From Candidatus Bathyarchaeia archaeon (GTDB lineage Archaea > Thermoproteota > Bathyarchaeia > Bathyarchaeales > Bathycorpusculaceae): DNA of 64,000 nucleotides. The notes beneath the pieces are model-generated. The model was not told where the DNA came from. It was given only the letters and a program-made list of their open reading frames with translations, and searched no databases. Location of the stretch: contig JAVZLK010000001.1 of NCBI GenBank assembly GCA_038883795.1, forward strand, positions 192,001 through 256,000, in the 5' to 3' direction. This document shows, in pieces, positions 1 through 64,000 of this stretch (position 1 is the first letter of the stretch; every line of letters begins with the position of its first letter). The translations under genes and the position numbers were made by a program.

Positions 1-2
1 GA

Positions 3-1451
3 GTCAAATGCCCAGATTGTGGTTCTGAAACGGTTTATGAGAAAAGCTGCCCTCGATGTAATAGAGTTTTGAACGGGGATGAGTGCCCCGTCTGTAAGGT
101 GCAAACTATCCCCTATCAAAAACAGAGGGTCGATTTTAGAGAGTTAGTTGAAAATGCATGCGAGCGTTTAGGGGTATTTATTCCAAAAATTTTGAAAGGT
201 GTTAAAGGATTATCAAATGAGAGTAAAACTCCTGAAATTATTGAGAAGGGGATTTTGCGGGCTAAATATGATTTGTCAGTTTATAAGGATGGCACTGTGC
301 GCTTTGACGCTACAAATGCTCCGTTAACTCATTTTAAACCGTCAGAAATCGGAGTTTCCGTGGAAAGGCTCAAGCAGCTCGGTTATAATCACGATGTTCA
401 TGGGGTACCATTGACGGATGCTAACCAAATATGTGAACTAAAAATTCAAGATGTCATCATTCCCACAAAATGTGCAGAATACTTTATACGAGTTGCAAAC
501 TTTTTAGATGAGCTTTTAACGAAAGTCTACAAACTTTCACCTTACTATAATGTTAAGCGAATAGAAGACTTGGTTGGGCATCTTATTGTTGGTTTGGCAC
601 CCCACACTTCTGTGGGCATTCTTGGGCGTATAATTGGCTTTACAAACTTAAACGTCTGTTACGCTCATCCAATTTGGCATTCAGCCAAACGCAGGGACTG
701 TGATGGCGACGAAGACGCCCTAATGCTTGCCTTGGATACTTTGCTTAACTTTTCTCGAGAGTATCTGCCTGCGCAAATTGGTGGAATAATGGATGCTCCA
801 TTGCTTCTAATCCCAATTGTTAACACTCAGGAGGTGCAAAGGCAGGCATACGATTTCGATGTTGCCAGCGCATATCCTCTGGAATTTTATGAGAAAACGT
901 TGGAAACTGTAGATGCTAGAAACGTCAGTCGTATCATAGATCTTATTGGACATCGGTTGGGTACAGAAGCACAGTTTGAGGGCTTTCGGTTCACAACCCC
1001 CGTTTCTAATATTAATATGGGAAATGTGGAAAGTGCGTATAAACGGTTTAAAACGATGATTGAAAAGTTGACGTGTCAACTTGATTTGGCTGAAAAAATA
1101 GAAGCTGTGAATGCAAGAAAAGTGGCTTTTAAAGTTTTGACAAAACATTTTATGCGCGACATTGCTGGGAATCTGCGAGCCTTTTCCATGCAAAGGTTTC
1201 GATGTAAGTCATGCAGTAAACGCTTCAGACGTTTACCCCTTCGCGGTAAATGTCCCCACTGTGGTGGAGAAATAACCCTAACTGTTTACCGTGGTGGCAT
1301 CGAGAAATACTTGGAGGCTGCGGAGCATTTGATTGAGAAGTATGGTTTGCCACGATATTATGCCCAACGAATTTTGCTTATGCGAGAGGAGATTAACTCT
1401 TTATTTGAGGGAAAAAAGCCAAAACAAATTAGCTTAACGGATTTTGCTTGA
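3..1451 (+). CDS. polC: DNA polymerase D large subunit DP2 (5'-partial)
   Basis: Frame is open from the window edge. Catalytic motif HSAKRRDCDGDED, C-terminal zinc finger (CKSC...CPHC) and terminal PIP box QISLTDF are present. No intein. Confidence 0.98.
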   Translation, partial: VKCPDCGSETVYEKSCPRCNRVLNGDECPVCKVQTIPYQKQRVDFRELVENACERLGVFIPKILKGVKGLSNESKTPEIIEKGILRAKYDLSVYKDGTVRFDATNAPLTHFKPSEIGVSVERLKQLGYNHDVHGVPLTDANQICELKIQDVIIPTKCAEYFIRVANFLDELLTKVYKLSPYYNVKRIEDLVGHLIVGLAPHTSVGILGRIIGFTNLNVCYAHPIWHSAKRRDCDGDEDALMLALDTLLNFSREYLPAQIGGIMDAPLLLIPIVNTQEVQRQAYDFDVASAYPLEFYEKTLETVDARNVSRIIDLIGHRLGTEAQFEGFRFTTPVSNINMGNVESAYKRFKTMIEKLTCQLDLAEKIEAVNARKVAFKVLTKHFMRDIAGNLRAFSMQRFRCKSCSKRFRRLPLRGKCPHCGGEITLTVYRGGIEKYLEAAEHLIEKYGLPRYYAQRILLMREEINSLFEGKKPKQISLTDFA

Positions 1452-1486
1452 GAAAACTTTTCTAAACCAATACCCAATAATTATTT

Positions 1487-1768
1487 TTGGTGAGCATGTT
1501 AAAAGAAGCTTATCACCCCAACGCTTACTTGTCAAATATAAAAAACATTAAGCTTGGGCTTCTGGCGCGAACTAAAATATTGAGTGTTTTGGATAAGGGT
1601 TCAGCGGATGCAAAAGCAATCGTCAAAGAAACTGGAATGCGTTACAATGTTGTTATGCATCATCTAAGGCTTCTGGAAGCTGAGGGAATCGTAGAGCGGA
1701 AAGGGAGTAGGCCACATGTTTGGACTATTACTGGTTTTGGGCAGAAGCGGTTAGTGAACCTTGGTTAA
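1487..1768 (+). CDS. ArsR-like winged helix-turn-helix protein
   Basis: RTKILSVL...YNVVMHHLRLLEAEGIVER wHTH pattern; the real start may be ATG 1496. Confidence 0.8.
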   Translation: MVSMLKEAYHPNAYLSNIKNIKLGLLARTKILSVLDKGSADAKAIVKETGMRYNVVMHHLRLLEAEGIVERKGSRPHVWTITGFGQKRLVNLG

Positions 1769-2052
1769 AAGGGGCATCGGCATGGAGAGCTCTTACACTT
1801 TGGACATAGATTTTCATATTTGTTAAAGGCTGCCTTTTCAAGGTCCACATTTAAGACGTTTGCAAGCGAAGCCAACCATGCAATCACGTCTGCAAACTCG
1901 TCTTCCAAAGCCTTTTTGTCATTTGTTTTTAATGCTTCTCCTAACTCTTTTATTTCGTCTACAAGCCAATTGTAGGTTTGGATGGCGCCTCGTTTAGAAT
2001 CTTTGTGAAAATATAGGCGGTACATCATTCTCTGAAACTCACATATGTGCAA
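1765..2052 (-). CDS. MazG-like nucleotide pyrophosphohydrolase
   Basis: WLVDEIKELGEAL...EDEFADVIAWLASLAN motif and C-terminal CPKCxxxPCxC. TTG start at 2052 follows a purine-rich RBS. Confidence 0.9.
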   Translation of the reverse strand: MHICEFQRMMYRLYFHKDSKRGAIQTYNWLVDEIKELGEALKTNDKKALEDEFADVIAWLASLANVLNVDLEKAAFNKYENLCPKCKSSPCRCPF

Positions 2053-2135
2053 CTCATTTCCCCCTTCCTCTTTATGAACGAGCAATTTTTAAGATAAAAA
2101 GGCATCTAATCCTTCTGTTTGGATGTGAAAATGTT

Positions 2136-2633
2136 ATGCGTATTATCGTTAGAAATTATAGAGGAGAGGATAGGGAAAGTTGCCGTTCGCTGTGGCGGGA
2201 ACTAACAGAGTGGCATCGAGAAATTTACCAAGACCCAAGCATTGGCGGGGAACACCCGGAAAATTACTTTGACAAGCACTTGGCTAAAGTTGGACCAGAC
2301 AAACTGTGGGTTGCGGAATACAACTCTAAAGTTGTAGGGCTTGTGAGCTTAATTGTCGAAGGGAATGAGGCTGAAATAGAACCCCTCATCGTCAGCAAAA
2401 CTTATCGCGGTAAGGGAATAGGAAAGCAACTCTTAGAAACAGTTATTTCTGAAGCCAAGAAAATGGGGATAAGGCTTCTATGTATAAAGCCTGTAGCCCG
2501 AAACGTTAAAACAATAAAATTCTTATACCAACAAGGTTTCAAAACGTTGGGAGAAGTCGAACTTTTCATGGATTTTTCAGATTATAAATGGAAGTCTGGA
2601 CCTAAGCTTTTTGGATGCAAATTTAACTATTAG
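2136..2633 (+). CDS. GNAT family N-acetyltransferase
   Basis: Acetyl-CoA motif YRGKGIGKQLL; FLYQQGF. Confidence 0.9.
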   Translation: MRIIVRNYRGEDRESCRSLWRELTEWHREIYQDPSIGGEHPENYFDKHLAKVGPDKLWVAEYNSKVVGLVSLIVEGNEAEIEPLIVSKTYRGKGIGKQLLETVISEAKKMGIRLLCIKPVARNVKTIKFLYQQGFKTLGEVELFMDFSDYKWKSGPKLFGCKFNY

Positions 2634-3051
2634 ACAAAGCCCTTTGCCCCTTCTCAATTATATGTTGGACTTTAACACCTTTTCTTTCTAAATGTGCTGA
2701 GATAAATCGCCTATGACAATATTTTGGGTTAACTTCCATACACATAATGGATGCCCGCTTGTTTTGTGCAATTTCCAAAAGCCTTCTTATTCCTTCTCTG
2801 AAAGTTTTGGTTCGCATATGCTTTTTATATCCGCCTCGTCTATACCCTCCCAGTTCTTTTCCAAGCCAAAAATATTCTATGCCATTCTGAGGAAGCCACC
2901 TTTCCATTTGCTCTTTCTTGAAATGTTCAATTTTTGACGTTGGAAAACTTCGAACATCCACAACAACTTGAATTTTATGCTCATTCAACAACTCTAAAAA
3001 CTTCTCTATGGAACGATTACTGTGCCCAATAGTCCATAACGTGATTTGCAA
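2623..3051 (-). CDS. DUF488 family protein
   Basis: TIGHSNRS, DVRSFPTS, LGGYR and MCMExxPxxCHR motifs. Confidence 0.9.
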   Translation of the reverse strand: MQITLWTIGHSNRSIEKFLELLNEHKIQVVVDVRSFPTSKIEHFKKEQMERWLPQNGIEYFWLGKELGGYRRGGYKKHMRTKTFREGIRRLLEIAQNKRASIMCMEVNPKYCHRRFISAHLERKGVKVQHIIEKGQRALSNS

Positions 3052-3053
3052 TT

Positions 3054-3656
3054 TTACCGCTTACTTTCCAAATCTCTAAAGATCAACTTCACCAAATTGT
3101 CCAATCTATCTCTAACCTTTCCATTTTCAAGAAGGTCTCCATAAATGGAGCCTCTGCCATACTCAGCTGATTGAAGCAGAAGTGATAGAGGCGGGTTTTT
3201 GCAATCGTAATGGTCGAGAATTATGCTATGATATGTGAGGTCACCTCCAGCAGGAACATTTCCAATAACTATTAGGGCTATAATCTTGTTTAGAATGGTG
3301 TTTTTGAATTCTTCATAGCCTTTAAAGATGCCTTGTGCTCTCTCTGCGAAAGCACTATAGAGTCCTGCTGGTTTGGCTCCGTATGTTGGAACTGCAAGTA
3401 TGATGACGTCTGCCTCTTTCATTTCATTGTAAATCTTTGGAACATCATCCTTTATTGGGCATTCTTCTTCTTTGCCTCTAAGCTTAAGACCAAAACACTC
3501 ATAATTGCAATGACTGCAAGGCGTTATATCATAATCGTAGATGTTGATTATTTCAGTTTCAAATTTTTGAGCTTTTAACTTCTCGAGGACATATTCCAGA
3601 GAGTTTAGGCAGTTGCCTCTTTTCCTTGCGCTGAATGCGATACCTAAGGCTTTCAT
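3054..3656 (-). CDS. Flavodoxin-fold iron-sulfur flavoprotein / NADPH-dependent FMN reductase family
   Basis: SARKRGN, PCSHCNYEC...CPIKDD cysteine pattern, ADVIILAVPTY. Confidence 0.85.
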   Translation of the reverse strand: MKALGIAFSARKRGNCLNSLEYVLEKLKAQKFETEIINIYDYDITPCSHCNYECFGLKLRGKEEECPIKDDVPKIYNEMKEADVIILAVPTYGAKPAGLYSAFAERAQGIFKGYEEFKNTILNKIIALIVIGNVPAGGDLTYHSIILDHYDCKNPPLSLLLQSAEYGRGSIYGDLLENGKVRDRLDNLVKLIFRDLESKR

Positions 3657-3664
3657 GGGTTGCT

Positions 3665-4981
3665 CTACCGAATTTTTACGTATTTGTAGGCTTCTGTGGA
3701 GTTTTCAAAGCAGTAATGCACTTTTTGATAGCTTTTTCGGAACTCTACCACATCAGTCTTAACCTTTTCTGGCGGTTCTTTATCTATTATTACTCGCTTG
3801 ATGAACTCTGCTATTTCAATCATTTCTGACTCTTTCATTCCAAGCCTTGTGACTTCCGAAACTCCAAGCCTTATTCCGCCCGGATGCTGGAAATGTCTTC
3901 CCTCTTTAATGTCCCATGGCAACAAATTCCTATTTATTATTATGTTTGCCTTCTCCAAAGTTTCCTCGATTGTTCCGCCGTCGCCATACTTTGTAATGTC
4001 TATTATCATCACATGGGATTCTGTGAACCCTTTATGCTCTGCTAAAACGTTAAATCCCCTTTCATAAAGGGCTTGGGCTAAAGCTTTAGCGTTTTTCACT
4101 ATTTGGCTTGCATATTCCTTTCCAAATTCAAGCATTTCTGCACATGCAATGGTCACGCCAGCAACAGCGTGCAAATGGTGATTGCTAACCATTCCAGGGA
4201 AGGTTGCCCTTTTTATTTTTTCAGCGTATTTCTCCCATGATAGGACTCCGCCATGTTGTGGTCCAAAGAAAGTTTTATGCGTGCTTAGGCTTACTACGTC
4301 TGCTCCTTCTCTAAGAGGGTCTTGGAATTTTCCTCCAGCAATTAAGCCAGCCACGTGGGCTGCATCGTATCCCACGGTTCCTCCCACTGAACGAATAGTG
4401 TCTGCAAGCTCCTTAACTGGATGAGGAAACGGGAAGACACTTGCGCCAAACATGACAAGTTTTGGCGGTCTTCCTTCAGATGCCAGCTTTTCAATTCTCT
4501 CTTTTGCTTTGTCAACATCTATGTTTAATTCTTTATAATCTAAGGGTAAGTATTCAACAATTAAACCGTGAACGGCACCTGCAGTGCCTCCCAACTCTTT
4601 TTTGCCCATGGTTATGTGTCCACCGCATGGAATGGATAATGCCATCATAATGTCGCCTGGCTCTGTGAAAGCTGTGTAAACAACTAGGTTTGCCACAACC
4701 CCCGAGATTGGCCTGACATCCACAAATTCCGCCTTAAAAAGTTTTTTCATAAGTTCTATGCATTTGTTTTCCACTTGGTCTATGAAGCGACAGCCCGCAT
4801 AGACACGTTCTCCTGGCCATCCTTCAGCATAGCGGTTTCCAAAATCTGTTGTGAGGGCTTCGCGAACTGCTGGGCTTGGGATGTTTTCGCTTGCTATGAG
4901 GGGAATATTTTCTTGGAACCACTTATGATGTTGTTCAAGGAGACTAAGCACGTAATTATATTCGTCTCGTGAACCTGACAT
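3665..4981 (-). CDS. glyA: Serine hydroxymethyltransferase (archaeal type)
   Basis: LIASEN, RYAEG, DAAHVAGL and PLP-lysine motif STHKTFFGPQ. Start placed at ATG 4981. Confidence 0.97.
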   Translation of the reverse strand: MSGSRDEYNYVLSLLEQHHKWFQENIPLIASENIPSPAVREALTTDFGNRYAEGWPGERVYAGCRFIDQVENKCIELMKKLFKAEFVDVRPISGVVANLVVYTAFTEPGDIMMALSIPCGGHITMGKKELGGTAGAVHGLIVEYLPLDYKELNIDVDKAKERIEKLASEGRPPKLVMFGASVFPFPHPVKELADTIRSVGGTVGYDAAHVAGLIAGGKFQDPLREGADVVSLSTHKTFFGPQHGGVLSWEKYAEKIKRATFPGMVSNHHLHAVAGVTIACAEMLEFGKEYASQIVKNAKALAQALYERGFNVLAEHKGFTESHVMIIDITKYGDGGTIEETLEKANIIINRNLLPWDIKEGRHFQHPGGIRLGVSEVTRLGMKESEMIEIAEFIKRVIIDKEPPEKVKTDVVEFRKSYQKVHYCFENSTEAYKYVKIR

Positions 4982-5092
4982 GGTAAACACCTTTTGCATC
5001 AAACTATCATCCATCCACAAATAAAAAACTCTTTTGGAATTGCGCAACATTAATAATGGAGATAAACCACCATACTAAAAGGAGAATGCCGA

Positions 5093-5260
5093 ATGAGCAA
5101 GAAAAAGAAAGAGAAAGCAGCGCCTATGCCCGCTGCAAGTGCAGGGCTTCTAAGATTCTTTGAGGAAGAAACTGAAGGAGTAAAGGTTCGTCCAGAAATC
5201 CTTGTGGGTTTGGCGATAGCCCTAATAGTGGTAGTTGTTTTGGCTCGTATTTTCTTTTAA
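5093..5260 (+). CDS. secG: Preprotein translocase subunit Sec61beta (55 aa; absent from the ORF track)
   Basis: Translated by hand: MSKKKKEKAAPMPAASAGLLRFFEEETEGVKVRPEILVGLAIALIVVVVLARIFF. Has the SAGL.RFF.E and V.PE signature plus one C-terminal TM helix. Confidence 0.95.
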   Translation: MSKKKKEKAAPMPAASAGLLRFFEEETEGVKVRPEILVGLAIALIVVVVLARIFF

Positions 5261-5544
5261 CGGCGAGAAGGGGCATGCAAAACTTCTATTCGCTGCACCG
5301 AATTTAAGTGAATAAATATTTCGCTTCTTTCTTCCCTTCCAGCCACTTGTGGAATTGGTTGGGCTATTGTCGCTCGCAATATAATTGCCTCTGCCTCTGA
5401 AAGCCAAATTCCCGCTGGCTCTCGGGTTACAGCCGCCAAAGTCCCTTCAAAACCATAAGAAGGGTCTAAAATTACGCGTAGCTTTTTGCCTAAATTTTTT
5501 TCAAGCATGTGAAATATTGTTGGAGGGATGGGCTGATCTGGCAT
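5257..5544 (-). CDS. Divergent Sm/Lsm-fold protein
   Basis: Helix + LGKKLRVIL..GFEGTL...IWLSEAE (Sm1-like) and EIFIHLNSVQRIEV (Sm2-like). Confidence 0.6.
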   Translation of the reverse strand: MPDQPIPPTIFHMLEKNLGKKLRVILDPSYGFEGTLAAVTREPAGIWLSEAEAIILRATIAQPIPQVAGREERSEIFIHLNSVQRIEVLHAPSRR

Positions 5545-5798
5545 TGGCTTCGCAAAGTGTATAATCAGCAGTTTACAAATAAAACAGTTATCCTTCTAAA
5601 ACATTGTATGCTTAATGTTGCCATTATTTTGGTCTTCCTTTCTTCGGCGTTTCTTTTTTCATGTTTCGTGTCAAAACTAATTTGGCATATTATGAAATGA
5701 TTATGCAAATAATGTCTTAAATCTCCATGAAAGATACGACGTTAACTCACGACACTTTAATATGCTTGTAAACTTTCATAGAAAATTCGCCGAGAAAG

Positions 5799-7625
5799 AT
5801 GGATATGCAAAAGGAAAATTCGCTAAGAATTTCTATGAATGAAGCAGTTAAGCATTATTCGTCCCTCTTTAAGCTTCCCACGTACAAGAAGGTGATTTTG
5901 TTTTTAGCAATTATTTGCTTAAGCCTTGGGCTTGTTTTTGCAAGTACATTCTTTTCAAATTTAGAAGGATTAGTTCTCGGCTTGCTTTTGGGGATTTCCC
6001 TATTTTCCATAAGTTTTGTGGTGGATCATTTTGCAACTACTAGACTTTTAAGGCGTGAGCCCATTTATGATGTGAGAAGAACGGCAGCGCTTTCTCTTTA
6101 CTGTTGGGTTTTATGGCTCCTTTTTATTGTTGGAGGCGCCTTTTTTGCTATATTTACGGTCGTATGGTTAGTTAGGCTTTTGTTTTTGGGTTTTTCTGCG
6201 GTGTTAATCTTACGTTTAATAGTGTTGAATTCGACGTCCTTCGCAAGTTATAAAAGGCTTTTCGCAGCTTCGGTTATTCATCCAGTTTCATGTATCATTC
6301 CATTTTTATTTATTTTGACAAAGGCTGCTTATTCCTTCGATTTTTATCACACGCTTCTTTTCTTCGTTTTCTCGATTATTGTGAGCATAGCCTCAAGTTT
6401 TCTTTTCATTTTTGCCTTAAATAACGTTGGTAAAAAGATGCTAGGGTTCCCTTCTGTGTCGCTTTTTAAGGCTTTCCTACTTAACTGGATAGCTGACTTA
6501 AATGCTCCCTTTGAGGAGTTTCTCGAAAAGTTAGGTGAAAAGCAGACCGTGGAAGTTTTCTTAATAAAATTTGGCTCCTCAAAACCTAAGGCGTTTATAG
6601 TTGCGCCTTCTATTCATCCAGGTCCTTTCAAAAATATTGGGAGCAGCCTTTTGCCTTCCGAACTTAAAACTGCGTTAGAGAAAAAATTGAATTGTGTTGT
6701 TTGTGTTCCTCATGGATTGTTTGGGCACGAGTTTGATTTAGCATCTCAAATTCAAAACCAAAAAGTAATTAATAAGGTTGTTAAGAATGCTGATTTTGAG
6801 GTTCAAGAAGAAAAGGCTACGCCCTTTGTTAAAGTTAGCAATGGTTTAGCCACTGTGGGCTGCCAAATTTTCGGCCATTGCGCCTTCTCCTTTTTTACCC
6901 TAGCCCCAAAAACAACAGAAGATTTTCCCCCTGAGTTAGGGATGTTTATTCGCCAAGAAGCCGAAAAGTATGGGCTTAATTGTTGCGTTATTGTTAACGC
7001 TCACAATAGCATTGACGGAACAGTGAACATGCAAGAGGCATTAGATGCGCTAAAAGAGGCTGCAGCATCATGCCTACAGAAAGCAGTTTCTCAAGAGAGA
7101 CTGCCCTTTGCTGTGGGCGCTGCAACAGTTATTCCTCAAGAATTTACTCTTAAAGATGGTATGGGACCGGGCGGTATTACAGTTGTCATTGTTAAAGTTG
7201 GCGCTGAAAAGACAGCTTATGTTGTGGTCGATGGGAATAATATGGTTGCTGGGTTGCGTGAAAAAATTCTTTTAGCTCTTCATTCCATGGGAATTCATGA
7301 TGGTGAAGTCTTCACAACTGACACTCATTCGGTAAATGCTGTGGTTTTGAATAGGCGTGGTTATCACCCAGTTGGTGAAGTTATTGATCATGAAACTCTC
7401 ATTAGCTATACTAAAGAAGCCGCAATTAAGGCTCTTTCTGCTATGGAACAAGTTAAGGTTGCATGCCAAAGAATAGCAGTTTCTGACGTGACCGTGATCG
7501 GAGAAAACTTGCTGGAAAAATTATGTATTCTCATAGACAAGGCAATTCAAAGGGCAAAGAAAATTATGGTTCCCCTATTTGCAACCAGCGGGCTTTTTTT
7601 AATGTTGCTTTTGATGTATGCGTAA
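5799..7625 (+). CDS. DUF2070 family membrane protein
   Basis: N-terminal TM helices; HPGPF..IGSS, NAHN, DGNN and TTDTH motifs; C-terminal TM helix. Confidence 0.9.
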   Translation: MDMQKENSLRISMNEAVKHYSSLFKLPTYKKVILFLAIICLSLGLVFASTFFSNLEGLVLGLLLGISLFSISFVVDHFATTRLLRREPIYDVRRTAALSLYCWVLWLLFIVGGAFFAIFTVVWLVRLLFLGFSAVLILRLIVLNSTSFASYKRLFAASVIHPVSCIIPFLFILTKAAYSFDFYHTLLFFVFSIIVSIASSFLFIFALNNVGKKMLGFPSVSLFKAFLLNWIADLNAPFEEFLEKLGEKQTVEVFLIKFGSSKPKAFIVAPSIHPGPFKNIGSSLLPSELKTALEKKLNCVVCVPHGLFGHEFDLASQIQNQKVINKVVKNADFEVQEEKATPFVKVSNGLATVGCQIFGHCAFSFFTLAPKTTEDFPPELGMFIRQEAEKYGLNCCVIVNAHNSIDGTVNMQEALDALKEAAASCLQKAVSQERLPFAVGAATVIPQEFTLKDGMGPGGITVVIVKVGAEKTAYVVVDGNNMVAGLREKILLALHSMGIHDGEVFTTDTHSVNAVVLNRRGYHPVGEVIDHETLISYTKEAAIKALSAMEQVKVACQRIAVSDVTVIGENLLEKLCILIDKAIQRAKKIMVPLFATSGLFLMLLLMYA

Positions 7626-7667
7626 GCTAACACTAATAAGGGCGAAGCGTTCACCTTTTCAATTCCA

Positions 7668-8240
7668 GTGGAAGGGGAAATATTGTTAAAGGAAATTAGG
7701 ATTCATGGTCGTGGCGGACAAGGCAGCGTTACAGCCGCTGAACTTTTAGCTCATGCGGCTTTTCTTGAAGGCAAATGGGTTCAAGCTTTTCCATATTTTG
7801 GTGCTGAACGCCGAGGGGCTCCAGTCAAGGCCTTTGCGAGAATAAGCGATGAACCCATTCTTGCACATAGTCAAGTTTACAATCCTGATTATGTCATAGT
7901 GCTTGATCCAGTAATTTACAAGTTTGTGGATGTTACCGAAGGTTTAAAGAAAAATGGCATAATCATAATGAATACGACCAAGAAACCAGAAGAAACGGGC
8001 TTAGAGGGTTGGCGAATTGCTACTGTTGATGCAACTGGAATTGCCATTGAACTGAACCTTCTTGTGGCTGGTTTACCCGTTGTTAACACTGCTATCATAG
8101 GTGCTTTTGCGAAAGCCACGGGCGAAATTGAGTTAGAAAGTGTTTTGAAAGCTATAAAAGAAACATGGGTGGGCGCTGCTGGTGATAAGAATGCAAGGGC
8201 AGCGGAACTTGCCTATGAGCGTTTGATAAAGGGTTGGTGA
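7668..8240 (+). CDS. porC: Pyruvate/2-oxoacid:ferredoxin oxidoreductase gamma subunit
   Basis: [11 protein letters not shown] and [10 protein letters not shown]. Confidence 0.95.
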
Positions 8241-8247
8241 GAAAAAT

Positions 8248-8532
8248 ATGAAAAGTGTCCCAAAAACTCGTAAAGAAATGCCCCTAACACCGCTCTCTTA
8301 CCCAACCCTTGGCAGTATGGGAAAAACTGGTTCTTGGAGAACTTTTCGTCCAGAAATCGACTATTCAAAATGTACCCGATGCACTCTTTGCTGGATTTAT
8401 TGTCCAGACGCAGCTATAACACGGCAAGAAGATGACTCTCCGCAGATAGACTATGAATATTGTAAGGGATGTGGAATATGCGCCAACGAATGCCCAGTTA
8501 AAGCAATCACAATGCATAGGGAGGAAGAATAA
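8248..8532 (+). CDS. porD: Pyruvate/2-oxoacid:ferredoxin oxidoreductase delta subunit (2x4Fe-4S)
   Basis: TGSWRTFRP, CTRCTLCWIYCP and CKGCGICANECP. Confidence 0.95.
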   Translation: MKSVPKTRKEMPLTPLSYPTLGSMGKTGSWRTFRPEIDYSKCTRCTLCWIYCPDAAITRQEDDSPQIDYEYCKGCGICANECPVKAITMHREEE

Positions 8533-8533
8533 A

Positions 8534-9712
8534 ATGGCGCAAATGGTAATTGACACGGCAAACCACATTGCTGGTTACGCTGCAAAAGCAGCAAGAGTTA
8601 AAGTTGTCGCCGCTTATCCCATAACCCCCCAAACAACAATTGTCGAAAAAATAGCAGAGTTTGTTGAAAAGGGCGAAATGGAAAGCGAATACATTCGTGT
8701 AGAGTCCGAACACAGCGCCATGGTGGCATGCATCGCCGCAGCCGCAACAGGCGTCAGAACCTTTACGGCAACATCAGCGCATGGTTTAGCCCTTATGCAC
8801 GAAGCCCTACACTGGGCTTCTGGTTCACGTTTACCCATTGTAATGGCGGTTGTCAACCGTGCCATGGGCGCGCCTTGGAGCATATGGCCTGACTTTAGCG
8901 ATTCCCTTTCTCAGAGGGATACTGGCTGGATTCAGTTTTACTGTGCTGACAACCAAGAGGTTTTTGACACAATAATCCAAGCTTACAAGCTCTGTGAGGA
9001 TGAACGGGTCTTTTTGCCGGCCATGATTTGTCTTGAAGGCTTCATCTTGTCCCACACATACATGCCCGTAAAAATTCCAAGCCAAGAAGAAATTGATGAC
9101 TTTCTGCCACCTTACAAGTCTAGCTGGGTCTTGGATGTTAATAATCCCTTTTCTCATTCCAATCTTGTCTCGCCCGAGTGGTATATGGAATTCCGTTACA
9201 TGATTCAAGAAGCCATGGAAAACGCCAAACAATTAATCCCGCAAATTGATAAGGAATATGGAAAGCGTTTCGGCTTTGAATATGGTGGGCTTATTGAGAA
9301 GTACAAATGTGAAGATGCAGAGTTGGTATTGTTGACTATGGGAACAATGGGCAGTGAAGCTAAGATAGCCGTAAACAATCTGCGCAAAGAAGGAATAAAA
9401 GTGGGTTCAGCGCGAATCAAAGTTTATCGTCCATTCCCAGTAGAAGAAATAAGAAAACTTGCAACGCAAACAAAAATGTTTGCAACAATAGATCGGCACA
9501 TATCCTTTGGAATGGAAGGTTTTCTAGCCACAGAGGTTAAGGCTTCTCTTGTAGGCGAAGAGGAACCACCTTTGGTTGCTGGCTTCATTGCTGGTTTAGG
9601 AGGTAGGGATGTAACGTCTGAAACTATTGAGAAAATTGCTAAAAAATCGCTTAGGTGGATGCGCATGGGAAAGGTTGAGAAAGAAACCGAATGGGTTGAT
9701 TTGAGGGAGTGA
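8534..9712 (+). CDS. porA: Pyruvate/2-oxoacid:ferredoxin oxidoreductase alpha subunit
   Basis: AAYPITPQT, VESEHSAM and GLGGRD. ATG 8534 lies just after the porD stop. Confidence 0.95.
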   Translation: MAQMVIDTANHIAGYAAKAARVKVVAAYPITPQTTIVEKIAEFVEKGEMESEYIRVESEHSAMVACIAAAATGVRTFTATSAHGLALMHEALHWASGSRLPIVMAVVNRAMGAPWSIWPDFSDSLSQRDTGWIQFYCADNQEVFDTIIQAYKLCEDERVFLPAMICLEGFILSHTYMPVKIPSQEEIDDFLPPYKSSWVLDVNNPFSHSNLVSPEWYMEFRYMIQEAMENAKQLIPQIDKEYGKRFGFEYGGLIEKYKCEDAELVLLTMGTMGSEAKIAVNNLRKEGIKVGSARIKVYRPFPVEEIRKLATQTKMFATIDRHISFGMEGFLATEVKASLVGEEEPPLVAGFIAGLGGRDVTSETIEKIAKKSLRWMRMGKVEKETEWVDLRE

Positions 9713-9718
9713 AAAAGA

Positions 9719-10609
9719 ATGGTGACAATAAAAGAGCTTCCAAAAGAAGAATATCTGCTTAAAGGTCATGCAGCTTGTGCTGGTTGCGGTCCCTCTATTT
9801 CGTTGCGGTTGCTTTTTAAAGCCTTAGGAAATAAGATAATTTTAGTTGTTCCAGCGTGCTGCACCACAGTTATTCAAGGACCTTATCCTTACACTTCTTC
9901 TGCTGTTCCGCTTATGAACATACTTTTTGAATCCACAGCTGCAGCAGCCTCCGGGATAGTTGCTGCTTTACGCCAAAGAAAAATTGAAGATATAACAGTT
10001 GTTGGTTGGGCGGGCGATGGTGGAACCGTCGACATAGGCATCCAAGCCCTATCTGGAGCAGCTGAAAGAGAAACCAACTTCATCTACATTTGCTACGACA
10101 ATGAAGCCTATGGCAATACAGGAATGCAGAGAAGCGGAGCAACCCCCTACGGTGCATGGACAACCACAACGCCCTCTGGAAAACGAGAGCGCAAAAAGGA
10201 TATGCCCCTTATCATGGCGGCTCATCGAATACCTTATGTTGCTACAGCATGTCCATCTTATCCAATAGATTTAGTGAACAAGCTTAGAAAGGCTAAGGAA
10301 ATTAAAGGCACAAAATACATCCACATTTTGGCACCATGCCCAACCGGATGGCGTTATGATAGCAGCAAAACAGTTGAGTTAGGACGGCTTGCTGTGCAAA
10401 CTGGTTTGTGGGCGCTCTATGAAATTGAGTATGGAAAGTTTAAGCTTAACCCCCCAAGCGACCGATTAATAGAGAAGGCTAAACGCAAACCCGTCAAGGA
10501 ATATTTTGCTTTGCAAGGTAGATTCCGTGGTTTAACCACTGAAGACCTAGAAAAAATCCAGAGATGGGTTGATGAAGACTGGGAGCAATACCGTAAACTA
10601 GCTTCATAA
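9719..10609 (+). CDS. porB: Pyruvate/2-oxoacid:ferredoxin oxidoreductase beta subunit (TPP-binding)
   Basis: GHAACAGCG, GDGGTVDIG...YDNEAYGNTG and PCPTGW. Confidence 0.95.
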   Translation: MVTIKELPKEEYLLKGHAACAGCGPSISLRLLFKALGNKIILVVPACCTTVIQGPYPYTSSAVPLMNILFESTAAAASGIVAALRQRKIEDITVVGWAGDGGTVDIGIQALSGAAERETNFIYICYDNEAYGNTGMQRSGATPYGAWTTTTPSGKRERKKDMPLIMAAHRIPYVATACPSYPIDLVNKLRKAKEIKGTKYIHILAPCPTGWRYDSSKTVELGRLAVQTGLWALYEIEYGKFKLNPPSDRLIEKAKRKPVKEYFALQGRFRGLTTEDLEKIQRWVDEDWEQYRKLAS

Positions 10610-10715
10610 TTGTATGTCTGACGCTTTAATGCACGGAAAAATATAAGAAGCTCAAAATCAATGATATAGACTGCTTGCTATCGTTCCACGATATCGGTGA
10701 AAAAGGAGGCAATAT

Positions 10716-11072
10716 ATGACAGAAGAAAAACAGAAAAAAGAAAGCGCAGAAAAACCAGCAAAACCTACACGACCTCCAAGAACTTCACAGACCACCCAAA
10801 GCAACGAAAACGTTGTTTTAATAGGGAAAAAACCAGTGATGAATTACGTAGTTGCCTGCCTAACATTCTTTAACTCCGGTTCAAAGAAAGTTGTTGTTAA
10901 AGCCAGAGGGCGGGCAATCAGCAGAGCTGTTGACACCGTCGAATTGTTAAGGCGTGCGTTCATGAAAGACGTGCAACTTGAAGGCATCAACATTAGCACC
11001 GAAGAAGTTGTCAGAGGCGAGGGTCAAAAGGCGAACGTTTCGGCCGTTGAAATTACATTAACCAGGCCCTAG
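10716..11072 (+). CDS. albA: DNA/RNA-binding protein Alba with N-terminal low-complexity extension
   Basis: VLIGKKPVMNYV and KARGRAISRAVD; GGAGG RBS. Confidence 0.97.
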   Translation: MTEEKQKKESAEKPAKPTRPPRTSQTTQSNENVVLIGKKPVMNYVVACLTFFNSGSKKVVVKARGRAISRAVDTVELLRRAFMKDVQLEGINISTEEVVRGEGQKANVSAVEITLTRP

Positions 11073-11218
11073 TGCGCTTTTAAAGCCCCTTTACAGTTAA
11101 GTTGCAGCAATACGTTACTGTAGATTATTAACTATTTTTCCATAAAATATTGCAAAGAAGCATCGCTAATTATATAAAACTCTAATTCCAGAATCCTAAT
11201 CCTCAATGGTGATACGAT

Positions 11219-12553
11219 ATGAGTGCTTATCCAAAAATAGTTGTAACTCCACCAGGACCAAAAGCAAGAGAACTAGTTAAAAAAGATGAAAGCTTCATTT
11301 CCCCATCTTATGTGCGGTTTTACCCCCTTGTGGTTGAGTCTGCAAGAGGTTGTATAATAAAGGATGTGGATGGAAATGAGTACATAGATTTTAATTCTGG
11401 TTTGGCCTGCTTAAACGTTGGGCATCATCCTAAGGTTATTGCAGCCATAAAAAATCAGTGCGACCGATTCTTACATTACTCTAACACAGATTTTTACTAT
11501 CGTGAAGTTGTTGAGCTTGCTGAAAAGCTTTCAGGGATTGCGCCGGGAAATTTTGAGAAGAAAGTATACTTTGGTAATAGTGGAACAGAAGCTATAGAGG
11601 CAGCGATTAAGCTTGCAAAGTGGCATACTCGTAAGCAATTGTTTATCGGTTTCATTGGCGCTTTTCATGGGCGTACAATAGGCGCTTTGTCTTTTACGGC
11701 TAGTAAGCCCACGCAGAGGCGTTATTTCTCTCCTTTGATGTCAGGCGTTACCCATGTTCCATATCCATACTGTTATAGGTGTCCTTTCAAGCTAACTTAT
11801 CCAGAATGCCATTATTGGTGTGTGGATTTCATTGATGAGTTAGTCTTGCAGAAATATGTGCCTCCGGAGGATGTTGCTGCCATACTCTTTGAACCAATTC
11901 AAGGAGAGGGCGGGTATATTGTTGCTCCCCCCGAATATTTCCAGCGTTTGAAAAAGCTTGCTGACAAGTATGGTATATTACTTATAGATGACGAAGTTCA
12001 GTCTGGTATTGGCAGAACTGGAAAGTGGTTCGCTATTGAGCATTGGAATGTTGAACCTGATATTATATGTAGCGCAAAAGCGTTGGCTTCTGGGCTGCCA
12101 TTAGGCGCAACTATTGCTAAAGCAAAAGTCATGGATTGGGTTGGGGGTTCCCATGCAAGCACTTTTGGCGGCAATCCTCTTGCATGTGTTGCTGCAAACG
12201 CTGTAATTGACATTATTAAGGAAGAGAGGCTTTTGGAAAACGCCAACAAGCAAGGCGCTTACATATTGAAACGGGTTGAGGAGTTGAAAGAGCAAAGTAG
12301 AATAGTTGGCGACGTAAGAGGCAAGGGCTTGATGATAGGGATGGAAATTGTGGAGGATAAGGAAAGCAAAAAACCAGCTTCTGCAAAGGCTACTGAGATT
12401 ATGATGCGTTCTTGGAAGCGTGGGGTTGCCGTTATAACGTGTGGAGTTTCAACTGTTAGAATTGCTCCGCCCCTCAACATTACAAGAGACCTTATAGATG
12501 CTGCGATGGAAATAATTGAAGATGTTGTAAAAGAAGTTGAAAAAGAAGCCTAA
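11219..12553 (+). CDS. Class III PLP aminotransferase (ornithine/lysine/GABA omega-aminotransferase type)
   Basis: SGTEA, FHGRT, EPIQGEGG, DEVQSGIGRTG, AKALASG and STFGGNP. Confidence 0.92.
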   Translation: MSAYPKIVVTPPGPKARELVKKDESFISPSYVRFYPLVVESARGCIIKDVDGNEYIDFNSGLACLNVGHHPKVIAAIKNQCDRFLHYSNTDFYYREVVELAEKLSGIAPGNFEKKVYFGNSGTEAIEAAIKLAKWHTRKQLFIGFIGAFHGRTIGALSFTASKPTQRRYFSPLMSGVTHVPYPYCYRCPFKLTYPECHYWCVDFIDELVLQKYVPPEDVAAILFEPIQGEGGYIVAPPEYFQRLKKLADKYGILLIDDEVQSGIGRTGKWFAIEHWNVEPDIICSAKALASGLPLGATIAKAKVMDWVGGSHASTFGGNPLACVAANAVIDIIKEERLLENANKQGAYILKRVEELKEQSRIVGDVRGKGLMIGMEIVEDKESKKPASAKATEIMMRSWKRGVAVITCGVSTVRIAPPLNITRDLIDAAMEIIEDVVKEVEKEA

Positions 12554-13000
12554 ATGCTAGCGCGTGTTCGTATGGAAATCCGCAACTTAACAATAGATGA
12601 CTATGAAACCATGATTAAACTGTGGTCTAAGGCGAAATTGCCCTTCAAACCAAAGGGGAGAGACAGCAAAGAAGCTATTGCAGCGCAAATGAAGGCGAAT
12701 CCAGATTTTTTCCTCGGAGCTTTTGATGGTAATCGCCTTATCGGTACCGTTGTTGTGAGCTGTGATATGCGGAAGGGGTGGATAAACCGTTTAGCTGTCG
12801 ACCCGGAATATAGGCTCCATGGTGTTGCTAAAGCTTTGATTGCTGAATCTGAGAAAATACTTAGAAAGCATGGAATCCGAATTGTCTGTGCTTTAATTGA
12901 AGATGATAATGTGGCATCGAAAAGGCTTTTCAAAAAACTTGGTTATGTGGAGCATCGTGACATAATATATTTTAGTAAAAGAGAGAGCGAAGAAGTTTAA
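12554..13000 (+). CDS. GNAT family N-acetyltransferase
   Basis: GWINRLAVDPEYRLHGVA and N..S..LFKKLGY. Starts immediately after the aminotransferase stop. Confidence 0.9.
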   Translation: MLARVRMEIRNLTIDDYETMIKLWSKAKLPFKPKGRDSKEAIAAQMKANPDFFLGAFDGNRLIGTVVVSCDMRKGWINRLAVDPEYRLHGVAKALIAESEKILRKHGIRIVCALIEDDNVASKRLFKKLGYVEHRDIIYFSKRESEEV

Positions 13001-13017
13001 AGTCGTCCTCTACAACG

Positions 13018-14316
13018 CTAAGCTTCTCTTTCTTCTGGTTTAGGTTCACGCACACCGAATATGATTAAAGCTGCTGATGGAATGGCAAGAACCACCATGA
13101 GAATAAAAGGAAGCATTGGAGACACTGAATCATACAATAATCCACCCACCGCTCCGCCAACTGCCATGAATATGTAAGCAAAAAAGTTCATTGAACCAGT
13201 AACTTTCCCACGTTGGGCTTGTGGTACAAGGTCGGCGAACATTGCTTGGTAGGATGAAAAGCCGAGAAGCATTGAGAATCCAGTAATGGGCATTGCTATG
13301 AAGAGGGTTGAGTAGTTTCCGAAGATGAAGAGCAAAATTGCTGGAATCGTTAAGAGGCTTGATATAATTAACGGAATTTTTCTGCCAACTTTATCGATAA
13401 GTCTCCCAACAGGAAAGGATAGAATAATGTTGCATATGAATAATGCGATCATTACGTATCCCCACATGATGCGGGCTTGTTGAAGGGCTGGATCTTCTTC
13501 TGGACGATAGAGGGTTGGGTTTGGTTTTCCTCCTATTTGGAGTACGTAAAATGCGTAGACTAGGAAAAGAACTTGGGTCATGGAAAATGAAAATCGCATA
13601 GTAAGTTCTGAAAGAAACAAAAAGAACATTGAGCGTGGCACATTTTTCCACACAATTATTCCTTCTTTCAAAGCCTTAGGATAGGAGCGAATGGCTTCTT
13701 TGAAGTTTATCTTTTCAGGGTTTGCCATACTCTCTTTAAGTTTTAATCGAACCATTGCCGCTGCAAAATAAAATGTTACAACGATGGCGTATGCTATTCT
13801 CATGCCCATCATAGAACCGTATGTGGCTACAAGAAAGAGAGCTATAGCTGGGCCTGGAGTTGTGGATACACTCATTATTAGATTGAGTATGGAAAATCCC
13901 ATTCCTCGTTTTTCTGGTGGCACAGAATCAGCCATCATCGCATTTAACGCTGGTTGGTAAAGCAAGCAAAGGTTTTGTATTGCTGCTCCGATCAAAATAA
14001 ACTCCCAGCTTGGGGCTACAGCGTAGAAGATGAAGGAAAGTGCTACTCCGAAGGTTAAACTTGAAATAAGCCATCGTCTTCCATACTTATCCGCTAAGTA
14101 ACCCCCCAAAAATTGAACAGAAGCTAAAGCAAGAAGCGAAACCAACATAATAATGCCTAGAATTGTTGCGTTTCCGCCCAGTTGGATGACATAGTCTGAA
14201 TAGTATGTTCCTGGGATTTCATTAACCAAGTCCATAAGAATCCAGCTTATGATTAAAATAAGGTAGTTTCCACTAAAGAAAGAGAACTCTTTCTTCAGCT
14301 TTTCCACAAATTTCAA
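13018..14316 (-). CDS. MFS transporter
   Basis: Motif A twice (GYLADKYGRR, GRLIDKVGRK); about 12 TM helices. Confidence 0.93.
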   Translation of the reverse strand: MKFVEKLKKEFSFFSGNYLILIISWILMDLVNEIPGTYYSDYVIQLGGNATILGIIMLVSLLALASVQFLGGYLADKYGRRWLISSLTFGVALSFIFYAVAPSWEFILIGAAIQNLCLLYQPALNAMMADSVPPEKRGMGFSILNLIMSVSTTPGPAIALFLVATYGSMMGMRIAYAIVVTFYFAAAMVRLKLKESMANPEKINFKEAIRSYPKALKEGIIVWKNVPRSMFFLFLSELTMRFSFSMTQVLFLVYAFYVLQIGGKPNPTLYRPEEDPALQQARIMWGYVMIALFICNIILSFPVGRLIDKVGRKIPLIISSLLTIPAILLFIFGNYSTLFIAMPITGFSMLLGFSSYQAMFADLVPQAQRGKVTGSMNFFAYIFMAVGGAVGGLLYDSVSPMLPFILMVVLAIPSAALIIFGVREPKPEEREA

Positions 14317-14404
14317 GTTTTAACTCATCCTTAGAAGGATTCTTCTCTTAAACCAGCCTTTATAATAAACATTATTTAAAGAAATTTTCTTTTTGTAAAC
14401 TCTA

Positions 14405-14980
14405 TTAGAAACCATGAGGCTTCGCTATAACCTCTTTTATCTTTAAATCAAAGAATCTTGCAGCATTTGCTGGTTGTATTCTAAGAGCAGTGTCTGCCCC
14501 GCTTTCTGTTCCAGCAATGGCAACAATATCCTTATCCACTGGAATTAAGCCAGCGTCGGCAGCCATCAATGTTATTTCTACGCATACTTTAGTTCCTTCA
14601 CCCATGAGCCTAAGCACATTGGCTATAAGCTCTAAAGGTTGAATTGTTCCAAAATCTTTGCGGATTGCCCGTTCAACACTGCTTAAGGCATGAATTCCGG
14701 TGAAGATTTTTGCTCCATTCCTCAAAATTTCTTTTCTATACTCTTCTTGTAATTCTATTTTTCCCGGTTCTTTGAAGCCAAAACAGTGTGTAACTACTAT
14801 TAGGTTATAGCCTTTGAAGATTTTGGAGGCTTTTGCTCCAGTTTTTCCTGTTGTTGAAGCAACAACTATGTCTCTTATCCCTTCTTTTTCTGCATAATCT
14901 TTAACAAATTCTAACAGTTTGTCTGTGTTCTGTGCGCCCGGTTTGCCGAAGTAAAGTGTTTTCTTTTCTGTTGAATCCAT
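14405..14980 (-). CDS. Stand-alone pyruvate kinase C-terminal (PK_C) domain protein
   Basis: YFGKPG..NT, VVASTTGKT, KVCVEITLMAADAG and GADTA. Confidence 0.88.
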   Translation of the reverse strand: MDSTEKKTLYFGKPGAQNTDKLLEFVKDYAEKEGIRDIVVASTTGKTGAKASKIFKGYNLIVVTHCFGFKEPGKIELQEEYRKEILRNGAKIFTGIHALSSVERAIRKDFGTIQPLELIANVLRLMGEGTKVCVEITLMAADAGLIPVDKDIVAIAGTESGADTALRIQPANAARFFDLKIKEVIAKPHGF

Positions 14981-15082
14981 GGATTATACCTCGCACTACA
15001 TACGTTGTAATCAATTAACTTTTATTAAATTCTTACCAGCAAAGTAAAATCACATGGCATTTCCAAAAGGGGGATTCTGTTT

Positions 15083-15640
15083 ATGAATGAAACCATAAAG
15101 GTCATAAAAAATAGAAGAAGCATAAGGAAATTCAAAACAGAACAAATACCTGACTCAGAACTTCACGAAATGTTGGAGTGTGCTTTGCTAGCGCCTAACG
15201 CTCGAAACCAACAGAAATGGCATTTCACAGTAATCCAAAACAAAGACATGCTCAACAAAATGGTTAACATTTTGAAGGAGAACATGATAAATTCTGGAAT
15301 AGAATTTTTAGCCGAAAGGGCAAAAGACCCAGCCTTTAATCCCTTTGGAAACGCTCCAACTCTCATTTTAATTACGGCAGACAAAACAGCCCGTTTCGTT
15401 GAAATAGACTGCGCAGCAGCCGCCGAAAACATCTTAATAGCAGCCGAATCTCTGGGCTTAGGTTCGCATATAATGACCTCCACCGAACTGCTTTTCACGT
15501 CAGAAAAGGGCAAGAAACTAAAACAGGAGTTAGGGGTTCCAGAAGGATATGAACATGTTTGCACGATAGCGTTAGGATATAAAGATGAAAGCCCACCAGC
15601 AAAGCCTAGAAGAAAAGACGTGATAAATTACATAACATAA
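15083..15640 (+). CDS. Nitroreductase family protein
   Basis: RRSIRKF, APNARNQQKWHF and AAESLGLGS. Confidence 0.93.
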   Translation: MNETIKVIKNRRSIRKFKTEQIPDSELHEMLECALLAPNARNQQKWHFTVIQNKDMLNKMVNILKENMINSGIEFLAERAKDPAFNPFGNAPTLILITADKTARFVEIDCAAAAENILIAAESLGLGSHIMTSTELLFTSEKGKKLKQELGVPEGYEHVCTIALGYKDESPPAKPRRKDVINYIT

Positions 15641-15650
15641 AATAGGTTTA

Positions 15651-16394
15651 TTAAAATAATATTTCATGTGGAACCTTTTCTTTCTTAAGAAGTTCAGAAA
15701 TTTCTAGCGCCTTTTGTTTGAAGAATTCGAGGCTTAGGGCGTATTCTAAGCCAAACTTCTTGTATACCCAATCTGCGTAATGATAATTCATTTTGTCGAT
15801 TAGCACAAAATCCGCGTTCCCAGCAACCTCTTCAACCAAGCTTTCAGCTTTTGGCAACAAAGGTGCAATCATTACATTGGTTTTTATGTTGGCGGAATGC
15901 AGTTTTTCTAAGGTTTCTAGGCGTTCTTTAATGGATGGTGCTTTTGGTTCGAAAATTTGCTTAATCTCTTCATCTGCGGTGGTGATCGTAAGCGTTACTT
16001 CAACGTTTTTGTGCTTCTGTAGTAGTTCTATATCTCGCAATATTAGAGTAGATTTTGTTTGTATGGTGATAGGCCAGTTCTTTTTTAGCAAAATTTCAAG
16101 GCAGCTTCTAGTTATTTCGTATCGTCTTTCTAATGGCTGATAAGGGTCACATAATCCGCTAATCCAAACTCTTCCAACTTTTTTCTTGTTTACTTCGCGC
16201 TGGAGGAGGGTTGGGGCATTAAGCTTTACGTCAACGAATTCTCCCCACTTTTCCTTGTGGCTAGTAAATCTTTTAATGAAACGTGCGTAGCAGTAAGTAC
16301 ATCCGTGCTCGCAGCCGACATATGGATTAACGGTGTAATCGAGAACTTTTGATTCTGATAGGATGCTTTTTGCGTAAATTTCTTTAATAATCAT
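15651..16394 (-). CDS. Radical SAM protein (spore photoproduct lyase-like family)
   Basis: NPYVGCEHGCTYCYA (CxxxCxxC), DPYQP.E and TKS. Start placed at ATG 16394. Confidence 0.88.
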   Translation of the reverse strand: MIIKEIYAKSILSESKVLDYTVNPYVGCEHGCTYCYARFIKRFTSHKEKWGEFVDVKLNAPTLLQREVNKKKVGRVWISGLCDPYQPLERRYEITRSCLEILLKKNWPITIQTKSTLILRDIELLQKHKNVEVTLTITTADEEIKQIFEPKAPSIKERLETLEKLHSANIKTNVMIAPLLPKAESLVEEVAGNADFVLIDKMNYHYADWVYKKFGLEYALSLEFFKQKALEISELLKKEKVPHEILF

Positions 16395-16420
16395 AAATTC
16401 CCTTTTACATATAATTTGTC

Positions 16421-16957
16421 TTAATTTATGTGACTTTTGTTCAGAGGCTTCCTTTTCAGTTCTGTGCCGCATACTTTGCATTTTTTTGATTTGTAGTCTG
16501 CCGGGTATTTTTTGTGACATGCTGGACAATATCTTATCCACCTTAATTGGAAGCGGATGCCAAAAGTGGCCAGGGATGCGAATTCTATACCCAGTAAGTT
16601 TGCAACATTTTGTATTGAATAGTCATCTGTGGCAATTACTGGCGAATAACCGTTCGTTTTGAGTTGTAGGGCTAAGGCCAAAACTTGCTGGTCTGTTTCA
16701 GACAGGTAAAAAGTTTCTCCAGCGGTTGCTGCTGTTGTCTTAACTTTTTCAAGAAATGCCTTGTATGGTTTTCTGACTTTTAGCTTTCCGCTTCCTATGG
16801 CTGTTTTAAATCTTACCCAAGGCATGGTTCCTTCTATTATTTCCTCTCTAACCATTGGAACCGTATATTGGTCTTCGCTTATGGAAGATGGGTCTAAGCC
16901 AACAACGAAGGCTGAAGTGTCTAATACTATAACTCTTCTGTTTGTTTGCCTCGTTAA
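16421..16957 (-). CDS. nob1: NOB1-family PIN endonuclease with zinc ribbon (start codon non-canonical or mutated)
   Basis: The frame upstream of ATG 16855 encodes RRVIVLDTSAF (first PIN Asp); LSETD, TDDYSIQNVA and CPAC...CKVCG follow. Confidence 0.9.
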   Translation of the reverse strand, partial: LTRQTNRRVIVLDTSAFVVGLDPSSISEDQYTVPMVREEIIEGTMPWVRFKTAIGSGKLKVRKPYKAFLEKVKTTAATAGETFYLSETDQQVLALALQLKTNGYSPVIATDDYSIQNVANLLGIEFASLATFGIRFQLRWIRYCPACHKKYPADYKSKKCKVCGTELKRKPLNKSHIN

Positions 16958-17802
16958 AGTTTGCCTCCAAGTCCTTTGAAAATAAGCCTATTTCTTAGGC
17001 GACTGTAGAAGTTTTCCTTAAACCGTATAAAAGAGGTTTCATATTTTGAGCGTGTTATGGTTAGGATTGGAAGTTTAGACCTCAAAAGTTGGTGATATTG
17101 CCCGTCAATTAAAACAAGAACTTTTCGCGGTCTTAAAACTTCAACTGTTAAATTTGAATCTGCTGGAAAAACAATTGAACGGAAAACGCTTAAAGAACAT
17201 ATGGGCGTCAAAACAAAAGCCTCCACGCTTGGATCTAAAACTGGTCCTCCGGCGGAAAGTGAATATCCTGTGGACCCTGTTTGTGTAGACACCATTAGGC
17301 CGTCTGATTGAGCGTTTAAAATGGGCTCTTTGTCCTTGAATATTCGGGTGTAGATTATTTTTGCTGGTTCATCAGCCAATATTAACACTTCATTTAGGGC
17401 GTCTGGAAACTTTGTGCCGTCCGCTTCTGTTGATAGTTTCATGCATTTTTCAATGGTGAATTCTCCCTTCAAGCATTTGTCCACCGCCGTAAAGGCTTGT
17501 TTTGGCTCAACCTCTGTTAAGAATCCTCTGACGCCCATATTTATTGCGAGGATTGGTGGTTCCGGTTTTGGGATGGAAACGCATGTTCTTAGGAGGGTTC
17601 CATCTCCGCCGATGGTTATTATAAAGTCTGTTTTCATTTTCTCTAATGGAATGCCCTTTTCTTTTGTTTTCATTTTCTCTATTAACGTGTCTTCTATGTA
17701 AACTTCTAACCCCCTCCCTCGTAGGTATTTTGCCAAATCTTCCGCAAGTTTTATGGCTTTCCTTTTATCAAAGCGTGCGACGAGACCGACGCTTTTAAAC
17801 AA
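16954..17802 (-). CDS. nadK: NAD(+) kinase
   Basis: GGDGTLL, LNE and DGLMVST.TGSTGYSLSAGGP. Confidence 0.96.
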   Translation of the reverse strand: MFKSVGLVARFDKRKAIKLAEDLAKYLRGRGLEVYIEDTLIEKMKTKEKGIPLEKMKTDFIITIGGDGTLLRTCVSIPKPEPPILAINMGVRGFLTEVEPKQAFTAVDKCLKGEFTIEKCMKLSTEADGTKFPDALNEVLILADEPAKIIYTRIFKDKEPILNAQSDGLMVSTQTGSTGYSLSAGGPVLDPSVEAFVLTPICSLSVFRSIVFPADSNLTVEVLRPRKVLVLIDGQYHQLLRSKLPILTITRSKYETSFIRFKENFYSRLRNRLIFKGLGGKL

Positions 17803-17898
17803 TTATTTTCACCCTTCAGTATTAGCGACACCTTAATCTATATATGAGTGTTGTTTAAAATTGCTGTGGATAAAAGAATGTAAAAAGTTGGTGGGTGA

Positions 17899-18291
17899 AT
17901 GAGCAAACCCGTAGATGTTGGAAGTCTCCGCGTGGGCGGTTACATCATTGTTGACGGCGAACCCTGCCGCATAGTGGATATAACAAAATCAAAACCTGGA
18001 AAACATGGTTCAGCCAAAGCAAGAATTGTGGCGGTGGGCATTTTTGACGGCGCAAAAAGAAGCCTTGTTAAACCAGTGGATGCCACGGCAGACGTGCCCA
18101 TAATCGAGAAGAGAAGCGGTCAAGTATTTGCCGTAACGCCTTCAAGTCTCCAAATAATGGATTTGGAAACTTATGAGTATTTGGATGCTCCATACCCAGA
18201 AGAAGAGGATTTGAAAGCAAAACTTGCTCCGGGCGTTGAAGTTGAGTATTGGAAGATTCTGGGCAAAGTAAAGATTGTTAGGACAAAATAA
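17899..18291 (+). CDS. eif5a: Translation factor aIF5A
   Basis: Hypusine loop KSKPGKHGSAK. Confidence 0.98.
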   Translation: MSKPVDVGSLRVGGYIIVDGEPCRIVDITKSKPGKHGSAKARIVAVGIFDGAKRSLVKPVDATADVPIIEKRSGQVFAVTPSSLQIMDLETYEYLDAPYPEEEDLKAKLAPGVEVEYWKILGKVKIVRTK

Positions 18292-18358
18292 GCTAAGGGT
18301 TTAAGTTAGAAATTGTCACAAAAATAGTCCATAAATAAGTTTTCCGGGGCTTTACGTT

Positions 18359-18901
18359 TTGGACGCTGTGAAAACCAAGTTGAAGGATGGTAGAATTGTT
18401 CAGATTAGAAAATTTCAGATAGAGGATAAAGAGAAACTTATTGAGATGTATGAGTCTCTTTCAGATGAAGCTGTGCGTTGGGGCTTGCCTCCTTATAATA
18501 GAGAAAGGCTTGAGAGAGGCTGGCTAAGCAATTTACAAAATCTAATAGCTATTGTGGCTTTTTATAAAAATAAGATAGTGGGGCATGCTCAAATTTTTAA
18601 ATTCCCTCATCCCCGAAGGAAAGGCACAGGCGACCTTGTCATCTATCTTCACCAAGATTTCCATAACGTGGGATTAGGAACAGCAATGCTTACTAAACTG
18701 ATAGAACTTGCGAAAAAGGAAGGAATGCATAGAATAGGCTTGGATGTTATAGCAGACAACAAACTAGCTATTCGTCTCTACCAAAAATTTGGTTTCAAAA
18801 TTGAAGGGATGAAAAAAGAGGCGTATTTTGGGGAAGATGGGAAATATCATGACGAGCTTGTTATGGGTTTAATCCTTTCTAACTCCACCAATCCCAATTA
18901 A
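18359..18901 (+). CDS. GNAT family N-acetyltransferase (RimJ/RimL-like)
   Basis: FHNVGLGTAML and N..AIRLYQKFGFKIEG. Confidence 0.9.
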   Translation: MDAVKTKLKDGRIVQIRKFQIEDKEKLIEMYESLSDEAVRWGLPPYNRERLERGWLSNLQNLIAIVAFYKNKIVGHAQIFKFPHPRRKGTGDLVIYLHQDFHNVGLGTAMLTKLIELAKKEGMHRIGLDVIADNKLAIRLYQKFGFKIEGMKKEAYFGEDGKYHDELVMGLILSNSTNPN

Positions 18902-19079
18902 GTCTTTTAAAGCCTACATAAAGGATTAGAAGGATTACTCCCCAGCTTAATGCGATGCCAGCAACCTCCAATATTAACTCTTGGCGGAGATAGGTGTAAC
19001 TTGACCAAGCGCTTATTCCACATAAACCAACTAAGAGCAGAAGAAACATTGCAAAGTGAATCGCCTTTTCCGTCGCCAT
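18879..19079 (-). CDS. Small two-TM membrane protein, hypothetical
   Basis: 66 aa with two hydrophobic stretches; ATG start with an upstream TTTTAA box. Confidence 0.6.
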   Translation of the reverse strand: MATEKAIHFAMFLLLLVGLCGISAWSSYTYLRQELILEVAGIALSWGVILLILYVGFKRLNWDWWS

Positions 19080-19144
19080 TCTAATCCGCTCTTCAGACTA
19101 TTTTACGAGTTTAACGTGGTTTATGGTTAAAATAATTTTCCATC

Positions 19145-19156
19145 AAAGTTTTTATT
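19145..19156 (+). promoter_or_regulatory. BRE/TATA promoter of the C/D sRNA
   Basis: AAAGTTTTTATT lies about 26 nt upstream of the predicted sRNA 5' stem. Confidence 0.55.
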
Positions 19157-19181
19157 TTCGGTTTTCTGTAATAAATAATTT

Positions 19182-19248
19182 GGAGCCGATGATGCAAGAA
19201 GAGCCGTCGGATTTATGACGACGCTTGTAAACCCAGCGCTGAGGCTTC
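19182..19248 (+). ncRNA. C/D box guide sRNA (dual guide, 23S rRNA domain V)
   Basis: Terminal stem GGAGCC/GGCTTC; box C ATGATGC 19189-95; D' CGGA 19208-11; C' ATGACGA 19215-21; D CTGA 19239-42. Guides GAAGAGCCG and TAAACCCAGC are complementary to conserved 23S CGGCUCUUC and GCUGGGUUUA. Confidence 0.9.
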
Positions 19249-19253
19249 AGCTT

Positions 19254-19697
19254 CTATTCTACTGGAATAAGGTATCCATGTTTTCTTGGTAAACGAACTT
19301 CCAAGATTCCTTTTTTGAAGCGAACTTCCATTTTATCCATATCCACTGACACTGGGATGCGAGTGCTGCAGTGGAATGTTTGGAATTCGCCTTTGTAGTG
19401 GGTTATGCCGAAATCGTCAAAACGTATTTTCCTTTTCAGTTTTGCCGTTATTTCTATAGTATTTTTGTCTAAAGGTTTAACTTGTATCGTGTTTTCTTCT
19501 GTGTAGGGCAAATCCACGGTTACGATTACTTCTGTCGGCGTTACCATTATGTCTCTGAGCGGTTCCATAGTGCAAGTTTTTTGGTTCCAACTTGGTCTCT
19601 CGAATAATCTTTCGCTTAACTCTTCAGCCCATTCTTCCAAATTTTCAAAGTATTCGTCAATAATGTCAAAGAATGAACGTCTCTTTTTGGTTGCCAT
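19254..19697 (-). CDS. Hsp20/alpha-crystallin small heat-shock protein
   Basis: EPLRDI...VTVDLP, FKKGILEVRLP and C-terminal IPV (IXI-type) motif. Confidence 0.88.
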   Translation of the reverse strand: MATKKRRSFFDIIDEYFENLEEWAEELSERLFERPSWNQKTCTMEPLRDIMVTPTEVIVTVDLPYTEENTIQVKPLDKNTIEITAKLKRKIRFDDFGITHYKGEFQTFHCSTRIPVSVDMDKMEVRFKKGILEVRLPRKHGYLIPVE

Positions 19698-19712
19698 TGC
19701 GATGTTTCCTCC

Positions 19713-20462
19713 TTAAGATATGTATAATGGAATGTCATACTCTTGCGTTTTCTTCATTTTTGACATCTCCTGTTGGGTTCGCCTCATAACATCCCTAGCC
19801 CTTAAACGAATCTCCTCACCTTTTTCTAATAGTTTTGAAACATCAACTTTTATTCCCGTTATATTTGCTAATCCCTTTAGAACTTCCGCTGCAGCTTCGG
19901 GATCTGGATAATTTAGGAAGCATTGGGCGAGCAATGTTATGGCTGGCAAACCCATGGTGGCGCAGCGTTGAAGCATAATTGCTTGTGGACCAACCATGTA
20001 TCCTTCCTGCAATATTTCTATTTCTTTTTCCTTAAGCATTTTCAGCATTTCTGGGCTTGAAGCGGCAGCAAAAACTTTCAATTCTTTTAGGTCTTGTCTG
20101 TCTTGTACGGGAATTCCGCTAAGCGAAATCATCATTTTAACATTTTTGCTCTTTCCCCAATCGATTAATGTATCCATTATTGGATAGATTACGTCGGCTG
20201 GTATGGCGGTTTCTGAAACAGCTAAAAGGATGTTGCTGTTTCCAAAAATTCTTATGGGCGAATGAGGCAGTCCTTCATGTAAAACAATTAGGGGCGGTAG
20301 AAGTTTTGAATCCATGTAGGCTAGTTCCTCCATACCCTCTAGTTCTGATATCAAATGTGAGGCAGCTATAACACCAACCAACCCCACGTCTGGAAAACCA
20401 AAAAGCATAACAGCGCCCGATGGAATCTCTTTCTTTTCTATAATCTTAACTTCTCCACTCAC
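19713..20462 (-). CDS. PAC2-family proteasome assembly chaperone
   Basis: GFPDVGLVGVIA and YPDPEAAA; ends LYIS. GTG start placed at 20462. Confidence 0.9.
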   Translation of the reverse strand: MSGEVKIIEKKEIPSGAVMLFGFPDVGLVGVIAASHLISELEGMEELAYMDSKLLPPLIVLHEGLPHSPIRIFGNSNILLAVSETAIPADVIYPIMDTLIDWGKSKNVKMMISLSGIPVQDRQDLKELKVFAAASSPEMLKMLKEKEIEILQEGYMVGPQAIMLQRCATMGLPAITLLAQCFLNYPDPEAAAEVLKGLANITGIKVDVSKLLEKGEEIRLRARDVMRRTQQEMSKMKKTQEYDIPLYIS

Positions 20463-20577
20463 ACCAATTACCTCACAACATTTCATTAAGGGGGCAATGT
20501 AAAAAGTTTATGGAATCCAGCCGTGAAGAACGGAATACCTATTTAAGGATGTAGTTTGTTCTTAAATCTGGAGAAAA

Positions 20578-21912
20578 ATGGCTTTAGAACGTTTAGGCTC
20601 CACGCTTTACGAAGCCCTAAGAAAGATTTTCAGGGCATCCGTTGTAGATGAGGCTGCTGTCAAAGAGCTGGTCCGCGATGTGCAACGGGCTTTGCTCCAA
20701 GCAGACGTTAACGTTCAGCTTGTCCTTGACATTTCTAAGCGCATAGAAGAGAGGGCGTTAAAAGAGCAGCTTCCGCCGGGCATCTCAAGACGGGAGCATG
20801 TGATAAAGGTTGTTTATGAAGAGTTAACCCGTTTCTTAGGTGAAAAACCAGTTCCATTAAAAGTGGAGCCTGGGAAAAAGTTTACCATAATGCTTGTCGG
20901 CATCCAAGGCTCTGGAAAAACAACAGCCGCAGCAAAACTTGCCAGATACTTCCAAAAGAAAGGTCTTAAACCAGCCCTAATATGTGCAGACACTTATCGC
21001 CCCGGAGCCTACGCACAACTTCAACAGTTAGCAAATAGGATAAACGTGCCGTTATATGGGGACTTAAAAGCTAAAGACCCGGTTAAAATAGCGCTTGAAG
21101 GAATAAGGCAATTCAATGATAAGGAAGTGATAATTATTGACACTGCTGGGCGTCACAAAGAAGAACAAGAACTTATTAAAGAGATGAAAATGCTTGAAAG
21201 AAACATACAGCCAGACGAGGTTATGTTGGTTATTGATGGAACCATAGGTCAACAAGCCATGGTTCAAGCTAAAGCCTTCAACGAAGCCACACCAATAGGC
21301 TCGATAATCGTAACAAAACTTGACGGTTCAGCCAGAGGAGGCGGAGCCCTCTCAGCTGTTGCAGCCACAGGCGCACCAATAAAATTCATCAGTACAGGCG
21401 AAAAAGTGGAAGACATAGAACCTTTTGTTCCGTCCCGCTTTGTTGGAAGACTATTGGGCATGGGTGATTTGGAAACACTTCTTGAAAAGGTGCGTGAAGC
21501 GGAAATAAAGGTTCCAGAAAAGAAGGCCAAGGCAATTCTAAGCGGCAAATTCACCCTAACAGACATGTACGAACAGTTTGAAGCCATGAAAGGCATGGGA
21601 CCTTTCAGAAAACTTTTGAAGATGCTTCCAGGCATGTCTTATGATATTCCAGAAGACGCTTTAAACATGGCTGAAGACCGCTTAGAAAAGTGGCGGGTGA
21701 TGATTCAATCAATGACGCCTGAAGAAAGGGATGACCCGAAGAAATTCAATGCTTCAAGAATAAGGCGAGTAGCAAGGGGTTCTGGAACAAGCGAAAAAGA
21801 AGTGAAAGAACTCATAAAGCAATATTTTCTGATGCGTCGCATGCTGAAGAGTTTGCGAAGAAAAAAGAAGTTGCCATTCTTTGGGAAAAAGTTGCCCCTT
21901 GACATAAGTTAA
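20578..21912 (+). CDS. srp54: Signal recognition particle protein SRP54
   Basis: GIQGSGKTT, DTAGRH, TKLDGSARGGG and M domain SRIRRVARGSG. Confidence 0.98.
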   Translation: MALERLGSTLYEALRKIFRASVVDEAAVKELVRDVQRALLQADVNVQLVLDISKRIEERALKEQLPPGISRREHVIKVVYEELTRFLGEKPVPLKVEPGKKFTIMLVGIQGSGKTTAAAKLARYFQKKGLKPALICADTYRPGAYAQLQQLANRINVPLYGDLKAKDPVKIALEGIRQFNDKEVIIIDTAGRHKEEQELIKEMKMLERNIQPDEVMLVIDGTIGQQAMVQAKAFNEATPIGSIIVTKLDGSARGGGALSAVAATGAPIKFISTGEKVEDIEPFVPSRFVGRLLGMGDLETLLEKVREAEIKVPEKKAKAILSGKFTLTDMYEQFEAMKGMGPFRKLLKMLPGMSYDIPEDALNMAEDRLEKWRVMIQSMTPEERDDPKKFNASRIRRVARGSGTSEKEVKELIKQYFLMRRMLKSLRRKKKLPFFGKKLPLDIS

Positions 21913-21940
21913 ACTGGACGAGAATTCGAAGGATTGCTTT

Positions 21941-23275
21941 ATGGAAATTTTGAACAAAGCCTTAGAAATGCTTGAAAAACATCCCTTATGCGACCACTGC
22001 TTGGGAAGACAGTTTGCCCTCCTTGGGCATAACGTTGAAAATGATGAACGTGGGAGAGCGCTAAAACTAAGCTTAACTCTCCAAGCGCATATGTTGGCTC
22101 TCTCAAAGAAAAAGGAAGGCGTGAAAATTCTGAAAATTCTAGCAACCAACGGTTTCTTTGAAACAGCAGCGGAATTACTGCAAAAAATGAAGAAACATGT
22201 TATGGCAAAAGGTGTTCCGAAAGTGTGCTTTTTATGCGAAGGCAAATTCAAAGCTCTGGACGAAATAGCGAAAAAGGCTCTCAAAGAAATTGATGGTTAT
22301 GAATATGGTAGTTTCTTGGTTGGAATAGAATTGCCTGTGACTGTGGAGGAGCGGGAAGACGAATTTAGGGCTGAGTTTGATGTTTTTTATAGCGAAAACC
22401 TGCGGAACGAATTTGGCAGAGCTTTGGGAAAGAAGATTGCTGAGCAGAGTGGAAAAACTGTTGATTATAGAAAACCAGACATAGTTTTGCTCATAAACCC
22501 CTTCACTGAAAAAGTAAAGCTTCAACCAAACCCACTCTACATTGCCGGGCGCTACAAAAAACTTGTGAGGGGAATACCCCAATCAAAATGGTTCTGCTCC
22601 AACTGTCATGGAAAAGGATGTGAAAAGTGCAATTGGACTGGAAAAATGTATCCCGAATCAGTGGAAGAAATAATTGCAAAACCCTTTCTAGAAGCAACTG
22701 GAGGCACTAAAGCATCCTTTCACGCTGGCGGAAGAGAAGACATTGACGCCCGCATGCTTGGCAAAGGCAGACCCTTCATAATCCAAATCACAAAACCCAA
22801 AAAACGCTTCATAGATCTCGAAAAAATGGAAGAAATCGTCAATTCTTATGCCAAAGGTAAAGTTGCAATTTCCCATCTGCATTTTGCAGATAAAGCCGCT
22901 GTCCGCCGGCTGAAAAAGGCGGAATCTTCGCAAAAAGAATACCGCGTAATTGTAGAGTTTGAAAACAAAGTTTCAACCGAAGACCTGCGTCTTCTTGAAG
23001 GAAAGTTAACGGGTGCTGTAGTTAAGCAAAGAACGCCTTTGCGTGTTTTGCATAGACGGGCGGATTTGACACGGGAAAAGTACATATACGAGGTTAAAGT
23101 AAAGAAGTTGTCGCCTAAAAAGGTTGAAATGAAAATACGTTGTCAAGGAGGGCTGTATGTTAAAGAATTGGTGACTGGAGATGAGGGAAGAACCACGCCA
23201 AACGTTTCAGAAATTCTCAAAAACAAAGCAAAGCCCATAAAGCTTGATGTTTTAGACGTTATTATGGAAGATTAA
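21941..23275 (+). CDS. pus10: tRNA pseudouridine(54/55) synthase Pus10
   Basis: LCDHCLGR, GREDIDARMLG.GRPF and GGLYVKEL. Confidence 0.97.
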   Translation: MEILNKALEMLEKHPLCDHCLGRQFALLGHNVENDERGRALKLSLTLQAHMLALSKKKEGVKILKILATNGFFETAAELLQKMKKHVMAKGVPKVCFLCEGKFKALDEIAKKALKEIDGYEYGSFLVGIELPVTVEEREDEFRAEFDVFYSENLRNEFGRALGKKIAEQSGKTVDYRKPDIVLLINPFTEKVKLQPNPLYIAGRYKKLVRGIPQSKWFCSNCHGKGCEKCNWTGKMYPESVEEIIAKPFLEATGGTKASFHAGGREDIDARMLGKGRPFIIQITKPKKRFIDLEKMEEIVNSYAKGKVAISHLHFADKAAVRRLKKAESSQKEYRVIVEFENKVSTEDLRLLEGKLTGAVVKQRTPLRVLHRRADLTREKYIYEVKVKKLSPKKVEMKIRCQGGLYVKELVTGDEGRTTPNVSEILKNKAKPIKLDVLDVIMED

Positions 23276-23286
23276 ATGGTGAGAAA

Positions 23287-23583
23287 ATGAAGAAATCAAA
23301 AGGATACCGCACGAGAACACGGCGCCTTTTAAAAAAGGAGCCCAGAGAGCGGGGCAAAATAAGAATAAGCAAGCTTCTACACGAGTATGCGCCTGGAAGC
23401 CCGGTGGTCATCAAAATTGACCCCAGCGTACACAAGGGTATGCCCCACAAACGTTATCATGGTAAAATCGGCAAAGTAATCGAAAAAAGAGGCAGAAGCT
23501 ATATCGTAAGTGTCACCCAAGGAGACGCCATTAAGGAAATTATTGTTAGACCCGAACATTTAGAACCATATAAAAGTGATTGA
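23287..23583 (+). CDS. rpl21e: 50S ribosomal protein L21e
   Basis: SKGYRTRTR, GMPHKRYHG and RPEHL. Confidence 0.98.
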   Translation: MKKSKGYRTRTRRLLKKEPRERGKIRISKLLHEYAPGSPVVIKIDPSVHKGMPHKRYHGKIGKVIEKRGRSYIVSVTQGDAIKEIIVRPEHLEPYKSD

Positions 23584-23584
23584 A

Positions 23585-23923
23585 ATGTCAAAGAGCAGTA
23601 TGCCGGAAAAGAAACTCACCCTTCCAGAAGTCAAAAAAATATTGGAGTCTATAGGCGAAGAAAAATTAGACCAGTTCCAACGCCGCACTCTTGATTACGT
23701 ATCCAAATTCTCTAAGGTGGATGCTGAAGCAGCTGAACAACTTGTAGAAAAGCTTGTGAAAGAATTTGGTTTAGATGAGGAAGAAGCTGTTTCAGTGGTA
23801 AATTGTATGCCAAAAAGTGTTGACGAATTGAGGGTTTTTCTTGCTGGTGGCCGCAAAATTATTGAAGTCTCAAAGTTAGAAGCCATAGTTAACCTTTTGA
23901 ATGAACATCGGAAATTAAAATAG
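23585..23923 (+). CDS. rpoF: RNA polymerase subunit Rpo4 (F)
   Basis: QRRTLDYV.KFSK and NCMPKSVDELR; conserved position after L21e. Confidence 0.93.
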   Translation: MSKSSMPEKKLTLPEVKKILESIGEEKLDQFQRRTLDYVSKFSKVDAEAAEQLVEKLVKEFGLDEEEAVSVVNCMPKSVDELRVFLAGGRKIIEVSKLEAIVNLLNEHRKLK

Positions 23924-23969
23924 CTTTTTACCACAATTTTTAAGCAGCTAAAAGAAGATAAAGGCGGAT

Positions 23970-24539
23970 ATGATGGAGAAGCGCTACGAAGAGTACGCCT
24001 ACGTTCTAGATTTTCTTCCCCATGGCAGACCAGGGGTAAGGGTTTCTGGTAGGGCTGGTTATCGAGCTGGAGCCTTGGTTCAGTTGGTTGGTGAGGAGTT
24101 TTTCACTCTTCTTGAGGCGCTTGTGAAGGAGGGTGTGACGCTTAAGCCTTATGACCGCGTTTATGTTGGTAAGGATGCCCGCGAGGAAATAACGTATATT
24201 ATTGGGCGGGTAAGTTATGAGGAGTTAACTGCGGCGGCAAAAATGGAGCTTCCTTCTGTGATTAGTCGAATAGTTTTAAATCGTGAACAATGGTTCATAA
24301 ACTTCTTTAACACTGCGCAGGCTGTAACGCCGCGGATGCATGCGTTGGAGTTGATTCCTGGGATTGGTAAAAAGTATATGTGGCAAGTTATAAATGAACG
24401 GGAGAAAAAGCCTTTCGAAAGCTTTGATGATTTGCAAAAGCGAACGGAGCTGCCTAATCCTGTTAAGTTGATTACTAAGAGGATTTTGGAAGAGTTGGCT
24501 GGTGAGAGCAAGTATCGCCTTTTTACGAGGGCACAATAA
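23970..24539 (+). CDS. DUF655 family putative RNA-binding protein
   Basis: EEYAYVLDFLP.G, FTLLE and RMHALELIPGIGKK. Confidence 0.95.
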   Translation: MMEKRYEEYAYVLDFLPHGRPGVRVSGRAGYRAGALVQLVGEEFFTLLEALVKEGVTLKPYDRVYVGKDAREEITYIIGRVSYEELTAAAKMELPSVISRIVLNREQWFINFFNTAQAVTPRMHALELIPGIGKKYMWQVINEREKKPFESFDDLQKRTELPNPVKLITKRILEELAGESKYRLFTRAQ

Positions 24540-24567
24540 CATAAAGTGAGTGTGTTAACGAGATAAA

Positions 24568-25386
24568 ATGAGTCTTTTAGAAAGAACGAAGTTTCTGCTT
24601 CGAAAGCATCGAATATATCCGAAGAAAAGTTTGGGGCAAAACTTTCTAATAGACTCTTCAATTTTTCAGCTTTTAGCCGATTATTGTTCGTTAAATTCTA
24701 AGGATGTGGTGTTAGATATTGGCGCGGGACTTGGTTTTCTGACTCGCTTTTTGGCTGGCTTAAGCGGCGAAGTTTTGGCTGTGGAATCTGACAAGAGGCT
24801 TGTGAAGGCTCTGAAGGAGCAACTCAAGGATTTGTCTAATGTGAAAATATTTTGGGGTGATGTATTAAAAGTGAAGCTCCCATACTTCAATAAAATTGTT
24901 TCAATTCCTCCTTACCATATCTCTTCGCCCTTAATTTTGTGGCTTTTTAGCAAGGATTTCGATTGTGCAGTTTTCATTTTTCAAAAGGAGTTTGCACATC
25001 GCCTTTCCGCGTTTGTTGGAAGCGAAAATTATGGGTGGTTGGCGGTTGTTGCTTATTACTATGTTGATGTTGAAGTTTTTGATGATGTGCCCAAATGGAT
25101 GTTTTATCCACAGCCAGAAGTTGACTCTGTTATTGTGCGTTTAAAACCGAAAAAGCCAAAACCTTTCAATTTGAAAAGCGAAGACTTTATTCGTTTGGCG
25201 CAATCGCTTTTTACGCATCGCAATAGAAAGGTTAGAAATGCAATTTTGCCGTTCCTAAAAGGTTTGTGTGGCATAAAAGCTGATGAGGCGGTTAAGAAAA
25301 TTGAGAATCTCCCTTTTTACAACAAACGAGTGAGGGAGTTGGCGCCTGAGGATTTTGGAGTGTTGGCGAATGCTCTTGTCAGATAG
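24568..25386 (+). CDS. rsmA: 16S rRNA adenine dimethyltransferase KsgA/RsmA
   Basis: KSLGQNFL, DIGAGLG, SIPPYHISS and FYPQPEVDS. Confidence 0.95.
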   Translation: MSLLERTKFLLRKHRIYPKKSLGQNFLIDSSIFQLLADYCSLNSKDVVLDIGAGLGFLTRFLAGLSGEVLAVESDKRLVKALKEQLKDLSNVKIFWGDVLKVKLPYFNKIVSIPPYHISSPLILWLFSKDFDCAVFIFQKEFAHRLSAFVGSENYGWLAVVAYYYVDVEVFDDVPKWMFYPQPEVDSVIVRLKPKKPKPFNLKSEDFIRLAQSLFTHRNRKVRNAILPFLKGLCGIKADEAVKKIENLPFYNKRVRELAPEDFGVLANALVR

Positions 25387-25984
25387 GAAGGTGTTTTTTG
25401 AAGGTTACGTTTTCTATGTGTCGGAAAATGTTTACGAGCCGGCTGAAGATTCGTTCCTTTTTGCTGAGAATTTAAAGGTTAGGGAAGACGCTTTGGTTCT
25501 TGACATGGGTACTGGATGCGGCATATTGGGCATAATTGCTGCAGCGAAAGCATCTCATGTGCTTGCCATTGACATAAACCCTTACGCTGTTCGATGCGCA
25601 AAGGAAAATGCAAAACTGAACCATGTTTTGAATAAAATGTCCTTTATACAAGGCGATTTGTTCTCGCCACTACGGAAGGAGGAAATGTTTGATTTAATCC
25701 TTTTTAATGCGCCTTACTTGCCTACAAAAGGTAGAAAAACCGATTTTTGGCTTGAGCGAGCTTGGGCTGGTGGAAAAAAGGGTAGGGAAGTTATTGACCT
25801 TTTCATAAATGAAGCGCCGAAGTATCTGAGACCTGAAGGGGTTATTCTTTTGATGCAGTCATCGCTTTCTAATGTTAACGAAACATTGCAAAAGTTTGGA
25901 AGGAATGGTTTAAAGGCGAATGTGATCGCTAAGAAGGCTTTGCCCTTTTTTGAAACATTGTTTCTTATGCGGGCGGAGCGGTAG
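25370..25984 (+). CDS. HemK2/PrmC-like release-factor glutamine methyltransferase
   Basis: VYEPAEDSFL, DMGTGCG, NAPYLP and AWAGG..GREV. Confidence 0.9.
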   Translation: MLLSDRKVFFEGYVFYVSENVYEPAEDSFLFAENLKVREDALVLDMGTGCGILGIIAAAKASHVLAIDINPYAVRCAKENAKLNHVLNKMSFIQGDLFSPLRKEEMFDLILFNAPYLPTKGRKTDFWLERAWAGGKKGREVIDLFINEAPKYLRPEGVILLMQSSLSNVNETLQKFGRNGLKANVIAKKALPFFETLFLMRAER

Positions 25985-26009
25985 ATTAATCTGCTTATGT
26001 TGCTAATAT

Positions 26010-26381
26010 TTGTTTGAGGAGAATTTGTTGGGTAGGATTGTTGGTTATTGTGGAATAGTTTGTTCTGATTGTCCCGTTTTCATTGCCACGGTGAGGAATG
26101 ATAGTGTTGAAAGAAGGCGGGTGGCTGAGCTTTTTACTAGGCAGTATGGTAGGGAATACAAGCCCGGGGATATTAACTGTGATGGTTGTTTAAGCGATAG
26201 TCCACGCATTTTCCACCACTGTAATGTTTGTGAAATAAGAAAATGTGGAATGGAGAAGATGGTTGAGAACTGTGGTTTCTGTAAAGAGTATCCATGTGAG
26301 AAGCTTTCTAAATTGTTTGCTGAATATTCTAAAGCAAAGGAAACTTTAGATGCGATAAGACGTGAACGTGGCATTGTTTAA
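26010..26381 (+). CDS. DUF3795 family cysteine-rich protein
   Basis: YCGIVCSDCP, CDGC and CEIRKC...NCGFC.EYPC. Confidence 0.88.
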   Translation: MFEENLLGRIVGYCGIVCSDCPVFIATVRNDSVERRRVAELFTRQYGREYKPGDINCDGCLSDSPRIFHHCNVCEIRKCGMEKMVENCGFCKEYPCEKLSKLFAEYSKAKETLDAIRRERGIV

Positions 26382-26423
26382 AAGCGAGTGATTGCAGTCA
26401 TGAGTTAGTTTAGGTGCGCTTTT

Positions 26424-26720
26424 TTATAAGATGTGTTTTTGTAACCTTAACTCGTCTCTGATTGGTAGTCCGCCTATCCCTTTTAAGATCATGCCATGTT
26501 TCTCCGCTATAACGTTTTGTTTTATTTCGTAAATCTGAAAGCCTATGCTTTGGTAAAATGCTAAGGCTGGCAAATCATCATTTGATGTTGAAACAAGCAA
26601 TTTTTTCTTGCATAATCGTTTAGCTTCCTCTTCAACTTTTTCTACCAGGCTTTTGCCTATGTTTAAATTTTGGTATTGGGGAAGCACCCCCAGAGCCACG
26701 ATTATGATGCTTTGCTCCAA
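26424..26720 (-). pseudogene. N-terminally truncated GNAT acetyltransferase (fragment)
   Basis: Only the C-terminal half is present (QNLNIGKSL, STSNDDLPALAFYQ, IRDE). Upstream sequence looks non-coding. Confidence 0.6.
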
Positions 26721-26946
26721 TGTAAGTTTTAGACTGTTATATGGTTGTTAACATAATTTTATGTTTGCTGTTTTGCTAAATTGGATAGTCTTTTTCATGT
26801 TGGTTTGGAAGGTTTTCTTTTGTAATAGGGACCTACCCTCTCTAGTTTTAAGGCGGTGTTAGAATTGATTGCCTTCTGCAACAAACAAAATTGTGTTAAA
26901 AAGCTATATAACGAGAAAGTTTCAGTATTGCTAGAAAGTTTGAGGT

Positions 26947-27477
26947 GTGGTGGCGATGTGCGTTTTGGGTAAGGATAAGCTTAAGGAGCTTATTGAGAAG
27001 TATAAGTGCATATATCCATACGATTATAATTTGCTTGATGGAGACAGCTACGTTTTAACAGTGAAGGAGGAGACTACGCTTAACTATTTGGAGCATAAAA
27101 ACCTAATAACCTATGAAATTGTTTTTGTTCCACCAGATTTTGTGGCGCATTTGACGGCTAAAAGCAAATACGGCAGAATGGGCTTGTCCTTTTTGAATGC
27201 TGCAAAGGTTCACAGCGGTTTTGTAGGAAGACTTGCTTTGGAACTTGTGAACTTGAGCAATGACCGTTGTCCCATCACAATTAAGCGTGGAGATCCCTTT
27301 ATGCACATAGAATTTGTAACACGTGAGGGTGCACCTTCTCCGTATACTGGGGAGTATCAATTTCAGTATTTGACGGATGAGGAAATGCAAATGTATATTC
27401 CAATTTTGAAGAAGGTTTTTCCAAACTATGATGAACTCGCAAAGGCATGGTTCAAAAACAAGCGGCTACCGCCCTAA
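26947..27477 (+). CDS. Divergent dCTP deaminase/trimeric dUTPase family protein
   Basis: KSKYGRMGL, VHSGFVGRLALELVN and PY.G.YQ.Q. Confidence 0.8.
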   Translation: MVAMCVLGKDKLKELIEKYKCIYPYDYNLLDGDSYVLTVKEETTLNYLEHKNLITYEIVFVPPDFVAHLTAKSKYGRMGLSFLNAAKVHSGFVGRLALELVNLSNDRCPITIKRGDPFMHIEFVTREGAPSPYTGEYQFQYLTDEEMQMYIPILKKVFPNYDELAKAWFKNKRLPP

Positions 27478-27602
27478 AATGAAGTTTTAGAGTCTAACTT
27501 TGATTTTTAAAATTGATTTTGAATTCATAACTTTAATCAAAAAGGGTGCTCAACAAATTGTTTAAATACCACGGTTATGGTATGCAAAAGAGAGGATTTA
27601 AA

Positions 27603-28121
27603 ATGCGTGCGCGCAATTACAGAGCCGCCAAAGGGCAACCCTACACTAGAAAAGAGTTTGTGAAGGGGTTTCCTCCGCCTAAAATAACCAAGTTCACTAT
27701 GGGAGATACTAAAGCAAAGTTCGAGTATGAAGCCAAACTTATAGCCTTGGAAAGGGCTCAAATTCGCCACAACGCCTTGGAAGCGGCTCGGGTGGCAATA
27801 AACCGTGTTTTAATGGACAAGCTTGCAAACAATTATCGTTTGCATATTCATCCTTACCCCCATGTTATTCTTAGAGAGAATAAAATGATTTTTGGCGCCC
27901 ACGCAGACCGTCTTCAAGATGGTATGAGGAGGGCTTTTGGAAAACCCATTGGAACGGCGGCACGAATAGAACCTAACCAAACAATTGCTACAGTAAATGT
28001 GAATGCAGATGGCATTGACGCTGCCAAAGAAGCCTTGAGGCGTGGGAGCGCCAAACTTCCGATTCCATGTAGAATAATAATTGAAAAATCACCAGTGGAA
28101 GAGGTGAAAACAGTTGGGTGA
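27603..28121 (+). CDS. rpl10e: 50S ribosomal protein L10e/uL16
   Basis: QIRHNALEAAR, RENKM and ADRLQDGMRRAFGKP. Confidence 0.98.
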   Translation: MRARNYRAAKGQPYTRKEFVKGFPPPKITKFTMGDTKAKFEYEAKLIALERAQIRHNALEAARVAINRVLMDKLANNYRLHIHPYPHVILRENKMIFGAHADRLQDGMRRAFGKPIGTAARIEPNQTIATVNVNADGIDAAKEALRRGSAKLPIPCRIIIEKSPVEEVKTVG

Positions 28122-30585
28122 AATGCGAAAAGATTTAGTCATATGGTTTGAAAACCTAAGAAGAACAGACATTCCACTAGTCGGCGGCAAAAATGCAAAC
28201 CTTGGCGAAATGACAAGTGCTGGTATACCCGTCCCACCAGGTTTTGCCATAACAGCTTATTCCTACAAAAAATTCATAGAAGAAACTGGGATAGCCTCGA
28301 AAATTTATGAGATTATAGGAAAAACCGTTACAAATCCAAGCGACCCTGCGCAGTACGAGATAGCTTCTAAGAAGATTCGTGAACTTATAGAGTCAACGCC
28401 TATGCCGAAAGAAATTGAGAATGCCATTAAATCCGCTTATGAAGAGTTATGCAAAAAACTTGGAGTGAAAGAGGTTTTTGTGGCTGTGCGTTCAAGCGCC
28501 ACCGCCGAAGACCTTCCAGACGCTTCCTTTGCTGGGCAGCAAGAGACATACTTGAATGTTAAAGGCGTTGGCGAGGTTCTTGAGAAGACTGTTAAGTGTT
28601 GGTCAAGTCTTTTCACACCGAGGGCGATTTTCTATAGAACTGAAAAAGGCTTTGCTCATGAAAGAGTTCTAATAAGTGTTGGAGTTCAAAAAATGGTTAA
28701 TTCTAAGGCTGCAGGCGTAATTTTCACAATAAACCCCGTTACGGGAGACCCCAACCAAATAGTTATCGAGGGCAATTATGGTTTGGGAGAGGCTGTTGTT
28801 TCTGGAGCTGTAACACCTGACGATTTTATCGTTGATAAGAATACTATGAAGATAATTGAGAAGCGTATATCAAAGAAGAAAGTGCAATATCTTCGCGACC
28901 CAACCACTGGTAAAACGGTTCATGTAGAAGTGCCTTTGGAAAAGCAAGAGCAGCCGTGCTTAACGGATGAAGAAGTTCTTAAGCTTGCTGAATTGGCAAA
29001 ACGCATTGAAAGGCATTATGGGAAACCTCAAGACATTGAATGGGCAATTGACAGCGATTTACCCTTCCCAAACAACGTTTTCATAGTCCAATCCAGACCT
29101 GAAACTGTTTGGAGCCTAAAAATGGCGGAAATACCGAAAGTGGAAGCTGCGGCAATTAAGCCAACTGAAGAGTTAAAAGTTGTCGTTAAAGGAATTGCGG
29201 CTGGCAAAAGAGGCTTCGGATTAGGCAAGGCAAAAGTTGTTTTAAACCCCCAAGAGGCTGCAAAGGTTATGCAGAAAGGTGACATCCTCGTCACCGACAT
29301 GACTAACCCCGATTATGTGCCTTTCATGAAGCTTGCAAGCGCCATAGTCACAGACAAAGGCGGAGTAACATGCCACGCAGCCATTGTAAGCCGAGAGCTT
29401 GGCATACCATGTGTTGTGGGAACGGAAAATGCTACAAAGCTAATGGTGAGTGGCAAAGAATACACGGTAGATTCGCGAAGCGGTGTCGTTTATGAAGGGA
29501 TAATTCCAACCCTAACAGAGCAGCTTTCATCAGCCTCCGGAGTTTCTTCTCCATCACAAACCGTTGTGGCTGGAAGTTTCCAGTCCGTGCCAGTAACGGC
29601 GACGAAGATTTACATGAATTTAGGTGTGCCGGAAAAAATTGAGGAATACAAAGACTTGCCTTTTGAAGGAATAGGGCTTATGCGCATCGAATTCATTCTA
29701 GCCAGCTACATAGGCGAACACCCACTATATCTCATTGAAACTGGACAATCCCAGAAATTCGTGGACAAACTTGCGGAGGGAATAGCAACTGTCGCAAGGG
29801 CTATCCAACCACGCCCCGTTGTTGTGCGTTTCAGCGACTTTAAAACAAATGAGTATAGAGAGTTGAAAGGCGGCGAAAAATACGAAATTGTGGAAGCAAA
29901 CCCCATGCTTGGCTGGAGAGGATGCAGCCGTTACATAAGCCCATGGTATGAAAAAGCGTTTAGGCTTGAGTGCCAAGCAATAGTGAAATGCCGCAAAGAA
30001 TGGGGGCTCAAAAACGTCTGGGTTATGCTTCCTGTTGTGCGCACTGTTTGGGAAGCCAAAAAAGTCTTGGAAATCATGCGTGAAGAAGGATTAGAAAGGT
30101 CAAAAGACTTTAAAGTTTGGTTTATGGCTGAAACTCCCTCAATCGCCATACTCGCCGATGAATTTTCAAAGCTCTGCGATGGCTTCTCCATAGGCTCGAA
30201 CGACATGACCCAAGGCATATTAATGATTGACAGAGACTCCGAACGCCTCGGGCAAATGGGATACTTTGACGAAAGAGACCCTGCCGTAAAAAGAATAATT
30301 GCCCACCTAATCAAAGTGGCTCATGAAAACGGTGCCACGGTTTCCATATGCGGCGAAGGGCCATCAAATCTGCCCGACTTTGCAGAGTTTCTTGTTAGAG
30401 CGGGAATTGATAGCATATCCGTAAATAATGATGCTGTGGTTGCAACGAAAAAACTTGTGGCAAGTATAGAGCAGAAGATAATCTTGGAGCAGCTTGCGGA
30501 ACAGAAGGAAAGAGCTTTTGGGCGTGCGGTTCGAAAACCGAAAGAAGATTGGGAATGGTCGCCGCAGTGGGGCGAAACAGAATAG
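28114..30585 (+). CDS. ppsA: Phosphoenolpyruvate synthase
   Basis: VGGKNANLGE, RSSATAEDLPDASFAGQQ, phospho-His TCHAAIVSRE and SIGSND. Confidence 0.98.
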   Translation: MGEMRKDLVIWFENLRRTDIPLVGGKNANLGEMTSAGIPVPPGFAITAYSYKKFIEETGIASKIYEIIGKTVTNPSDPAQYEIASKKIRELIESTPMPKEIENAIKSAYEELCKKLGVKEVFVAVRSSATAEDLPDASFAGQQETYLNVKGVGEVLEKTVKCWSSLFTPRAIFYRTEKGFAHERVLISVGVQKMVNSKAAGVIFTINPVTGDPNQIVIEGNYGLGEAVVSGAVTPDDFIVDKNTMKIIEKRISKKKVQYLRDPTTGKTVHVEVPLEKQEQPCLTDEEVLKLAELAKRIERHYGKPQDIEWAIDSDLPFPNNVFIVQSRPETVWSLKMAEIPKVEAAAIKPTEELKVVVKGIAAGKRGFGLGKAKVVLNPQEAAKVMQKGDILVTDMTNPDYVPFMKLASAIVTDKGGVTCHAAIVSRELGIPCVVGTENATKLMVSGKEYTVDSRSGVVYEGIIPTLTEQLSSASGVSSPSQTVVAGSFQSVPVTATKIYMNLGVPEKIEEYKDLPFEGIGLMRIEFILASYIGEHPLYLIETGQSQKFVDKLAEGIATVARAIQPRPVVVRFSDFKTNEYRELKGGEKYEIVEANPMLGWRGCSRYISPWYEKAFRLECQAIVKCRKEWGLKNVWVMLPVVRTVWEAKKVLEIMREEGLERSKDFKVWFMAETPSIAILADEFSKLCDGFSIGSNDMTQGILMIDRDSERLGQMGYFDERDPAVKRIIAHLIKVAHENGATVSICGEGPSNLPDFAEFLVRAGIDSISVNNDAVVATKKLVASIEQKIILEQLAEQKERAFGRAVRKPKEDWEWSPQWGETE

Positions 30586-30653
30586 ACAACTCTTTATTTC
30601 CTTGTTTTATTTAGTGCGTTTTAAATTTTAGTGGGCTTTTGGGTGTGGTGTAA

Positions 30654-31655
30654 ATGAAGCATTTTGATTTAGAAGAAGAAAGAGTTAAACAGGAAATCCT
30701 CAAACTTGGCGCAAAACGAGTACTAATTCAACTACCCGAAGGCTTGAAACCGGAAGCACCATACCTATCCAAAATTGTCGAAAAGGCTGGCGCATTACCA
30801 ATCGTTTCTGCAGACCCATGTTATGGTGCCTGTGATCTTGCATCAGCAGATGCTGAAGCCTTGGGCGTTGACTTAATCATTCATTACGGGCATTCGAAAA
30901 TGTTGCGGTATGAAAGGGTTCCAACAGTTTACATTGAAGCGAGGGCTACGCTAAATGTGGAAGACGTTGTTGAAAAAGCATTGCCCATGTTGGAAAAATG
31001 GCGTAAAATAGGTTTAACAACCACAGTTCAGCACGTGCAAACCCTTGATGTCGCTAGGGAAATGTTGCTGCGGGCTGGAAAAGTTGTGGCAATTGGCGAT
31101 GCTGGACGCCTAAACTATGCTGGGCAAGTTATTGGATGCAATTATAGCAACGCTAAGTCCATAGCGGATGGTGTTGAAGCCTTCCTTTTCATTGGTGGAG
31201 GGCGGTTCCATGCTTTAGGAGTTGCGCTTTCCACCTCAAAACCAACAATTATCGCTGACCCCTATGAGAAAAGAGTTTTTTCCGTGAATGAGGAAGCAGA
31301 GAAAATCGTTAAACAGCGTTGGGCAAGCATTCAAGAGGCAGAAAAAGCCAAAACTTTCGCAGTTTTGGTTGGATTAAAACCTGGACAAAGAAAACTTGAA
31401 GAAGCCTTAATGATTAAGGAGAAGCTTGAAGAAAAGGGAAAATTAGCCTACCTTTTAGCAGCTAAAGAAATTTCTCCAGAAATGCTCATGGAATTTCCTT
31501 CAGTCGACGCTTTTGTAAATACAGCGTGTCCAAGAGTTTCCATGGATGACTCTACGAGATTTAAGAAACCCTTATTGACGGTTAATGAGGCTTTGGTTGT
31601 TGTTGGAGAATTGTCATGGGAAGAATTATGCAGAAAAGGTTGGTTCGAAAACTAG
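30654..31655 (+). CDS. dph2: Diphthamide biosynthesis enzyme Dph2
   Basis: QLPEGLK, CYGACD, GQVIGC and TACPR. Confidence 0.96.
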   Translation: MKHFDLEEERVKQEILKLGAKRVLIQLPEGLKPEAPYLSKIVEKAGALPIVSADPCYGACDLASADAEALGVDLIIHYGHSKMLRYERVPTVYIEARATLNVEDVVEKALPMLEKWRKIGLTTTVQHVQTLDVAREMLLRAGKVVAIGDAGRLNYAGQVIGCNYSNAKSIADGVEAFLFIGGGRFHALGVALSTSKPTIIADPYEKRVFSVNEEAEKIVKQRWASIQEAEKAKTFAVLVGLKPGQRKLEEALMIKEKLEEKGKLAYLLAAKEISPEMLMEFPSVDAFVNTACPRVSMDDSTRFKKPLLTVNEALVVVGELSWEELCRKGWFEN

Positions 31656-32311
31656 ACCTAGAGCTTTTCCTTTCCCAAATTGAACCGCATCCAACCCCAA
31701 CACCGAGCCTGGAGCAATACACGGTTCCCGTGGATGTTGCGGCTACAATGCTTTACATGGCAGCCTACACATACAACGACATTATTGATAAAACAGTTTT
31801 GGATTTGGGATGCGGCACTGGAAGGCTTGCTCTCGGCGCCGCTTTCTTGGGTGCAAAACATGTTGTAGGCGTAGACATCGACAAAAATGCGGTTAAAATG
31901 GCTTTTGAAAATTCTTTGAAAGCGAATTTGAAGGAAAGAGTGTGTTGGATTAGTGGAGACATAGACACCATTCACGGAAACTTTGACACGGTATTACAGA
32001 ATCCACCTTTTGGCGTGCAAAAACCAAAGGCTGACCGAAAGTTTCTCAAAAAAGCTTTGGAAACGGGTAAAGTTGTTTATTCACTTCACAAAAGCCCCAG
32101 AAAAAATAAGGCCTTTATCAAAAAAGTAAAGGCGAGAAAAGAAGGTATTACACCAATAGTGCCTTCTCCATTCTTTAAAAGGTTTATAGAGGAACATGGT
32201 GGCAAAATTAGGGCTGTTTACGCCACAGTTATGACAATTCCACACATGTTTTCCTTTCATGCAAAAAGGAAACATGAGTTTGTTGCTGAATTATACGTTA
32301 TAGAAAGTTAG
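31628..32311 (+). CDS. METTL5-family N6-adenine RNA methyltransferase
   Basis: LEQYT, DLGCGTG, QNPPFG and YSLH. Confidence 0.92.
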   Translation: MQKRLVRKLDLELFLSQIEPHPTPTPSLEQYTVPVDVAATMLYMAAYTYNDIIDKTVLDLGCGTGRLALGAAFLGAKHVVGVDIDKNAVKMAFENSLKANLKERVCWISGDIDTIHGNFDTVLQNPPFGVQKPKADRKFLKKALETGKVVYSLHKSPRKNKAFIKKVKARKEGITPIVPSPFFKRFIEEHGGKIRAVYATVMTIPHMFSFHAKRKHEFVAELYVIES

Positions 32312-32364
32312 GAATCAAAAGGTTTATTGAGGTGGCATAGACAAGTAGAGAGGTGCGGTTTAAC

Positions 32365-32943
32365 ATGAATACATTATCGGAAAGGGAAAGCGGAAAATTT
32401 GTGTTGCCCGGCGAGCGTTTAGGTGTTATTGAAGAGTTCATTCCAGACGCTGGAACCTATGTTTTGGATGGGGTTATCCACTCCAAAATTGTCGGGCGGG
32501 CTTTACTTGATTTTTTGAATAAGCGGGTTTCCGTTTACCCCCTAATTCGCGGAGCCCGAATCCCAAAAGTTGGAAGCATAGTAATGGGGCAAGTTTCAAC
32601 AGTCCAAACCGAAAATGCTGGCGTGCGAATCTTCAAAATTGGCAATAAATCCTTAACAGGCTTTTTCTCCGGCATCCTTCACATTTCAGACGTGCAGCAA
32701 ACCTATGTTAAATCCATGTTTGACGTATGCAAACCCGGAGACATCATAAGAGCTAAAGTTATCAGCGAAAAAAACCACGTTTATCATCTGTCTACAAAAG
32801 ACAAGGAGTTGGGTGTTGTTTATGCCTTTTGTTCCCAATGTGGTTACATGTTAGAGTTGAAACGCCATGTTATGCGTTGTCTCAGATGCGGAAAAATTGA
32901 AAAGCGCAAAACTGCTTTAGATTATGGAAAAGGAATAGTATAA
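32365..32943 (+). CDS. csl4: Exosome RNA-binding subunit Csl4
   Basis: VLPGERLG..EE, S1 domain PGDIIRAKV and zinc ribbon CSQC...CLRC..E.RK. Confidence 0.96.
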   Translation: MNTLSERESGKFVLPGERLGVIEEFIPDAGTYVLDGVIHSKIVGRALLDFLNKRVSVYPLIRGARIPKVGSIVMGQVSTVQTENAGVRIFKIGNKSLTGFFSGILHISDVQQTYVKSMFDVCKPGDIIRAKVISEKNHVYHLSTKDKELGVVYAFCSQCGYMLELKRHVMRCLRCGKIEKRKTALDYGKGIV

Positions 32944-32964
32944 AAGAGAAAGGAGAAATGCAAT

Positions 32965-33249
32965 TTGAAAATTAAAACTTTGAAGAAAACTCCGAACGAG
33001 CTCAAGATAGAAATTGAAGGTCTTGGTCATACCATTTGCAATCTCTTACAAAAGCGCCTTTTAGAAGATGAAAATGTGGATTTGGCTGGCTATGACATAC
33101 CCCACCCTCTAGCTTCGAACTCTATAATTTATGTTCGAACAAAGGGAAAAGTTAAACCTGAAGAGGCTTTGCTGAAGGCTTTGGAAAAGACCCGCGAAAT
33201 GAATGAGGAATTTAGGAAGGAAGTTGAAAAAGCGTTTAAGAAAATTTAA
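32965..33249 (+). CDS. rpoL: RNA polymerase subunit Rpo11 (L)
   Basis: HTICNLL and AGYDIPHPL. Confidence 0.95.
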   Translation: MKIKTLKKTPNELKIEIEGLGHTICNLLQKRLLEDENVDLAGYDIPHPLASNSIIYVRTKGKVKPEEALLKALEKTREMNEEFRKEVEKAFKKI

Positions 33250-33646
33250 TTTTCTCCTTTATTATCGCTAACAGTTGAGTTAAGGCTTCAACCAGATCCG
33301 CATTCTCTTCCAAAATTGTAACACTTTCTTCCAATGTAATGCAATCACAAAGCCAAGCATAAACAATTAGCGCCTCTGCGGCATCCGCCATCAAATGCCT
33401 TGTCATTCTTGAAGGCAAATACTCTCTTAATCCAGCTTTCCTCAGCGCTTCCGAAAGTGCAACCCCTCTAACCTTTGCTCCTGAAGGTTTTCCCCTTCTT
33501 TTTGATAAGGCTAATGAATAAGCAAAGTTTATGTATGCATCTCCAAGCGCTGCCAAATCGTGGTCCACAAGCACTTCTTTTAGGGTTCCATAAGATTTTA
33601 TGAACGCGAATGTTTTTTCGTTTTCTTTCAAATCGAGCACGTCCAA
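33236..33646 (-). CDS. Archaeal minimal RNase III-family protein
   Basis: LAALGDAYINFAYSLA and ADAAEALI.YAWL. Confidence 0.88.
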   Translation of the reverse strand: MDVLDLKENEKTFAFIKSYGTLKEVLVDHDLAALGDAYINFAYSLALSKRRGKPSGAKVRGVALSEALRKAGLREYLPSRMTRHLMADAAEALIVYAWLCDCITLEESVTILEENADLVEALTQLLAIIKEKIKFS

Positions 33647-33676
33647 GCTGCTTTATTAGTTTTCACTAAACTTATA

Positions 33677-34306
33677 ATGTTTCTTTCTTATAATTTGTTC
33701 AAAGCGGGTGGAACAATTTTGGCTGTTAAAAAATTTCGTATAATTAAACCCGAAATCCGCGTTTTGGGAGTGGATGATGGAGTATTTGTTCCACGCTCAA
33801 AGGGATTGGTGCCAATTGTGGGGGTGGTTTTTAGGGGTGGTTATTGGCTTGACGGAGTAATGCATACCAACGTAAAAATAGACGGCTTGGACGCCACGAA
33901 AAAGATAACGTCTATGATAATTAATTCGCCTCACTATAAACAATTGCGGGTTATAATGCTTAATGGAATAACTTTTGCAGGCTTCAACATAGTAGATATA
34001 AGGGAACTCAGTGCCGAAACAAAACTTCCAGTTATAGCCGTAACACGAGAAAAACCCAATTTTAAAGAAATCCGCGAAGCCCTAAAAAATCTGCCAAAAA
34101 GCGAAGAGCGCTGGAAAGCAGTAGAAAATGCTGGAGAAGTGCATGAGGTATTCACTAGAAATGAAAAAGAAAAAATCTACATGCAAATTTGCGGAATACT
34201 CGAAGAAGACGCTAAGAAAATTTTGCAGTTAACATCCACAAGAAGCAACATTCCCGAAGCCTTACGTGTAGCCCACCTTATTGCTTCTGGAATAACCACC
34301 ATTTAG
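33677..34306 (+). CDS. DUF99/UPF0215 family endonuclease V-like protein
   Basis: RVLGVDDG, DGLDAT, GITFAGFN and PEALRVAHLIA. The start may be TTG 33719. Confidence 0.93.
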   Translation: MFLSYNLFKAGGTILAVKKFRIIKPEIRVLGVDDGVFVPRSKGLVPIVGVVFRGGYWLDGVMHTNVKIDGLDATKKITSMIINSPHYKQLRVIMLNGITFAGFNIVDIRELSAETKLPVIAVTREKPNFKEIREALKNLPKSEERWKAVENAGEVHEVFTRNEKEKIYMQICGILEEDAKKILQLTSTRSNIPEALRVAHLIASGITTI

Positions 34307-34386
34307 TCTCAATCCTTATCACTATATGAAAAGGTTTAAAAGGGACAATGTTAAGGGAAAACAAACGGACAACGGAGTTAAAAAGC

Positions 34387-34740
34387 ATGGAATTTTGTCC
34401 CAAATGCGGTTCGCGTCTGGTGCCTAAAAAGAAGAAAACAGGCAAAGAATCATCTTTAGCGCTGGTCTGTCCAAAATGTGGTTATAGGAAGAAGGGGTCC
34501 AGCGAAAAGGTTGAGCCGAAAGTTGCAAAGGTTATACAGCATAAGCCGCAAGAACTTGTGGCGGTAATAAGCAAGGAAGAACAGAAACTGCGAACATTAC
34601 CAACAGTTAGAGTTGAATGCCCAAAATGTGGAAACAATCTAGCCTATGTTTGGCAAGTGCAGACCCGTGGCGCAGACGAATCTTCAACCCAGTTTTTACG
34701 TTGCACAAAATGCGGCTACACCTTCAGAGAATACAGCTAA
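34387..34740 (+). CDS. tfs: Transcription elongation factor TFS
   Basis: MEFCPKCG and QTRGADE acidic hairpin; two zinc ribbons. Confidence 0.96.
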   Translation: MEFCPKCGSRLVPKKKKTGKESSLALVCPKCGYRKKGSSEKVEPKVAKVIQHKPQELVAVISKEEQKLRTLPTVRVECPKCGNNLAYVWQVQTRGADESSTQFLRCTKCGYTFREYS

Positions 34741-34830
34741 AGCATCTTCACGTTACATCTAAAGCTGAAAGTTTAATATGTAAAGTCTTTTATTAACAAC
34801 TAGACATATCCATTTAAAAGGAGACCTTTC

Positions 34831-35586
34831 ATGTTCAAAATCAAAATGGCAGATGCCAAACTTCTAAGAGATATGGCTACAGCCATCTCCATCCTCATAG
34901 ATGAAGCTACATTCAAAATAGACCCCGAAGGCATAAAACTTCGAGCAATGGATCCGTCTCGCGTTGCTATGGTGGATTTTGAATGGCCCAAAACAGTTTT
35001 TGATGAGTACACAGTCACGGAGCCAACAAAAATGTGCATAAACATAAGCGAACTTTTAAAACTGCTTAAAAGGGCAGGCAAAGATGAGGTTGTGGAGCTT
35101 TCCCTTGACGAAAAAACTGGTAAGCTACAAGTGAAAATTACTGGAAAATACGCTCGGAACTTTACTATGCCAACCCTTGAGGCTTCAGAGGAAGAGGTTC
35201 CCACACCAAAAATACCTTTCAATGTCAAAGCAAAAGCCACAACCCAAGGATTAAGTCAAGCCATTGAAGACGCTCAACTTGTAAGCGACCATGTCAGAAT
35301 AGAAGCGGACAATGAAAAACTCGTTTTAAACGCCGTAGGCGACCTTATGGGCGCAACCATAACCCTTCAAAAGGGAAGCGACGCTCTTCTTGACTTAGAG
35401 GCGAAAGAACCTTCAAAGGCAACTTTCAGCTTAAGTTATCTTTCGGAAATCATAAAAGAGGCATCTGCAACATCCGACATTGCAACGTTAGAATTTTCCA
35501 CAGACATGCCCATAAAATTAGATTTTCAACAAGCAAAAGAGGGAAAACTAACCTTCTATCTGGCGCCGAGAATCGAAACTGAATAA
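34831..35586 (+). CDS. pcn: DNA sliding clamp PCNA
   Basis: RAMDPSRVAMV and YLAPRIE. Confidence 0.98.
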   Translation: MFKIKMADAKLLRDMATAISILIDEATFKIDPEGIKLRAMDPSRVAMVDFEWPKTVFDEYTVTEPTKMCINISELLKLLKRAGKDEVVELSLDEKTGKLQVKITGKYARNFTMPTLEASEEEVPTPKIPFNVKAKATTQGLSQAIEDAQLVSDHVRIEADNEKLVLNAVGDLMGATITLQKGSDALLDLEAKEPSKATFSLSYLSEIIKEASATSDIATLEFSTDMPIKLDFQQAKEGKLTFYLAPRIETE

Positions 35587-35587
35587 T

Positions 35588-36634
35588 GTGAAAACGATGC
35601 AAATTGCCATAGTTCATTTCACCAAAAATGATTTAGCAAAGTACCCATTCCTTAAAGAAACAGCAGAATACGTTAAAAAACTAGATTTAAAAATTGAAGA
35701 TTTAACAAGCCCGGAATTCTCCAGCATCCTCGAGCGTGCAAAAGAAAGAGTTGAAGAAGCAATATTATACGCTTTGGTAAGCAGAAGGCTCCGCAACGAA
35801 GAAATCGAAATCCTTTCCTTCCCCGTTGCAATCATGCTGACATTGGCAACAGAAAACTCCTTCATCAAAAAAAGATACGCCCTAGCAGAAGCTAAACAAG
35901 CCTACAACGATATGAAAATTGAACCGAAAGAAAGAATCCTAGCTATCGCACAAAACTTCAACTGGAAACTTGCTTTAAACTCGGATACTAGCATTCCTTA
36001 CGAGTTTAAACTTCACTTCACCGACTATCTAAAAAACACAACACAACTCAAAGACAAAAAATGGAAACTAGTCAACCGCCTTCTAATAAACGGTTATGTT
36101 TACCTAACCAAAACCGAAACCGCGAGGATCCTAAGTGAAGAAGTGCGGAGGCAAATTGAAAAAAGACTAAACGTAAAGGAATTGCCCGAATTTCCGCCAA
36201 CAATAATGAATATTGCTGAAAAAATAAAAAGCCTATCCGTTGAAAAAATAGGAAAGGCTGAAATGGAAGGATTCCCAAAAACAATAGCACAACCAGCCTT
36301 TCCACCATGTATAAAAAGCCTTTACCAATCTATCTCATCTGGGCGCCACCTCCCCCACATAGGAAGATTTACACTAACAGCCTTCCTCATAAACATAGGA
36401 ATGCCACCAGAAAACGTCACCGAACTCTTCAAAAACTTCTCCGACTACGACCAAAGAATGACCAGCTACCAAGTAGAACACATAGCAGGCGAAAGGGGCT
36501 CAAGAACCCGCTACATTCCACCAAAATGCGACACACTAAAAACCCACGGCATCTGCATAAATCCAGACTCGCTATGCCAAAATATACGCCATCCCTTGGC
36601 CTACTACAGAAGAAAAGTGAAAATAGCCAAATAA
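35588..36634 (+). CDS. priL: DNA primase large subunit
   Basis: AKYPF, FPPCI, HIGRF, YQVEHIAG and Fe-S cysteines PPKC..L...GIC...C...HPL.YY. Confidence 0.96.
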   Translation: MKTMQIAIVHFTKNDLAKYPFLKETAEYVKKLDLKIEDLTSPEFSSILERAKERVEEAILYALVSRRLRNEEIEILSFPVAIMLTLATENSFIKKRYALAEAKQAYNDMKIEPKERILAIAQNFNWKLALNSDTSIPYEFKLHFTDYLKNTTQLKDKKWKLVNRLLINGYVYLTKTETARILSEEVRRQIEKRLNVKELPEFPPTIMNIAEKIKSLSVEKIGKAEMEGFPKTIAQPAFPPCIKSLYQSISSGRHLPHIGRFTLTAFLINIGMPPENVTELFKNFSDYDQRMTSYQVEHIAGERGSRTRYIPPKCDTLKTHGICINPDSLCQNIRHPLAYYRRKVKIAK

Positions 36635-36717
36635 GCTCTCCAAAAGCAGTCGCAGGTGGAGTAGATTTTATATAACACATACCTAATAACAGAACCTCAT
36701 TTAAGGAGAAAACAGTA

Positions 36718-37494
36718 ATGGATTTTCAGAAATTGGAAGGAAACCTTGAAATAAATTCTGAAATCGGAGTAATCCTTCCTACATATTGTGAAGCACCAAG
36801 CATTGAAAGATTAATTAATGAAATTGAAGATCTAAATTTAGATATTTCCATATTAGTCATAGATGATTCTAGCCCTGATGGAACGGCAAACGTGGTACGA
36901 AGGTTGCAAAAGAAATATGATAATATTTTACTCTTTGTGAGACCTAAAAAACTTGGCCTTGGAACGGCAATAACAGATGGCTTCAGGATATTTATGTCGT
37001 TGCAGGCTCCCCCTAAGTACGTAATCACGATGGATGCCGATTACTCCCATAATCCGAAGGACATTCCACGCTTAGTTTCCAGCTTGAAGGGACGATACGA
37101 CCTTGTTATAGGCAGTAGATATTGTAAAGGAGGTTCCACTTTAAATTGGAGTATGGTACGTCTTACAATAAGCAAAATTGCAAACCTAATTGCATCGTTT
37201 ATTATCGGAGGAAAAATAAGTGACTATACCAGTGGGTTACGTTGCTACTCCATAAACTTAATTCGAAGTATTATAGGAGAACTGCATAGTCAGACTTATG
37301 AGATACAAATCGAAACAATAAGACAAGCACATATCCGCAATTTCCGCATCAAAGAAATTCCGATAGTTTTCGCAAACCGGAAAAAGGGAAAATCTAAGTT
37401 GACGTTCAATGAAATGAAAGAATTTGTTTCACATATTTTCTTTAAGCAATTTTTAAGATGTAGAAGAAATCTAAATCTTGTTGATAGAAATTAA
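36718..37494 (+). CDS. GT2 polyprenol-phosphate glycosyltransferase (DPM1-like)
   Basis: PTYCE, IDDSSPDGT, MDADYSHNP, GSRY and DYTSGLR. Confidence 0.93.
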   Translation: MDFQKLEGNLEINSEIGVILPTYCEAPSIERLINEIEDLNLDISILVIDDSSPDGTANVVRRLQKKYDNILLFVRPKKLGLGTAITDGFRIFMSLQAPPKYVITMDADYSHNPKDIPRLVSSLKGRYDLVIGSRYCKGGSTLNWSMVRLTISKIANLIASFIIGGKISDYTSGLRCYSINLIRSIIGELHSQTYEIQIETIRQAHIRNFRIKEIPIVFANRKKGKSKLTFNEMKEFVSHIFFKQFLRCRRNLNLVDRN

Positions 37495-37508
37495 ATCAAA
37501 AATATAAA

Positions 37509-38606
37509 TTAACCAGCTACGTTCGGTTTAATGTTGTTAGTCCATTCTTCTGCTATTGTTTTTTTGTCAAATAACATCGCCCTTTCTCTACATTCTCGAC
37601 GCATCCTCTGCGGGTACCCCTCCCTCCATATTTTAATAGCGGATTTTATAAACTCCTCCCTGCTATTGGTAAGCCATCCAGAAACGCCATGAATAACTGT
37701 TTCTTTTGGACCTTGACAGTTATAAGTTAGAACCGGAGTTCCACAAGCCATACTTTCGATTGGTACGTATCCAAAAGGTTCATCTAAAAAGGGATAAAGT
37801 GTTATCAAAGCGTTTGAATACAATTCTACCAACGTTTGCTCGCTAATAACGCCCAACGAATCAATGTTAGGATGTTTTTTTATAACATGTGGGGTTTTTA
37901 GCTTTGATCCAAATACCTTAATTTTCACCCCCATATCAGCTAATCTTTTGATTACACATAAATCAGTTTCTTTGCCAAAGTAAGTAATTACATAGTCTGA
38001 AACTGGATTGGAACTCAATGGTTTAAATTTACTGCAATCTATAGGTGGGTATATAACTTTGTAAACTCGAATTCCAAATCGCTCATAAATCTCTTGCAAA
38101 TACCGTGAATTAGATATAACCTTCCCGCTTAAGGCGTAAAATTTTTTTGAATTTCTCATATCCACAAATCTGAAAAATGGTCGACCTAGATGATAAACAA
38201 ACTTATATGGCAAAGAAAATGAAGACTTGATATTGTCAAGAGTTATGCTTGGTGGGCCTTGGGCATACCAGAAATCAGAAGGCAAACATATAACATTTGA
38301 AAAATTTAGTTTTAATCCTTCCACATCCTTAACCTTTCTTGAATTCATGGAAAATAGGGCTTCCATTAACCATGACTTAAACCACATTAATGAGTAGGGC
38401 AAGATAGATTTTCTAGATTGAAGAGCTTTAACCGTTATACCCTGATTTTCCAAAATTTTCTGAAGGCGCCTAGTTATGTTTAATGTTATTATTTTTACAT
38501 CATAGTTCCTGCTTACAAGCTCCTGTGCGATTAAAATAGCGGGGCGACAAGAACCAAACTCATTTAATAATGGATCACTGATTATAACGATTTTGTTATC
38601 ACCCAT
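37509..38606 (-). CDS. GT4 glycosyltransferase
   Basis: EPFGYVPIESMACGTPV (EX7E). Confidence 0.93.
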   Translation of the reverse strand: MGDNKIVIISDPLLNEFGSCRPAILIAQELVSRNYDVKIITLNITRRLQKILENQGITVKALQSRKSILPYSLMWFKSWLMEALFSMNSRKVKDVEGLKLNFSNVICLPSDFWYAQGPPSITLDNIKSSFSLPYKFVYHLGRPFFRFVDMRNSKKFYALSGKVISNSRYLQEIYERFGIRVYKVIYPPIDCSKFKPLSSNPVSDYVITYFGKETDLCVIKRLADMGVKIKVFGSKLKTPHVIKKHPNIDSLGVISEQTLVELYSNALITLYPFLDEPFGYVPIESMACGTPVLTYNCQGPKETVIHGVSGWLTNSREEFIKSAIKIWREGYPQRMRRECRERAMLFDKKTIAEEWTNNIKPNVAG

Positions 38607-38660
38607 TGTATTTCACTTTAGTTGATTATGCATGCAATTATTGATATGCCTTTAGGAAAA

Positions 38661-40769
38661 TCAGTTGAAAGGTGGGATTTGTTGAACCAAAATGTAGTCC
38701 AGATAAACGTCGGTTGCATTAGAAGCAATAAATCCTCTAAATTCCATCAAAGATGATAACTTTTTTAATTGAAACGATAAGACGAATTCTTGCCAAACAT
38801 TAGCTTCAGAGAAATCTCCTCCTGTCAAAGTTCTTTTAGCTAACACTTCTTTCCCGAAGTTCTTAGTTACGTCTAAGATAAGAATTTCTTGATTTGTGAT
38901 ATTAGTAATTTTAAGCCTAAATTTTACCTCATATGCGCCTGGAGGCAGCCATATATAGGGGCCATACCAAAAAGAGGGTTCTTTTTTGGTGGAGTTAGCT
39001 TTGTACATGAGAACTTTTTGGCTCATTGAAGTAGGGTCATCAACGATTATTCCTTCGAAGTAGAGTTTTTTCCATTCCGTGGGCAAAGTATCTCGCCAAT
39101 TAATTGACATTTTGAGCGGAAAATAGAAGGACAATTCTCCCTTGTATCCCTTTTTATAGAGTAATAAACTGCCAGCTTGTGCTAGAAGTCCAAATTCTCC
39201 ACTATCGACATATCTTGAGATGCGTTCTTCAAAAGGTGCTTCGGGTTCTCCATATCTTGCAATGTATTCGTCTGGAACTGGATCTTGATGATCAAACCAA
39301 TATGAAAAGATGTCAAATAAAAGATATTCGACAGCCGTGGTGTTCCAGTAGGCGTAAGAATGTAGAGAGTTACTAACATGTGGGAAATAGTCATTTTGTG
39401 TTAGAACGTATGGGTTTGTACTCAAGGGAATTAAAGAAATGAGTCTATGTTTCGCTTGGGTATTTTCATCCAATGTCATCGGAATATTCTGCATAATTAT
39501 TGGAGTGGTGAATAGAAGCGTAATGAGCGTTGCGATCATCATAATAAATAATATACGCGATATAACCCAATCTTTTTCAGAAATTTGGCCGCATTTAAAG
39601 GCGAGCCTTCTAACTCCATGGATAACTGCCACAAAAATTGTTGGTATCAGCAAAAGTGGATAATGATATGTAATGGCAAAATAGTTTGGATTGGAAGCGA
39701 GCATTAATTCCAATAAATTTGGGAAAAACAGTAGTATGGAGGGAATGTCCAAAAATGCAAACATACATAATGGTAGAAAAAGCGTTGCTATAAAAACAAT
39801 TTTTTGCGAGGGCAAATATGATAATTGACTAAGAATTTTTAGAGGGTTTCTTATTAAAAATGAAAGTAAACCCATTAAACCCTCACTTCCTCCCAATTCG
39901 CCATAAACATTCTGTGTGTGATGCGCATAACCTTGGTTCCAAAGAGATCCATACCCATCTAACGTAACAAAATAACTTATCATGTAAAAAGCAAATAAAA
40001 GACCAGCAATTCCTATGAAAACAGTTAGCAAAGAAATGACTGTATTTTTATCGATTTTTCTTTTGAAAATTGATTTTATATTTCTGAAAAGACCATAAAG
40101 TCCAATTCCAACAACAACTAATGATGCATCCTCCTTCACTGAAAGCAATAATAATATACATGCAAAATATTTACTCCACTTATTATTTTTTAAAAAATAG
40201 ATGGCTGAAAAACCTAAAAGTGGAATAAAAGCCTCTGGATGAAAATCGTATAAATTTGAAGCGTGAAGTACTGGATAGAGGAAGTAAAGAGCTGTAAATG
40301 CAAGACTGTGCTTTGTATTGCCAAGTTCGTTTTTTGCCAGAAAGTAGAGGGGAATCCCGCCTAAAGCAACTATAATTGCTTGGAGAATTATAAGGGTTAC
40401 TGGGCTTTGATAAAGGGCATAAAATGGAACAAACAAAAAAAGTATTGGCGAAAAATGTACGTGAAAATGGCTTCCTATCTCCAAGTTATTATAAAATATA
40501 GTGCGAAAATTTATTGTTGTATACAAAGATTGTGAAAAAACGCCTAAATCCCATGCAGTAGCGTGGAACGTGTAATATTTTATCAAGGATAAATAAGAAA
40601 TAACGGCAAAATAAACAAGAATAAAAGCAAAAAGACAAATTTCATTTTTCTTTGAAACAAGATACAAATAAAATCGTCTAAAAGTTTTCGCTAATTCCAT
40701 ATGGATGAACTTAATTTTGTTTTTTGGAATGTTCCTCAAGAATTCCACATCTTCCATTTTGTTGTACAA
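38661..40769 (-). CDS. DUF2079 family membrane protein (putative GT-C) with C-terminal beta-sandwich domain
   Basis: WDLGVFSQ, HFSPIL, DFHPE and KED; C-terminal YGPYIWLPPGAYEVKFRLK. Confidence 0.88.
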   Translation of the reverse strand: MYNKMEDVEFLRNIPKNKIKFIHMELAKTFRRFYLYLVSKKNEICLFAFILVYFAVISYLSLIKYYTFHATAWDLGVFSQSLYTTINFRTIFYNNLEIGSHFHVHFSPILFLFVPFYALYQSPVTLIILQAIIVALGGIPLYFLAKNELGNTKHSLAFTALYFLYPVLHASNLYDFHPEAFIPLLGFSAIYFLKNNKWSKYFACILLLLSVKEDASLVVVGIGLYGLFRNIKSIFKRKIDKNTVISLLTVFIGIAGLLFAFYMISYFVTLDGYGSLWNQGYAHHTQNVYGELGGSEGLMGLLSFLIRNPLKILSQLSYLPSQKIVFIATLFLPLCMFAFLDIPSILLFFPNLLELMLASNPNYFAITYHYPLLLIPTIFVAVIHGVRRLAFKCGQISEKDWVISRILFIMMIATLITLLFTTPIIMQNIPMTLDENTQAKHRLISLIPLSTNPYVLTQNDYFPHVSNSLHSYAYWNTTAVEYLLFDIFSYWFDHQDPVPDEYIARYGEPEAPFEERISRYVDSGEFGLLAQAGSLLLYKKGYKGELSFYFPLKMSINWRDTLPTEWKKLYFEGIIVDDPTSMSQKVLMYKANSTKKEPSFWYGPYIWLPPGAYEVKFRLKITNITNQEILILDVTKNFGKEVLAKRTLTGGDFSEANVWQEFVLSFQLKKLSSLMEFRGFIASNATDVYLDYILVQQIPPFN

Positions 40770-40808
40770 TTTTAAATTGTTTTACATCACTGCCTTTTAA
40801 TATAAATG

Positions 40809-41987
40809 TTAGGAAACTTTCAAAAGGGATTTATAAAGCTCTACGTGTTTTTGGGCGACAAAGCTCCAACTTCTGCCTTCAAATAATTTTTTAAGGTTGG
40901 TGGCGATATTTTTTCTCAATTCTACGTTTTCAAGCAAGATTTCAGCCGCATTGTAAATTTCATCTGAACTGTGCGGATTAACCATTAGACAATTGTAGCC
41001 ATGAGTAAGTTCGCTCATGAATTTTGGGATTCGGGTACATATTACTGGCTTATTAAAATCAATAACTCTGGCTAAGGCGCCACTTGCTTCTAGATATTTT
41101 GTTTCTTGCGATAATAAAATAATAATGTCTGCTTTTTGAATAACTTCATTTAGCATGCTTTCGCTTAAGAAGTTTGTTACGATTATTCTGTTTAAGCTTT
41201 TAAGCTCTGCAATTTTATTTTTGATTCTGTTAAAATAATCATCATGATTGTGAGGATGAACACCGCCGGCTAGTGTAAGCGTCACCTGGGGATAACTGGT
41301 TTGTAGTTTTTTGAAGGCGTCAATTAAATATTCTAAACCCTTATCTTCTCTTAAAAAGCCTAAAGAGAGGATATTTATTTCATCAATTTTTTCTGGCGCG
41401 TTTGTTTGACAGAAAGTTTCTTCAACTTTGTCAACTCCGTGCGGGATTACAACGACTTTACTTTCTTTACAAGCGTAATGTTGAATCAAGGTTTTCTTCA
41501 TCGCAGTATTGAGGACAATCACTCTCGAAGCAAATAAAATCATAAGCTTTGTAATCGTAAAGATTACAATGTTTGTCAGGCAGTTCAACAATTTAGATTT
41601 AAAAAATTTTGCATTCCTCAGTATAATTGTATGCATAGTCAGCACCAAAGTTTTCAAACGTAATCGAAGAAGCAACATAAGTGAAGCAAAGGATAGGGCT
41701 GTGAAAGGTCCACCATAAAGAAGCCAGCCATGTTGCAAATGAAGTATATGTGCCTCTGATTTAATTGCTGTTTTAAGGATTTGTGAAAGAGCTAGAGGTC
41801 CTCGCTGCCAACATCTGTGGACTTGAAGATCACTTTTGTCTCTGTAAAAAGATTGTTGGTCAATTTTGTTTGCAATTATGCTAATTTTGATCTTTTTATT
41901 TTTCGACATCTCTAAATATAATTTAGATGAGTAAATTGCTATACCTTCGCGATATGGTGGCCAAGTAGTTACTACACATATCTTCAA
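40809..41987 (-). CDS. GT4 glycosyltransferase
   Basis: TWPPYREGIA.YS, IPHG, GFLREDKGLE and SGAL. Confidence 0.9.
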   Translation of the reverse strand: MKICVVTTWPPYREGIAIYSSKLYLEMSKNKKIKISIIANKIDQQSFYRDKSDLQVHRCWQRGPLALSQILKTAIKSEAHILHLQHGWLLYGGPFTALSFASLMLLLRLRLKTLVLTMHTIILRNAKFFKSKLLNCLTNIVIFTITKLMILFASRVIVLNTAMKKTLIQHYACKESKVVVIPHGVDKVEETFCQTNAPEKIDEINILSLGFLREDKGLEYLIDAFKKLQTSYPQVTLTLAGGVHPHNHDDYFNRIKNKIAELKSLNRIIVTNFLSESMLNEVIQKADIIILLSQETKYLEASGALARVIDFNKPVICTRIPKFMSELTHGYNCLMVNPHSSDEIYNAAEILLENVELRKNIATNLKKLFEGRSWSFVAQKHVELYKSLLKVS

Positions 41988-42006
41988 AGTCGACTCTCCT
42001 CTTTTA

Positions 42007-43500
42007 TTAACTATTTATGCGTTTGTAAAGCATTACCCCATCTTCTTCGTCTAGAAGTTCATATTTAGCACTATTTGGATCGATGAAATCGCTTTTGATG
42101 AATTCGGCTGCCGTGGCGTAGTGAAGACTTGAGTTAAAATCCAGAAGCACATAATCTACACCGCTTTCACTGAGATTTAATAACATTTCTTTACCAACTT
42201 GTCTATATTGTTCTCCCCACGAAGGTGGAGGAATCGTATATGCATTAGGTCTGTTTGAAAGATGAGGGAACAGATTGCTTTGTGTAAGCACAGAAGCATT
42301 TTGAGGAATAGATGAAATAAATTTGTAAACTACCGTACCATGTTCATGAAATACCTGAAAAATCTCAAACTTAGAATACATTAATGGCAAAAAAGTGGCA
42401 AGCGATATAACACATATTAAAAATGTTATTTTCACAATTTTTAAAACAAAAGTCTGATAACGATTATTTTTCTGCAACCTGTATATGCCATGAATTAATG
42501 CCAAAAAAATGAATGGCACCATAAAGGCCCCATAATGTCCTTCTACACTATAATACAATGGATAGGATGATAACAAACTTATGCAAAGATAAGGAATTGC
42601 AGGGATGAGCCCTTGTACACCTAAAAAAGGCAAAAATAATGTGGGAAGAAAAACAATTGATAAGTAGGATATCTTTGTTAGTCCGTCGTAGGTTAAAGCT
42701 CTCCATGCACCAATAGGATTTGTAATCATTTTTAATGGAAGTTCTGTAGGACCCGCGGCGCCTATCAATCCCCACTCATTCCACAATGACGGAATACCTG
42801 TCCAGCCGAAAAAAATTCTCAGTTTTTGAGCAGCAAAAAAATAAGCAATGCTTATGATCAAGATGATTAGAGAGGCTAAAAAACCCTTACTTTTAATGGA
42901 TTTGTTATATAACATACCATATAACGCTATGAATGCAATAACGACAGATGAAGCTTCATGAGTTAATAATCCAAACGCAACGGCTAATGCAAGCTTCCTA
43001 AAATCGCTCTTTACTAAGTAAAGGACAACAAACAGGAAAATTGTTACAGCAAAAGGTTCTGGAGAAAAACCAGAAATAGTGACGCCTTGCAAAGGAGGAT
43101 ACAACAAATAAAAAATTCCAAGAATAGCGGCTGTCTTTTCTTTTTTCAAGAAAAAATTAGCAAGGTCATATGCGGGTAAAGCCCCTATGGCCACTATGAA
43201 TGTGCTTATTACAAGAAGGCCTTCGGGTTTTGGATAAATAGCGTATATGGGAAGCACTAGAAGGATTATTGGGCTGAAGTGTGTTCCTAAAAAGCATCTT
43301 GTTCTCGTATAAAATGGTTCAGTGGTGTAATATAAAAATCGTCCATGAAGTGTGTTCCATAATGCTTGGTTGAAGATTCCTAAATCCCACGTATAAATTT
43401 GAAACGAATAATATGTTATAATTTCGGCTATTGAGAAACAAATGGTGTATATCAATATTGCGATCAAGACGTAAATTTTATATCCAAAAAATTTTCTCAT
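42007..43500 (-). CDS. DUF2079 family membrane protein (putative GT-C)
   Basis: WDLGIFNQALW, HFSPII and PHLSNR; multiple TM helices. Confidence 0.88.
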   Translation of the reverse strand: MRKFFGYKIYVLIAILIYTICFSIAEIITYYSFQIYTWDLGIFNQALWNTLHGRFLYYTTEPFYTRTRCFLGTHFSPIILLVLPIYAIYPKPEGLLVISTFIVAIGALPAYDLANFFLKKEKTAAILGIFYLLYPPLQGVTISGFSPEPFAVTIFLFVVLYLVKSDFRKLALAVAFGLLTHEASSVVIAFIALYGMLYNKSIKSKGFLASLIILIISIAYFFAAQKLRIFFGWTGIPSLWNEWGLIGAAGPTELPLKMITNPIGAWRALTYDGLTKISYLSIVFLPTLFLPFLGVQGLIPAIPYLCISLLSSYPLYYSVEGHYGAFMVPFIFLALIHGIYRLQKNNRYQTFVLKIVKITFLICVISLATFLPLMYSKFEIFQVFHEHGTVVYKFISSIPQNASVLTQSNLFPHLSNRPNAYTIPPPSWGEQYRQVGKEMLLNLSESGVDYVLLDFNSSLHYATAAEFIKSDFIDPNSAKYELLDEEDGVMLYKRINS

Positions 43501-44546
43501 TTTGCGGAGGATATTGCTACCTCCCTTAGCATTTCTAAAAATTTTGGGAAAACGTTGTTAACGTCATACTTTATCACTTGTTCTCGCATATTATTGGCGA
43601 TTTTGTTAAAATCGTCCTTTCTTGTTTTCCACATATGTTGAAGTTGGCAAATTATCTGAGCGAATTCTTGTATCGATGTTGCATAGAAAAGTGGCAAGTC
43701 AAGTCCTTTGACGGCTTCTGTTGGTAAAGCTACAATAGGCACTTTACATGCTGAGGCTTCGAGAAGAGTCAATGGAAAAACGTCTATTTTACTTGCATAT
43801 ACTAGGATGTGAACCCTAGAATATAGGTTAACAAGTTCTTTAACGTCTGTTATAAAACCAAGATTTTTCACGTTGTTTACACTTTCCAAATCAGGCCCTA
43901 TAGCCAAAAAATCAATTTCTTTGTTTTTTAAAATTTCAGCGATTTTAACAAAAAATGAAAAACCTTTTGTTTTCCTTCCTGTAAAAAGTGCAGAAAACTT
44001 TTGATTTTTTTCTTCAACAGGCTTGTATAGAGAAGTGTCTATCCAGTTTGGGACATAATATACATGTTTATTTTTGAAGAATATTTTAAGGGCTTGCTTG
44101 TTGATTACATGAATAGCGTTAAAATTCCTTAATTCTTTGTTTTCGCTTTTGTTGAAATATAGACGAGATATGAATTTTGAAAATCCGAATTCTTTTACAT
44201 AATCCACATAATTCATAAATCTTATTTCAGGATGCTGAAGTTCGTTGGCGAAAACAAAGGCATGAATTGCTGCTATTTTTGGGCATTTTCCTATAAATAA
44301 ATGATGTACTATTGGTGCATAAATAAAGTATGCGACATCCGAATCGTTAATGTTGTGAATGATATTTTCGTTATAATTAACGCCTTGAAGAAATTCATCA
44401 ATGTTTATTCGTCTTCGCCCAAAAGGTAAAGCATAAATGGTTACCTCATGCCCTCTTTTTTTTAATTGTTTTGCAACTTCTATTAGGAATCGTTCACCAC
44501 CCCCATGAAACGTGAGACTATAGTGGTGGCAGAGGGCTACTTTCAT
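43497..44546 (-). CDS. GT4 glycosyltransferase
   Basis: GGGERF, PNWID and DVFPLTLLEASAC. Confidence 0.9.
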   Translation of the reverse strand: MKVALCHHYSLTFHGGGERFLIEVAKQLKKRGHEVTIYALPFGRRRINIDEFLQGVNYNENIIHNINDSDVAYFIYAPIVHHLFIGKCPKIAAIHAFVFANELQHPEIRFMNYVDYVKEFGFSKFISRLYFNKSENKELRNFNAIHVINKQALKIFFKNKHVYYVPNWIDTSLYKPVEEKNQKFSALFTGRKTKGFSFFVKIAEILKNKEIDFLAIGPDLESVNNVKNLGFITDVKELVNLYSRVHILVYASKIDVFPLTLLEASACKVPIVALPTEAVKGLDLPLFYATSIQEFAQIICQLQHMWKTRKDDFNKIANNMREQVIKYDVNNVFPKFLEMLREVAISSAK

Positions 44547-44684
44547 TACTTTTCCTCAAGTCATGAGTACCTTTTATTTTGCTTTTTAAATTTGCTACTG
44601 TCAATAAAGCCTTAACGTTAGCTGCTTAAAGGTTTTAAGCAAAATCCTTTCTATATTCTGAAGAGAATTTGGTTGGAGAAGTTG

Positions 44685-45902
44685 ATGTCTCTCGCTTTTG
44701 TACAAAAAATTTTTCGGGAATATTACACTAAAGACTTTCGGTTTAATGAAAATTTACAGATGATCCGTAATCGGGAATTTGGCTTTATTTCATTTGAGGG
44801 ATTAATGCTACGTCATGAAAGTTTTAAGAATGCTGAAGAATTGGAAAATTTTCTACGTACTTTTGTTCCCAGAGATTCTTATTTTTCATGTGCATATTAC
44901 GAAGATCCTAAGGCTGAGATGGAAAAGAAAGGGTGGTTGGGAGCTGACTTAGTTTTTGATATTGATGCTGATCACATTACTACCTCTTGCAATAAAGTTC
45001 ATGATGAATGGGTTTGTAGCAATTGTAAGTTTGCGGGAAAGGGAATTGAGCCTGAAAAATGTCCAGTTTGTGGTGGTGAAAAATTTGAAGTATACACTTG
45101 GCCTTGTGAAAATTGTTTAGCTTCCGCAAAAGCGGAAACTCTGAAACTTTTGGATATGCTGATGCAGGATTTCGGTTTTTCTGAAAAAGAGTTGCACGTA
45201 TTTTTTTCGGGGCATCGCGGCTATCACGTTCATGTAGAAAGTGAAGCGGTAAAAAGTTTAGATGCGATTTCACGTAAAGAGATAGTTGATTATGTTTGTG
45301 GTTTAGGGTTCGATGCAAAGTTTCAAGGCTTACGTGGAGAAGGTGTGCATATTTTTGAAAGTCTAAACTTAAGTAGTTCTGGGTGGTGTGGGAGAGTTGC
45401 CCGTGGCATTTACGATTTTATACTCACTGCTAACCCGGAGGATTACAAGAGTTTAGGGGTGAAAGGAAACGTTGCCAAAGCCATAATAAAGAACAAAGAC
45501 AACATTTTAAAAAAGCTAAGCGCTCCAGCTTACCCAAGTGCCATAAAGGGAGTAGGTCTCGAGACATTGAAAAAAATTGCCGAATTTTGTGCAAAATCCA
45601 AGGCAGCTCAGGTTGATACCGTTGTAACAACTGATATTCACCGTTTAATTAGAATGCCCAACACTTTGCACGGTAAAACAGGCTTAAAAAAAGTGGAGTT
45701 TCCCATCTCTAAAATTGAAGATTTTGACCCTTTTGACAGCGCCGTAGCCTTTAAAAAAGGAACAACAACCGTTCTGGTTTCTGACTCGCCAAAGTTTAAG
45801 CTTGGCGGTGAGTTTTTTGGTCCATATAAGAATCAGAAAGTTGAATTGCCTATGGCTGCAGCTGTGTTACTTGTATGTAAGGGTAGGGCGGAGGTTGTCT
45901 AA
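44685..45902 (+). CDS. priS: DNA primase small (catalytic) subunit
   Basis: REFGF, DLVFDIDAD, FSGHRGYH and D..VT.DIHRLIRMP.TLH; zinc-ribbon insertion. Confidence 0.96.
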   Translation: MSLAFVQKIFREYYTKDFRFNENLQMIRNREFGFISFEGLMLRHESFKNAEELENFLRTFVPRDSYFSCAYYEDPKAEMEKKGWLGADLVFDIDADHITTSCNKVHDEWVCSNCKFAGKGIEPEKCPVCGGEKFEVYTWPCENCLASAKAETLKLLDMLMQDFGFSEKELHVFFSGHRGYHVHVESEAVKSLDAISRKEIVDYVCGLGFDAKFQGLRGEGVHIFESLNLSSSGWCGRVARGIYDFILTANPEDYKSLGVKGNVAKAIIKNKDNILKKLSAPAYPSAIKGVGLETLKKIAEFCAKSKAAQVDTVVTTDIHRLIRMPNTLHGKTGLKKVEFPISKIEDFDPFDSAVAFKKGTTTVLVSDSPKFKLGGEFFGPYKNQKVELPMAAAVLLVCKGRAEVV

Positions 45903-45905
45903 CTA

Positions 45906-46457
45906 ATGTATAATGAGTTGTATGAAGTTTGGCGACAGGAACTTGAGAATGTTGAACTTGTAAGGCTTCCAGACGACTTTTACTCGAAAGTTGCTGATTA
46001 TCTAAAAAGAATTAGAGAAGAAAGCCGAATGCTTGACAAAAGAACGGTGAAGGCAAATCTTCTCAAGAAAGAACGGCAGAATGTTAAACGCATGCTCCTT
46101 GAATTGTTTCAAGCACGTTATAAAAAGCTTATCGGAAAAATGGCTAAGGGTGAAAAAATATCGGTTGATGCTTTAACAATTGAAGAAAAGAAAATTTTTA
46201 CTGGCGTTTCACGTATTGCAGAAGCATACCGAAGTTTTGCTAAAGACATTATTCAGGGGCATTCTTTAAAAATCAGTGTCGAAAAGGAACTCAAAATTAT
46301 TGTTTTACGTTTTCTAAAGGATGTGCCAGCACTTATCGGCTCAGACATGAAAACTTATGGTCCATTCAAAACCGAAGACGTGGCATCTTTACCCGCTGAA
46401 AATGCCAAAATTTTAGTTAGGCAAGGTTTAGCTGAAAAAGTTGAAGTATCTTTTTGA
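45906..46457 (+). CDS. GINS subunit Gins15 (Gins51)
   Basis: Helical A domain (L..LPDDFY) followed by B domain RFLKDVP..IG.D.KTYGPF..ED; lies next to priS. Confidence 0.9.
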   Translation: MYNELYEVWRQELENVELVRLPDDFYSKVADYLKRIREESRMLDKRTVKANLLKKERQNVKRMLLELFQARYKKLIGKMAKGEKISVDALTIEEKKIFTGVSRIAEAYRSFAKDIIQGHSLKISVEKELKIIVLRFLKDVPALIGSDMKTYGPFKTEDVASLPAENAKILVRQGLAEKVEVSF

Positions 46458-46482
46458 TTTTAAGTGCCTAGATCGCCATGTT

Positions 46483-47529
46483 TCAGAGTTTTTTCGATGG
46501 AATCTTTCTACTTTTTATCTTTCTCCAGAGAGCTTGAGTTCCAATTATTATTAACGGGTATGCCGTAATCCAAGTTATGGAATATAACGGGCCGTAGTAA
46601 TTGTGAAATTGCTGAACTTGAGGAGAAGTTGCACCGTAATCTATTGCTATTATAAAAATTGTGGCTATTCTTAGAATGTTAATGAAGTATGTGATTGCAG
46701 CGCCTATTAGGAAGTAGGCCGTTCTTTGCTTCCACGAGATAACACTGTCCTTCAAGAACAAAAGAATTGTAACGGAATATATTATGAGACTATCAATACC
46801 TGAGCATGGCCAAGCTATTCCAAAAGATGGTCCTATTGTTTGGTTTGGTTTTCGAACTGTTAAGATAGGCGTTCCGAAGAGCTGTCCCGTCCACTCGGTT
46901 TGATATCCCATTAGGGTCAAAACATTTGCTGCAAGCGTAGCTGTTGTTGGAACAAGCAATTGGAAAGGTGTGAATGTTCCGTAAGGATATATATTGTCAA
47001 CGGTGTATATTATCCCAATAATTCCCAAAAAAATTACTGAAATAGAATGGTTCATTAAACCTTCATATCCATATGCTAGCAAAACTATTGAGATGAATAG
47101 TGCTGTGAAAACCAAATATTCTGTGGATAGCGGCATTTCATAAGCCCAAAAAACGTTATTCTTTTCTGCGAAATCGCCAATCATAGCGTTTAATCCATAA
47201 TAATTGGCGGCGACGACGTATAATGTGGGGAGTAATAAAAAGATAATAAATGCTATAGTTCTTGTAGATTTCAGTTTGCCCAATTTATTTGTTTGGATTT
47301 TTTCCCAACTTAGTATGAGTTCTAAAGAAACTAGCCATATGAAGAACAGATAGTATGTTCTGCCTTTCCATGTCGCTTCGTAAGATTCTGGATAAAGTGA
47401 ATATAATATGAGAAATGGTATGATGAATGAAAGGACTGTTAAGATTTTTATTAAAGTGGTGGGATTTTTCTTAAGCGTTTGGGCAGCATTTAGGATTTTG
47501 TCTTTTAATGTTTGTATTATGTTTGGCAT
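46483..47529 (-). CDS. Archaeosortase/exosortase family protein (thaumarchaeosortase-like)
   Basis: Multi-TM protein with catalytic Cys (IAWPCSG), Arg (NILRI) and His (FHNY). Confidence 0.85.
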   Translation of the reverse strand: MPNIIQTLKDKILNAAQTLKKNPTTLIKILTVLSFIIPFLILYSLYPESYEATWKGRTYYLFFIWLVSLELILSWEKIQTNKLGKLKSTRTIAFIIFLLLPTLYVVAANYYGLNAMIGDFAEKNNVFWAYEMPLSTEYLVFTALFISIVLLAYGYEGLMNHSISVIFLGIIGIIYTVDNIYPYGTFTPFQLLVPTTATLAANVLTLMGYQTEWTGQLFGTPILTVRKPNQTIGPSFGIAWPCSGIDSLIIYSVTILLFLKDSVISWKQRTAYFLIGAAITYFINILRIATIFIIAIDYGATSPQVQQFHNYYGPLYSITWITAYPLIIIGTQALWRKIKSRKIPSKKL

Positions 47530-47666
47530 TTCATCCTTTCCATTTTCAGTTTGCAATTATAATTATTAGCAAGGATTTAAGCTGTGCCCATTCCTTAAAT
47601 GTTTTGGAATGGTGAAAAAGTATAAGTGCGGGTATGTTGTTTGTATGCAGAGCTGGTGTGTCTGGA

Positions 47667-47942
47667 TTGAATGTGCCGAAGGAGATTAGAACTTACTGTC
47701 CTAAATGTAAAGCTCATCAGCTTCATACGGTTACTCTTTACAAGGCTGGGAAGCGTAGGGCTTTGGCTAAGGGCGAGCGTCATCATGAACGGGAGAAGAA
47801 GGGTTATGGCGGACAGAAGTACCCTCTTCAAAGAGAATTTTCAAAAACCACTAAGAAGCAAACTTTGAAGTTGAAGTGTAAGGTTTGTGGTTATACGCGG
47901 CATAAAGAGGGTATACGTTTAAGAAAGTTGACTATTGAATAG
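47667..47942 (+). CDS. rpl44e: 50S ribosomal protein L44e
   Basis: TYCPKC, GYGGQKYP and KTTKK..L.L.C..C. Confidence 0.98.
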   Translation: MNVPKEIRTYCPKCKAHQLHTVTLYKAGKRRALAKGERHHEREKKGYGGQKYPLQREFSKTTKKQTLKLKCKVCGYTRHKEGIRLRKLTIE

Positions 47943-47958
47943 GAATGGGTGAATATCA

Positions 47959-48156
47959 ATGGCTGAATGGGAGAAACTTATTCCAAAGCCGAGAAGCAGT
48001 TTTCTTAGAGTAAAATGTCAAAAATGCGGCAACGAACAATTAGTTTATAGTCATGCTGTGAACCGAGTTAATTGTAACGTATGCGGAACAGAACTTGTTG
48101 AACCTTCCGGTGGCAAAGCAAAAATTAAAGGCGAAATTGTGGCTGTTTTCGAGTAG
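47959..48156 (+). CDS. rps27e: 30S ribosomal protein S27e
   Basis: [11 protein letters not shown] and C..CG..L..PSGGKA. Confidence 0.98.
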
Positions 48157-48165
48157 GGGTTTGAG

Positions 48166-48954
48166 ATGGCGTTTAAAAAACCGGAGTGGCCTGAAGTCGG
48201 CGATTTAGTTATAGCTACTGTACAGTCTGTTGCCGATTATGGCGCATATGTAAATTTGGATGAATATAATAAGAAGGGTTTGCTTCATGTTTCTGAAGTG
48301 GCTTCTTCTTGGATTCGAAACATCCGAGATTTTGTTCGTGAAGGGCAAAAAGTGGTTTTAAAAGTTTTGAGGGTGGACCCCGAAAAGGGACACATTGATT
48401 TATCTCTTAGGAGGGTTACAAAGCGAGAGAAAATTGAGAAAATTATGTCTTGGAAAAGGGAGAGAAAAGCTGAAACCTTACTGCGTAATGTTGCTGAAAA
48501 AGCTGGCATATCCTTAGAAGAAGCTTATGAAAAAGCTGGGGCACTCATGGAAAAGGAGTATGGTTTGTATGAGGGTTTTGAGAAAGTTGTCAAAGAAGGC
48601 GTCGGAGTTTTAACAAAGATAGGTGTTCCTGAGGACTTGGCAACGGTTATTGCCGAGATTGCGAAGGAAAGAATGCGTGTGCCCATGGTTAAGGTGAAGG
48701 GCTTGGTGGAGCTGCGTTGTATAAAACCCAACGGTGTCAACATTATCAAGGAAGCCTTTTTAAATGCTAAAAAAGCCGAAAGGTCACGGGATGCCAAGGT
48801 CCGTTTTTATGTAGTCGCAGCGCCGAAATATTGTGTTGAAGTTATGGCTGAAAATTATAAGCGTGCAGAGGCAGTTTTGCAGAAAATTGCTGAAAGTGTT
48901 GTGGCAAACGTTGTTAAGGAAGGCGGACAAGGCAGCTTTAGAAGGGAAAAGTGA
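48166..48954 (+). CDS. eif2a: Translation initiation factor aIF2 alpha
   Basis: S1 domain GLLHVSEVAS.WIRNIRD, KGHIDLSLRRV and AP.Y. Confidence 0.97.
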   Translation: MAFKKPEWPEVGDLVIATVQSVADYGAYVNLDEYNKKGLLHVSEVASSWIRNIRDFVREGQKVVLKVLRVDPEKGHIDLSLRRVTKREKIEKIMSWKRERKAETLLRNVAEKAGISLEEAYEKAGALMEKEYGLYEGFEKVVKEGVGVLTKIGVPEDLATVIAEIAKERMRVPMVKVKGLVELRCIKPNGVNIIKEAFLNAKKAERSRDAKVRFYVVAAPKYCVEVMAENYKRAEAVLQKIAESVVANVVKEGGQGSFRREK

Positions 48955-49139
48955 TGGTTTGGCTTTTGAGGAAATGTGAAAAATGTGGAAGATACACGTT
49001 AAAAAAAGATTCGTGTCCCTATTGTGGTGGAAAGGTTCAGGTACCTCATCCACCGAAGTTTTCACCTGATGATAAATATCTTGTTTATAGGACGGCTTTA
49101 AAAAGGAGGGAAAAAGCTGTTGAAGGAGACGTTCATTAA
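48951..49139 (+). CDS. nop10: H/ACA RNP protein Nop10
   Basis: C..C.RYTLK..CP.CG and HPPKFSPDDKY..YR. Confidence 0.96.
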   Translation: MMVWLLRKCEKCGRYTLKKDSCPYCGGKVQVPHPPKFSPDDKYLVYRTALKRREKAVEGDVH

Positions 49140-49893
49140 GGAACTTGTAAAAGTTGATTTAAACAACCCGGTATTAATCGAGGGGCTTCCAGGCTTGGGG
49201 CTTGTTGGCAAAATTGCCACACGTTATTTAGTTAAAGGGTTGAAGGCTGAAAGGTTCGCTTATCTTTATTCTCCCCATTTTCCATATTTTGTGCTTGTCA
49301 GTAAGAAGGGAAGCGTTAGGCTTTTGCGTGGAACCTTTTACTATTGGAAAAACACAAACGGAAAAAGCGACATTATTTTCTTCACTGGTGATAGCCAAGC
49401 GCAAACGATTGAAGGGCAGTATGAAATTTCTAATAGCATATTGGATTTTGCCATGAAATACAACGTAAAATTGATTGTTACTATTGGGGGTTACCGAATG
49501 GAGGCTAAGGAAAAGCCAAAAGTTGTGACTGCAGCCACAAACATGGGGCTTCTAAATGCTGCCCTAAAAGCTGGTGCTGTTGTTAGTCCTATTGGAAGCC
49601 CTATTGTTGGGACTGCTGGCTTAATCTTGGGTTTAGCCCGTTTCAAAAAAATTGATGCTCTTTGCCTTTTAGGTGAGACCCGTGGATATCTGCCAGATCC
49701 GAAGGCAGCTAAGAGTGTTTTGGAAGTGTTAAAAGTGCTATTAGGCATCGATGTGGATTTAGCGGGTTTGGATGAGGAGATCGCAAAGGCGGAAAGTATG
49801 GTTACGCGGTTGCAGAAAATTGAGGAAAAACGTGTTTTGCAAGCTGAAGAATTAAGGAAGGAGGAAGATAAGAAAATCACTTATATTTCCTAA
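49120..49893 (+). CDS. PAC2-family proteasome assembly chaperone (Nop10-linked)
   Basis: EGLPGLGLVGK and GETRGYLPDPKAA; ends TYIS. Confidence 0.92.
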   Translation: MKETFIKELVKVDLNNPVLIEGLPGLGLVGKIATRYLVKGLKAERFAYLYSPHFPYFVLVSKKGSVRLLRGTFYYWKNTNGKSDIIFFTGDSQAQTIEGQYEISNSILDFAMKYNVKLIVTIGGYRMEAKEKPKVVTAATNMGLLNAALKAGAVVSPIGSPIVGTAGLILGLARFKKIDALCLLGETRGYLPDPKAAKSVLEVLKVLLGIDVDLAGLDEEIAKAESMVTRLQKIEEKRVLQAEELRKEEDKKITYIS

Positions 49894-49897
49894 GGCA

Positions 49898-50989
49898 TTA
49901 AAGGGCTAACTCATTTCGGATTATTTCAACAATTTTTTCTGCTGCTTTTCCATCTCCATAAGGCGATTTTTCTGGCAATTCTTTTCTATTATCCAAAACT
50001 TTATTGATAGCTTTTATTATCCCATGCTTTTCCACACCAGCAACTTCCGCAAAACCAGCTTCCACTGCTTCCGGTCTTTCTGTGGATAGGCGAGTAATCA
50101 AAACTGGTTTTCTAATGCATGGGGCTGTTGCTTCTTCTTGTATTCCGCCCGAATCCGTTACTATGATTTCGCATTTTTTCATTAAGACTAGGAAGTCTAA
50201 ATAGCCCAGCGGTGGCAAAAGTTGTACATTTCTTGAGTTTTTGATTTTGGCATAGATTTTGTTTTGTCTTGTTCTCTTTTTTGTTCTGGGGTGTATTGGA
50301 TAAACGACTGGTAATGGGGCTTCGGCGAAGGCTTCCATGAAATTTTTAAGAACTGCAAAGTTGTCTACGTTTTCTGCTCTGTGGGCTGTGGCTAAAATGA
50401 ATTTTTCAAAGCGAACAATATCCAAAATTTTTGATTTCTTTTCCGCTATTGGCAAATTTTGGATTACGGCGTCTATCACCGTGTTTCCCGTTACATAGAT
50501 TTTCCCCCAAACGCTTTCTCTTTTCAAGTTGTTTTCTGCTGTTTTTGTTGGTGCAAATAAATAGGTGGATATGTGGTCTGTTAGGCGTCGGTTGTGTTCT
50601 TCTGGCATTCGCAAATCGAAACTTCTTAGTCCAGCCTCAACATGCCCCACGGGTATTCCAAGTTTAACAGTCGCCAAAGCGGTTGCTAAAACTCCATTTG
50701 TGTCTCCTTCCACCAAGACAAGGGATGGCGAATTTTTCTTTAACAATTTCTCAATGTGTGTTATTATGACGGCTGTTTGAAGTCCTTGGGAATATGCTCT
50801 AACCTTATATTCATAGTCTGGTTTTGGGAGTTCAAGTTCTTCGATGAATTGTTGGGACATGTTATAACTGTAGTGTTGACCGCAATGGACAAACGTTAGC
50901 GGAATGCCGCTTTTTTGTAAGACTCTAATTATGGGTGCCATCTTTATGATTTCTGGGCGGGTGCCGACAACGACGGTCACTGTTTTCAT
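49898..50989 (-). CDS. wecB: UDP-N-acetylglucosamine 2-epimerase (non-hydrolysing)
   Basis: GTRPEIIKMAP, HVEAGLRS, TDSGGIQEEA and TERPE. Confidence 0.96.
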   Translation of the reverse strand: MKTVTVVVGTRPEIIKMAPIIRVLQKSGIPLTFVHCGQHYSYNMSQQFIEELELPKPDYEYKVRAYSQGLQTAVIITHIEKLLKKNSPSLVLVEGDTNGVLATALATVKLGIPVGHVEAGLRSFDLRMPEEHNRRLTDHISTYLFAPTKTAENNLKRESVWGKIYVTGNTVIDAVIQNLPIAEKKSKILDIVRFEKFILATAHRAENVDNFAVLKNFMEAFAEAPLPVVYPIHPRTKKRTRQNKIYAKIKNSRNVQLLPPLGYLDFLVLMKKCEIIVTDSGGIQEEATAPCIRKPVLITRLSTERPEAVEAGFAEVAGVEKHGIIKAINKVLDNRKELPEKSPYGDGKAAEKIVEIIRNELAL

Positions 50990-51212
50990 TTGTTTTCACG
51001 ATTGCCATTTTAATATGGTACAAGTTTTAACGTTTATTCAAAAATCAAAACTGACCATTAAAACTTAATTCCAATATTTTCAGAAAGTTCAAAGTTTTAA
51101 TCAACCCTTTAAATAATAATCTTTAGATTGCGTTAGTTTCTGTGACATACAAAGCGTCTTACTTTTCCTCTTCAATTATTGTTGTAACAAAATCTATTTG
51201 GTGATAAAGTAT

Positions 51213-51773
51213 ATGCACCTATTAAAGAATGAAAAGGGATTAAGCGTAGTAGTTACGACATTGATAATTCTTGTGGTCTCGGTTCTGCTGGCAACCATTG
51301 TAACTTTTTACGCCATAAACGTAGTAACAACAAGGGTGCAGGAAGAATCATTACACCTTAGTAAACAGCACGTTTGGTATAATACCACTGGTTCATGGGC
51401 TCAAGCAGCTATAGTAATCGTAAACACGGGCGGAAGAGACGTAGTTATCGACAAAATCTCAGTTCGAGGGCAAGAATGTCCATGGAATAATGTTTATTAT
51501 TGGAGAACAAACAACGTGACAGTTTCAAATGACTTGGAGGTAACTTCAACTAATATTACCGGTTTGACTTTTGACATTATGGTGCAGGGTGAAATGCGCA
51601 CTTTTCGGCAAGCTGATGACGATTTGACTTTGAGGTCCGGCTGGACTATAGTTATTTACATTATGAGCCCTGATAGCATATCGGCTAATGATGTTGGCCA
51701 GACTGTGGGCATAACAGTGTTCACTTCAAATGCACAGTATTACAAAGAAGCTAATATTGAAGCAGCGGAATAG
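51213..51773 (+). CDS. Type IV pilin/archaellin-like protein
   Basis: Class III signal peptide KNEKG|LSVVVTTLIILVVSVLLA and NTGGRD; several N-x-S/T sequons. Confidence 0.85.
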   Translation: MHLLKNEKGLSVVVTTLIILVVSVLLATIVTFYAINVVTTRVQEESLHLSKQHVWYNTTGSWAQAAIVIVNTGGRDVVIDKISVRGQECPWNNVYYWRTNNVTVSNDLEVTSTNITGLTFDIMVQGEMRTFRQADDDLTLRSGWTIVIYIMSPDSISANDVGQTVGITVFTSNAQYYKEANIEAAE

Positions 51774-51803
51774 GCAACATTTTTTTCTGTTCACTTTGCA
51801 GCG

Positions 51804-53840
51804 TTAAGTCTTTTTTAGGTAGCCTTCTCTTGGTTCGTATATAGTTCCTTCTCTTAATAGTTGTCCTAAAAGGCGTTCTGCTTCATTTCTTGAAATTTTG
51901 TATTTAGTCTCCAACTCACCCAGAAGCGCTGCTTTTTCTACTATTCCCGTTTCTTTTTCCATTTCAAGCATTGTTGATAGGATTATTTGAAGTTTGTCTC
52001 TTACGCTTTTTGGTTTTCCAGTCATTATGAGGTCTATGTCATACTTGTAGGAGGACAGGTCTATACCAACTTCTTCGAGGGACCGTTTCATAATGTTGAT
52101 GGCTGCTTCTGCATCTTCGGCTAAAACTTCTTTTCTTAAGGCTGCTCTGGCTCTTGCTTCAGCTATGCGCACAAGGGACTCTAGTTGCCGTGCTGTTATC
52201 GCTACTGGAGAGCCTTCTGTTTCGCTTGCTGAGCGCATGGCTAAGTAGAAGTCGTTTAGGCGTTTTAGGGCTTCTTGAGTCAAAACGGGCTTAATCCCTT
52301 TAGCATAGCTTATGTATTTTCGTAATAATTCCAAGGGTATTGGCGGTTCTACGGGAGTTAAACCCTTTCGATGAATTTCAAGGATGTGTTCCGACATTTT
52401 GCTGTCTACCTCTTTGTTTGGCACATCCCTCAAAATGAAGATTAGGTCAAACCTTGAAAGAATAGTGACTGGCAAGGAAATGTTTTCAGCAATGGTGCGG
52501 TGGGGTTCGTATCTTCCCAAGGCTGGGTTGGCTGCTGCGAGGATGGCTGTCCTTGCGTTTAGGGTTGCGACAATTCCTCCTTTTGCAACAGAAACCGTAT
52601 GCTGTTCCATGGCTTCATGGATGGCAACCCTGTCTTCTGGGCGCATTTTATCAATCTCGTCAATGCATGCTATTCCTTTATCAGCTAATACTAGGGCGCC
52701 AGCCTCCAGGCTCATTCCGCCGCCTCTTTCGCGGATGACTGCTGCTGTTAAGCCGGCGGCGGTTGTGCCGCGTCCAGAGGTGTAAAGTCCGCGGGGTGCT
52801 ATTCTGGCCACGTATTGCAATAGCTGAGATTTTGCTGTTCCCGGGTCTCCTACCAAAAGAGTATTTAGCTCTCCCCTAATTGTTATGTCTGGGAGGGTTT
52901 TGGGTACACCTCCGAAGAGGAGGTACATTATGGCTTCTTTTATGTGGTCGTATCCATATATTGATGGTGCTATTGAGTTGATTATTTTGCGGTGTATCCA
53001 TGGGTCTTTTGCCAATTCAAGAATTTTTTCTTCGTCTTCTGGTGATGGGAGAGCGATTTCCGGCTCTTTTCCCAAAACTTCAATCGAGTTGGCATCTAAA
53101 TGTAAAATGAAGGTGCGGAGTTTTCCAACCCGTGGAAGTGTTGGCGAAACAGCGCGGACTATTCCAACTATTGAGACGTGGTCGCCTGGTCTTGCCACAT
53201 CAACTATTTCTCCTCCAACAAGCTTAACATGCAATGTTCTGGGTAACTGTCCCGGCGGCAAATCTTCTGGTCTTTCTTGTAGGCGCAAGTCTTGGGAGTC
53301 TATGAAGGTGGATTCTTCTTGGATGAAATCGAAGGGTCCTTTTGCTCTGCAAGATGGGTTGGCGCAGGCGAAGGGTGCTTTGAGAAATTGTCCTGTTTGG
53401 TTCACTGGGGTTATTTCGCCGCATCGTTTGCATTTAAATGCTGCTTGCATGACCATGGGGCGAACGGGTGTTGAGCGGACAACTATGCCCTCCACCATTA
53501 CAAGTTTTCCAATATGGATTGAGCCAAGTTTTCGTAATGGTGTTGCTTCCCAAAGCCTAACAATTCTCACGTTTACTGTGTCTATTTTTTCTGCATATTC
53601 TGGGTCTTCGCTTTGAAGTTGTGCATAAGCAGCATTGTTGGCGTGGTTTAGGAATTCGTCTGGTTTTTCTAAGAGTCCTTCAGCAAGCTTTTGTTCGAAA
53701 GCCCAAATATCCTCAAAATCAACAATTAAAGAAGTTTTCCCGGCGACTGCCATTTGCGAAATTCTTTGGCGATATTTTTCCGCTTTAAAAAAATCTTGAA
53801 AGAGCGCTTGAGGGTCTAAAGTTTCCAGTTTCTCCGTCAT
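51804..53840 (-). CDS. mcm: Replicative helicase MCM
   Basis: GDPGTAKSQ, IDEIDKM and SRFD arginine finger. No intein. Confidence 0.98.
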   Translation of the reverse strand: MTEKLETLDPQALFQDFFKAEKYRQRISQMAVAGKTSLIVDFEDIWAFEQKLAEGLLEKPDEFLNHANNAAYAQLQSEDPEYAEKIDTVNVRIVRLWEATPLRKLGSIHIGKLVMVEGIVVRSTPVRPMVMQAAFKCKRCGEITPVNQTGQFLKAPFACANPSCRAKGPFDFIQEESTFIDSQDLRLQERPEDLPPGQLPRTLHVKLVGGEIVDVARPGDHVSIVGIVRAVSPTLPRVGKLRTFILHLDANSIEVLGKEPEIALPSPEDEEKILELAKDPWIHRKIINSIAPSIYGYDHIKEAIMYLLFGGVPKTLPDITIRGELNTLLVGDPGTAKSQLLQYVARIAPRGLYTSGRGTTAAGLTAAVIRERGGGMSLEAGALVLADKGIACIDEIDKMRPEDRVAIHEAMEQHTVSVAKGGIVATLNARTAILAAANPALGRYEPHRTIAENISLPVTILSRFDLIFILRDVPNKEVDSKMSEHILEIHRKGLTPVEPPIPLELLRKYISYAKGIKPVLTQEALKRLNDFYLAMRSASETEGSPVAITARQLESLVRIAEARARAALRKEVLAEDAEAAINIMKRSLEEVGIDLSSYKYDIDLIMTGKPKSVRDKLQIILSTMLEMEKETGIVEKAALLGELETKYKISRNEAERLLGQLLREGTIYEPREGYLKKT

Positions 53841-54406
53841 TCTCTCACTTTCTCATAATTCATTATTTGTTTTCTCCATTTTTGAATAAGACTGTAAAGT
53901 TGGTCATAGAGAATTCTCTCTTCAACGGTCAAGTTTTTTAATGTTTGTTCAACTTGAGCTGGAGCCGAGGCAAGGGAAACTATTTTCTTCAACCTTGCAT
54001 TTAACACGTCCTGGGTTAAATGTTTAATTTTTTCGTATTCCCGTATCTTTTCCGGATTTTTCGAGGCTTCCTCCTTAAGTTCGGTGAGGTATCTGCGAAG
54101 TTTTGGGTAAAAGTTTTCTGGCAGTTTTGGTATTTGTCCGGCCGTTTGCACTCTTTCAGTCCACTGAATTTTGTAAAGTTTTGTGGCGTCTAAACGCTCA
54201 TCTTCTCTAAACCGCGCTATCCCAGCTTTAACCAGCTCTTGAGCTATCCAAAATTGAACCTCATATTCATTTCCTTCCTCAAAGGGACCAACATTTAATC
54301 CTGCAAGCTTGATTTCGGGGCAGTTTCTGTTGGCAATAATTTTTGCTAGTGTATGTTCAAAGATGAAATCTAAATTTTTAATGTGTGTTGGTGTTGTTTT
54401 TGGCAT
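53837..54406 (-). CDS. GINS subunit Gins23
   Basis: N-terminal B domain (GPF..G....V.FW.A..L) followed by the helical domain (LPENFY, RLKKI, NLTVEE); overlaps the mcm start. Confidence 0.88.
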   Translation of the reverse strand: MPKTTPTHIKNLDFIFEHTLAKIIANRNCPEIKLAGLNVGPFEEGNEYEVQFWIAQELVKAGIARFREDERLDATKLYKIQWTERVQTAGQIPKLPENFYPKLRRYLTELKEEASKNPEKIREYEKIKHLTQDVLNARLKKIVSLASAPAQVEQTLKNLTVEERILYDQLYSLIQKWRKQIMNYEKVRE

Positions 54407-54526
54407 CCTTTCGTCCCCCTCTTGAGACTTTAAACTTTTCTAACCTAAAGTGGATATAAGGGCGATAGTTTAAAAACTTAGATTAAAAAGTTTAAGAAAA
54501 TTCCAAAAGTTGATGCCAAAATTTTG

Positions 54527-55774
54527 TTAAGGCCACAAACCCAACGTTTTTATTGCTTCAGCTACTCTTCCAACTCCAAGCATTAGGGCTGCTGTTCGCA
54601 TGTCGCACTTTTCCTTTTTCATTAAATTGTAAACGTCGTTGAAAGCTCTAACCATCTTATTTTCCAGTTTTCGATTCACTTCTTCTAATGTCCAGTGTTC
54701 GCGTGTTAGGTTTTGAACCCATTCATAATAGCTTGCTGTTACGCCGCCCGAGTTAGCCAATATGTCTGGAACAAGCATTATTCCTTTCTCGTTAAGAATT
54801 TTGTCTGCTTCTGGGGTTGTTGGGCCGTTGGCGCCTTCCGCCACAATTTTTGCGCTTATCTTGTCCGCATTGGCTTTTGTTATCTGGTTTTCCAAGGCAG
54901 CTGGTATAAGTATGTCGCATTCTGTTTCAAGAAGCTCCTCGTTTGTTATGTTTTTGCATCCCTTATAGTTGATCACGGAGCCTGTTTTTGATTTATGTTC
55001 ATAAACATAATAGGGGTTCAATCCTTCTTTGCAATAAATCCCTCCTACGGAATCGCTTACTGCCACAACTTTACAACCCATGTCATAAGCTATTTTAGCA
55101 GCATTCCACCCAACATTCCCGTAACCTTGAACAGCAACGGTTGCTCCTTTAAACTTTAAACCTGCAACCTTTGCGGCTTCCCTTGCACAAACAACCACGC
55201 CTAAGGATGTGGCTTCGGCTCTTCCTTCTGAACCGCCTACGCTTATTGGTTTTCCAGTGACGCATTCTGGGACGCTGTAGCCTTTGAATTGGCTGTAGGT
55301 GTCCATTATCCAAGCCATGGTTTGAGCATCTGTATATACGTCTGGTGCTGGCACGTCGCGGTATGGTCCGATAACGTCTAATATTAGGCTTGTGTAGCGT
55401 CTTGTGAGGCGTTCAATCTCGCTTATACTCATTTTTTTAGGGTTGCAGCATACTCCGCCTTTTGCACCTCCATAGGGTATGTCCACAACAGCACATTTCC
55501 AAGTCATCCACATCGCCAAAGCAGTAACTTCATCTAATGTGACGTTTGGGTGGTAGCGTATTCCGCCCTTGAATGGTCCCCTTGCATCGTTATGTTGAAC
55601 GCGGCAACCAGTGAAAGTACCAATTTCTCCGTTATCCATCTTTATTGTAACGGAAACGATGAGCGACCGTTTGGGATGTTTTAACATTTCATGGATCCCA
55701 GGGTCAAGATTTAATTTTTCAGCAGCTATCCTCAACTGTTCTAATGCCGTGTCTAAGGCTGACTGTTCCTTCAT
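54527..55774 (-). CDS. gdhA: Glutamate dehydrogenase (GDH1, standard length)
   Basis: KGGIRYH, MTWKCA, GGAKGG, DVPAPD, GYGNVG and EGANGPT. Confidence 0.96.
   Translation of the reverse strand: MKEQSALDTALEQLRIAAEKLNLDPGIHEMLKHPKRSLIVSVTIKMDNGEIGTFTGCRVQHNDARGPFKGGIRYHPNVTLDEVTALAMWMTWKCAVVDIPYGGAKGGVCCNPKKMSISEIERLTRRYTSLILDVIGPYRDVPAPDVYTDAQTMAWIMDTYSQFKGYSVPECVTGKPISVGGSEGRAEATSLGVVVCAREAAKVAGLKFKGATVAVQGYGNVGWNAAKIAYDMGCKVVAVSDSVGGIYCKEGLNPYYVYEHKSKTGSVINYKGCKNITNEELLETECDILIPAALENQITKANADKISAKIVAEGANGPTTPEADKILNEKGIMLVPDILANSGGVTASYYEWVQNLTREHWTLEEVNRKLENKMVRAFNDVYNLMKKEKCDMRTAALMLGVGRVAEAIKTLGLWP
54803..54886 (-). repeat. 84-bp tract shared with gdh2 (inverted repeat, copy 1)
   Basis: The reverse complement matches 59895-59978 at 82 of 84 nt. 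Confidence 0.92.
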
Positions 55775-55812
55775 AAAAACCACTCTTCTTTTCACTTATT
55801 GTTTGAAGCGTA

Positions 55813-55826
55813 TTTTAAACTTTTAA
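55813..55826 (-). promoter_or_regulatory. BRE/TATA promoter of gdh1
   Basis: TTAAAAG-TTTAAAA on the minus strand about 40 nt upstream of ATG 55774. No TGTACA box in this intergenic region. Confidence 0.55.
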
Positions 55827-55860
55827 GTGTGAGGAGTTTGGCTTGGGGCTTGTAAAATTT

Positions 55861-55875
55861 AGAAAAAGAGAGAGG
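55861..55875 (-). terminator. Pyrimidine-rich terminator after the glutamate synthase-domain gene
   Basis: CCTCTCTCTTTTTCT on the minus strand right after the stop codon. Confidence 0.5.
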
Positions 55876-55878
55876 ATG

Positions 55879-57486
55879 TTAGTCTAGGATTTTTTCGATT
55901 GCGTCTTTTTCTGCTTCGTGAGGCATTGGTATACCAGTAACTTTTGCGGCTGTTTCGCTTAAGCTCATCAAATCATTTCTGTTGATGAGCTCCAGTTTCC
56001 ATTTTCTGTTGCCTGCAAGAAGTTGTTTTAGTCCGACGCCTATGCGGTCTGTTAGGTATGTGTATAAGGCTACGGCTTCCCATGGTATCTCTTTGAAGCG
56101 TTCTCCATATTTTGCTTGCAATTCTGGAGCTGCGATGAAGAATTTTTCTGGGGTGTTGCCGTATCTGTCTGCGAAGGCTTTTGGCAGTTTGCCCTCTTGG
56201 GCTAGTTGTTTGAAGTAGCTTGCTTTCATAACAGCTGTTAATGGTGAGCGTCCCATCAAAACTGCTTTTACAAAGGGGCCGTCTCCAAAGTTGCTCATGG
56301 CTATTGCTTTGAAAATTTGGGTTTCGTTTATGAAGCCCCCAGCCATTATCAAATCCGGCACATATCGCCCCTTTTTCTTCAATATTTGGGCGCATCTAAG
56401 AACTATGGCTTCTAGGTAAACTGTTGGGATGCTCATTTCATCCATCATTGGAACTGGACTCATACCAGTTCCGCCCCCTGCTCCGTCAAAGTATACTGCG
56501 TCGATTTTTGCTTCCGAAGCTATTTTTAATGTGTATGCAACTGCTGAGGGTCTGTATGCGCCAGTTTTTAATGTGACGTGTTTTGCTCCTTGTTTGCGGA
56601 GCCATTCTATGTCTTCTATCATGTTCCTTTCTTTTGGTATGCCAACTCTGCTGTGCCTTTCGAAGGATTTGAAGACGCCTTCTTTGAAGGCTTGCTGGAC
56701 TGTGGGGTCTTCTGGGTCTGGAATTACTATGTAGCCTCTTTTCTTCAGCATTATGGCTTTCTCTAAGTCTCTAACGCGGACTTCGCCTCCAATGGCTTTT
56801 GCGCCTTGTCCCCATTTTCTTTCTATTATGTTTACTTCCAATTTTGATATGGCATACACATCAACGCCTAGTCTTTGGTCTTCAACATTTGTTTGTACGG
56901 CTATGTCACCGTATTTTCCGTCCCAGAACTTTCGGAACAAGTCTACTCTGCGTTTTAACTCTTTTGAGTATGTTACTTTGCCCTTTGTGATTTGGGCTTC
57001 TGGATCCATGCCGCAAACGTTTTCTCCTACAACTATTATGGCTCCTGAAAGGGCTGAGCCTATTGCTAAGTCTTCCCAGTTTAGTCTTGCAACGTCTGTT
57101 GAGCCAAATGCGCCATTGATTACTGGAACTTTGAGGGGTATTCCAGCAACTTTTGTTTCTATGCTAACATTTGGAAATAGAGCGACATCCGGGTTTTCCT
57201 CGATTCCTAAAGCTTCGAATAAGCCTGCTTGAATGTTAAAGTGGGACCAATCTAATCCAAAATCTTTGAGGGCTCCTGCAGTGCTGTATCCGAATTGGAC
57301 TGGTTCGGGGTATAGGGCTTCTCTTCCTCTGAAGGCTGATAAGCTTATTTCGCACATTATTGGGCAGTCGCGGATGCATATGGGGCACATTCCACTGGTT
57401 GGGCTTGTGTCTTTAACGCGGGTCATTGTCCCTGTTGTTGATTTTCCGTTTAAGTATGAACTATTTCTTTGAACACGTTCCGTCAT
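55879..57486 (-). CDS. FMN-binding glutamate synthase family protein (stand-alone GltB FMN domain)
   Basis: KWGQGAKAIGGE, LKTGAY, DGAGGGTGMSP, AGG and MGR; N-terminal cysteine cluster CPICIRDCPIMC. Confidence 0.93.
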   Translation of the reverse strand: MTERVQRNSSYLNGKSTTGTMTRVKDTSPTSGMCPICIRDCPIMCEISLSAFRGREALYPEPVQFGYSTAGALKDFGLDWSHFNIQAGLFEALGIEENPDVALFPNVSIETKVAGIPLKVPVINGAFGSTDVARLNWEDLAIGSALSGAIIVVGENVCGMDPEAQITKGKVTYSKELKRRVDLFRKFWDGKYGDIAVQTNVEDQRLGVDVYAISKLEVNIIERKWGQGAKAIGGEVRVRDLEKAIMLKKRGYIVIPDPEDPTVQQAFKEGVFKSFERHSRVGIPKERNMIEDIEWLRKQGAKHVTLKTGAYRPSAVAYTLKIASEAKIDAVYFDGAGGGTGMSPVPMMDEMSIPTVYLEAIVLRCAQILKKKGRYVPDLIMAGGFINETQIFKAIAMSNFGDGPFVKAVLMGRSPLTAVMKASYFKQLAQEGKLPKAFADRYGNTPEKFFIAAPELQAKYGERFKEIPWEAVALYTYLTDRIGVGLKQLLAGNRKWKLELINRNDLMSLSETAAKVTGIPMPHEAEKDAIEKILD

Positions 57487-57538
57487 TTTCAGTTCACCTT
57501 TACATTTGCAAACTTTTAGATATGATGGGTAATTTGCG

Positions 57539-57590
57539 TGCGCATTTAAACGTTACTTTAAAAGAATGCTGAATTGAACATTTGTGTACA
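57539..57590 (-). promoter_or_regulatory. Promoter of the glutamate synthase-domain gene with three TGTACA-like boxes
   Basis: TGTACA 57585-90, TGAACA 57575-80 (10-bp period) and TGCGCA 57539-44, which abuts TATA TTTAAA 57545-50. Confidence 0.7.
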
Positions 57591-57608
57591 AAGTCTAGAA
57601 CATAGCTT

Positions 57609-58352
57609 TTAAGGGATTTCTATCTGCAACCCATCAACTATATATTCACGCCTTTGGTAAGTTTGTGGGCTGTACCTTCCGCCAGCCTTCTTAATTTTTA
57701 AGAAGTTCTTATCATCCTGTCTGGAAAGGTCTATAACCACTTGTGTCATGTGTTCGATTATGGCGCAAAACTCCTTTGGGTGAGCGTTTTTCGCCATTGT
57801 CCAATAGGCGAGGGTCTGGTAGGCGTACAAAGCGGGGCAAACATGCCCAAAGAAGGCTTTAACAGCGTCTCTCCCCCAATTATGCTCCATAATGGAGAGG
57901 CTGTTAAAAACAAATCTTGTTCCCGGAGTTACAAATTCTCTTTCAATTCTTCCGAAGAAGTGGTGGAAACGTTCGGGATCTTTCGAGCTTGGAACCTTTC
58001 TAATCCATGGTGGAGCCTTATCATAAAAGTCGCTGAATATAAGTTCTCCTTGTCCAGCGGCCTCTGAGAAGCAATCTAGAACCAACAGTTTCTTTTCCCA
58101 TCCTTCGGGCAGCACTTTGGTTAATGGTGCAAGCTGGAGCATTAATGCTTGAGGAGGATATATAAAATCTAAATAAATGACTTGCTTTCCTTCCAGCAAG
58201 CCTTGTCGCATAAACGAGTAGAGGAATTCTCTTGCAAAGGTTCCGGATTCAACTTCCCACAGCACATTTTCTCCAAGTAACAACCCACCGCCTAAAAGTT
58301 GGTCTAGGCTTTTTGTTCCCGTCGAGTGAAACGCTGGCTTTTCATTTTGCAA
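57609..58352 (-). CDS. KaiC/RAD55-like RecA-fold protein with inactivated Walker motifs
   Basis: STGTKSLDQLLGGG N-terminus; Walker A position reads EVESGTFAREF and Walker B position reads FVFNSL. Confidence 0.85.
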   Translation of the reverse strand: MQNEKPAFHSTGTKSLDQLLGGGLLLGENVLWEVESGTFAREFLYSFMRQGLLEGKQVIYLDFIYPPQALMLQLAPLTKVLPEGWEKKLLVLDCFSEAAGQGELIFSDFYDKAPPWIRKVPSSKDPERFHHFFGRIEREFVTPGTRFVFNSLSIMEHNWGRDAVKAFFGHVCPALYAYQTLAYWTMAKNAHPKEFCAIIEHMTQVVIDLSRQDDKNFLKIKKAGGRYSPQTYQRREYIVDGLQIEIP

Positions 58353-58427
58353 TAGAGCTGCACCACGTTTATGGTTCGTAGGCGGTGTTAAAAATGTTAT
58401 GTTGGGTTTTGAGACGTTTTATTGGTT

Positions 58428-58473
58428 TGTACACGAGTGTACATAATGCACACAACCTTTCTATATTTGAACA
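58428..58473. promoter_or_regulatory. Divergent promoter (pseudo-ATPase / gdh2) with four TGTACA-like boxes
   Basis: Perfect palindrome TGTACAC-GA-GTGTACA 58428-43, TGCACA 58447-52, and TGAACA 58468-73 directly after TATA-like TTTCTATATT. Confidence 0.78.
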
Positions 58474-58508
58474 TAGGTCTTTTTACTCTTCGGAAGGAAG
58501 TGATAAAA

Positions 58509-60284
58509 ATGTTGAACTCTGTGGAATTATCCGCACGAGAATTGGGAATGATGAAGCTTATGGTAGATTTTTTCGCTGAAAAACCAGAGCTAACAGCAAA
58601 AATAGAAAGTTACACCACAGCCCATTATGCCCTCTTAACAACATACTCTGAAAACTTTGGCATACCAATAGAAGACGCTCTAAAAGTCTTCGAAGAACTT
58701 CAAAGAAAACTAACGGAAGCAGAATACGTTCACGTAAAGGCACCAGAACCAATAAAGAAACTTTTGCCCCTAACCAGAGAAGAACTTAACATGCTCCGGG
58801 TCTTGGTTGATTATTTCGCTGAAAATCCGAAAATGGCTCCTGCCGGCTCATTCCTATCAAAAAAGGAAGATGCTTTGGCTGAGGCATACCTATGGTTTTA
58901 TGGAAACAGCGAAGGCAACGGCGAAGTAGCAAGAGAAACGTTAAGAAATTTGGTTGAGAAGCTTCAAACAGCAGTTTACATAAAGGTCGACACATTGGCT
59001 CCCGTGGCTGTCACGCCAAACCCTTACGAAGCCGCCCTTAAACAGCTGGATTTAGCCGCCGAGAAACTAAAACTCGACCCTGGAATTCACGAAATATTAA
59101 AGCGTCCCATGCGCACACTCATCGTTAATATTCCAGTAGTTATGGATGACGGCAGCATCCAAGTTTTCACTGGCTACCGAGTCCAATACAACGACGCCTT
59201 AGGCCCAACAAAGGGCGGAATACGTTACCATCCAGATCTTACGCTGGATGAAGTGACAGCCCTAGCTGCTTGGATGACATGGAAAACCGCTGTAACTGGA
59301 CTACCCCTCGGCGGAGGTAAGGGCGGCATCCGATGCAATCCCAAAGAGATGTCAAAGGCTGAACTTGAACGTCTGACAAGAGGATACGTACGGGCTATAG
59401 CAAAATTCATAGGGCCGTTCACTGATGTGCCAGCGCCTGACGTTTACACGACAGCGGAAATGATGGCTTGGATAATGGATGAATACAGCGAAATAGTTGG
59501 CTACCCAGTTTTCGGGGTTGTAACAGGCAAACCCATCAACGTTGGCGGCTCGCGTGGAAGAGGCGAAGCAACCTCAAGGGGTTTAATGTACACAGTTATT
59601 GAAGCAGCTAAACATTTGGGCATAAACCTAAAAGGTGCAACCGTGGCAGTGCAAGGCTATGGAAATGTTGGCTATCACGTAGCACGATTATTACATGAAA
59701 TTGGTTGCAAAATCATTGCAGTTTCAGATTCTAAAGGCGGTGCCTACAATCCAGAGGGTTTAAACCCGGAAAAAGTATTAGCCCACAAAGACAGGACAGG
59801 TTCTGTAGTTGACTACCCAGGTAGCACCTTCATAACAAATGAGCAATTGTTAGAGTTAGAATGTGACATTCTGGTTCCAGCAGCTTTGGAGAATCAGATA
59901 ACAAAGGCCAATGCGGACAAGATAAGCGCAAAAATTGTGGCGGAAGGTGCCAACGGCCCAACAACCCCAGAAGCAGACGAAATCCTATTCAAAAAAGGAG
60001 TCTTCGTTATTCCAGACATTCTCGCTAATTCTGGAGGCGTTATTGTCAGCTACTTTGAGCAAGTACAGAACCAGATGAACTATTATTGGACAGAAGAGGA
60101 AGTGCGAAACAAACTGAAAGAAACAATAACGAAGGCTTTCCACGACGTTCTAAACATGGCAAAACAGCATAACGTGAACATGCGCACTGCAGCCTACATG
60201 CTCGCTGTTAAAAGAGTGGCAGATGCTTTATTGGCACGTAAAGGAACCGCCTTCTCTTTAGAATCTCCATTAGCGCCTCGTTAA
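58509..60284 (+). CDS. gdhA: Glutamate dehydrogenase (GDH2) with ~170-aa N-terminal tandem-repeat extension
   Basis: Complete GDH core (KGGIRYH, MTWKTA, GGGKGG, DVPAPD, GYGNVG, SDSKG) preceded by two ~81-aa repeats. ATG 58509 follows the RBS GGAAGTGA. Confidence 0.93.
   Translation: MLNSVELSARELGMMKLMVDFFAEKPELTAKIESYTTAHYALLTTYSENFGIPIEDALKVFEELQRKLTEAEYVHVKAPEPIKKLLPLTREELNMLRVLVDYFAENPKMAPAGSFLSKKEDALAEAYLWFYGNSEGNGEVARETLRNLVEKLQTAVYIKVDTLAPVAVTPNPYEAALKQLDLAAEKLKLDPGIHEILKRPMRTLIVNIPVVMDDGSIQVFTGYRVQYNDALGPTKGGIRYHPDLTLDEVTALAAWMTWKTAVTGLPLGGGKGGIRCNPKEMSKAELERLTRGYVRAIAKFIGPFTDVPAPDVYTTAEMMAWIMDEYSEIVGYPVFGVVTGKPINVGGSRGRGEATSRGLMYTVIEAAKHLGINLKGATVAVQGYGNVGYHVARLLHEIGCKIIAVSDSKGGAYNPEGLNPEKVLAHKDRTGSVVDYPGSTFITNEQLLELECDILVPAALENQITKANADKISAKIVAEGANGPTTPEADEILFKKGVFVIPDILANSGGVIVSYFEQVQNQMNYYWTEEEVRNKLKETITKAFHDVLNMAKQHNVNMRTAAYMLAVKRVADALLARKGTAFSLESPLAPR
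59895..59978 (+). repeat. 84-bp tract shared with gdh1 (inverted repeat, copy 2)
   Basis: CAGATAACAAAGGCC...GAAGCAGAC; 82 of 84 nt identical to the reverse complement of 54803-54886. Confidence 0.92.
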
Positions 60285-60304
60285 TTTCCCCCTTTTTCTA
60301 TTTT
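60285..60304 (+). terminator. Pyrimidine/T-rich terminator after gdh2
   Basis: TTTCCCCCTTTTTCTATTTT immediately after the stop codon. Confidence 0.55.
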
Positions 60305-60307
60305 ATG

Positions 60308-60341
60308 TGTACATTTTTTGATTTTTATGAACATATTTAAA
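60308..60341 (+). promoter_or_regulatory. Promoter of the RHH regulator with two TGTACA-like boxes
   Basis: TGTACA 60308-13 and TGAACA 60328-33 (20-bp period). The second box sits at the BRE position just before TATA ATTTAAA 60335-41. Confidence 0.7.
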
Positions 60342-60376
60342 AGCAACCGTTAAAAAGAATAAACACGGGAAATGGG

Positions 60377-62329
60377 ATGTCAGTTCATCTTCATACAACC
60401 ATAACAAGAAAAACAAATGAAATCCTTGAAGAGTTAGCAAAAACCTACGGTACAAAAAGTCGTGTTCTCGAAAAAGCTGTAGAAACCTTGCTAAGAGTAG
60501 ATAAGGTTGGTTCTTGTGATGACTGCGTTATAAAAGCGAAGGTTCACGAGCAAACCAAGTTAAGAGAAGCCCTTGACCTCACATCGATTGGAAGGAGAAG
60601 CCTTGATGGACTTTTGGAAGTTGCCATCGGCAATAAAACAGTTGAAGATTTGGTTAGGGAACAAAAAGAAGAGGCAAAAAACGTTATTGAAATTCTTAAA
60701 AGCTCAGTTGCATGGAAAACTCCTTCAAACTTTAAAGAATTCCTCTTAGTTTTAGAGGAGATTAAGGGGCTCACAAACCTTTTTGATATTCCCTCCTACA
60801 GCGAAATTGACAACATGGCAGTTTTAAGACCTAAAGTCTTTAAACGCTTACCAGTTTTAGTTGCTTTTCAAATCGCCACAATCCTTGAAGGTATTGGAGT
60901 TTGCTTCGACCTTCGCGTAATGGGTGAAGATATTGCCATTAAAATGATTCGCCCCGAAGTCTATCCTCTAAAAAGGAAAGAATTTGGCGATTTTCTAAAT
61001 CAACAGATTGAAAAAGAATTAATGAACGTAACTCCGGGTTTGTTCAAAAACACTTTGATGCTTGTGGGACCAGCCTTTATGAGTTGGGCAGAAAAGCATC
61101 TGGAAGAACCTATCACGGATTTGGGGAACTTTATAGAAGATGCGAGAACCGTTCTTGGCGTTAGCGAGTTTCCAAGAGAACCAAAAGATTTCGTGAAAGC
61201 CATTCTTTCAGCCTTTGTCAAAATGAACTGGTTCAAGCAAGCAAAAATTTTGGCTGAAAAGAAAGAAAACACCTTGGAACTGGTCTTTCAAGTTACCGCA
61301 GCTCCACTAGCCAAATTGTCCGTAACCGTTCTTTCTGTTATGTTAGCAACTCGCGGATGGAAACTTCTGAACTATTCCATTGAACACACAACCGTAAACA
61401 TGGCAATCCAATTTGTAGGCGCAGAGGACCAAAGCCTCCTCGACCAACTAGCTGAATTAAGCCTCTTCCAAATAATAGGAAAACAATTTTTAGATGTAGT
61501 TCCAGTTCCTCGAGACCTCTTCAACTCCTTTGCATCAAGAGTCTATGAAAGCGATAGGCAAAAATTTGAGGAAATATACCGCGCAACCGGAGTCCGCATT
61601 TCAAATGCTATCCGTATGCTTGCAAGGAATGATGCGGAGAAAATTAACAGACTCTCTAAAAACTTTATTCTCAAGAATATTGGTGTGACCCAGCCAGATG
61701 CGGAGGTAAGGTTTGTTGATGATGAGCACTTCACTATCATATTCAAGCGTATTGACCCCCTCGTAATGAATAGTCAGCGGGTCTTGATAGAATCCATGTT
61801 TAGGGAGTTAGGCTACGAAATTACAACCACAACTTTTCAAAACCTTCTTAGTTTTAAGTTGAAACTTTTGGAAAAACCCATTTTGGAACCACTGCCGCGG
61901 AAAAAGTTGATGCAAACCCTTATTGAAGGCATGTCCTGCAACTCTGTGGAAGAAGCTTTCGCCATTGAAAAAGAACAATTGGACGAATTATTCCCCGAAG
62001 ATTATCCATGGACAATAAGGGATGTTGGCGAAAGGCTCATGAGCATGTATAGGGAACTGGGCATAGAGGTTGAAATAGAATATTTTGAAGGTGGCTTCAC
62101 CCTCAAATATAAGAGTTGCCCATATTACAAGCTAGTTAAGACCAACCAGAAGACATGGCTCTGCAGTCTCCGCAAAAAAACACTAGAATACGTCATTTCT
62201 AGGGTCAGCCACGGCAAGAAAGGAAAAATCAAAATCATAAAATCGCTTCTTCAGAATGAACACCCATGCGAATACGCCATATTTCTAACGGGCTTTCTTG
62301 AAAAGGAGGAAGAAAAAGCCAGCGAGTAA
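60377..62329 (+). CDS. Putative transcription regulator: N-terminal ribbon-helix-helix plus tandem V4R/MetOD1-like ligand-binding domains
   Basis: VHLHTTI (beta)-RKTNEILEELAKTYG-TKSRVLEKAVETLL; CDDC; C-terminal CPYY...C...CEY. Confidence 0.7.
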   Translation: MSVHLHTTITRKTNEILEELAKTYGTKSRVLEKAVETLLRVDKVGSCDDCVIKAKVHEQTKLREALDLTSIGRRSLDGLLEVAIGNKTVEDLVREQKEEAKNVIEILKSSVAWKTPSNFKEFLLVLEEIKGLTNLFDIPSYSEIDNMAVLRPKVFKRLPVLVAFQIATILEGIGVCFDLRVMGEDIAIKMIRPEVYPLKRKEFGDFLNQQIEKELMNVTPGLFKNTLMLVGPAFMSWAEKHLEEPITDLGNFIEDARTVLGVSEFPREPKDFVKAILSAFVKMNWFKQAKILAEKKENTLELVFQVTAAPLAKLSVTVLSVMLATRGWKLLNYSIEHTTVNMAIQFVGAEDQSLLDQLAELSLFQIIGKQFLDVVPVPRDLFNSFASRVYESDRQKFEEIYRATGVRISNAIRMLARNDAEKINRLSKNFILKNIGVTQPDAEVRFVDDEHFTIIFKRIDPLVMNSQRVLIESMFRELGYEITTTTFQNLLSFKLKLLEKPILEPLPRKKLMQTLIEGMSCNSVEEAFAIEKEQLDELFPEDYPWTIRDVGERLMSMYRELGIEVEIEYFEGGFTLKYKSCPYYKLVKTNQKTWLCSLRKKTLEYVISRVSHGKKGKIKIIKSLLQNEHPCEYAIFLTGFLEKEEEKASE

Positions 62330-62389
62330 AGTTAAATGAAGTCTTAGTAAGTATTAATTACTGATACTATAATATGGAAGCTGTGAGGG

Positions 62390-63367
62390 TTGCCTTTGAG
62401 TTTTGAGATGTGGGCTGAAAAATATCGACCAAAAACATTAGATGCCATGGTCAACCAAAAAGAAATAGTTGAACGCCTAAAAAGCTTCGTAAAATCAAGA
62501 AATGTGCCCCACTGCATCTTTGCCGGACCACCGGGAACTGGGAAAACCACGGCTGCCCTTTGTTTGGCGAGAGACCTTTACGGTGACGCCTATAGAGAGC
62601 ATATTATGGAGTTAAACGCCAGTGATGAACGAGGTATTGATGTTGTTCGTGAAACTGTGAAAACTTTTGCCAGGGTTAGGTCTATTGGCGAGATTCCCTT
62701 TAAAATAATGATTTTGGACGAGGCTGACAACATGACTTCTGATGCGCAGCAAGCATTAAGGAGGACTATGGAGCGTTATACAGAAACTTGCCGTTTCATT
62801 CTCTGTGCCAATTATAGTGGGAAAATAATAGAGCCAATCCAATCCAGATGTGCACCGTTTCGTTTCACTTTTCTACCCAGAGAAGAACAAGACAAATATT
62901 TGAAGCACATAGCAGAAAAAGAAGGCGTAAAACTGCTAAAAGACGGGTTAGAAGCAATTTTTGAAGTCTGCGGCGGAGACCTCAGAAAAGCAATCAACAC
63001 GCTACAAGCAGCAGCATCGCTAAACAAGCCAGTAGACGCAAAAGTTGTTTACTCAATTGCTGGAAGAGCCAATCCCGCAGATGTACAGAAAATGATCGAA
63101 ACCGCCATGAAAGGAGATTTCTTAGAAGCGAGAAAACAGTTGCGTGATATGATTCAAAAGTATGGAGTGGCTGGAAGCGACATAATCCGACAAATTCACA
63201 CTGAAATCTTTCGGGGAGACATTCCAGAAGAATGGAAAATAAAATTGGCCGACATCGTTGGCGAAATAGATTATAGGCTTGTTGAAGGTGCCGATGAGGA
63301 GGTTCAATTAAGCGCTTTATTGGCAAGACTAGTTGAGGCTGGGCATGAATTAAGAAGGGCAAGTTAG
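62390..63367 (+). CDS. rfcS: Replication factor C small subunit
   Basis: WAEKYRP, GPPGTGKT, ELNASDERG, DEAD and SRC. No intein. Confidence 0.98.
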   Translation: MPLSFEMWAEKYRPKTLDAMVNQKEIVERLKSFVKSRNVPHCIFAGPPGTGKTTAALCLARDLYGDAYREHIMELNASDERGIDVVRETVKTFARVRSIGEIPFKIMILDEADNMTSDAQQALRRTMERYTETCRFILCANYSGKIIEPIQSRCAPFRFTFLPREEQDKYLKHIAEKEGVKLLKDGLEAIFEVCGGDLRKAINTLQAAASLNKPVDAKVVYSIAGRANPADVQKMIETAMKGDFLEARKQLRDMIQKYGVAGSDIIRQIHTEIFRGDIPEEWKIKLADIVGEIDYRLVEGADEEVQLSALLARLVEAGHELRRAS

Positions 63368-63372
63368 GTGTA

Positions 63373-64000
63373 ATGGGCTTGTATGCTGCTTGGACTGTAA
63401 AGCATAAACCGAAATCCTTGGCAGAAGTTGTGGGGAACAAGGAAGCAATCCAAAAATTCACTGAGTGGATTAAATCTTGGGAAAGGGGGGTTCCAAAAAA
63501 GAGAGCCGTCTTTCTCTACGGACCACCAGGCATTGGAAAAACCGTGTCCGTAGAGGCTTTGGCTAACGATTTAAAGATGGAGCTTGTGGAAAAGAATGCA
63601 AGCGATTATAGGACAGAAGAGGCTGTAAAGCATTTTGCTGGTTTGGCTTCCCAGTATGGTTCCTTATTTGGTGGTCGGAGAATTGTTTTGCTTGATGAGT
63701 TGGATGGTTTGACGGGAACAGCCGACAAAGGAGGAGTTAAAGCAATAACTGACGTGATAAAATCCGCTCAATGCCCAATAGTTTTGATTGCAAACAACGC
63801 CTATGACCCGCGATTCACAGAACTACGTAACTACTGCCTTTTAATTGAGTTTAAGAAACCGCCAGCTGGCGAGGTTATGAAACATCTTAAGCGGATATGC
63901 GAAAGGGAAGGAATTCAAGCTGAAGAAAGTGCGCTTAAATTCATTGCTCAGCGTTCAGATGGTGATGTTCGCTCGGCGGTGAATGACCTTCAAGCTTTGG
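63373..64000 (+). CDS. rfcL: Replication factor C large subunit (3'-partial; absent from the ORF track)
   Basis: Translated by hand: MGLYAAWTVKHKPKSLAEVVGN...YGPPGIGKT...EKNASDYR...LDELDG. Runs off the window end. Confidence 0.96.
   Translation, partial: MGLYAAWTVKHKPKSLAEVVGNKEAIQKFTEWIKSWERGVPKKRAVFLYGPPGIGKTVSVEALANDLKMELVEKNASDYRTEEAVKHFAGLASQYGSLFGGRRIVLLDELDGLTGTADKGGVKAITDVIKSAQCPIVLIANNAYDPRFTELRNYCLLIEFKKPPAGEVMKHLKRICEREGIQAEESALKFIAQRSDGDVRSAVNDLQAL

Follow-up and report, generated by a model that had tools for sequence, protein, structure and literature searches.

A three-gene locus shared by Bathyarchaeia and Asgard archaea that looks like a self-regulating control unit for glutamate metabolism

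The 180-kDa large glutamate dehydrogenases (GDHs) and GdhA/GdhB of Thermus thermophilus join a GDH core to extra regulatory protein mass, as in the locus described here, and in T. thermophilus two paralogous GDH genes likewise share one locus. RHH dimers bind DNA in arrays, for which short repeated boxes that share a helix face are suited. The V4R domains of the characterised regulators DmpR and PoxR bind phenols and aromatics, not glutamate or 2-oxoglutarate. RocG and GudB of Bacillus subtilis are GDHs of the 'trigger enzyme' kind. The B. subtilis GDHs inhibit the regulator GltC (PMC6794564). 'iKaiC' is a named domain of archaeal signalling proteins (PMC5847659, citing Makarova et al. 2017), and the same source relates MetOD1 to V4R and HNOB and gives it three conserved cysteines.

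The locus lies within the window, a stretch of 64,000 nucleotides from a Candidatus Bathyarchaeia archaeon. Five open reading frames are confirmed between GINS23 and the RFC small subunit gene, each where the original prediction had placed it, and a conserved island of replication genes (MCM-GINS ... RFCS-RFCL) encloses the locus. Its features are as follows.

53837-54406, minus strand: GINS23, flank of the locus
54527-55795, minus strand: GDH1, ordinary glutamate dehydrogenase (both ELFV Pfam domains)
55879-57486, minus strand: 535-aa FMN TIM-barrel protein, distant Glu_synthase-family member (Pfam PF01645)
57575-57590, no strand: TGWWCA pair 10 bp apart, TGAACA at 57575 and TGTACA at 57585, in front of the gene of the FMN enzyme
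57609-58352, minus strand: P-loop-less KaiC/RecA-fold protein ('iKaiC'), 247 aa, divergent from GDH2 (PAXNEB and KaiC matches)
58422-60284, plus strand: GDH2 as given in the ORF listing, with a TTG start
58428-58473, no strand: operator-like array between the divergent KaiC-like and GDH2 genes, with TGTACA at 58428 and 58438, degenerate TGCACA at 58448, TATA-like TTTCTATATTT and TGAACA at 58468
58509-59024, plus strand: orphan N-terminal extension of GDH2, two tandem repeats (hhalign, ortholog alignment)
59025-60284, plus strand: catalytic core of GDH2 (ELFV_dehydrog, E 9.1e-86)
60308-60333, no strand: TGTACA at 60308 and TGAACA at 60328, 20 bp apart, upstream of the 650-aa regulator gene
60377-62329, plus strand: 650-aa putative regulator, RHH plus V4R-like (alignment, model, fold matches)
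62390-63367, plus strand: RFC small subunit, flank of the locus

The start of GDH2 that is conserved across all orthologs is ATG 58509 and not the listed TTG. GDH1 probably starts at ATG 55774.

The conserved core consists of three genes: the P-loop-less KaiC-like gene, the fused GDH2 gene divergent from it, and then the gene of the 650-aa RHH and V4R-like protein. A relative of the 650-aa protein is encoded at 75 loci. Directly upstream of it lies the GDH2 core (64 of 64 testable loci) with its N-terminal extension (57/57; Asgard 7/7), and the KaiC-like gene is divergent from GDH2 in 54/54 (Asgard 7/7), although the compared genomes are mutually related and these counts overstate independent support. 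Of 61 relatives, 16 have the KaiC-like gene and 15, the same genomes, a full- or near-full-length 650-aa gene; the extra KaiC-like match, in G004, is partial (residues 89-247). The three-gene arrangement is identical in Bathyarchaeia and in Asgard archaea, where the flanking genes are different and unrelated, and it persists through rearrangements of the flanks.

The original prediction had treated all five genes as one unit and had named a gene-neighbourhood survey as a check. That survey supports a non-chance neighbourhood with operator-like boxes of its own, but narrows the co-occurring set to the three core genes, GDH1 and the FMN enzyme being often found apart. Neither of these two adjoins the module in 7/7 Asgard loci, and the FMN enzyme is missing from the module neighbourhood in 5 of 43 Bathyarchaeia loci. 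Of the 201 genomes examined in the phylum, 87 have FMN-enzyme matches (E<=1e-5), many of them without the module; near-full-length orthologs, 63-95% identical, come from about 40 genomes among the matches listed. In most Bathyarchaeia GDH1 (ELFV_dehydrog E 1.9e-84, ELFV_dehydrog_N E 3.8e-57; 577 bits in NCBIfam GdhA_Arch, whose cut-off is 750) lies in a cluster with the module. GDH1-type genes are present in 51 of the 61 relatives, many of them module-less, and we infer that GDH1 is a clustered bystander.

TGTACA is not enriched in the window overall (12 sites against 9.8 expected), and 4 of the 12 sit in the three short intergenic regions of the locus. The palindromic TGWWCA sites at 57575/57585, 58428/58438/58468 and 60308/60328 have spacings that are all multiples of 10 bp, and the TGAACA at 60328 abuts TATA-like ATTTAAAAG; this element and TTTCTATATTT are presumably TATA elements. 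At 56 of 57 loci, GDH2 is preceded within 160 nt by at least two boxes 9-11 bp apart. The FMN-enzyme promoter carries paired boxes in 40 of 41 loci with the module and in 0 of 25 without it nearby. In the Asgard loci the divergent region has the same box architecture, and boxes flank a TATA-like element before the 650-aa gene; the two phyla share the architecture although their proteins are only about 50% identical. The boxes that the original prediction had described are real and hold their position in orthologous loci; it had also excepted GDH1, upstream of which no TGWWCA was found. TGWWCA pairs at 10-bp spacing number two in the 2.18-Mb genome, both at this locus, and likewise two of two lie at the module in G012 (98% complete); G025 and three Asgard genomes have 3-5 further pairs away from it. 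The genome-wide count of paired boxes equals that of a reversed-pattern control, and specificity therefore rests on the location of the pairs, not on their number.

Two further features named in the original prediction, an inactive KaiC-like ATPase and an extra domain in GDH2, are borne out by the orthologs. The 247-aa KaiC-like protein matches PAXNEB (E 3.1e-10), KaiC (E 3.3e-3) and, in the PDB, RadB (E 1.1e-4). Its Walker A position reads ESGTF, without lysine, and the P-loop is absent (ESGTF/ETGTF) in 11 aligned Bathyarchaeia orthologs and in 5/5 further translations (4 Asgard, 1 Bathyarchaeia). The protein is 65% identical between the two phyla, which points to strong purifying selection. 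The GDH2 extension of about 172 aa is two repeats of about 85 aa (repeat 1 against repeat 2, hhalign probability 97.8%, E 7e-13) and is kept in 12/12 aligned orthologs. It had no match in Pfam or Atlas, and no relative was detected outside these fusions: extension matches of 95-305 aa look like fragments of the fusion in 12/12 cases, and the three of these that were inspected gave no convincing free-standing protein.

The 650-aa protein begins with an RHH, followed by the invariant motif GSCDDC and by alpha-beta domains that resemble V4R/Bet3; the domain at its C-terminus is MetOD1/V4R-like, and in it C581, C596, H629 and C631 are invariant. Pfam matches are sub-threshold, to RHH_3 (E 0.063, residues 6-40) and, at the C-terminus, to MetOD1 (E 9e-4). 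The model has a pLDDT of 61.7, with residues 1-8 and 37-72 below 50. In VIA-align, residues 2-42 match the DNA-bound RHH of PutA (Z 6.1, rmsd 1.4 A, 41/44 residues), and the N-terminus also matches the RHH antitoxins VapB and CopA; hhalign against E. coli NikR gave a probability of 0.8%. The RHH assignment is putative: the sequence scores behind it fall below threshold, and the model has low confidence in this part. Residues 367-507 match the phenol sensor domains of DmpR (Z 8.6) and PoxR (Z 8.1), the best natural (non-designed) fold matches, and TRAPP/Bet3 matches at Z 7.2-7.8, values in the range of 6-8.6 that, according to the tool, unrelated models often reach; H-NOX-type folds are also among the matches. 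In distant relatives the N-terminal 190 aa are fused to a receiver domain. No named relative of the 650-aa protein or of the GDH2 extension was found, and literature searches for them were likewise empty.

The locus is best read, with a probability of about one half, as a conserved three-gene regulatory and metabolic module, autoregulated through a box-binding RHH/V4R protein, beside which two ordinary enzyme genes stand in Bathyarchaeia. Its genes are inherited together in two archaeal phyla and seem to form a so far undescribed unit that regulates itself and controls glutamate metabolism. The RHH part of the 650-aa protein would bind the boxes, with dimers stacked along one face of the DNA, and would regulate GDH2, the KaiC-like gene and the gene that encodes it, to which the FMN enzyme is added in Bathyarchaeia. 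A small-molecule signal would be taken by the V4R-like domains, although V4R domains of characterised regulators respond to aromatics and not to glutamate or 2-oxoglutarate, and metal may be bound at the invariant cysteine sites. As protein-protein partners, the KaiC-like protein and the GDH2 extension would feed the state of the glutamate/2-oxoglutarate node into the regulator. The likeliest role is to control an extra, inducible GDH in amino-acid and peptide catabolism, because PII, NrpR, Amt and the glutamine-dependent GOGAT parts were not found in the assembly, which is 87% complete.

A classical nitrogen switch, in which the regulator picks assimilation (the FMN enzyme as 'GOGAT' plus one GDH) or catabolism (the other GDH) by nitrogen status, is unlikely. 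The original prediction had three enzymes acting on the 2-oxoglutarate/glutamate couple, which lacks support for the 535-aa protein: its sole Pfam match is Glu_synthase (PF01645; E 5.9e-10; 39.3 bits, cut-off 20.4), confined to residues 283-397 and 112 of 369 profile positions, with no NCBIfam match and no PDB sequence match. This FMN/Fe-S enzyme has four N-terminal cysteines (CxxCxxxCxxxC; C34, C37, C41, C45) that are invariant in 28 sequences. The protein retains GltB-type motifs, DGxGGTGxSP, which aligns to E. coli GltB 1014-1098, and QGAK upstream of it at a spacing comparable to GltB (read directly from the sequences); module boxes stand in its promoter, the genome has two GS-like genes, and there is the B. 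subtilis precedent of GDHs inhibiting GltC and so shutting off gltAB (PMC6794564). Against this reading, glutaminase (PF00310), GXGXG (PF01493), PII (PF00543), NrpR (PF01995) and Amt (PF00909) were not found in the assembly, which is 87% complete; the absence of PII and NrpR that had been predicted for the window thus extends to the whole assembly. In addition, the FMN enzyme lies away from the module in the Asgard and the five Bathyarchaeia loci given above, and no box precedes GDH1, which this reading takes as the alternative route.

It is quite unlikely that GDH2 is an amino-acid dehydrogenase of altered specificity which, with the FMN enzyme and its 2-hydroxy/2-oxo-acid chemistry, serves to degrade some aromatic or hydrophobic compound that the V4R-like domains detect. 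The phenol-binding DmpR and PoxR are the best natural fold matches, and the model of the FMN enzyme (pTM 0.76) has FMN alpha-hydroxy-acid oxidases and dehydrogenases, not GltB, as its best Foldseek matches (oxidases on top, E 1e-9), while a distant relative matches both Glu_synthase and FMN_dh. A 2-hydroxyacid dehydrogenase lies near the module in Asgard loci, and the GDH2 core scores 641.9 bits against the GdhA_Arch equivalog cut-off of 750. However, GDH2 is by a wide margin closest to GdhA of archaea (E 5e-193); outside the GDHs, Trp dehydrogenase comes nearest (E 2e-26). On the tree the GDH2 core separates from GDH1 with 100/100 support. The two GDHs are 63-64% identical and have exchanged a gene-conversion tract, and the FMN enzyme stands outside the Asgard module.

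PutA is an enzyme with its own DNA-binding domain, and GDH2 might in the same way bind the boxes through its N-terminal repeats, leaving the 650-aa protein as sensor or scaffold. Two tandem repeats suit tandem boxes one helical turn apart, and the extension accompanies the boxes no less strictly than the 650-aa protein. Single orthologs of the extension match DNA-binding families weakly (GeBP-like DBD, E 0.0015; GerE, E 0.14), but none of these families is over threshold and the family differs by ortholog. The extension is acidic (pI 5.0) against a basic RHH segment (pI 9.3), and the fold match to an RHH-DNA complex belongs to the 650-aa protein, which makes GDH2 a very unlikely binder. That the genes are neighbours by inherited synteny, with no link in function, is most improbable, and for the three-gene core it is ruled out by the same arrangement amid unrelated flanks in a second phylum, by its survival of flank rearrangements and by boxes that co-vary with the module, even though the module sits inside the replication-gene island, GDH1 has no box, and in 3/3 module-less genomes of the same family (G201, G118, G034) the FMN enzyme alone adjoins RFCS (with GINS too in G201).

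The three-gene module reading can be set against the described systems. With the RocG/GudB-GltC-gltAB circuit of B. subtilis it shares a GDH, a transcription factor and, as the target of that factor (here putative), the promoter of a gene of the glutamate synthase family. GltC is of LysR type, whereas the candidate regulator here is RHH plus V4R-like; the GDH carries an orphan domain, and a KaiC-like pseudo-ATPase is the obligatory third gene. Contact between GDH and regulator is conjectural here, and in place of gltAB there is a distant Glu_synthase relative that the Asgard version lacks. Compared with T. thermophilus GdhA/GdhB and the 180-kDa GDHs, GDH2 differs in an extension that has no detectable relative outside its fusions; the Foldseek row for 7jsr (probability 0.30) is too low to count as evidence. 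PutA, NikR, CopG, MetJ and antitoxins are approached through the N-terminal 42 residues of the 650-aa protein, which superpose on the PutA RHH-operator complex, but the protein exceeds typical RHH repressors tenfold in size, and its RHH, for which the sequence evidence is sub-threshold, is followed directly by a CxxC. XylR, DmpR and PoxR are likened to it by the V4R fold match of residues 367-507, and MetOD1/V4R proteins by the MetOD1 match and three invariant cysteines of the C-terminal domain, with sub-threshold Pfam scores; the former combine one V4R domain with an AAA+ sigma-54 activator and an HTH, whereas the 650-aa protein lacks an ATPase and joins its RHH to several alpha-beta domains. 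The KaiC-like protein resembles the iKaiC domains of archaeal signalling in being a single KaiC/RecA-fold domain without the Walker A lysine, but differs in being encoded by a gene that stands by itself and is linked to those of a fused GDH and an RHH/V4R protein.

The reading frames of the window and their Pfam matches place five genes between those for GINS23 and the RFC small subunit, where the original prediction had set them. These genes, and the palindromic TGWWCA sites (boxes, TGTACA class) in their promoter regions, are the following.

54527-55795, minus strand: GDH1, an ordinary glutamate dehydrogenase with both ELFV Pfam domains
55879-57486, minus strand: FMN enzyme, 535 aa, with Glu_synthase as its sole Pfam match
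57609-58352, minus strand: KaiC/RecA-fold (KaiC-like) protein, 247 aa, PAXNEB E 3e-10, KaiC E 3e-3
58509-60284, plus strand: GDH2, conserved start ATG at 58509, ELFV domains plus an N-terminal extension
60377-62329, plus strand: 650-aa protein, family scores sub-threshold
57575 and 57585: palindromic TGWWCA sites in the FMN-enzyme promoter
58428, 58438 and 58468: palindromic TGWWCA sites in the divergent region between the KaiC-like gene and GDH2
60308 and 60328: palindromic TGWWCA sites upstream of the 650-aa gene

The genes lie inside an island of replication genes (window 44673-64000) that holds the primase small subunit, MCM, GINS23 and the small and large subunits of RFC. The window comes from a Bathyarchaeia genome, and homologs recovered in the protein searches carry the organism name Candidatus Bathyarchaeia. 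Runs labelled hot-springs metagenome contain the strain of the window together with related strains; a look for RNA runs containing it listed none, and the two labelled metatranscriptomic are probably DNA.

An alignment of the 650-aa protein was searched over one genome per species (185,579 species) and gave 75 loci, ten of them in Asgard archaea (Promethearchaeota, Hermodarchaeota and Thorarchaeota). Of the Asgard matches, nine span almost all of the protein with 50-53% identity, and one comes from a fragment at a contig end (59% identity over residues 351-641). For the feature counts, loci with enough upstream sequence were taken as testable.

Genes accompanying the gene for the 650-aa protein, as fractions of testable loci
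GDH2 core directly upstream of the 650-aa gene: 64/64
GDH2 N-terminal extension: 57/57 (Asgard 7/7; Bathyarchaeia 50/50)
Divergent KaiC-like gene: 54/54 (Asgard 7/7; Bathyarchaeia 47/47)
FMN enzyme in the locus: 38/50 (Asgard 0/7; Bathyarchaeia 38/43)
GDH1-type gene in the locus: 33/50 (Asgard 0/7; Bathyarchaeia 33/43)

The gene-neighbourhood survey that had been proposed therefore finds a three-gene core recurring in Bathyarchaeia and Asgard archaea. Of the five-gene unit originally described, the KaiC-like gene, the fused GDH2 and the 650-aa gene co-occur without exception at the testable loci, but the FMN enzyme and GDH1 are missing from all seven Asgard loci. The real unit is three genes, not five, and is called the module below. 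The probability that these three genes work together is put at roughly 0.9. Among 61 relatives searched for each gene, the KaiC-like gene is present in 16 (in G004 as a partial match, residues 89-247), and the 650-aa gene is present at or near full length in 15, all of them among those 16. A stop flagged inside four orthologs is the terminal stop codon and not an internal one. The flanks of the module differ in Asgard archaea, where the KaiC-like gene adjoins a PyrK-like FAD/NAD/Fe-S flavoprotein and the opposite flank holds a Pat-like acyl-CoA-synthetase/GNAT protein together with a pyrophosphatase. The Pat-like protein (~940-970 aa; CoA-binding, ATP-grasp_5, GNAT) is encoded directly after the 650-aa gene at three Asgard loci (L121:8922-11846, overlapping the 650-aa gene by 11 nt; L136:9060-11873; L119:9032-11857). 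It is possible that the Pat-like and PyrK-like proteins are further Asgard partners, for example in protein acetylation.

The box had been predicted to be shared by four genes and to be lacking at gdh1, and this is the arrangement found: three promoter regions are boxed, and the GDH1 promoter contains no TGWWCA box. TGTACA shows no overall enrichment in the window (12 copies against 9.8 expected), so the argument rests on position and conservation. Four of the 12 copies fall within the three short promoter regions, and all TGWWCA spacings at the locus are multiples of 10 bp. Pairs of TGWWCA at 10-bp spacing occur twice in the 2.18-Mb assembly, both times at the locus, and the corresponding pattern occurs twice in G012 (98% complete), both times at the module; genome-wide pair counts equal those of a reversed-pattern control, so the location of the pairs is informative and their number is not. 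At 56 of 57 loci the 160 nt upstream of GDH2 contain two or more TGWWCA boxes at a spacing of 9-11 bp. The layout on the GDH2 side is common to both phyla and consists of two to three boxes one helical turn apart, a TATA-like element and another box. At the 650-aa gene the TATA-like element has boxes upstream of it or on both sides, and across the locus they are found both upstream of and abutting such elements. With the TATA-like element putatively assigned, the layout at the 650-aa gene is what would be expected for autoregulation.

For assigning the boxes to a factor encoded by the module, the best argument is their distribution at the FMN-enzyme promoter: 40 of 41 module loci have paired boxes there, against none of 25 without the module nearby, in genomes that are related to one another, so that the two counts are not independent trials. 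The FMN-enzyme gene stands alone beside the RFC small subunit gene, without GDH1, in three genomes of the same family that lack the module (G201, G118 and G034), and in G201 it lies between the GINS and RFC small subunit genes. The distribution of the paired boxes also suggests that a gene already resident next door was drawn into the regulon of the module in Bathyarchaeia. The TGWWCA arrays are predicted, with good probability, to be the operator of a factor that the module encodes. Well-formed box pairs also occur outside the module in G025 (G025:C1:512562, G025:C2:529477; TGTACA-N4-TGTACA), and a few occur in the Asgard genomes G251, G252 and G253. With counts equal to the control, these pairs could be extra regulon members or chance occurrences.

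The 650-aa protein has no named relative among the 120 matches listed of 488 in a large protein collection (all unnamed or 'hypothetical') and matches no Pfam family at threshold. Among 1.84 billion representative sequences it matches 43 clusters at E <= 1e-3, one of them at full length, and PDB sequence searches with the protein or with the profile of alignment A4 gave nothing useful. The C-terminal domain is missing from distant relatives of ~500 aa. In three relatives the N-terminal ~190 aa are joined to a response-regulator receiver domain, which places this part among signal-transduction proteins. AlphaFold models the protein with middling confidence (pLDDT 61.7). At its N-terminus, a region of low pLDDT, a strand-helix-helix fold superposes on solved RHH domains (VIA-align): residues 2-42 align with PutA RHH on operator DNA (Z 6.1, rmsd 1.4 Å, 41 aligned) and with the RHH antitoxins VapB12 (Z 5.7, rmsd 1.5) and CopA_SO (Z 5.6, rmsd 1.9). 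Sub-threshold sequence matches fall in the same place: residues 6-40 align in register with 35 of the 44 positions of RHH_3 (E 0.063; 13.7 bits, threshold 21.6), a distant relative matches ParD/RHH (E 0.049), and alignment A4 lies in register with E. coli NikR (hhalign), not significantly (probability 0.8%). The motif G-S-C-(D/E)-D-C follows the RHH region directly (residues 45-50, window 60509-60526) and is invariant; several distant relatives also have it, and those fused to a receiver have lost it. In an RHH dimer the two CxxC motifs could together make up a site of four cysteines that binds metal or is redox-active.

Further along the model, residues 367-507 resemble the phenol-sensing domains of DmpR (Z 8.6) and PoxR (Z 8.1), mostly the same residues resemble Bet3/TRAPP (Z 7.2-7.8, Bet3 7.8), H-NOX (6.2) and the V4R protein MJ1460 (6.0), and residues 70-191 resemble an Asgard TRAPPC3 (Z 7.4), all in a Z range that overlaps unrelated VIA-align matches. 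Foldseek agrees weakly (TRAPP, probability 0.99, E 0.035-0.05). The C-terminal domain is modelled at pLDDT below 60; residues 554-635 match MetOD1 below threshold (19.8 bits against 23.8, E 9e-4), and 3 of the 120 listed homologs have a precomputed PF18546 match. Residues C581, C596, C631 and H629 of this domain are invariant in 13 sequences. Three conserved cysteines are described for MetOD1/V4R in PMC5847659, and C581, C596 and C631 match that signature. From these matches the 650-aa protein likely binds DNA through an RHH and has several V4R-like domains as sensors. It is a somewhat favoured candidate for the factor that recognizes the boxes. The odds lean slightly towards its controlling its own gene together with GDH2, the KaiC-like gene and, in Bathyarchaeia, the FMN enzyme.

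The 247-aa protein exceeds the cut-off for PAXNEB (Elp4, RecA fold; 40.1 bits, cut-off 28) and stays below those for KaiC PF06745 (17.3 bits, cut-off 26.6) and KaiC_arch_3 (23.9 bits, cut-off 249); the PDB sequence match is RadB (E 1.1e-4). The Walker A motif has the form GxxxxGK[ST]. It is absent from all 11 aligned Bathyarchaeia orthologs, which carry ESGTF in its place (two with a one-position substitution), and five further translations have ETGTF (four Asgard) or ESGTF (one Bathyarchaeia) there, in agreement with the predicted dead KaiC-like ATPase. The ortholog of G002 (G002:C20:19736-20572) has an insertion of ~33 aa, and that of G073 (L033 3245-3719) is split into three overlapping matches, which points to a frameshift or an error in assembly.

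Both dehydrogenases exceed the ELFV Pfam thresholds (GDH1 283.6 and 192 bits; GDH2 287.9 and 195.9 bits). NCBIfam GdhA_Arch is by far the best family for both, with scores (577 and 641.9 bits) below its equivalog cut-off of 750 bits; substrate specificity is therefore assigned by similarity. GDH1-type genes occur in 51 of the 61 relatives. In G000, the 87%-complete assembly that contains the window, two GDH genes were found, both at the module locus. A tree of GDH cores from 27 hand-picked rows of the 75 loci (14 Bathyarchaeia GDH2, 7 Asgard GDH2, 6 GDH1) separates GDH1 from fused GDH2 with support 100/100, and this split is all that is claimed from a tree without outgroup; within GDH2, likewise without outgroup, Asgard sequences form one group (100/100) and Bathyarchaeia another (89/86). 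The two genes of the window share a gene-conversion tract (54741-54950, minus strand, and 59831-60040, plus strand) of ~30-40 codons (GDH1 aa ~295-335) with 96% nucleotide and 87% third-position identity, against about 40% third-position identity elsewhere. The GDH1 gene of G004 (G004:C50:20848-22104) contains several in-frame stops.

The repeat fusion predicted for GDH2 was recovered: the extension of ~172 aa consists of two ~85-aa repeats that align with each other (hhalign, probability 97.8%, E 7e-13). It is acidic (pI 5.0) and kept in 12 of 12 aligned orthologs. Atlas, Pfam and word-index searches detected no relative outside GDH2 fusions; the Atlas search gave nothing usable, and Pfam at E up to 10 gave inconsistent weak matches. 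The twelve word-index matches, of 95-305 aa, are all apparently broken fusion pieces (three were inspected). Among the candidates rejected, P0298 looks chimeric, with an ANTAR part after the homologous part, and P0292 diverges where the GDH core is expected.

The FMN enzyme scores 39.3 bits against Glu_synthase PF01645 (gathering score 20.4; profile positions 185-296 of 369). BLASTP aligns it with E. coli GltB over residues 324-406 alone (GltB 1014-1098, E 0.004), a part that includes the segment DGAGGGTGMSP. Reading the sequences directly, a QGAK motif lies ~110 residues upstream of this segment, and QGAKPGEGG lies ~90 residues upstream in GltB. Four N-terminal cysteines (CxxCxxxCxxxC) are invariant in 28 sequences and probably hold an Fe-S cluster. 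The model (pTM 0.76, pLDDT 67.9) is an FMN-binding TIM-barrel. Foldseek matches it with FMN-dependent mandelate dehydrogenase, glycolate oxidase and lactate oxidase at E 1e-9, and the top matches listed belong to alpha-hydroxy-acid enzymes and not to GltB. A relative at 33% identity matches both Glu_synthase and FMN_dh. A PDB sequence search gave nothing useful, and the literature searched held nothing on a stand-alone FMN family. Of the FMN-GOGAT domain originally named, the PF01645 match and the barrel fold stand, but GATase_2 and GXGXG are absent from the protein, and PF00310 and PF01493 were not found in G000 (87% complete; controls matched 13/14 and 14/14 genomes, respectively). By score the enzyme is a member of the Glu_synthase Pfam family, and a putative glutamate synthase at most. 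Of 201 genomes searched in the phylum, 87 have a match to it (E <= 1e-5); near-full-length orthologs, listed from about 40 of the 87, have 63-95% identity. Many of the genomes with the enzyme lack the module, and distant orthologs are flanked by unrelated genes, which give no clue to its substrate. In most Bathyarchaeia loci the leader has, directly upstream of the start codon, a GTTTGCAAATGTAAAGGTGA element that is conserved (window 57495-57525); it exceeds the length that a Shine-Dalgarno site requires.

The classical reading of the locus is that of a nitrogen switch. The absence of NrpR and PII noted for the window extends to the assembly: PII, NrpR, Amt and canonical GOGAT parts were not found in G000 (87% complete). 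Two GS-like genes are present, one of them on the same contig ~22 kb past the end of the window. At this completeness the gene content fits an organism drawing nitrogen from amino acids, for which an additional regulated GDH would serve catabolism. A catabolic role is rated above the nitrogen switch, both being predictions from gene content.

To our knowledge, almost nothing is known of GDH regulation in uncultured Bathyarchaeia and Asgard archaea, where glutamate dehydrogenase is a meeting point of carbon and nitrogen metabolism. The genes and their predicted operator are conserved between these two groups and so are more than a lineage quirk. What can be tested here is a regulator-operator pair, made up of phased arrays of a 6-bp palindrome and a single candidate DNA-binding protein, and the module would give a 'dead' KaiC-like protein a concrete job. 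Regions without any family occur in two of the three core proteins, and two of the protein families involved are unannotated: the GDH N-terminal repeat domain and the 650-aa RHH/V4R protein. As the module is small and self-contained and its sequence is conserved in both phyla, it could be rebuilt in vitro with no need to grow the organisms.

The literature searched gave no account of a KaiC-like protein paired with glutamate dehydrogenase in archaea and nothing on an N-terminal extension of Asgard GDH; nothing relevant was found in it on glutamate dehydrogenase together with glutamate synthase in Bathyarchaeia. An enzyme cluster with its own regulator and operator is of an ordinary kind; the parts of this one and their combination are not described in the literature searched. 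Contact of the KaiC-like protein and/or the GDH2 extension with the regulator, or with each other, is rather doubtful; one two-chain complex prediction of the KaiC-like protein with the extension scored 0.00 and carries no weight either way. Less likely still, GDH2 may be an archaeal trigger enzyme, by analogy with the RocG-GltC relay of B. subtilis (PMC6794564). In that case the docking partner of the extension would be the RHH/V4R regulator and/or the KaiC-like protein, for which a ring is presumed as in other proteins of the KaiC/RecA fold. Transcription of the module and, in Bathyarchaeia, of the gene for the ferredoxin-type FMN/Fe-S glutamate-synthase-like enzyme would then directly reflect the state of GDH2, be it catalytic or set by ligands (glutamate, 2-oxoglutarate, NAD(P)H). 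Such a relay would be a three-protein signalling device without described counterpart, common to Bathyarchaeia and Asgard archaea, and an extension acting as a docking or signalling domain would carry the trigger-enzyme idea over to archaea.

Follow-up and report, generated by a model that had tools for sequence, protein, structure and literature searches.

A predicted one-component regulator with an RHH head and four V4R-like units at a glutamate locus of Bathyarchaeia

What does a 650-residue protein with an RHH head control, and what does it sense, when its gene lies next to genes of glutamate metabolism in an archaeon? The question is raised by a gene, here termed reg, in the window analysed, a stretch of 64,000 nucleotides from Candidatus Bathyarchaeia archaeon in which all coordinates below are counted.

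60377..62329, + strand: reg, 650 aa with an ATG start, encoding an RHH head, a CxxC motif and four V4R-like units; predicted one-component transcription regulator

Judged by its sequence, reg is a real gene that is conserved in Bathyarchaeia and Hermod-type Asgard archaea. Among 8000 scored candidates 488 homologues are found at E<=0.001, and the best 120, which share 73-100% identity, are annotated as hypothetical protein only; the named holders are Bathyarchaeia and Asgard archaea. Codon changes are mainly synonymous against four of five close relatives (for example 168 synonymous versus 25 non-synonymous), while the fifth comparison, in which the pair is probably out of register, lies outside this trend. 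The distribution of reg is patchy, with any match in 8 of 251 genomes of the class and in 18 of 151 genomes of the order, the latter comprising 12 full-length genes, two partial genes (one at a contig end in G274, the other in G304), three remnants and one weak match of 34 residues. In its own genome, which is 87% complete, reg is single-copy, no second copy having been found. In a midpoint-rooted tree of the RHH head and unit 1, built from 42 rows by a quick method, the four-unit forms are grouped (98) and the Hermod-type four-unit forms join one Bathyarchaeia row (99). NCBIfam has no family matching the protein, and a PDB sequence search with the family profile returned two chance matches alone (DNA ligase, E 0.17 and 0.51). 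The architecture was unfamiliar to the initial annotation of this DNA, and the literature searched, which includes few subscription papers, holds no description of the protein or of its gene cassette; the reg family is apparently undescribed.

The DNA-binding part of the protein is predicted at its N-terminus, where an RHH head is followed by a CxxC motif.

60380..60508, + strand: RHH head (residues 2-44), strand residues H4, H6, T7 and T8 invariant in 51/51 orthologues
60515..60526, + strand: CxxC motif (C47, C50) behind the RHH head, present in the two- and three-unit relatives shown and absent from one-unit relatives

The initial annotation had recognised RHH patterning in residues 1-40, which is borne out at the level of the modelled structure. 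In a second AlphaFold model that covers residues 1-222 (pLDDT 84.7), residues 1-45 superimpose on the RHH structures of PutA (2rbf, Z 6.3, rmsd 1.5 A, 43 aligned residues), NikR (1q5v, Z 6.2, rmsd 1.3 A) and Arc (Z 5.5), and roughly half of the 50 rows in the structure-match list are RHH-type repressors and antitoxins that align with residues 1-47. The modelled head has the order strand-helix-helix, both N-terminal helices lying behind the extended strand. The Pfam model RHH_3 scores below its cut-off on reg (10.2 bits against 21.6, E=0.78), and 3 of 51 members reach E<=0.1. Together with unit 4 the head is the most conserved part of the protein in the orthologue alignment. The CxxC motif could hold one metal ion between two heads or serve as a redox switch.

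The remainder of the chain is made up of four units.

60560..60964, + strand: unit 1 (residues ~62-196), V4R/TRAPP-like; Bet3 Z 6.2, BcsD 5.9, Asgard TRAPPC3 5.3, H-NOX 5.1; middling matches
61040..61426, + strand: unit 2 (residues ~222-350), V4R/H-NOX-like; H-NOX Z 6.8, VirS sensor Z 6.8; middling matches
61478..61876, + strand: unit 3 (residues ~368-500), V4R/TRAPP fold; Trs31 Z 9.3, PoxR 8.3, MopR 8.2, DmpR 8.2
61880..62302, + strand: unit 4 (residues ~502-642), MetOD1/V4R-like; BcsD Z 7.5, H-NOX 6.7; C581, C596, H629 and C631 form a candidate metal site

The full-length AlphaFold2 model (129 sequences, mean pLDDT 78.5, pTM 0.45) folds these into four units of ~130 aa each, with helices and strands in a common order, and it supports a V4R/H-NOX/TRAPP-like fold for all four; at a pTM of 0.45 the mutual arrangement of the units is not resolved by the model. 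Sequence identity to the V4R, H-NOX and TRAPP matches is about 2-18%. The Z scores of units 1, 2 and 4 lie in a range common for fold comparison in which designed proteins score equally high, and Foldseek against the PDB returns no match at E<=0.001 for either the full-length or the 1-222 model, so that the assignments hold at the level of fold only. Members of the V4R/H-NOX/TRAPP-Bet3 fold superfamily are described as having a helical layer on a four-stranded antiparallel sheet and G-x3-G pairs in helices 2 and 5 (PMC2253512, excerpt). In alignments read by eye, G405 of unit 3 is invariant and a small residue follows at +4, and no full pair was seen in the other units.

These results bear on most of what the initial annotation had proposed. 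All of the motifs that it quoted are present, namely CDDC at residue 47, LDLTSIGRRSL at 66, ILEGIGV at 169, TLMLVGPAFM at 226, MLATRGW at 322, LDVVPVPRDLF at 372, MFRELGY at 474, ILEPLPRKKL at 502 and CPY at 581, and the model contains both the RHH and the V4R-like folds on which its reading depended. The four repeat-like units of ~130-140 aa stand as structural repeats in the model and fall as sequence repeats, since none was detected by hhalign (6/6 pairs non-significant with two profile sets; best pair U2-U3, E=0.006, probability 6.5%). Its structural check is likewise answered in part, by fold matches with Z about 6 to 9 for the units and not by Foldseek. The triad of the type CPY...C...C that it had seen in the last unit is confirmed as C581, C596 and C631, which are kept in 51/51 full-length orthologues, as are C47, C50 and H629. 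The triad is confined to unit 4, and units 1-3 are devoid of it. With 31 of 138 columns invariant, against 12-14 of ~130 in each of units 1-3, unit 4 is the most constrained of the four. Pfam MetOD1 (PF18546) matches residues 554-635 below its cut-off (17.4 bits against 23.8) and reaches E<=0.1 in 36 of 51 orthologues (best 1.8e-4); it is precomputed for 3 of the 120 listed homologues. Pfam V4R (PF02830) is not among the 16 families listed for 51 members. MetOD1 is described as similar to HNOB and V4R and as having three conserved cysteines (Galperin et al., PMC5847659, excerpt).

The genes that surround reg, which like the promoter boxes and the shorter relatives go beyond the initial annotation, point to glutamate metabolism.

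58509..60284, + strand: gdhX, glutamate dehydrogenase with intact catalytic Lys and Asp positions and a duplicated N-terminal extension of ~165 aa
57609..58352, - strand: kai, KaiC/RecA-like ATPase domain without the Walker A Lys or the Walker B Asp
55879..57486, - strand: gltB-like gene, stand-alone glutamate-synthase-like FMN-domain protein (PF01645); predicted target, activity assumed
54527..55771, - strand: ordinary glutamate dehydrogenase (GDH) gene, downstream of the gltB-like gene, with no box in its own upstream spacer

gdhX lies upstream of reg on the same strand, and kai, the gltB-like gene and the ordinary GDH gene are divergent from it. For gdhX a TTG start at 58422 is less likely than the ATG at 58509. 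Its catalytic positions are intact in 52/52 sequences, and its extension is a conserved internal duplication (hhalign 98%, E=1e-13). In the 51 tabulated orthologues of kai the Walker A positions 38-40 hold no Lys and the Walker B position 150 holds N, S or Y, which places the protein outside the active KaiC/RecA-type ATPases as a putative "dead" ATPase. No match to kai was found in plasmid records. Its longer homologues are fused to XRE-HTH and cupin domains or to PPDK_N, and kai shares 35% identity over 232 aa with the N-terminal domain of P0180 (Thermodesulfobacteriota), a bacterial protein with XRE-HTH and cupin domains. At the loci of such XRE-cupin proteins, many of these loci being short, a homologue of the gltB-like gene occurs in 20/52 and a GDH gene in 3/52.

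The association of reg with its two nearest neighbours is constant. Of 75 loci fetched (11 of them Asgard), 11 are too short for a neighbour count, and in all 64 that have at least 2100 nt upstream both kai and gdhX lie beside reg. Among the 151 genomes of the order 14 have an intact or partial reg, and the GDH extension is present in all 14 and kai in 13 of them; in the fourteenth, gdhX sits at the start of its contig. The three genes co-occur and decay jointly across these genomes with the exception of G232, in which gdhX with its full extension is kept without reg and kai and no box pairs are found in 17 kb. Upstream of gdhX in G232 lie two divergent Lrp/AsnC genes. MCM, GINS and RFC are not constant partners of reg loci. 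At two distant loci (L012, L013), by reading of the open reading frames, the cassette lies among redox-enzyme-like genes. The regulator NrpR (PF01995) was not found in the own genome of reg, in a search where 2 of 14 control genomes matched. No RNA data set was listed with a match, and a single RNA run contained four reads of 90-95% likeness, all on gdhX, and is uninformative on expression either way.

The upstream regions of three of these genes share a short palindromic box of the TGTACA type, TG(TA/AA/TT)CA.

60308..60333, no strand: predicted autoregulatory operator of reg, two boxes (60308, 60328) directly upstream of a TATA-like element at 60336
58428..58473, no strand: gdhX boxes at 58428, 58438, 58447 (variant) and 58468, flanking a TATA-like element (~58458-58465) in the divergent kai/gdhX spacer
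57575..57590, no strand: gltB-like box pair at 57575 and 57585, ~31 and 41 bp upstream of a TATA-like element (57543-57550, - strand)

Relative to the TATA-like anchors, which are consensus picks and not mapped start sites, the gdhX boxes lie at -30, -20, -11 and +10, those of reg at -29 and -8 and those of the gltB-like gene at -41 and -31. At least two boxes occur in 63/63 kai/gdhX spacers (238 boxes versus 25 expected), in 71/71 reg upstream regions (170 versus 13.5) and in 39/40 gltB spacers (82 versus 6.6). This is a density of ~10x the expectation from shuffles, for a box that was defined on the same loci where it was counted and in kin genomes that are non-independent. The spacings are about 10, 20 and 31 bp. 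In the own genome of reg (2.18 Mb) the sole pairs at 10 bp (two) and at 20 bp (one) are the gdhX, gltB-like and reg sites, where ~0.9 is expected per spacing. A wider regulon did not emerge there, in that a relaxed pattern gave three further box pairs, all within open reading frames.

The boxes at the glutamate locus appear to be mostly lost where reg is lost. The best 30 gltB-like loci of 105 matching genomes were compared, one of these 30 loci having no upstream DNA, and the pair occurs in 8 of the 9 genomes that have reg versus 3 of the 20 that have no intact reg. Two genomes of one genus illustrate this, since they share a core promoter while G269 has reg and the pair and G124 has a reg remnant and no box. 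Single genomes deviate in both directions: G136 has reg and a gltB promoter without the pair, G286 (84% complete) and G251 (98%) have the pair with reg not found and no cassette remnant seen, and in G008 the pair lies beside a decayed kai only. With these promoter boxes a role of reg as a DNA-binding regulator is strongly supported, at the level of sequence.

Further evidence comes from shorter members of the family, of which reg is the longest form, as the same boxes lie before other genes there. Three-unit relatives (493-519 aa, one of them named Helarchaeota) end after unit 3, and two-unit relatives, found in 15 of 301 sampled genomes of the Asgard phylum, span ~355-362 aa from the RHH head; these natural ends support the unit boundaries. 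One-unit relatives of ~180-215 aa are tied to the reg family by the RHH head, whereas the domain at their C-terminus aligns only weakly with unit 2 (E=0.003, probability 11%). Two Hodarchaeales proteins carry, besides the RHH head and unit 1, one more domain and a receiver domain. The Cys triad is missing from the two- and three-unit forms, and every form in which unit 4 is seen is linked to kai and gdhX; a search for kai in four genomes that have two- or three-unit forms gave no match, while its control genome matched. A one-unit Asgard relative (207 aa) resembles archaeal ESM Atlas clusters of 185-192 aa (score 0.94), in which 49-62% of the members are labelled PF27313, and in the two ESM Atlas clusters nearest to the reg protein 10-14% of the members are labelled PF27313 AF_0136_C. 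The link of the one-unit form to PF27313 AF_0136_C, which comes from cluster labels without an alignment, is a lead only; the Pfam copy searched returned no family of this name, and in the literature searched the string AF0136 concerned no archaeal protein among the matches listed.

Over the 220 nt upstream of each protein's RHH codons, boxes are present in 15/15 two-unit proteins (54 boxes versus 4.2 expected), in the single three-unit protein considered (1/1) and in 11/11 Hermod-type four-unit proteins. At least two boxes occur in 9 of 17 one-unit proteins and fewer than two in the other 8 (29 versus 4.3 expected in all), and three one-unit proteins whose strand reads H-A-T or H-S-K, not H-T-T, have no box. 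Beside the two-unit proteins a corrinoid-protein gene lies ahead of an MtmB-like gene, and its promoter has boxes in 13/13 cases fetched (42 versus 4.9), as three boxes spaced 10 and 31 bp. The box follows the H-x-H-T-T strand across architectures and neighbourhoods, the simplest reading of which is that the RHH head reads the box, independently of which genes are its targets.

The preferred reading builds on the gene itself, its modelled folds, the boxes with their spacings and the co-inheritance of the boxes with the RHH strand. It is likely that the RHH head of reg binds the TG(T/A)(A/T)CA boxes at its own, the gdhX and the gltB-like promoters, and that the four units relay a signal of glutamate or nitrogen status. 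RHH proteins bind DNA as dimers, using several short phased operator subsites. Two heads of reg would very probably pair as an RHH dimer, in which H4, H6 and T8 read a single 6-bp palindrome, and adjacent dimers would sit on the same face of the helix. From their positions, the boxes that flank the gdhX TATA-like element and those that adjoin the reg one would quite probably repress both genes. For the pair at -41/-31 chances are about even that it would activate the gltB-like gene, again judged by position, which would place the two enzymes under opposite control. The input side is more tentative, with chances slightly below even: unit 4 may be zinc-bound via C581, C596, C631 and perhaps H629, as an input added for the glutamate locus, and the dead KaiC-like protein may act as a co-sensor.

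Who reads the boxes, and what switches the reader, can be seen differently. That another protein binds them and reg is a passenger or scaffold without DNA binding seems very improbable: the box tracks the H-x-H-T-T strand through four architectures and varied neighbourhoods and is missing from the three one-unit relatives with an H-A-T or H-S-K strand, although the non-significant Pfam RHH score (E=0.78) and the gltB pairs of G251 and G286, where neither reg nor a cassette remnant was seen, would fit such a reader. A second possibility keeps reg on the boxes and has it switched by the redox or metal state of its cysteines, as in MsvR, and not by a metabolite or partner. The five cysteines kept in 51/51 orthologues would suit it, as would the redox-enzyme-like genes around the cassette at L012 and L013 and the report that cysteines of the V4R domain modulate DNA binding by MsvR (PMC3729527, excerpt). 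Redox switching nevertheless appears unlikely, given that one-unit relatives without the CxxC motif share the strand and often the boxes, that the two- and three-unit forms are without the triad, that the constant partners of reg are glutamate enzymes and that in PoxR and Asgard TRAPPC3 the zinc sites are interpreted as structural tethers (PMC10933270, excerpt).

The signal could also come from GdhX itself, acting by analogy as a trigger enzyme whose duplicated N-terminal domain would dock on reg and report glutamate, as RocG and GudB do to GltC. GDHs inhibit GltC in Bacillus subtilis (PMC6794564, excerpt), gdhX accompanies reg in 64/64 loci, and it combines the conserved duplication of its extension with an enzyme whose catalytic positions are intact; against this, the full extension is kept in G232, where reg, kai and box pairs are missing, and shorter relatives of reg are found without an adjoining GDH, and we would give this reading little weight. 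The idea of the initial annotation, that reg integrates several small molecules, with a separate ligand pocket in every one of its four units, is improbable to a similar degree. All four units have a fold of the ligand-binding type, and the one-, two- and three-unit proteins are complete genes, so that units other than unit 4 probably sense something there. However, few residues are invariant in units 1-3, the triad is confined to unit 4, which is also the most constrained, and the fold also works in dimerisation or as a scaffold in TRAPP and BcsD, both among the best matches. The preferred reading, in which the RHH head binds the boxes and the units relay glutamate or nitrogen status, can be extended to a family. 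Archaeal regulators would then share one DNA code, an H-x-H-T-T strand with phased boxes, and change their input by the addition of units from one to four, the four-unit form with the dead KaiC-like ATPase repressing gdhX and activating the gltB-like gene as a nitrogen/glutamate switch that parallels the bacterial ATPase-XRE-cupin fusion. In this full form the proposal is possible and rather doubtful.

How does reg compare with known systems? Its N-terminal strand-helix-helix fold is shared with PutA (2rbf), NikR (1q5v), Arc, AmrZ and omega (Z 4.7-6.3 over 43-47 residues), and RHH repressors use several short phased operator subsites, as predicted for reg. At the C-terminus these proteins have an enzyme, a metal domain of the ACT type or no further part, and we know of no RHH repressor with V4R-like units. 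In design reg is closest to MsvR of methanogens and yet lies outside the MsvR family: MsvR has one V4R domain and a DNA-binding domain of the helix-turn-helix type, whereas reg has an RHH head, four units and holders named as Bathyarchaeia and Asgard archaea, and operator, targets and lineage differ as well. The V4R sensors PoxR, MopR and DmpR as well as H-NOX, TRAPPC3/Bet3, BcsD and MetOD1 resemble the units of reg in fold, and unit 4 in its Cys triad, but reg differs from the V4R, H-NOX, TRAPP and MetOD1 systems by four tandem units per chain and by having no AAA+ or REC domain. The bacterial dead-ATPase, XRE-HTH and cupin proteins, of which we know no functional study, fuse a kai domain to a DNA-binding domain, whereas here kai stands alone and RHH-V4R takes the place of XRE-cupin. 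Fusions of V4R domains to regulators are a generally known arrangement (PMC2253512, excerpt), and the V4R/TRAPPC3 proteins of Asgard archaea have been proposed as ligand binders (PMC10933270, excerpt). The GltC-RocG/GudB-gltAB circuit of Bacillus subtilis likewise places a regulator at the node of glutamate synthase and GDH (PMC6794564, excerpt); this is an analogy of function only, as GltC is a LysR-type protein that is not homologous to reg.

What is new here is the architecture and the family, while the component folds and one-component regulators as such are known and no new principle is involved. To our knowledge little is known about gene control in Bathyarchaeia and Asgard archaea. The regulator, its predicted 6-bp operator, the three promoters and the predicted direction of control form a set that is testable without a culture. 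The shared box marks putative targets of the shorter relatives, such as the corrinoid/MtmB-like operon (13/13), and may thus be used to read Asgard regulons. Tandem V4R/TRAPP-fold units on a DNA-binding head would illustrate how a prokaryotic TRAPP-related fold is used, and how it has been multiplied in Bathyarchaeia and Asgard archaea.

The gdhX gene, which encodes the N-terminally extended glutamate dehydrogenase (GDH) adjoining the RHH regulator, has a mechanical ORF start at TTG 58422 that reads through the operator boxes (window 58422-58508). Because gdhX homologues start at ATG 58509, this longer start is likely to be wrong. A further ORF has a putatively pilin/archaellin-like N-terminus:

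Window 51198-51773: 191-aa ORF, convergent with MCM

The module that includes the regulator and the KaiC-like ATPase gene (kai) has been lost repeatedly, as read from several decayed cassettes (L121 in G008, L126 in G278, L014 in G124, L125 in G333 and L127 in G313), in which decay takes the form of a frameshifted kai remnant, a kai fragment abutted by the 3' end of the regulator gene, or regulator pseudogenes. At L130:7287-10598 the genome G232 carries the extended GDH without regulator, kai or box pairs, and two divergent Lrp/AsnC genes lie upstream of it, where they may have replaced the regulator. In G251 (L123:6008) and G286 (L122:3313) the gltB-like gene for the stand-alone FMN-domain protein has upstream box pairs, and the regulator was found in neither genome. 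Homologues of this FMN protein also occur near bacterial genes that fuse a dead ATPase to XRE-HTH and cupin domains (20 of 52 loci; L131-L181, metagenome contigs), and a few of these bacterial genes have GDH plus a PPDK-like gene nearby.

Hodarchaeales proteins (P0148, P0156 and P0168) consist of the RHH head, unit 1, a further domain and a C-terminal receiver domain, a union of the family's RHH head with two-component signalling. At most Hermod-type loci (L189-L198) the next gene after the regulator codes for CoA-binding and succinyl-CoA-ligase-like domains. Genes for an MtmB-like methyltransferase and for the cognate corrinoid protein adjoin most of the two-unit RHH relatives (~380 aa; L199-L213 and L233-L245, Asgard-phylum genomes), and the corrinoid promoter contains three boxes spaced by 10 and 31 bp in 13 of 13 cases. 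In Asgard archaea, the two-unit relative is a candidate for regulating methyl transfer of the methylamine type.
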